Shown here: positions 1-20,000 of the stretch, in pieces
Numbering within the stretch: the first letter of the stretch is position 1
Layout of the letters: each line of letters starts with the position of its first letter
NCBI GenBank assembly: GCA_001724265.1
Contig: MEDY01000073.1
Location: 121,483-141,482, forward strand
DNA from: Rhizaria sp. SCN 62-66
Taxonomy: Eukaryota
Direction: 5' to 3'
DNA length: 20,000 nt
Notes under the pieces: generated by a model
Database searches by the model: none
Told to the model about the DNA's origin: nothing
What the model saw: the letters and a program-made list of their open reading frames with translations, nothing else
Translations under genes and position numbers: made by a program

Positions 1-3000
1 CTGCCATACGTCCTTAGCCAGCTCCATGCGGCGCTGGAAAGGGCGGTCCATGTGGCTGGCGTCATGCGTCCCGTCGGCGTCGGCCAGCGACTGGTTCGGC
101 ATCAGCGATGCCGCCGCAATGAGGCGCGACGCGTACGCGCGGTGAAACGCGGCCAGACGCGGCGCCATGGCGGACGGCGGCGTATCCTCAACGTCGTCGA
201 AGGACGCGCTAGGGCCGTGGCCCTGATGCACGCCACGCATGTGCTCGAACAGCTTCGCCTGGCGACGCGAGCGGTGGAAGCGCAGCGTCCAGTCACCGTT
301 GTAGCAGTACGCCTGCGGGCCCTCCTGCAGCTCAGACGCTGGCAGCGGGCCGCCGATGCCGCCGGGACCGGAGCCCACAGAGCCGAGCAGGTGGTGCGCA
401 GCGCCAGGGGCGCCGGGCTGGCCGGGGGCGCCGGGCTGCTGACCGTCCTTGCCCTGCTGCGCGGCATCCTTGCCCTGTTGGGCGGCGGCATCTTTGCCGT
501 CTTTGCCCTTGCCATCCTTATTGTCAGCAGCGGCGGCGCCAGTGGCGGGCGCGTCAGCCAACTCGTCGAGGTTGTCGATACCGTTAAGCGCATTAGCGGC
601 GGCCTCGGCCAGCGCGGCCTGCTTAGCGCGCTCCTCGGCGCGGCGGCGCTGCTTGGCGCGCGTGGCGTAGAGCTGCTTCACTGAGCCGACCAGCGCGGCC
701 TCGAAGCTCTGGAAGAAGCTGAGGCGCACGGCGTAGCGCAGGTGCGACACACCGAGCTTGGCAAGGTACTCTTCGAGTCCAAGGCGCGCGTACAGCGTCG
801 CCATCGACTCGTGCAGCGGCGTGCGGAGCTTGACACCCATCACGGTCGCGATCTGCGCCGGCAGCCCGTCATCGGGCGACGCGTGCGGTGCAGCGCTCGA
901 GCCGGGCGTCGCAATCGACGCCAGCGACGGCCGTCCGCTTTGCGCGCTGGACGCCGCGGGCGCAGCCTCGGGGGCGGCGGGAGTGGCGGGCGTCACGGGG
1001 GCTGCAGCGGACTTGCTGCGGCCCTTGCTGTTCTCACGGCCGTCCTTGCTCTCGTCGCCGAGCTTGCCCGACGTGGCAGCGCCGCGGCCGCGGCCCTTGT
1101 CCGAGCTGCCGGTGCGCTCGTCAGCGAGGTTGCGCGTCGTGCCCGTGCGGCGGCCGTGCGTGACGACATCAGGACCACGGTCCTTTCTACTCTTGCTGCC
1201 ACTGGCGCCAGAGTTGTTGACGGCGGCGGCGAAGCCCTCGGGGCGCGCGCAGAACTCGCTAGCAATGAGGTCGTCGACGTTGCGCTGGGTGATGTCCATC
1301 ATCTCGCGCACGACGAACTCGACGGCGTTGACGATGACTTGCGTGTGGGAGTCCAGGCGACGGCCAGCGAAGAGCGCTAGCGTGCGCTTGTCGAGCAGGA
1401 AGAGACGGCGTAGCAACATGTGGTTCACAGTCGACTGCAACGTCTTGCGCGATTCAGAGTCGGCGTTGTTGTTAGTATTGTTTCCGCGGTTGTTGCCCGC
1501 CGTCGCGCGCTGCACTTCCGCGTTGGCGCCACTGCCGGGCGGCCCCTGGTCGGAGCGCGCAGCGGCCTGCTGCGCAGTGACGGTAGACAGGTGCTTGGCA
1601 AAGGCCAGAATCGCGGGGAAATCCTTGGCGGCCTTGGCGATGACAGCAGTGGGCAGCACAGACCACGCGGCGGAGTGCTTAAGGTCGTGCTTGGCCGACT
1701 GCGCGAGACCGAGGCGCGCGACGGCAGAGCGCGAGTGCGTGCCCGACCGATCGTCCTCTTCGTCGCTCTCGTCCGAGTCCTCCAGCACGACGGTCGACGA
1801 CCAGTCGCGCCAGATCTGGTCCAGGTACTCGCTGCGCAGCGCGTGGCTCCACCCGGACTGCACGTCCTCGTCCAGACCGACCCAGTTGGTCGCCGTCACA
1901 CCGGGCGCCAGCGGCGCCAACGGAGATGTCGCAGACGCCAGACGCTTGAACGGGCAGCCACCGGACCCCATCGCGACGCCCTCGCTCGCCGCAGCGGCCG
2001 CAGCCGCCGCGGGGGCGGAGGGCGCCGCGTCGCGACCGAGCTTCTTGGTGCCAAGACCGGGAGACAGCGGCGTGGCGGACACGTTCGCGGCGGATGCACT
2101 CGCGGCGGGAGGCGCGTCGTCGGCCTCGACGGGCGCAACGCGGCGCTCGGGCGACAGCGCGCGCGCGACGACGCTGCCCGACGCGAGCGTCGCGTGCACC
2201 GTCGTCAGCGCGGGGCCCGCGCCGCCGAGGCCCGCGGGCGCGAGAAGGGGTGCCGACGCAGCGATCGTCGCGGCGATTGCGGCCACGGGCGCGGTGCCCA
2301 ACAGCGCCGCGCGCGCCTTCGCGAGCTGGCGCACTCGGGACGACAACGACGAAGACGACGCAGACGCCGCACTAGGGGCAGCGCCGAGCTTGCCGCCCAG
2401 CAGCGCCGCATCCAGGTGAGCGAGGTTCGCAGACACGGTGCCGGTGCCGCTGTGCAGCGCAGTGAGGAGACGCGAGCGCTGCTGCGCCAGCGGTGTTGCA
2501 GCCGCGGGCGTGGCGGTCTCGTCGGGGACGTTGGGCGTGGCTTCACCAGCTAGGGACTCGACGGCGGTCGCATTGCCACCGGCCGCGGCAGTCGCAGCGG
2601 CTGCAGCCGCGTTGGCGGCGTGCGAGCCGAGCACGACAACCGCGGCCATGATGTGTGGCGGCAGCGCGTTGGTGGGCACTCTCGCGGACATGTCGCACGC
2701 CAGCGCCGAGGCGGGCGTCGTGGCGTGTGAGGAGCGCGAGTGTGCTGACTTGAGCATCGTCGCAAAAGACGCCGCCCCGCCAGCCGGAGGAGAGCTCGAC
2801 AAGCGGCTGATGCTGTTGGCGTGCGAGCTAGCGCTGGTGAAGGAACTGTTCGAGTCTTGGCGGTGGAACGCGGAGCCGGTGCCGATGTCCACGGTGCCGA
2901 AGCCAATGCGCGCGCCGCCGATTGGCAGCGCCATGTCATCCGTGGTCGTCGCCACGCCGCCCGCGCTGGACCCGGCCGCGGCGCCGGAACGCGAACGGAT

Positions 3001-6000
3001 CTCGGGCCGCGCAGAGTTGGAGCGCCCGACGACGGGGCCCGCGACGGGCACGCGGCCCATCGCAGCGTCATTCTGCGCCGCGGCGGCGGCCGCCTGCGAG
3101 CAGGCCGCGGAGGACGCCGCGAGTGTGTTGGCAGCGATGATCGAGGCGCACGCGAAGCGGTTGCCCACGAGCGGGTCGGCAACGGAGGACAGCGCGAGGG
3201 AAGCAAAGACGTCGAGGTCCACTGCTGTGTCGGCCACGGGGCACACACCACCCACGTCGGCCTCAGTGTCGTCCGTCTGACGCGGGCCCTTATCCGCGCC
3301 GGCACCCGTCGTCGCAGAGGCACTGGGGCCCACGGGCGGGCGCGGTACGTTGGCACCAGTCAGCGTCGCCGCGGGGCGGCCCAGAGTCCCAGGCCCGTCG
3401 CGCGCAACGAATGGGCACTTGCCGGCAGGCATCGCGTTCCGGCCACCAGCAGCGGCAGTCGCGGCGCCGATGCCCGCGGCAGACGCGGCGGCGGCGACAG
3501 CAGCGGCGTTGGCGGCGGCGTTGACGCCATTGGCAGTCGCGCCGCCCTTGACCAGCGCCGTGTTGATGCCCGCAAGTGCGCTGTCGGCGCCATTCTGCGC
3601 GGTGACGTGGCCGGGCAGCGTGACGGGCGAGTGGCGCAGCGCGGTGGCTGCGCCCTCGCGCATGCACGCGCAGACATAGACGAGCGCCTGCAGCCAAGCA
3701 TCGGCCACACGCGGACCCACGTGTTCGCGGCTATGGTTGATCGAGTCTCCGGGATGCGACGACGTCAGCGACGAGTGCGAATGCTGGGGCGAGTGGGGCG
3801 CGCCAACGACAGTCGCGTCGCACGCCAACTGCTCGGAGCCCATGCGTGACAGCGGCGGCGTCGGGTTCACAGTGCCACTGGTGAAGCGGCCGACGCTGAC
3901 GTTGCCCTGCACAGCCACAGATGCGGACGGCATCTGCGCAGCACAGATCACCGCAGCAGAGGCTGCCGCCGCAGCAGCAGACTCACGCAGAGTGGCGTCG
4001 CCACCGGACATCGCAATCTTCTGCATAAATGGGCCAAACGGGAGCATGTAGGCCGTGCGACGGCTGTTGATGTCAGCAACGGAGGGATCAATCCAGTCAT
4101 CACCCATTGCGAACTGCAGCAAGCACAACATGACAAATGCGAGGCCGGCAAACGTGTCCGACTGTACGCGGTAATACACAGCGTGGCGACCACCGCACTG
4201 CTCCAGCGCCGACACGCGGCGGCGGTCCAGCACGGAGAGCGCGTCATCGCCGGGCGCCGTGTGTGCGAGCGCGGCAAGGTAGTCCTGGGACTGACGCGCG
4301 AGATGCGCCTGGCGCGTGTGCGCGGCAAGCGGCAGCGAGAAGGTCTGCGCGACGAGCACTGCCGCGGCCTCGCAGTGCTGCACCTGGTCCACGTTCTGCA
4401 TCAGCAGACGCGACTCAGGGTGGATGGCGTAGAAGGAGCGGAAGATGATCTCGCTGCGGGTCAGCGCGCGCAATGCACGGCTCCAAGTCGCGCGCAGCTG
4501 CACGACGACGTCGTCGTTGGGCGCGACGGGAGGGCGCGCAATGAGCTCCTGCAGGATCGCGGGCGAGATCACCCACGCGCGCGACGCGGCCGCGGAGGCA
4601 GTCGTCGACGTGCCGCTCATCACGTGAAGCAGCGGGATCCCGCTGTCGGAGCGCACGGGCGGCAGCAACAGCGGCGGTGCGACAAACGCGCTGCGGCCGT
4701 GGCGCTGCTGCGCGCCCGCGTGGTCACGATCAGCGCCGCGCGCGTCCTGACCGGGCGCGACGCCCGTGGAACCCATGGCGAGCGTGAGCGTGACGCGTGA
4801 CGAGTGCGCGATGCGTGCCATGACGGCGCCCAGGAAGCCGTGCAGGAACTGCATCGCACCCGTGGGGCCGCGGCCGATGATATTGACCAGCGGCGCCGGG
4901 AGCGGCCGGGACACCAGCGCACCGGACTCGGCCCACTGCGAGGCCAGTGAACCTGCCGTGCCGGAGTAGACCATGTCGGTGAGCTGCTCCGAGAGACGCG
5001 TCTGCGTGGCGGAGATGCCAGCGCTGGCGCCGCGGCTCTGCGGAGCGGACTGTCCACGCACCTCGAGGTGTGCGAGCGCGACGGCCTCCATGTAGGCCAG
5101 GAAGACCTTGTCGAGCATGTCGGTGGATAGTCCGGCTGAGAGCAGCACGCGCACGCTGCGCACGAAGTCAGCCTGAATGCGGCGCTGCGCCAGCACCGAG
5201 GGAGTCAGGCGCTGCGTCATTGCGGCGACGGCGGCCGCGGTGTCGGCCTCGGTGATGTTGGGCTTCGAGCCTGGGGTCGGCGTCGCACTGGGTCCGGAGA
5301 TGTTCTGCGACGCCGCGTCGAAGGCGTCGTGGCCGGCAGCGTAGAGAGGGTTAAGCGTCGCCGCCGCGAACAGCGACGAGAGGTCAAAGAGACTGCGCAC
5401 GTGGCACTGCGACGAAGGCGCGACCGAGGGCTGACCGGAGGCAGCAACGGACGCAGCAGTAGCCTGTGCGCTAATCTGCGCGAGCAAGCTGTAAAGACGC
5501 ACAATCTTGTACACCATGTTGCGGTGGTTCGTCGGGCGTAGACGCGGGTCGCGCGCCTGCGGGACCTTGTGGCCCGCGCGCGACACGCCCGCCGCCGACA
5601 TGGCTTCCGCAGCAGCGCCGTGGATGCGGTCGAGGCCTTCAGAGTAGTCGCAGAGCTGCGTGGCAACGCGGGGCGAGCGCGCGGCGAGCGTCGTGTAGAC
5701 GCGGTCCTCGAACGGCACACCAGGCCGCGTGCGCTGCGAGTGCAGCAAAGCCTGCGCAGTCGCCAGCGACTCGGCGGAGCCCATCGCGGGCGGCATCACG
5801 AAGGTCGCGGGACGCGACGGTGCCGTCGTCGGCGGCTGCGACAGCACAATCGTGTCGTCAACGTCCACCGCCTGCATCGCGACGGGGCAGCCGGCGGCCG
5901 CGGCGTGCAGCCGCAGCGTATCGAGGCTCACAGTGGCGGCGAGCAGCGCAGGCGGCAGCGGGTGCGGCACCGACAGCGTGCGGCCAGTTTCAGCGATCGT

Positions 6001-9000
6001 GATCGTGCGCGGGGCCGAGGGCGCGGGCACAGCAGCGGTCGCCTCAGCAGCCGCAGCCGCGGCGGCCGTAGCACTGGGCGCGGGGCCCGTTGTCGCGGTC
6101 GCGGTCTGCACGCCGGAGAGGATGTTGGCGAGCTGGGGGAAGTCGGGGCGCGAATCGTAGCCATCGGACGCGGCCGCGGCGGCGTCAGCAAGAACCTTGG
6201 CGCTGTAGCGCGCACGCGGCGACGCGATGTCCTTGTCCGACCCGAAGGCAGGTTTGGTACGGCCGACGCTGGCAGTGACGCTGACGTCGCAGGGCGTGAG
6301 GGGCGACGCAAGCACAGTCATCGGCAGGTGCCAGCAGGGCTGCGTGCGGATCTTGCGCGCATTGGACTGCGAGGGCCGGCCGAAGGGCGTCTCGCGCAGC
6401 GTGCAGCCGGGCGGAGTCACGTAGGCAGCGGAGTTGGGGATCGAGACCCCAGGACCGTCCCACATGACCTCGCCGCGGGCCAGAGCAACTTGTGCCGACG
6501 CCGCGTAGCGCGCTGACGCACGGCGCGCGCGCAGCCACATCTCCTGCTCGGTGCGTACGGATGAGTTTACGACGGCGCGCACAGCAAAGCTGCCGTGCGT
6601 GCTCTCGGCGGCGTCGGGCGCGGCGGCCTTGGACAGCGCGAGGCGGTCCGACGCCGCGTATGACGTCGCAAAGTCGTCCAACCCGGCGCCGTAGAGGTGC
6701 TGCGCGCGCAGCAGCGCGAGAACGTCGGAGTCGGGAATCATCCCCGTCGCCAACGACACCACTCCGGGCGTCGGGACAACGCCGCTGTTGCTGCGGCCGC
6801 GCGAGGCGTGACTACTGGTCTCGTAACTCTGTCCGATGCCGCCAATGCTGCCGCTGCGGCTGCGACGCGTGCCCGCGGGCAGCGCAGACGAACCTGAAGC
6901 GGCGTCGCGCTGCAGCGGGAAGCCGTAGGGGTTGAAGGTGTAGGTCTCGTAAGGGTTCTTGCGCGCAGCAGGAAGCGTGGACGCAACCGTGTGAATGTAC
7001 ATGTTGAGGCCGTCACTCGCAGCAAGCTCGCGCTGCAGCGCTGCGTCCTCACCAGCGGCCTCTGCAGCAGCGGCAGACATCGACGGCTCGTTATTGTCAA
7101 CGCCACCCATCAGCGGCGGAAGCGCAAGTGTGGAGCTACCGATACCGTTCGCGATCGCAGTGGTGGCGTTGCCTCCGCTACGGCGGCGCGAGTCGTTCGC
7201 TGAGGCCTGGATGCAGCCCAGCACGAGACGCATGCGCGGCAGCGTGAGCGGGCCCAGCGGTGCGAGTGCCTGGCGCCCATTGAGCGCCTCGTCCTCAAGC
7301 AGCGCCGCCTCGATGGGCAAGTCGTTGCCAATGGCGTTGAGGCGCTTGCCCAGACCGCCGAGTCCCTGTGGCACGTCGCGCAGCTTCGGCAGGTTGGCGA
7401 AGGCGTCAGTGAGCGTGTTGAGGTGGCGGCGGCGCTGCGCGTAGTACAGATGCAGCTGCGGGCGCCACTGCTCTGGAGGCAGGGACAGCGGCATTGACAC
7501 AGGGAACAACAGCGAAGAGGCGTGTGGGTTGCTCGCGGCCGTGAAGGATGGCAGCGGGCGCGCGTAGCCACCCGTGGTGACGGCCGTGGCATCGGGCGAC
7601 GTGGCCGGCACGAGTGTGGTCATCTTGACCGACGTCAGCGCGATAGTCGCCAGCGCCGACGCCAGCGTCATAGATGCAGAATTGGCACCGCCCGTGCCGT
7701 TGCGCGTGCTGTGGCGCGGCATCGCCGACATTTGCGACGCAGCTAGCGCTGACGCGGCGGCGCCCGACTCGCTGGCGGATGTGGAGCCGACTCTAGGAGC
7801 AACGCTCTCGTCAGCAGCACCCGCGGCGGCGGCAGCGACGGCGCGGCACGTGGTCTCGTTGGCGACGTCGATAAGCGGCACGGCGGCGTGGTCGGCGAGG
7901 TAGCTGAGCAGCGGGAACATGTCCGCGTACACGCCGACGATGCCGATGGAGCGGCAGTGCACGAGCACGGGCGAGCCGTCGTGCAGCAGGTATGACACGT
8001 CGATGCCCGAGGCCACCGTGACGTCCACCAGGAGCTCTCTGCCGCGGGAGATGTCAATCTGGCCGGGGTGGTACAATAGCAGCGGCACGCCGCGGTCGCG
8101 CACGGTCGCCGCGACGCTATTGGTCACGCCCTGTGTGAGCGGCAGCGCCGACAGGAACGCTGACAGTGAGTCGATGTCCGTGAAGGGGCAGCCGTCGGCC
8201 GAAACACGCGGTCCGTCGTCCACGCCGCCCGCGGGAGCGGCGGGCGTGTCCTGGTGCAGCTGCGCCGCCGAAGCGGGACCGTTGGAGCTCATGCCCGTGT
8301 GCGGCGTGCGCATGCCATGCGCGGCTGGCGCAGTCCCCGCGGTGCCAGGACCGGCGGCGAGGTCGACGCCGGAACGCGAGACCGAGAGCGAGCCGTCGGC
8401 GCGCACCAGCACGGGACCCGATGGCGTACCGCGCTCTGATTTGCGCGAGTGGCCCAAGAAGGTGCGCTCGGCGCGGTCGGCGCGCAGCACGGCGTCAGTC
8501 AGCGTCGCAGGTTCGAACGACGCGCGGTGCGGCGGGTCGTACCACGAGCGGCCCGGTAGCGCCGTGATCTGCTGGTGGTGCGCGATGACCGTGGACGAGG
8601 GCGGGCCCAGCGCGCAGATCTGCAGCCGGCCGCAGAGGCTCCAGCCGACGAGCGGGACGTCAACGAAGGGCGCTGCGGGGCTGCTGCCCAGCGCGCCGGG
8701 CGGCATGTCGGGCGGGTACGCCACGCGCGGCAGGTGCGGCAGGCGCTGTTCGTTCAGCAACGGCATGCGCGGCGCGCGCGTCACACTTGGCGCGGACAAC
8801 GCTGTGGAGGACGGCAGACTGGCGAGCACGGCGTCGGGGATCTGGGAGTGTCCGTGGCGTCCGCTGCGGCGCCCGCTGCGGTGGCTGCGGCGGCCGTTGC
8901 TGTCGTCAGCCTTGGCGTCAACGACGGCCGCGGACGTGTTCGCAGCGGTCGCGTTATTGGCATCGTCTTCCTCTGCGTCGCTGTCGTCTACGTCGCGGTC

Positions 9001-12000
9001 GCATTGCGAGCCTGAGCCACAAGCGCGCGCGGCGGCGGCAGCGGCCTCGGGCGTGTCCTCCGCGCTGAGCGCCGCGCTGTGGCGCAGCCCGACGCCACCG
9101 GAGCCAAGGTTGTAGAGGCCGGAGCCCGAGGCAGCAAGCGCGACGGGCGGCAGCGAGGACCACGACCACAAGGGTGCGGGAATAACGAGATCCGGGCGCA
9201 GCAAGCGAGGGGAGCCGGGCGCGCCGTCGACGAACGGCGACGGCTGCGGCACCAGCGCGGCAGCCGCGGCGTGGATCGAGACGTCGGCCGAGAAGGCCGC
9301 GTTGGGCAGGTACATGCGCAGCGGGTGGCGCATGGCGTGCGCGGCACCGAGCAGCAGCCCGCCGCGCGCGACGAAGCTGTGCGCGCGACGCCGGCCCTCG
9401 GCAACGACGTCGGAAAGCCAGGTAGCGAGCCACAGCCACGAAGCCTGCACGTCGCGCGACCAGATCATGTCGCGCGCGTCGGCGTCCACCGACAGCGCCT
9501 CGTCGCCCTTGGCAGCGGCAGCGACCGCGCTCGAGGCGCCGGCACCCGGAGCGCTGGCGGAGCCAATGCGGAAGCCGGAGCTGAGCGTGGGCGACGTGGT
9601 GGGCGAGCCTGAGGCGGAGGAGAAGCCCGACAGACCAGCGCCGTGCGCGCCGCGGCGGGTGCGACCCGGCGCGGCGGTGGGCGCGGGTGCGGCGGCGGTG
9701 GGGCGAGTGGAAGCGCGGTAGGCAGCGACGGAGGGCATGATGCCGGCGAGCAGCGCGACGTTAGGCGAGTGCGAGTGCGAGAGCGAGAGCAGCCACAACA
9801 GGGACGAGAGCACTGGCGAGGAGCGCGCGAACACGGCGGCGGGCACGCACGGGTCGATGAGTGCGGGCGACTGGCGCTGTGCCGCGGTGAGCGTGAGCGA
9901 CTCGGCCGCGGTCGCGCGGGGGTCCGCGTTGGGGCCGCCCGGGGAGCCGGACGGGGAAGCGGACGCAGTGGCGGCGGCGGCTGCGGCGGCCACTGCGGCA
10001 TCGACAGCCGAGGTGGTGCTCAGGCGGCGCGGTGGCGCGGGCGTCTTGCTGGCCTCCTTGGCGGCGGTGACGGCGCGCTGCGCGGCGGCCTGGATCTCGG
10101 GGTCGTGGTACTCGGGCAGTGCGGGCGGCGCGGGCGGCAGCGCGGCCGAATCGAAGACCGTCGTGGTGGGGGTGTAGGACAGGATCGTGCTGAGGAGCGT
10201 AGAGCCAGTGAGCGGGGTGTGCACTTCGGCCGCGGGGTGCAAAGAGAACTGCGCGAACGACCACTCCTCGATGGCGCGGTACAGCGCCGAAAAGAAGGCC
10301 GGCGGTACCGCGGTAGCCACGGCGAGCACGGTGTACGCGTGCGACATGGCCGCGAAGAAGCCGTCAGGGTCCTGCGCCGTCGCGAAGGGGAACGGACGCG
10401 TGTAGTAGCCGCTGTGCGCGCCCTTGGAGCCGGAGGCGGAGCGGTGGCGTCCGCTGCTGATGCGCGACACTGACGGCTGGTGCAGCGGCTGTCCACCGTG
10501 CGCGTGCGAGTGCGCGGGCGCGGAGCTAGGGGACGAGCCTGCGACGTCGGCCGCGGTGCGGTGGACGATGAAGGGCGCGGGCAGGTGCGCGAGGATGAGG
10601 CGCACGGCGAGCTCCATCACCGGCGACGCCTGCAGCAGCGGCTTCGCGGGCGGCGCGGGTGGCGGCGGCAGCGGGGTATCCCCAAGCGCCGCGGCAGGCG
10701 CCGGCGCGGGCTCAGCCGCGGGCGCTGCGGCGGCCACGGCGGCCGGGTACGTGTTTGCGAGCGCGGTCAGCAGCGTGGACAGCGAGGCGGCGGCGGCCTC
10801 ACCGGCGCGCGTCCAGCTCGCGGGGGCAGCGCTGTTGGCCGGCGCGCGGAAGAGCGAGTTGGGCCCCGAGGTGGCGACGCTGTCGAAGCCACCGGACGCG
10901 GGCAGCACCATTACGATGGGCTTGGTGCCGGCGACAAGCGCGGACGACGCGTTGCGCAGTGCGAGAGCGACGCGGCCACGGATCAGCGGCAGCGCACCTG
11001 AGACGCGGCCCCACAGGTGGAAGAATCCGCGTGACGCGCGCAGCAGTGCTGTGCGGTAACCTAACGTGTCACGCTCGGACTCAGACACCATGGCCGAGAG
11101 CGGGAAAGAGGGCAGCATCGTGATGAGCGAGTTGTCGGGCACGCCGCGGTTGAGCGCGGGTAGCGTCAGCAGCACGCGGCGTGGGTTGAACGCGTCCAGC
11201 ACGCCCAGCGGGCGCGGCGTCACGAAGGGCGCCGAGGGGCCCAGTCCGGCGGCCGCGAGCAGCGCGCTCGACTGCTCGCTGAGCATGAGAGCTCTACCGC
11301 CCGCGGGCGGCGAGCGGCCCGCCATGCCAGGCACCAGGAGCGTCAGCGCGCCCACAGCATGCGAGGGCGGGGAGCTGGTGACGTTGGCGTACTGCTGTAG
11401 CAGAGGGCGCGCCTGCGGGGACATCGGCGGCCGGCCGTGGGCGCCGCGGCGGCCCGAGTGCGGGGAGCGGCCGTACGCGCGCGACGACAGCGGCATCTGG
11501 GGGCCGCCCATTCCGTCACCGTGGCCGTGCCGGAAGCCGCGCGCCGAGAGCACCTGTCCGAAGGCGAGCGAGCCGGGCGTGGAGCCGAACGCGAGCGCGA
11601 TGGGCGAGTCCTCGGGCCGCAGCAGGCGGTTGTGGTGACGGTGCGAGCGGCGCGCGGACAGCACGCCGACCATATTGGGCTCGTTCGCTGCGGCTGCTGC
11701 CAGCGCGGGCGAGCCCATGGTGGCAAGCAGCTCGCGGCGGAGGACCTCGGGCGCCTCAGAGCCAGGGTGCAGACGGCCCTGGACGGGATTGTACTGGCCG
11801 TTGCTGAGCAGCGAGGCCGTAATCGCAGAGGCCTCCTGCATGCCCAAAGAGCCGCGAAGCAGCATGTCCATCGGCGGCTCGAACGGGCCAGTGAGTGCGG
11901 CCGGCGTCAGAGCGGGGAGCTCGGACAGGAACGGGCACTGCGCGTCGGTCGAGGCAAGCAGAGACAGAGAAACAAGCGATGCGACACCGCGCATCGTGTC

Positions 12001-15000
12001 GGCGCGGAGGCGCGCACGGCGGATGCTCGCGTCAACGTTACCCGTGCCCGCGCCACCGGCGGCAGCGCCAGCAGTAGGAGCCGCGGGGCTCTTGATCACG
12101 GCGTTAGGCGCGGCCTGCGTGGAGGCGTTGTTGCCCACAGTGCGCGCGAGCAGCGAGCCGGCCGTGGCCGTGTCGGGGTGCGTGCTCTTGTACGCAATCT
12201 CGTCCGCGGCCGCAATGGTCGTCGTGGTCGGCACGAGCAGCGCCCAGGCGCCGGACTCGACGGGTGCTGGCAGGTCAAGCTGCGCACCAATCAAGTGCGC
12301 GAACATGAGCCACGACGCGCGCACCTCGGGCGTGAAGGTCAGGCCCAGCGCGTTGGCTACGGCCGAGTTCAGCGAGGTGATGGCCGTCCGCCACTGCGAG
12401 ACGTCGCCACCGTTAGACACGAGGCGCGCGCGCAGAGCAGTCAGCACCGTCGCTGCTGCACGTGCGTGCGCGGGGAAGCGCACGGGCATCAGAATGCCCT
12501 CGACGTGAGCAACTAGGGCCGTCACAGTCTGCGCAAGCCACAGCGTCGTGGTCTGCAGCAGCGATGACGACTGGAGGAAATCCCAGTGCGATTTCATCGA
12601 TGTGTCGCCGTTCTCCTTGAACTTGGCCACGGCGTCGTGCGCGACTGCGCGGATGACCTTAGCCCACTCTTTAGCGAAGTCGCCGAGGCGGTCCGCGCCC
12701 GCGGCGGGCAGCTCGTGCAGCTTGTTTCGGTTGCCCGGCGCGCCGACATGGCGCGCGTTGGTGCCCAGCGGCGGCGAGCGGTTCGCTGCGCTGATCTCGA
12801 TCTGCGAGCCCATCGCACCGACGCCGCGCTTAAGCGTGAGGTGATGGCCGTTCTCGCCGCCGTCGTCGTCGCCAAAGCCAAAGCCGCGCGGCGGACGCAG
12901 ACCCATGTCCATGTAGCGCGCGTTGAGCTCGTGGCCCAGTCCTACGCCCTCGGTGTTGTCTGCATCCTCGTCGCCGGTAGACTTGTTGCCCGCGTTGTCG
13001 GCGTCGCTGCCGGTGCGCAGACGCAGATCCTTCGCGTTGAAGCCAGCGGTCGAGCTCGGAGCCGCGGCCTCATCACCTTCCTCGAGCACCTCGACGGTAA
13101 CGCCGGAGCGCGTACGCGCGTGACCAAGGCCGTCAGGTGGCATCAGCGTCTGCTCGTCCATGAGGAAGGCGGGCAGCTGGCCGGGGCGTGAGTCGACGCC
13201 GACGTCGCAGCCGGTGATGTTGGCCCACGAGCGCTTGAGCATGATCATGCGCTGGCCGTGCTGCAGCACGGCGTCGTGGTTGATCGCGCCCTCCTGCGCC
13301 AGCACGCGCGCCGCGTCGGACAGCGTCTTGAGCGAGCCCGCGACGGGGCGCGTCCAGTTATCACCCAGCACGGCGCGGCAGGCACATGCAAAGGCCGCCG
13401 AGAGCGTTGCCAGAGTGTCGCGGCACGACGCCATCGTGATGCGCGAAACGGCCGCGGCGGGGTCGGCGTTGCGCGCGCGGCTGCGGCTCACGGCCGAACG
13501 TGTCCCGCGGGCGCCGCCGTGGTGGCTGCTGCCCATGCGCCGGTTGCGCACGCTGTGCGTCGCAGAGACGCGGCTGCGACGGGAGCCGCGCGCGGCGCCG
13601 CCGTTGCCCCAGGCGCCACCAGCGCGCGCATTCGAGTCGTCGGAGCCGTCAGAGTCCGCATCGTCGTCGCTGAGGGGCGCGTCAGAGTCTTCGTCCTCGT
13701 CCTCGTCTTCGTCGTCGTATTCGCCGTCGTCGAAGTCGAGGTGGCCGCCCGCGGCGTCACCGTCAAGCCCGTCAGCAACGCCCACAAGCATCTCCTCAAC
13801 TGAAAAGCCGACGGTGAGCCCGGCCGAGGTTAGCGGCGCGCTCGTGTCCATGCTAGGGTCGTGATCCAAGTCGATGCCGAAGTCGCCCAGAAAGTGCGCT
13901 TTGAGCGCCATCAGGTCAACGTCGTCGGGCAGCCCGACGCCCGAGGCCGCAGCGCTGGCGGCGGCGGCAGCACCCTTGGCGCCTAGCACCGTGCGCAGCA
14001 TGACCATGCTGAGGTGCGCGGGCGAGGTCCCCGCGGGCACGGCCGATCCGTCGATGATGCCGTTGCGTCCGCTGGCCTGAGCGAGATCTTGTGAACCGGT
14101 CAGGATGGCCAGCTTGGCACCGAGCGCGCGCCACATGGAGCAGAGCTCGGGCGGCAGTACGTCGCCGTGTAGCGACGCCGCGACGAAGGGCGTCGCGTGG
14201 CGCGTGGCGAGGTAGTGCGCGTCGAGGCTGTGCAGGCGCGCCGTGGCCGCGCGCGGGGGCGGCAGGAATGGCAGCCCCGAGACTGGGAGCGTGCACGGAG
14301 GCTCGAACGGCGCCGGGTCGCGCATCACCTGCGGCTGCGGCGCGTCGCCGTCGCGCATTGAGGCCTTGGCCACGCGGTCGCGCTCGGCCGCGGCGAGGCG
14401 CTCCTTCTCCTGGTGCTGTTCCATGAGCGCGCGCAGCTCCGCCGCCTGGCGCTGCTCCATATCGGAGCGAATCTCTTGCAGCCCGGTAAACAGCGCGTCG
14501 ACGCGGATGATTGACTCGACCGTGGGCGCGGCGCGGGACTCGCCGACGGGCCCGGTGCCCGCGTTGGTGGGCGAGCCGGGCGCAGCCTGGCCCGTGGACT
14601 TAAAGGCGCCGAGCATGTCCATGACCTTGCTGGCGTCACGCGGGCGCGGCGAGCCAATGCCACCTGCGGAGGTGGCCGCGGCGACGACGCGGTCGAGCGC
14701 GTCGCCGGAGCGGTGCGCGGCAAGCCAGGCCACTGTAGCGTGCGCAGCCTTAAGGTATAGCCGCTGCACGTGCCAGATCGGGTCTGCCTCATCGTCGAGA
14801 GCGTCGAGCAGCATCAGCTCGCCGATCACGATCGCGGCCTCGGGCGCCGCGCGAGTCGCGTCGGGCTCGGTGCCCACCGCGGCGGCGCGCTGCGAGCGGG
14901 CCAGCGCCGCCGCGGCCGCGTCCGTGGCCTTGCCGGTGACCGAGGCGACGTGGCCCGCGGCGCGCGCGGCGGCGGTCATGGCCGCGGCGACGACCTGGTC

Positions 15001-16134
15001 GAGGCGAAGCGGGATCGCGGCCGCCAGCCCGAGCCCCGCGTTGGCGTTGCTGTCGGCGGCCGCGAGCGCGGTGGCGGCCGCGGTGGGCGAGCTCAGCGAG
15101 AACGCGCCCGCGCCCTCAGAGGGCGAGCGCGGCGCTGCGTCGGCGGCCGACAGCGGCGGCTGCGAGAAGTCAGCAGTTGGCGACCCGGGGCCCTGCAGCG
15201 GCAGCGGACCCGGCGCGCCAGTGGGCGAGAAAGGCTGCTGGCCCGCAGCCGAGCTGAGCGCGCTGGCGGCGACGGTGGCGACGGCCGTGGCCAAGGGCAC
15301 CTCGCGGACGACGAAGCCTGCGCCGCCCGCGGCCGAGACCGCAGAGTGCCCCGCAGCGGCGGCGTCTGAGCTGGACAGCAGCGCGCGCGCAAGCACTTCG
15401 GGTACGGACAGGCGCAGGCTGTCGTAGGAGGCCAGGGTGAGCGGGCCCAGCTGCGTCGCCATGACCGACGCCGCCGCGGCGGACGCGCCCACGGTCTTGC
15501 TCGCGACGGCGCCCGTCGCGCCCGCGCCGCCTGCCGGGCCCGCGGCAACGGCGGCGCTGCTAGAGCTGGTGAAGGCGGAGGTCGACGCGGCGGCGGCGGC
15601 GGCGCGGGCCGCGGCGAGCGCTTGCGCGTTGGCGGCGGCCGAGGGGAAGAGGCGGCAAGTGTTGGTCACGGCCTTGAACGCGTTGTAGGCGGCGCGGAAG
15701 GCGGCGACGAAGGCAAGCCTGCGGTCGAGAAGCGCAGTCCACGCGTGTGCCATGTGCGCCACGGCCACAGGGTCGTGGAACGGATGCGTGCTGCCCACAC
15801 CGTCGTTGAGGCTCTGCACGGCCGCGGCGGCCGCGGCGGCGGCATCGGCGGCCGCCTTGGCCTGATGCGCCTGCGCCTGCGCCTGCGCGCGCCGCGCCAT
15901 CTCGGGCGACGACAGGCTCGCGGCTGAAGGCACGAACAGAGTTGCAGCCGCGCCAGGGGTCGGCACAACGGCGGCCGCGGCGGCGTCCTTGGCGGGCGCC
16001 TGCGCGACGAGCGCAAGCGCAGCATCAGTCGCCGCGGGCTGGGTCGGGGAGCCGCCCGGAGGCGAGCCGCTGGGCGCCGCCGCGGGGGCGGTCGCGGCGG
16101 ACGCGGTCGCGGGCAGCGCGGCGGGTGAGGCAAG
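1..16134 (-). CDS. Exon 4, part after the TAG: 5,378 open codons running off the window edge
   Basis: Stop-free frame in register with the upstream part, with the same codon usage and several globin-like motifs. Missing from the ORF track because it has no stop inside the window. Confidence 0.88.
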
Positions 16135-16754
16135 CTACGGCGCGTCCGGGTCGAGCGCAAGCCCGACGGCCGTCGCGGCGCCCGCGGCCTTGGCGGCGCC
16201 GACGGGGCCCGAGGCCACGATGGCGGGCGCGGCCGCGGCGTCGGGGCCCGCCCTGCGCGGCGTGAACACGATCGGGCCCGCGGGTGAGGTCTCAACGCCA
16301 GACGCGGCGGCGGCGGCGGCGGCCGCGGCGGCGGTGCGAGCGGCGCCGCGGGCGCCCTGCGCGGCTACGGCGGCCTCGCGCGGAGACATGCCCGACGCCG
16401 CGGCGGCCGACAATACAAGCCGCAAACTCGTCGAGTGCCCGGGCGACAGGCTGCCGTTAGTCCCGCTGGCGCCGCGCGAGAGCATCGGCGTCGCGGGGTT
16501 GGTCTCGGTACCCGCAGCGGCGGCGGCGGCGGCGGCGGCGGCCTCGTCCTCGGCGTCAAAACCGTCGAGCACTGCCGCGAGCGTGATGTCGAGCGCCTCG
16601 CCGACCCAGAAGAGCAGCCGCGTCCACGCCTCCTCGCACTCAGGCGTCCACACCGCGGTGGCGGCCACCGCGGGTGCAGCGCCAGCGCCGGCGCCGGGCG
16701 GGGCGGGCGCGATACGGCGGGCCGAGTGCGGGGGCGCCACGGCCGCCGCGCCGC

Positions 16755-16787
<33 letters not shown>

Positions 16788-18336
16788 GGGCGAGGACACG
16801 GCGCGCCGAGAGCATGTTGCTGCTGGAGCCGGCGGTCGAGCCGGGCCCCACACCGGCGGCCGCGGGGGTGACCAGCTCGATCGCCTCGTCGGGCTCGTCC
16901 GAGATCACCACCACGCGCTTCTTCTCGCTGCTCGCGGCGTCGCCGCCGGCGCCGGCAGACTGGGCGGCGTACTTTGCGCCCCCGCCCGTGACGGTCGGCG
17001 CAGGCGCCGTGGCGGGGGCGGGCGCGGGCGCGGCGGCGCGGCGCGAACGTGAAGGCCCGAAGCACGAGCAGCAGTCGCCGTCGTCGTCGTCGTCGGGGTT
17101 CGCGGTAGCGGCGAGCTTCTTGCTGTTCTTGCCCTCCTTGCCGTCCTTGGCGTCCTTGCTGCTGCCGGCCGCGCCGCTCTTGTCACCGGCTGCGGCGGCG
17201 GAGGCGGCGGCCTTGGCGGTGGCGCCGGCTGCAGAGGCCGGGGGCTTGGCAACGTTGCGGCGCGGGCTGGGCATCACGGTGCGGCCCGTCAGCATGTCGC
17301 CGTCCTCGTCGTCGGTGCCGGCGCCGCTGCGGTGGTCGTCGTCATCGTTGTCTTCGTTGCAGTTGTCGGGCAGCGAGGGGAGCGCCGCGGGCGTAGCGTT
17401 GCCGCTGGCCGTGAAGGGCACCACGGCGTCAGGGTCCGCCGTGGGCGAGAAAGCACCCGCAGCGGGCGTGCCGCCGGCCCCGTCGGCGGGCTCGGCCCAG
17501 GCCGAGGGCGCGGCGGCTGCGTGCGCGTCGGCTGCAGTGAGCCGCAGCCACTCGTCCTTGATCACAGAGCCCGCGAGGGTCATCAGCGGGATGCAGAAGT
17601 CGTCGCCCACCGAGGCCTCGGCAAGGCGGTAGCCAACATCTTGAATCTGCGAGGGGGGACGCAGGGCGACACGGCGTCGCAAGTGAGGTGAGCGCAGTAA
17701 GAATGGAGCGAAGAGAGTTAGGAGGAGCAAAAGAAAACAAGACGGGGGTGTCAAGAGGAGAGATAGAGGCGTACCTGTTCACTGATGTTAGCGGGGTTGT
17801 CAATGTTCTTGATAGAGACACTGATAATGTCGACAAAGTCACCGACAATAGTCTACAAGGCGCATAGGAAGAGTGTTAAAGAGGGATTATGTGAGAGTTT
17901 AGGTGAGCTTATCAAGAAACGGCCGACAGAGCATGTTATGACCACTCTCAAGCAACGCGCAATCACGGGACCAAATGCGTGCGGGTACGTACCTCGTGCT
18001 GGTCACTAGGAGCGCGGTCAGCAAGACTACTGTTCTCAGGGAGGAGAAGCTGCGCAGGGTGGGGTAAGGAGCAAGTCACGTGAAGAAATGGTTAGCGTTC
18101 GGGAGGTGCGGACAGGTGCAGTACGGTTGAGCAAAGATACATAAGGAGAGGGATATATAGAAAATGAGCGTTTATAACGCATATTTTGATCTCATGACAT
18201 TTGACGATGCAGAACCTCTGTACGCGATGCAAAAGAGGAGACGTACCTTTTTAAGCAGCTGCTCTTTGAGAGTAGAGGTGTTGTGCTGAATTCGAGCCCA
18301 AGTACCCGTCACCAGGTGCTTGTTCGGCAAAGCCAT
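1..18336 (-). CDS. Giant multi-globin-domain protein, 3'-truncated by the window edge. Exons 18336-18247, 18049-17993, 17852-17775, 17646-<1; at least 5,957 codons with one in-frame TAG at 16135-16137
   Basis: I read the minus frame whose codons sit at + positions 1 mod 3 and found no TAA/TAG/TGA between 16134 and 1. The ORF track also lists no terminated ORF in this frame there. The long + strand ORFs starting at 2 mod 3 are its wobble-aligned shadows. The spliced N-terminus reads MALPNKHLVTGTWARIQHNTSTLKEQLLKK/LLLPENSSLADRAPSDQHE/TIVGDFVDIISVSIKNIDNPANISEQ/IQDVGYRLAEASVGDDF, a coherent globin-like A-F helix pattern. Globin motifs recur downstream. Confidence 0.85.
100..1830 (-). other. Globin domain with Phe CD1, His E7 and His F8, split by insertions (within the giant CDS)
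   Basis: A-like YLDQIWRDWSSTV; B/C/CD LLRRLFLLDKRTLALF (Phe 1369-1371); E helix LDSHTQVIVNAVEFVVREM (His 1345-1347); F-G LEEYLAKLGVSHLRYAVRLSFFQSFEAALVGSVKQL (His 742-744); possible H helix PRLAAFHRAYASRLIAAASL near 100-160. Confidence 0.78.
3652..4518 (-). other. Globin domain with distal and proximal His retained (within the giant CDS)
   Basis: A helix VVVQLRATWSRAL; B/C SEIIFRSFYAIHPESRLLM; E helix DQVQH (His 4375-4377); F-G SALEQCGGRHAVYYRVQSDTFAGLAFVMLCLLQFAMGDDW (His F8 4183-4185); after an insertion of about 120 aa, H helix VGPRVADAWLQALVYVCACMREGA. Confidence 0.8.
9394..11060 (-). other. Degenerate, expanded globin-like domain
   Basis: H-helix-like IWSRDVQASWLWLATWLSDVVAEG (9394-9465); EF-G-like QDPDGFFAAMSHAY...AVPPAFFSALYRAIEEW (10261-10374); weak A-like ALLRASRGFFHLWGRV (about 11000-11050). 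Confidence 0.5.
12277..13251 (-). other. Degenerate globin-like domain, probably not heme-binding
   Basis: A-like RMIMLKRSWANI (13216-13251); F-like VLTALRARLVSNGG with Leu at the expected His F8; clear G-H segment WRTAITSLNSAVANALGLTFTPEVRASWLMFAHLIGAQL. Confidence 0.65.
13285..15775 (-). other. Degenerate, heavily expanded globin-like domain
   Basis: A-B-CD-like AVAHMAHAWTALLDRRLAFVAAFRAAY...CRLFP (15643-15770); F-like LMALKAHFLGDFGI (about 13875-13915); G-H-like LSAAFACACRAVLGDNWTRPVAGSLKTLSDAARVLAQEGA. It may represent more than one domain. Confidence 0.5.
16135..17646 (-). CDS. Exon 4, part up to the in-frame TAG (a 578-aa product if TAG terminates)
   Basis: Acceptor TCGCAG|ATT at 17647/17646; matches most of track ORF 16135..17754. 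Contains F/G-like 'IQDVGYRLAEASVGDDFCIPL' and H-helix-like 'VWTPECEEAWTRLLFWVGEAL'. Confidence 0.8.
16756..16785 (-). repeat. (CAG)10 microsatellite encoding poly-Gln
   Basis: Ten perfect ctg triplets on the + strand, in frame as Q10. Confidence 0.95.
17647..17774 (-). other. Spliceosomal intron 3 (128 nt, phase 0)
   Basis: GTACGC...CCTAAC...CCCCCCTCGCAG; pyrimidine-rich. Confidence 0.78.
17775..17852 (-). CDS. Exon 3 of the giant gene (26 codons, TIVGDFVDIISVSIKNIDNPANISEQ)
   Basis: Acceptor CCTTGTAG|, donor CAG|GTACGC; encodes a globin E-helix/EF-like segment ('IKNIDNP' resembles the common 'VKNLDDP'). Confidence 0.78.
17853..17992 (-). other. Spliceosomal intron 2 (140 nt, phase 0)
   Basis: GTACGT...TTTAAC...CCTTGTAG. 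Confidence 0.72.
17993..18049 (-). CDS. Exon 2 of the giant gene (19 codons, LLLPENSSLADRAPSDQHE)
   Basis: Acceptor GCGCAG| with a GCTAAC branch-like motif about 40 nt upstream (18091-18096); donor GAG|GTACGT; keeps the frame. Confidence 0.7.
18050..18246 (-). other. Spliceosomal intron 1 (197 nt, phase 0)
   Basis: GTACGT...GCTAAC...GCAG; lower GC, pyrimidine-rich on the coding strand. Confidence 0.72.
18247..18336 (-). CDS. Exon 1 of the giant gene (30 codons, MALPNKHLVTGTWARIQHNTSTLKEQLLKK)
   Basis: ATG at 18336-18334; ends AAG|GTACGT; encodes the globin A-helix-like segment 'HLVTGTWARI'. Confidence 0.8.
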
Positions 18337-18598
18337 TGTAAAATGGTGTAATTCAAACTTCTTTTTATACGAAAATGGTAGTCGTTTATCTACGTATAAT
18401 TTGTAGGACGAAAGAGAACTTTCGCAAACAAACTTCCTGACGCAGTCCCCTGCGGTGCCGCCTCGCCCCACAGTCCTCGTATCGCGACCGAAAATGTATT
18501 AAAATTCGAATACCAACACCAAATCATTTATATATTGAGTTGATTTCAGGGTATTATTTTTTAGCAGTATATATATACATTCTGTACTTTTGTGTCGG
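18337..18598. promoter_or_regulatory. Putative bidirectional promoter and 5' UTRs (262 bp between divergent ATGs)
   Basis: AT-rich spacer between head-to-head start codons, with TA-rich tracts at about 18527-18536 and 18568-18578 and a central GC-rich patch at about 18440-18490. Confidence 0.6.
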
Positions 18599-19677
18599 AT
18601 GTCTAGACGTCATATCACCGTCATTAAGCGGCAGCAGCCGCCGTCACACATCCCAGCCCCTTCATCCGCTCCCCAGATTGGACTTGGTTCTGTGTCACAT
18701 AGGGTACGTCAATAGATGTATGCAACGTTCAGCGACTTAGCCACTAGTATTTATAGTTGTAATTTATGTAATATTGTCTAAGCTCTTTCGTTTTCATCTT
18801 CTATTTCGTTATTCGTGTTCAGGTTCTTGCAGTAACAGTCGCGTCTGCCGCGTCCCACAACGCAAGGCTCCAGCGCGATGCCCCCATTCACTCTCCCGCT
18901 GACAGCGTCGCTCGTCAGTCAACCGTCCCTTCTAGGGCAGTCCCCCGTCCGCGCTCGCAGCCCTCACCCTTGCTTGCGACGTCGCACGCCGGCCGTGCGC
19001 TAGCATCCCTGTTTGTGCCCGCCACGGTAAACGCCGCCCCCGCACGCGCTGCCCCTGCAGCGCCGACCGCGCCGGCCTACACCCCGGACCGCATCGCGCT
19101 TGCGCGCGAGCTCAACGCGTCCCGCCGCGCCGCGTCGTTCGCTGCCCGTGCCGCCGGCGCCGCGCCGGAGGACGGCGGCTGGGTCGCGGCGGCGCCCGTG
19201 ACAGCCGCGGCGGCCGGCCCAGAGGCAGCGGCCGGCGCTGCGGCCGCGGCCGGCGGTGAGGACGAGGAGAACGGCCGCGGCGATGTCGGCGCCAGCGACG
19301 ACGGTGGCGACAGTTCGACGAGTGGCAGTAGTGGCGAAGATAGCGCTGGCAGCGGCAGCGACAGCGATGGCCATCGGCGCCGGCGTCACAGGAGCAGTGG
19401 TAGCGAAAGCAGCAGCAGTCGCCGCCACCGTAGTCGTGACCGCGACCGTGACCGTGACAGTTCCCGCCGCAGCCACAACAACAGCTCTCGGTCGCACAGC
19501 TCGAGCTCATCTCGCCACGAGAAGCGCGACAAGCGGGACAAAAGGAATAGGAAGGACAAGAAGGAGTCTCGGCACCGCAGTGACCGGGACCGCAGTGACC
19601 GTGATCGTAGCCATAGTGAACGGGACCGCAGTGACCGGGACCGTGAGTGTGACCGTGACCGCAGCAAGCGGTGGTGA
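18599..19677 (+). CDS. Two-exon gene (18599-18703, 18823-19677; 319 aa), low-complexity protein with an Arg/Ser/Asp/Lys-rich C-terminus, probably nuclear or splicing-associated
   Basis: ATG 18599; MSRRHITVIKRQQPPSHIPAPSSAPQIGLGSVSHR|GTACGT; pyrimidine tract and TTCAG acceptor at 18822; frame continues VLAVTVASAASHNARLQ into track ORF 18970..19677 and ends at TGA; RD/RS dipeptide repeats and basic NLS-like runs. Confidence 0.8.
18704..18822 (+). other. Spliceosomal intron (119 nt, phase 0)
   Basis: GTACGT donor, AT-rich body, long T/C tract, CAG acceptor. Confidence 0.82.
19575..19666 (+). repeat. Imperfect coding tandem repeat with a unit of about 15 nt (CGCAGTGACCGGGAC, encoding RSDRD)
   Basis: Repeated cgcagtgaccg(g/t)ga(c/t) units; a related GACCGT run lies at about 19432-19458. 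Confidence 0.8.
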
Positions 19678-19882
19678 TCACGCTGGCTGTTCGTTTACAC
19701 TCAACAATACTACCTAGCATATCATGTATTTATATTAGCGCATATATACACAGTCCATGTCCTGATATTGAAGTCCAGTCAAAAGTTGTTGAGAAGTTGG
19801 TTAGTGTATTTGTAGCGTTGTTGCGTGGATGATAGAGATAATGGCAATGAGTAAGAGGCAAATCTGCGGGAAGGCATTGAAT

Positions 19883-20000
19883 TTACCGGGCAGCCTTGGC
19901 AGCACGCTCAATCTCGCCGCGCTTCTTGATGGCGAAGGAGTTGAGGTTGTCGGAGGCGCAGTTCATGATCTCGTCAGCGAGGCACTCGGCAACGGACTTG
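19883..20000 (-). CDS. RPS5: 40S ribosomal protein S5 (uS7), C-terminal 38 aa (partial)
   Basis: Translates [41 protein letters not shown], matching the eukaryotic uS7 C-terminus ([38 protein letters not shown] type). Confidence 0.95.

Follow-up and report, generated by a model that had tools for sequence, protein, structure and literature searches.

A probable giant protist gene with several very divergent globin-like domains and an excess of Cys-Pro motifs

The window analyzed here, a stretch of 20,000 nucleotides of contig MEDY01000073.1, probably contains most of one nuclear gene of a GC-rich eukaryote from bioreactor and wastewater metagenomes, with three short 5' exons followed by an exon of more than 17.6 kb. 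For the habitat, runs containing only small shares of the sequence were disregarded. In the explanation that we favor with some reserve, the gene product is no shorter than about 5,950 residues; low-complexity sequence rich in Ala, Ser, Gly, and Pro makes up more than half of it, and it includes four or more globin-like domains that have diverged strongly (D1, D3, D5, and D6), several of which seem to be split by insertions of 100-300 residues. A preliminary description of this DNA had proposed one giant gene with several globin-like domains, some with the proximal histidine and some without it, plus Cys-Pro (CP) motifs. That outline is supported: four domains match a globin profile, and the F8 residue is His in D5 and D6 and Leu in D1 and D3.

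Gene structure and the in-frame TAG

The minus-strand frame 16134-1 contains 5,378 codons without a stop and continues past the window edge, where a contig of run X1 extends about 7.5 kb beyond position 1. Its GC content at the three codon positions is 0.70/0.60/0.85, and 57% of its residues lie in stretches rich in A, G, S, P, or T. The same frame is open upstream in 503 codons (17646-16138), preceded by three short exons on the same strand. Exon 1 (18247-18336; 30 codons, with the ATG at 18336-18334) encodes the A and B helices of D1 and ends at a GTACGT donor in phase 0; exon 2 (17993-18049; 19 codons, AG acceptor, GTACGT donor) encodes helix C to early E, and exon 3 (17775-17852; 26 codons, AG acceptor, GTACGC donor) the E helix. 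The introns between them (18050-18246, 197 nt, GC 0.47; 17853-17992, 140 nt, GC 0.49; 17647-17774, 128 nt) all have the form GTACG[TC]..AG and phase 0. The first part of exon 4 (16138-17646) carries helices F and G of D1, then a lengthy insertion rich in Ala, and after it an H-like WTPE..AW motif at 16656-16615.

The main open frame (1-16134, minus strand) is under purifying selection: 24 of the 29 listed strain differences, which range over residues 735-3708, are synonymous against 27% expected (P = 7e-10). The sole difference in exon 3 (17790) is synonymous as well. Contigs from a poly-A metatranscriptome (X5) match eight places of the gene; among those listed, none maps to the region of the introns and upstream of them and none bridges an intron, and because such libraries can contain DNA, these contigs show neither transcription nor splicing. 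A search of the window against Rfam returned no family, and its tandem repeats are minor only.

A frame of 5,957 codons had been reported in the preliminary description. The open minus-strand frame is real, but the sum 30 + 19 + 26 + 503 + 1 + 5,378 = 5,957 needs an in-frame TAG, unmentioned there, to be counted as a codon. This TAG (16135-16137, minus strand) stands between the part of the frame with D1 and the rest, with the same frame on both sides. Were it a true stop, there would be two units, a globin-like protein of 578 residues (D1 and an Ala-rich tail) and a downstream frame starting internally or not being translated as one piece; or the whole gene might be a young pseudogene. In each of two runs from different studies (X1 and X3), DNA contigs span the TAG without a difference, which favors a real stop, X1 being possibly the source sample of the window assembly, so that only X3 is an independent observation. 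Nor does an intron appear to remove it, since not one of the 85 GT..AG pairs that would excise it in frame begins with an intron-like donor. Reading TAG as a sense codon seems improbable, as it would be used once against 155 times for CAG, and a changed genetic code is unlikely because no other TAG occurs in the 5,378 codons. On the other hand, third codon positions of this frame have a GC content of 0.80-0.94 before as well as after the TAG, whereas non-coding DNA here is far lower in GC (0.47-0.58 in the introns, 0.48 in window positions 18001-19000), and the purifying selection found over residues 735-3708 acts downstream of the TAG. Overall, termination at this codon, or a pseudogene, seems to us a rather unlikely account.

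Globin-like domains and Cys-Pro motifs

For the single giant protein that we prefer, the globin-like domains are spaced by hundreds to about 2,500 residues, with much low-complexity sequence between them. They were assessed with a local HMM built from 30 bacterial globins and with Pfam Globin (PF00042; gathering cut-off 22 bits); a helix-ordered alignment of B/C through G is the globin criterion used in a study of protist globins (PMC4101818). An unbiased scan of the whole frame with the local HMM gave five domain rows, all inside the segments singled out previously and at positions compatible with helix order. The whole protein scores 11.6 bits, and 4.5 bits with D6 removed, and neither score is reached by any of 600 shuffles. 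Individually, spliced D1, D3, D5, and D6 match the HMM in helix order with scores between 8 and 16 bits, which no shuffle out of 400 attains for any of them; these are low scores of a home-made HMM on segments picked after reading the sequence. Among the seven globin segments initially proposed, four are supported over shuffled and reversed controls, but one (D2) is supported at the G-H corner only and two are blank: 11060-9394 (D4) and 5720-5060 (D7), the latter described from the outset as weak, give no signal with the local HMM or hhalign. The possible further A helix at 1-33 is very short and truncated by the window edge. In hhalign, P is 0.08 or higher for six controls and for every reversed sequence but that of D3.

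Within the segment 1830-100, one of those supported as globin-like, D6 (664-1413, minus strand) is interrupted by some 150 inserted residues, which separate a B-E part (1413-1294) from an F-G part (837-664), with the codon of the proximal His (F8) at 744-742. Pfam Globin is reported for one of 10 short pieces, one of eight segments, and one of five chunks. The stretch of D6 concerned is the same each time, and it never reaches 22 bits: the F-G part scores 20.1 bits (E = 9.1e-4) as a short piece, 19.4 bits within the segment, and 17.2 bits within the chunk. In these scans of 17649-1 no domain passes the cut-off, and D3 and D5 have no match. All 19 matches of the F-G part in a phmmer search of PDB are neuroglobin (best E = 0.19). 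With the local HMM the F-G part scores 15.1 bits (0 of 400 shuffles) and the B-E part 2.8 bits (4 of 400), the two matches covering positions 29-67 and 51-108, and hhalign gives P = 1.7e-3. At CD1, a Phe of D6 falls on the conserved Phe of the profile; the corresponding residue is Ala in D1 and apparently Met in D5, and D3 is unaligned there. A predicted complex of the two D6 halves with heme scored 0.02 against a mark of 0.34, evidence neither way, and an Atlas search with a 610-residue C-terminal piece returned no usable match.

D5 (3640-4533, minus strand), which covers the proposed segment 4518-3652, consists of a B-C part (4455-4375), an E-G part (4296-4090), an insertion of about 120 residues, and an H helix (3726-3640); the codon of its proximal His (F8) is 4185-4183. 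Three local-HMM matches follow in helix order (positions 25-51, 49-112, and 109-137), with a score of 8.7 bits, or 10.0 bits with the H helix (0 of 400 shuffles; reversed sequence -0.9). After trimming of the insertion, D5 with its H helix gives P = 2e-4 in hhalign over 89 columns. In a protein-language-model search of the Atlas, the three top clusters listed belong to PF00042 (score 0.87, with 171 of 256 features shared), and the ten best matches that carry a family are all Globin. A phmmer search of PDB with D5 (289 aa) returned no globin. From these alignments, D5 and D6, with His at F8, are candidates for heme binding.

The globin-like character of the segment 18336-16600 is likewise supported. 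Residues 1-130 of spliced D1 score 13.7 bits over HMM positions 7-83 (0 of 400 shuffles; reversed -1.2), the alignment being continuous over all three splice junctions; the WTPE..AW motif falls on HMM positions 109-122, and hhalign gives P = 7e-4. In the segment 13250-12280 support is found for a core, the compact all-helical D3 of 152 residues (12259-12714, minus strand), with F, G, and the start of H at 12447-12307 and a proximal Leu. It scores 8.0 bits over HMM positions 74-120 only (0 of 400 shuffles; reversed 2.9), above both local-HMM controls; in hhalign its P of 0.023 does not beat the 0.014 of its own reversed sequence. A phmmer search of PDB with D3 (324 aa) found no globin, and seven of seven strain differences at residues 1188-1289 are synonymous. 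Judged by their Leu at F8, D1 and D3 are probably heme-free pseudo-globins. The segment 15770-13285 (D2) keeps its G-H corner, a G-helix/GH-corner-like piece with the motif ..LGDNWT.. (13336-13410, minus strand) seen by Smith-Waterman and HMM comparison, but loses its A helix, whose score is equalled by 145 of 400 shuffles. The corner piece scores 4.8 bits on an enriched HMM (positions 93-117; 0 of 300 shuffles) and 1.6 bits on the bacterial-only HMM (reached by 1 of 400), and D2 is probably a fifth globin-like domain.

Relatedness among the domains themselves is hardly detectable. BLASTP self-comparison gave identity matches only, and a domain left out of the HMM scored no higher once the other three had been included. 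Among 136 segment pairs compared by Smith-Waterman, the G helices of D2 and D5 are the one outlier (z = 7.9; next z = 4.4). MAFFT misaligned D6 with the other domains (alignment A3). A profile of the F-G-H parts of D5, D3, and D2, with D6 excluded (A1), had five PDB matches at E ≥ 0.28, three hemoglobins and two Bcl-2-like proteins, a hint only; the hemoglobin chains were matched at the G-H position with E about 1. A profile of the putative A helices (A2) had two matches, one of which was the H helix of hemoglobin beta, and A-helix calls are unreliable for this reason.

Searches for homologues covered several scopes. None was found for the whole protein among proteins of near length, or in two scans of metagenome contigs; an exhaustive phmmer search with residues 2951-4150 gave no match at E ≤ 0.001 among 1.84 billion representatives, and the F-G part of D6 had none at E ≤ 10 among longer proteins. 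Pfam scans of 17649-1 reported no other domain (no calpain at cut-offs of E ≤ 1-10, and no cytochrome b5, FAD/NAD reductase, kinase, MCP, or GGDEF). AlphaFold2 was run on D5 and D3 as single sequences, since an alignment with real globins would impose the fold. Both models are unreliable: D5 is all-helical with a mean pLDDT of 35.6, and D3 has six helices with a mean pLDDT of 48.0, values too poor to confirm the 3/3 fold. Foldseek with the low-confidence D3 model gave nothing at E ≤ 0.001, its best row having E = 0.83 and a TM of about 0.25; the few globins among its 119 weak rows are not evidence.

The CP motifs, in turn, are present as described and enriched. Six Cys-Pro dipeptides occur in the frame, and all six are CPF or CPV; for CP[FV] the expected number is 0.24, and none of 20,000 shuffles reaches six. 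Four are CPF, at 11929-11937 (residue 1400), 8182-8190 (residue 2649), 3409-3417 (residue 4240), and 1948-1956 (residue 4727, with the D6 B helix about 180 residues further downstream), and two are CPV, at 5881-5889 (residue 3416) and 3235-3243 (residue 4298), all on the minus strand.

Alternative readings and a possible heme-binding scaffold

Two further readings concern the globin relationship itself. Possibly only D6, or D6 and D1, is a true globin relic, and the other domains reflect a chance likeness of Ala/Leu-rich amphipathic helices to a helical profile; the protein would then be a low-complexity orphan of giant size in which one or two globin modules have decayed. D6 is indeed the sole domain detected by curated tools, D3 and D5 reach just 8-9 bits, and reversed D3 equals D3 in hhalign; moreover, self-similarity is undetectable, the leave-one-out models did not help, and the match of the A-helix profile to the H helix of hemoglobin beta shows how ambiguous such motifs are. 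However, D5 has three helix-ordered matches with the proximal His aligned and is independently supported by the Atlas search, the scores of D3 and D5 are reached by 0 of 400 shuffles, with 2.9 and -0.9 bits for their reversed sequences, and the profile of D2, D3, and D5 matched hemoglobin G-H in three of its five PDB matches, at E about 1. We regard this restricted reading as improbable. Far less credible still is the view that there is no globin relationship at all, every match being noise from an orphan protein that is helical and biased in composition. It would account for the failure of every domain at the curated cut-off, for the lack of fold support, and for residues 2951-4150 being without a homologue among the 1.84 billion representatives; yet the Pfam HMM, phmmer against PDB (19 of 19 neuroglobin), and the language-model search converge, the local-HMM and hhalign controls concur, and the D1 alignment runs unbroken over three predicted splice junctions.

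If the four domains are taken as globin-derived, as we prefer, the protein is most likely a large intracellular scaffold, with heme perhaps bound in two globin pockets and, transiently, at the CP motifs. Such a scaffold could sense heme, redox state, or gas, or could buffer heme. The gene model, the purifying selection, the profile similarity in helix order, the F8 residues, and the CP[FV] enrichment are observed, whereas the 3/3 fold, heme binding, and any sensing role are inferences. More tentatively, and with doubts of our own, it might be the founding representative of a class of megaproteins for handling heme that has so far gone undescribed, from a protist lineage not yet sampled: some 6,000 residues or more, combining heme-competent globins (D5 and D6), heme-free pseudo-globins (D1, D3, and D2), and six CPF/CPV transient sites in disordered linkers, possibly as a heme buffer or redox/gas sensor. 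It would then also exceed every known globin-containing protein in size by a wide margin.

Few protein families have been studied as thoroughly as the globins, yet large multi-globin chimeras of protists are barely characterized. If the domains bind heme, the known range of size and architecture of globin proteins would be extended several-fold, and one chain would offer a natural case of heme-competent globins, pseudo-globins, and CP-type motifs together, a combination with which the idea of a scaffold that buffers or senses heme could be tested directly. If they bind no heme, this would be another lineage-specific low-complexity giant protein. Strong divergence and splitting by insertions let such domains escape curated profiles, which matters for the annotation of protist genomes from metagenomes.

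Comparison with known systems

Among solved sequences, the one nearest to the F-G part of D6 is neuroglobin, which has one domain and about 150 residues. The two have in common the motif LEEYLA.LG..H...V.LS.F and the aligned proximal His; the similarity is limited to about 65 residues, with E = 0.19. From flavohemoglobins and globin-coupled sensors the protein differs in that 17649-1 contains no reductase or transmitter family of Pfam.

A heme-regulatory CP motif is a Cys-Pro dipeptide at which Fe(III)-heme binds, placed in a flexible region and as a rule preceding a hydrophobic residue; a shift to about 370 nm with Fe(III)-heme is the mark of CP-type binding (PMC10377097). The six CPF/CPV motifs in the linkers match this sequence pattern of transient heme binding: as in HO-2 and others (PMC10377097, PMC2742820), Cys-Pro is followed by a hydrophobic residue in flexible, here Gly/Ala-rich, stretches, the known motifs lying mostly in loops. 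They differ in being strictly CPF or CPV and in standing alongside globin domains, as candidate sites by sequence. We found no description in the literature of either this strict pattern or the combination of CP motifs with globin domains.

Androglobin, as described in PMC13331133, has about 1,500 residues with a calpain-like protease domain and a circularly permuted globin, and it shares with the present protein a globin domain interrupted by an insertion within a large multi-domain protein. In contrast, no calpain match was found here, and every globin match is in the normal, unpermuted helix order. Many globin domains per polypeptide are also found in the polymeric extracellular hemoglobins of invertebrates, with nine in Artemia, at least 10 in planorbid snails, and 14-28 in Astartidae and Carditidae (PMC4503718). 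Those are described as oxygen carriers with tandem, clearly alignable domains and short linkers, whereas here BLASTP detects no self-similarity, two of the four domains have no proximal His, and linkers dominate.

The nearest counterparts are the globin chimeras of the protist Guillardia theta, for which PMC4101818 describes two sizes, 1,060 and 1,497 residues, three globin domains per protein, a mutual identity of the domains of 7-70%, one domain without an H helix, and one globin without the F8 His. Both systems combine, in one large protist protein, several domains of the 3/3 type (globin-like in our case) with low mutual identity, and both have some defective domains and atypical intron positions. 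The Guillardia chimeras carry an N-terminal cytochrome b5, which had no match in 17649-1. The present protein is four to five times larger, its domains score below the Pfam cut-off and lie hundreds to about 2,500 residues apart, and several of them are split by long insertions. The architecture had initially been put forward as unrecognized. With large multi-globin chimeras already described in G. theta, it is better seen as an extreme variant of that architecture than as a new kind.

Gene model and the in-frame TAG

We best read this stretch as one giant minus-strand gene, predicted from its sequence to encode a mostly disordered scaffold with four globin-like domains and probably a fifth. 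The main frame (16134-1, minus strand) runs for 5,378 codons without a stop and exits the window; chance stops would be spaced by about 55 codons at the window's base composition (calculated), and the longest open stretch in the other frames is 553 codons. The window has a G+C content of about 70%, dropping to 48% at 18001-19000; in the main frame the first, second, and third codon positions have G+C of 0.70, 0.60, and 0.85. Ala accounts for 19.8% of the main-frame residues, and A/G/S/P/T-rich stretches hold 57% of them. Residue 1 is the codon at 16134, so that residue p starts at nucleotide 16134-3(p-1).

Upstream, the same frame continues for 503 codons (17646-16138, minus), preceded by three phase 0 exons on this strand: exon 1 (18336-18247, ATG at 18336, donor GTACGT), exon 2 (18049-17993, AG acceptor, donor GTACGT), and exon 3 (17852-17775, AG acceptor, donor GTACGC). 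The three introns span 197, 140, and 128 nt; their G+C is 0.47-0.58, and all end in AG acceptors. The at least 5,957 codons of the preliminary description are recovered as 30+19+26+503+1+5378, but solely by counting a TAG at 16137-16135. A divergent plus-strand frame (18970-19677) encodes a low-complexity product rich in Arg/Ser/Asp repeats, an SR-like tail, and terminates with TGA. The intervening sequence up to the ATG at 18336, with 48% G+C, would serve as a promoter region for both genes.

The TAG (minus strand) lies in frame inside an otherwise unbroken coding sequence, and may be a read-through site, a strain-specific nonsense allele, or a true boundary between two products. Third-position G+C stays at 0.80-0.94 on crossing it in the same frame. 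The site is unchanged in DNA contigs of two sequencing runs from two studies, X1 (2015) and X3 (2017), an agreement to be read with X1 as possibly the source of the window itself. None of 85 in-frame GT..AG pairs across the TAG has a donor resembling those of the three 5' introns, so no intron removing it was found among them. The 5,378 codons contain no TAG and 155 CAG, and the neighbouring gene stops with TGA.

The frame downstream of the TAG is not decaying. Variant contigs depart from the window by 82 single-base changes, of which the 41 listed underlie the following figures. Twenty-nine fall in 1-16134; 24 of these are synonymous and 23 are at third codon positions, and as synonymous changes make up only 27% of the single-base changes possible in the main frame, the excess is significant (P = 7e-10). 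The sole listed difference within the small exons (17790) is synonymous. In the 5' region, one of the two one-base deletions is at 17878 in intron 2 and the other at 18557 upstream of the ATG. A variant strain, present in runs X4 and X5 of a 2025 study, diverges by about 1%; over 17711-18942, X4 has 11 differences and two one-base gaps, and eight of its nine listed substitutions lie in introns or upstream sequence, the remaining one being exonic and synonymous.

Globin-like domains

A local globin HMM of 144 positions was built from 30 bacterial domains (E. coli flavohaemoglobin Hmp and 29 that PF00042 retrieved from 401 genomes) and run with every filter off against global shuffles, 30- and 40-residue-window shuffles, and reversed sequences; its scores, like all globin scores obtained, are weak, come from a bacterial profile, and concern segments picked after reading the sequence. 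The whole-frame scan gave five domain rows on the minus strand: residues 1244-1276 (G helix to H start), 3948-4015 (E-G), 4139-4164 (H), 5102-5159 (E-G), and the WTPE..AW motif of segment D1 (H start). All five fall inside the segments first proposed as globins, and each matches the part of the profile expected at that point of the helix order. The whole protein scored 11.6 bits (best of 600 shuffles, 4.6; reversed, -1.4), and 4.5 bits without D6, a score reached by none of 600 shuffles.

Four segments carry the assignment (400 shuffles each). The F-G part of D6 (1830-100, minus) scored 15.1 bits, reached by no shuffle, and its B-E part 2.8 (reached by four). D5 (4518-3652, minus) scored 8.7, or 10.0 with the distal H helix, with three matches in helix order and no shuffle reaching it; D3 (13250-12280, minus) scored 8.0 (none; best shuffle 7.0, reversed 2.9). 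Spliced D1 (18336-16600, minus; its residues 1-130) scored 13.7 (none), aligning to profile positions 7-83 unbroken across all three splice junctions, and supports the predicted introns and the candidate globin assignment jointly. With hhalign against the same alignment, P was 7e-4 for D1, 2.4e-3 for D5 (2e-4 over 89 columns with the H helix added and the insertion trimmed), 1.7e-3 for D6, and 0.023 for D3, whose own reversed sequence gave 0.014; the six controls and the remaining reversed sequences each gave 0.08 or more.

The other proposed segments fared differently. D4 (11060-9394, minus), taken whole, and the weak D7 (5720-5060, minus) did no better than their own shuffles; nor did the N-terminal part of D6 or regions 1293-1684, 2276-3471, and 4171-4744. 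D2 (15770-13285, minus) is retained in part: its A-C part did not exceed its shuffles, but its G-H corner (13410-13336) resembles the D5 G helix (Smith-Waterman z 7.9, the lone outlier among 136 segment pairs, next 4.4) and scored 4.8 bits on an HMM enriched with internal domains (0/300 shuffles). The predicted domains are not recent duplicates, since BLASTP self-comparison found no self-similarity among them and leave-one-out models did not lift the left-out scores (bits: D1 16.5 to 18.2, D3 8.0 to 6.5, D5 8.7 to 6.3, D6 15.3 to 13.5). Past the D6 G helix, residues 5171-5195 (546-620) form a helix ending ..NALNGIDNLD.. that matches the E-helix part of the HMM (52-74; 1.9 bits, 0/300 shuffles) and may start a further partial unit running beyond the window.

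Among curated tools, a Pfam Globin (PF00042) match was confined to the D6 F-G stretch, at 17.2 bits (one of five chunks), 19.4 (one of eight segments), and 20.1 (one of ten short pieces; E = 9.1e-4); all three scores are under the 22-bit cut-off. Pfam scans of the frame gave no protoglobin, truncated-globin, calpain, cytochrome b5, or reductase family. By phmmer against PDB, all 19 matches of D6 F-G were neuroglobin (best E = 0.19, proximal His aligned), as were 12 of 14 for the whole 610-residue piece, whose top two were unrelated proteins; none of three D5 (289 aa) matches was a globin, and D3 (324 aa) had no matches. In a language-model Atlas search with D5 (4533-4000), the three listed top matches were all PF00042 clusters (score 0.87, 171/256 features shared), and the ten best family-bearing matches all agreed; the tool's calibration rates such a result as a lead, short of proof.

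No relative was found by word-indexed search with the whole protein or in two scans of metagenome contigs; exhaustive phmmer with residues 2951-4150 against 1.84 billion representatives gave no match at E <= 0.001, and D6 F-G had none among longer proteins at E <= 10. As no relatives were found, AlphaFold2 was run on single sequences; the models (mean pLDDT 35.6 for D5, 48.0 for D3 with six helices) were unusable, and Foldseek with that of D3 gave no match at E <= 0.001. The stretch itself is present in bioreactor and wastewater metagenome runs, and three runs contain over 90% of its sampled words. Residues 2641-2760 (7855-8214), the most hydrophobic and highest-complexity part of the central region with a CPF motif at their start, are not globin-like, had no Pfam match, and gave nothing in two word- or pattern-based searches (the exhaustive phmmer spanned 2951-4150 only); they may be an unknown folded domain.

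Possible heme-related features

The column of Hmp His85 (F8) holds His in D5 (codon 4185-4183) and D6 (744-742) and Leu in D1 and D3; the conserved CD1 Phe column holds Phe in D6, Met in D5, and Ala in D1. These aligned residues fit the earlier suggestion of mixed heme-competent and degenerate domains. D1 intron 1 (18246/18247, at the end of exon 1) falls between residues aligned to Hmp 31 and 32, at the B12/B13 boundary, one base off B12.2, where animal and plant globins share a conserved intron; introns 2 and 3 align with E6/E7 and EF/F1. A plus-strand (CTG)10 repeat (16756-16785) codes for about ten consecutive Gln within the D1 insertion.

The CP motifs of the preliminary description are borne out: of the 38 Cys in the main frame, six precede Pro, and the residue after each Cys-Pro pair is Phe (four) or Val (two), against 0.24 CP[FV] expected, and none of 20,000 shuffles reached the CPF or the CP[FV] count, the pattern having been picked after seeing the data. 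They lie in Gly/Ala-rich linkers; transiently heme-binding CP motifs are mostly in loops (PMC10377097). Two of the globin-like domains could hold heme through His F8, with transient binding possible at the six CP[FV] sites. From what such elements do elsewhere, we infer that the protein might be a heme buffer, or a sensor of heme, redox state, or gases.

Comparison with known globin proteins

No published description of such a protein was found in open-access text. Guillardia theta has large chimeric proteins of 1,060 and 1,497 residues with three globin domains (PMC4101818), invertebrate polymeric haemoglobins have 9 to 28 domains (PMC4503718), and androglobin carries an interrupted globin within a large protein (PMC13331133). 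Compared with these, the window protein is much larger, far more divergent, and full of insertions; it has no detectable partner domain.

Follow-up and report, generated by a model that had tools for sequence, protein, structure and literature searches.

UAG is very probably used as a sense codon throughout the genome of the organism studied here, and the best explanation, to which we assign a probability of about 0.68, is that it specifies glutamate genome-wide while UAA and UGA serve as stops, the change involving a tRNA(CUA) and an altered release factor, eRF1. The window, i.e., the whole 20,000-nt stretch that was analysed (G000:C73:121483-141482), belongs to a eukaryotic assembly of 34.9 Mb in 714 contigs, and positions 16137-16135 of its minus strand read TAG, in the context GAC GCG CCG TAG CTT GCC. 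In a four-exon sequence model (Table 1), this TAG is codon 579 of a gene of 7,962 codons. A sequence-only reading of the window had reported an in-frame UAG at this codon with 5,378 open codons after it, and the exon model confirms both; 7,383 codons are open in total when the frame is followed out of the window to its TGA. The statement that composition continues unchanged on both sides, with no GTACG intron nearby, also stands: GC content is 0.82 upstream and 0.80 downstream of the TAG (0.47–0.58 in the introns of this gene), the coding scores of the two sides are 0.31 and 0.37 (-0.28 to -0.40 in the introns), and of the 13 GT dinucleotides found within 300 nt before the TAG, none has a GTACG donor. 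No pyrimidine tract is present at the TAG. The first in-frame ATG past it lies at 15900, as had been stated, and the interval between the two contains no AT-rich spacer.

A 4,077-nt contig (record 1) from the DNA run X3 spans the TAG and covers positions 13500-16295 with 0 differences in 2,796 nt, a comparison of contigs rather than raw reads in which X3 may be the source data of the assembly itself. Run X4, a polyA library from another study and a strain diverged by about 1%, provides contigs on 13500-15018 and 16569-17132, flanking the TAG, and has no depth over 17732-18099 (introns 2 and 3), although the library may contain DNA. Among the contigs listed for runs X4, X5 and X6, no good one lies over the TAG, and none of the listed RNA contigs covers it; four of the 12 runs were compared at this site, and those with a small share of the organism are uninformative. 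The codon sits in a low-complexity stretch and is uninformative as to which residue is inserted. No paralogue or repeat could be aligned across any of 24 low-complexity TAG sites, this one included.

The predicted product of the giant gene is 7,962 aa long and rich in Ala, Pro and Ser. A single globin scores above the Pfam cut-off (residues ~5969-6069, E 1.1e-6), just beyond window position 1, and a weaker partial match lies within the window (Table 1). The sequence-only reading had placed the TAG after a first globin-like domain, so that termination would release a 578-aa single-globin isoform; this is not supported, no Pfam globin having been detected before the TAG and the comparison of the giant protein with itself giving E 1.1. 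The portion before the TAG gave 0 matches in the ESM Atlas, and a single-sequence AlphaFold model of the best globin region (pLDDT 43.8) was set aside. By eye, further helical stretches of the giant protein look globin-like (window 1-18336 and L009 3983-10000). The C-terminal motif resembles what we take to be flavohaemoglobin reductase ends, with no Pfam match. Between the RPS5 gene and the giant gene, the sequence at 18772-19730 is GC-rich and repeat-like, with overlapping ORFs on both strands.

Table 1. Features of the window. Exons and introns are those of the giant gene.
Feature	Position	Strand	Details
Exon 1	18247..18336	-	ATG at 18336; sequence model, no spliced RNA contig
Exon 2	17993..18049	-	Sequence model
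Exon 3	17775..17852	-	Sequence model
Exon 4	1..17646	-	Holds the TAG; runs past the window to TGA at G000:C73:115465
Intron 1	18050..18246	-	197 nt, GTACG donor, GC 0.47
Intron 2	17853..17992	-	140 nt, GT-AG, GTACG donor
Intron 3	17647..17774	-	128 nt, GT-AG, GTACG donor
Weak partial globin (PF00042)	664..819	-	E 0.0043, 18 bits, below the 22-bit cut-off; residues ~5685-5736
uS7/RPS5, 3' end	19883..20000	-	PF00177, E 5.6e-8; stop TAA

Stop-codon usage was tabulated in about 0.95 Mb of the genome (~2.7%), with a dicodon coding model trained on 77 long ORFs. Stops flanked on both sides by best-frame coding sequence consisted of 24 TAG, one marginal TGA and no TAA in 877,415 bases, and the same count with looser filters gave 15 TAG, no TGA and one TAA in 690,249 bases. 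About 69% of the one-step routes to a stop lead toward TAG in this genome; random nonsense would yield about 69–71% TAG, and the probability of the internal-stop split under it is ~0.001–0.002. Stops with only upstream coding sequence numbered 160, of which 86 with an upstream donor-like motif (44 TAA, 31 TGA and 11 TAG, a few of the last possibly genuine gene ends) and a further 8 with GC-rich downstream sequence were set aside. The remaining 66 clean gene ends comprise 38 TAA, 26 TGA and 2 TAG, and both TAG candidates proved non-terminal on inspection, one lying in an open polyQ frame and the other in poorly scoring sequence. The tabulation, a check that the sequence-only reading had suggested, places TAG inside many genes of the sampled sequence and TAA and TGA at their ends, and it supports the option, raised there, of a rarely used reassigned UAG. 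Genes with an in-frame TAG include those for eRF1, SUV3, UBE2J1, a DEAD-box helicase and five kinases, so that in the sample UAG is internal to unrelated genes, conserved essential ones among them, and unused at gene ends, while UAA and UGA are terminal. A count of TAGs inside protein family matches overstates the case, since 10 of the 18 lone TAGs so reported (kinase 9, Helicase_C 3, AAA_6 2, DEAD 1, kinesin 1, ubiquitin 1 and eRF1 1) turned out to be intron acceptors and were excluded; the kinase matches L159 and L160, which contain mixed stops, were left out.

TAG is the rarest codon of all, with 18 occurrences in 114,282 confident codons (1 per ~6,350). At this rate 1.25 would be expected in the giant gene, and the single TAG there is what the sample predicts; for this reason the earlier argument against reassignment, based on the rarity of a single TAG in ~5,950 codons, falls. 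Like TTA, TAG is commoner under weak codon bias (7/10,790 versus 3/56,604 codons). Its 18 occurrences stand against 4,050 of GAG, while a first-position synonymous comparison, AGG versus CGG, gives 142 and 686. Dynein heavy chains contain no TAG in 31,934 codons (P 0.007; four genes were read and four were judged free of exonic TAG by open-frame length). The base after internal TAGs is C in 9 cases, G in 7, T in 4 and A in 4. The +4 C to which the sequence-only reading had drawn attention is present at the window TAG, but it is not enriched among in-frame TAGs (9/24; p 0.32 versus GAG).

A search with PF03463 retrieved one eRF1 gene (G000:C63); the other match is a locus whose sequence we read as Pelota. 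The eRF1 gene has an in-frame TAG at L041 1594-1596 (G000:C63:103463-103465, minus strand), equivalent to human position 107, where 117 homologues have Glu in 106 cases (91%), Asp in 10 and Val in one. Termination here would cost the protein its catalytic domain. An identical TAG is carried by the metagenome contig L221, possibly from the same sample or assembly source; the metagenome scan yielded L221 and distant eRF1s but no sister species, and no relative with the same TAG was found. The eRF1 gene is strongly biased, with few A-ending codons, and its TAG is followed by the sole AAA codon of exon 2; the chance of a TAG in this gene is 0.02–0.07. Changes of eRF1 had also been proposed as something to look for, and candidates are present in the N domain: T32S, G57S and T58K, together with L124M and K130Q. 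T32 and G57 are invariant in 117/117 homologues and T58 in 116/117, while E55, L69, S70 and YxCxxxF are all intact. T32 is described as bonding the G of UAG and Iotanema eRF1 as carrying T32G (PMC5304391), and the standard-code relatives of Iotanema as having a standard GTS (PMC9161772). The T58K change occurs otherwise only in the closest relative, P0004, whose eRF1 is 84% identical, and we found no literature linking it with UAG. The P0004 protein retains T32 and G57, with Val in the TAG column, and may serve as an outgroup for establishing the sequence in which the changes arose.

The tRNA(CUA), likewise suggested as a check, was found as a single-copy gene. A pattern search returned 16 matches, one of which is this tRNA, at G000:C84:76008-76080 on the minus strand (L044 1489-1561); it has an Rfam score of 58 bits, lies between eukaryotic-looking genes and is followed on its 3' side by a T run (terminator). 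ARAGORN labels it a pyrrolysine tRNA on the anticodon alone, and this was rejected, as Rfam finds a standard tRNA, whose D loop has GG and whose T loop has UUC. Compared with the 24 tRNA types sampled from the organism, it is closest to tRNA-Glu(CUC) (score 68), with His at 52, Asp at 41, Leu at 35 and Gln at 34 and 24; tRNA-Glu(UUC) was absent from the tRNAs sampled. The tRNA(CUA) has the complete T-stem of the organism's own tRNA-Glu(CUC) and agrees with it at acceptor bases 1 to 5, and a 20-nt stretch of its D-arm occurs exactly in Glu tRNAs at 79 of 80 bacterial loci among the matches listed. In a phage collection, every annotated tRNA within the 19 longest matches is a Glu tRNA. The pattern of the tRNA(CUA) was not found in viral contigs. 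Identity to bacterial tRNA-Glu is at most 55/73, and to the organism's own tRNA-Glu(CUC) 47. The U1-A72 pair is that of the organism's tRNA-Glu and matches its tRNA-Asp as well, whereas G73 is shared with tRNA-Asp, tRNA-Glu(CUC) having A73. The variable loop is short. Judged by these sequence similarities, the tRNA(CUA) is of tRNA-Glu ancestry. No tRNA with a UUA anticodon was seen among the tRNAs sampled (63 of 506 candidates scored).

Nine in-frame TAGs have homologues with which the encoded residue can be compared, although four of them carry little information. The column scores over nine sites are -29.2 bits for Asp, -29.7 for Glu, -37.7 for Ala and -40.8 for Gln, and over eight sites -26.3 for Glu, -28.9 for Asp, -35.3 for Gln, -38.5 for Leu, -48.8 for Tyr and -67.3 for Trp, the worst of the 20 residues; Asp leads once eRF1 is omitted. 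In SUV3, the column contains D98, N7, E3 and Q2 (n=119) and a relative with 78% identity has Asp; in UBE2J1 it contains D94, E20, N15, S10 and Q1 (n=149); in kinase L108, A11, E11 and D7 (n=45); and the two closest paralogues of kinase L156 have Asp at the TAG. Sites L151, L155 and helicase L180 add little. At the TAG of the ubiquitin-like locus L203, the ubiquitin gene of the organism itself has CAG (Gln), in a comparison with 7 other replacements in 72 codons and with seven redundant Gln rows counted as three. An Ala-Glu repeat (L007) holds two TAGs, in place of GAG. The conserved columns thus point to an acidic residue without separating Asp from Glu, and the tRNA body, the one-step route from GAG and the Ala-Glu repeat shift the balance to glutamate, which we consider the probable residue. 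The Leu and Gln precedents cited in the sequence-only reading, and its suggested origin from TCG or CAG, fit less well than an acidic residue, Leu lying 12 and Gln 11 bits below Glu. Of some 30 TAGs listed, about 8 occur where the sequence is rich in Gln, several in polyQ runs, from which it follows that many TAGs arose from CAG, though this does not show what they encode. Gln makes up 11.8% of the flanks of TAG versus 3.9% for GAG.

Other explanations of the window TAG leave the standard code in place. A base-call error or nonsense allele, kept as an option by the sequence-only reading, would draw on the 69% of one-step stop routes that lead to TAG, and on the fact that contigs alone were compared and that X3 may be the source data. 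However, it would require errors at ~0.3% per base, or 8.4 expected differences over the X3 contig where none is seen. The eRF1 TAG is found in two assemblies, a nonsense allele in the N domain would be lethal, no second eRF1 having been found, and neither the tRNA(CUA) nor the gene ends would be explained, so that this account is very improbable. We give just as little credence to programmed readthrough in the giant gene alone, yielding short and giant isoforms; the +4 C and the low-complexity setting agree with it, but it is largely refuted by the genome-wide pattern, with 23 other such sites, some within conserved domains, a cognate tRNA and gene ends that do not use TAG; +4 C is not enriched, and no globin was detected before the TAG. 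Least probable of all is that the TAG is spliced out, edited, or placed between two abutting genes. TAG is a common acceptor in this genome, as the dropped family matches illustrate, yet the window TAG has neither a GTACG donor nor a pyrimidine tract and is bordered on both sides by GC-rich sequence with a full coding score; editing of UAG to UIG would produce Trp, the residue that scores lowest, and the AT-rich spacer expected of two genes is missing before ATG 15900. The TAG at 16135-16137 is real, and is very probably neither an error nor a single-gene switch.

The remaining alternatives accept UAG as sense and differ over its meaning or completeness. If UAG were Asp genome-wide, a Glu-bodied tRNA(CUA) with G73 would be charged with aspartate, and this would suit the tied column scores, the Asp majority or Asp at three sites, and the G73 and U1-A72 shared with tRNA-Asp; having no one-step synonymous path from GAC or GAT would explain the extreme rarity of TAG. 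Against this, the body, T-stem and D-arm of the tRNA are Glu-type, 91% of the eRF1 homologues have Glu at the TAG, GAG gives way to TAG in L007, and AspRS is thought to need a GUC anticodon. We regard the Asp reading as unlikely, and similarly a Gln code as in Iotanema, or a mixture of Glu and Gln arising from additional charging by GlnRS. TAGs within CAG runs, the CAG at L203 and the Gln-rich flanks favour Gln, but it is found in 0/117, 1/149 and 2/119 sequences at the three best-sampled sites, L203 is otherwise much altered, the tRNA(CUA) scores poorly against the tRNA-Gln genes, and Gln-rich contexts hold fewer TAGs (3) than the non-synonymous CGG (20) or CAT (39), with CAA at 299. A more serious possibility, though one that we do not favour, is that UAG is ambiguous, eRF1 still terminating in part; this is compatible with a Glu reading and would give a minor 578-aa product at codon 579 and a feedback loop in the eRF1 mRNA. 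It would be in keeping with the rarity of TAG and its absence from dynein heavy chains, with the single tRNA gene, with a T32S milder than the T32G of Iotanema, and with the improbable presence of TAG and the sole exon 2 AAA in a strongly biased eRF1 gene. However, internal TAGs show no +4 C enrichment and no TAG gene end is convincing, rarity would also be expected if a genome rich in GC had captured the codon recently, and the eRF1 argument involves a single site shared with no relative found. Somewhat more doubtful is a particular form of early code change, in which a tRNA(CUA) with a Glu D-arm of bacterial type would insert Glu or Asp, an acidic residue in either case, at UAG while a mutated eRF1 partly competes, and the UAG of eRF1 would provide an RF2-like negative feedback that governs the efficiency of UAG readthrough in all genes.

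Under the preferred reading of UAG as glutamate, a copy of a tRNA-Glu gene would have switched its anticodon to CUA, which is unable to pair with UAA, and we infer that GluRS charges its product. T32S, possibly in combination with G57S and T58K, would loosen the hold of eRF1 on a third-position G and so lead to a loss of UAG recognition. TAG would have entered coding sequences through one-base changes in neighbouring codons such as GAG and CAG, and may have remained the rarest codon because it depends on a single tRNA gene. Ribosomes reaching codon 579 would insert the residue and continue, presumably producing the full 7,962-aa protein with no gene-specific switch. Readthrough may be incomplete, given that dynein codons include no TAG and that its frequency is well below that of comparable synonymous variants.

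The organism is probably rhizarian. In trees of HDAC1, it and its relatives fall on the side of Bigelowiella and Amorphochlora (SH-aLRT 100), apart from Discoba, Amoebozoa and opisthokonts, and a heterolobosean grouping is rejected (p-AU 0.0001). The placement is graded no higher because it comes from one gene and quick trees of 30 and 65 of 120 matches, a sampling with no named stramenopile or confirmed alveolate, and paralogy is possible. Mitochondrial proteins and several dynein heavy chains are present, and the organism's sequence occurs in bioreactor and wastewater runs. A very divergent 4.4-kb SSU rRNA gene (L207 1500-5950; G000:C706) may belong to it but could not be placed; it contains several insertions resembling group I introns, and one of these may hold a His-Cys endonuclease frame. 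Ubiquitin loci include a ubiquitin of unusual divergence and several genes for ubiquitin-like monomers (L201, L202 and L204-L206), as well as a ubiquitin-like domain fused to Peptidase_S74 (endosialidase chaperone) with an in-frame TAG (L203 1501-2079; G000:C681), which may belong to a mobile element. Polyubiquitin junctions fall at contig ends and are unassembled.

Nuclear codes in which UAG alone is reassigned are described in Rhizaria sp. exLh (Sainouroidea; Leu) and Iotanema spirale (Gln) (PMC5304391), and in phyllopharyngean ciliates (Leu and Gln), Protocruzia tuzeti (Gln) and Scotinosphaera (Ser) (PMC11687900). They have in common with the present case a sense UAG, UAA and UGA as stops and a tRNA with a CUA anticodon, and Iotanema also has eRF1 changed at T32 (T32G there, T32S here); exLh possibly belongs to the same supergroup as the present organism. 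The codes described differ in that the residue appears to be acidic here rather than Leu, Gln or Ser, and coding sequence is GC-rich here. UAG occurs once per ~6,350 codons, compared with 78–91% of genes reported for the ciliates, and L69 is kept, where exLh has L69A. An exLh-type Leu code was rejected on the column score, the short variable loop, the tRNA-Leu score of 35 and the intact L69, and an Iotanema-type Gln code on the column and tRNA-Gln scores, although one site favours Gln. A closer parallel for the residue is Oligohymenophorea sp. PL0344, reported to read UAG as Glu via a tRNA(CUA) nearest to tRNA-Glu, but there UAA is Lys and 10 CUA tRNA genes are present (PMC10553269), whereas here UAA is the main stop (38/64 clean ends) and a single CUA tRNA gene was identified. 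Blastocrithidia spp. and peritrichs likewise have a tRNA-Glu(CUA) and avoid reassigned codons in strongly biased genes (PMC12153298, PMC11687900). In the same accounts both UAA and UAG are Glu, whereas no internal TAA was counted here under the main filters, and Blastocrithidia has UGA as Trp with eRF1 S70G, while S70 is unchanged here. The eRF1 TAG may recall bacterial RF2 and the release factors of giant viruses, and is offered as a lead: bacterial RF2, mimivirus and megavirus RF1 and plant eRF1-1 are described as having a stop-type codon in their own frame (PMC5397192), but here a cognate tRNA exists, no frameshift is involved and regulation is putative. In the literature searched (mostly open-access, without supplements), we found no case of UAG as Glu with UAA kept as a dedicated stop, and no description of Asp as the meaning of any stop codon.

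To our knowledge, UAA and UAG nearly always change meaning jointly, and in the few exceptions UAG is Leu, Gln or Ser, or UAA is reassigned too. The database protein P0401, identical to the organism's own SUV3 (L211), starts at a Met past the TAG, a truncation by standard-code gene calling, and it follows that rare reassignments are easily missed. If true, the reading proposed here would be an independent case of UAG as glutamate outside the ciliates, with the tRNA(CUA) and candidate eRF1 residues (T32S, G57S and T58K) in hand, and it would be relevant to freeing UAG for expansion of the eukaryotic code. The very low use of TAG makes this genome a candidate snapshot of codon capture.
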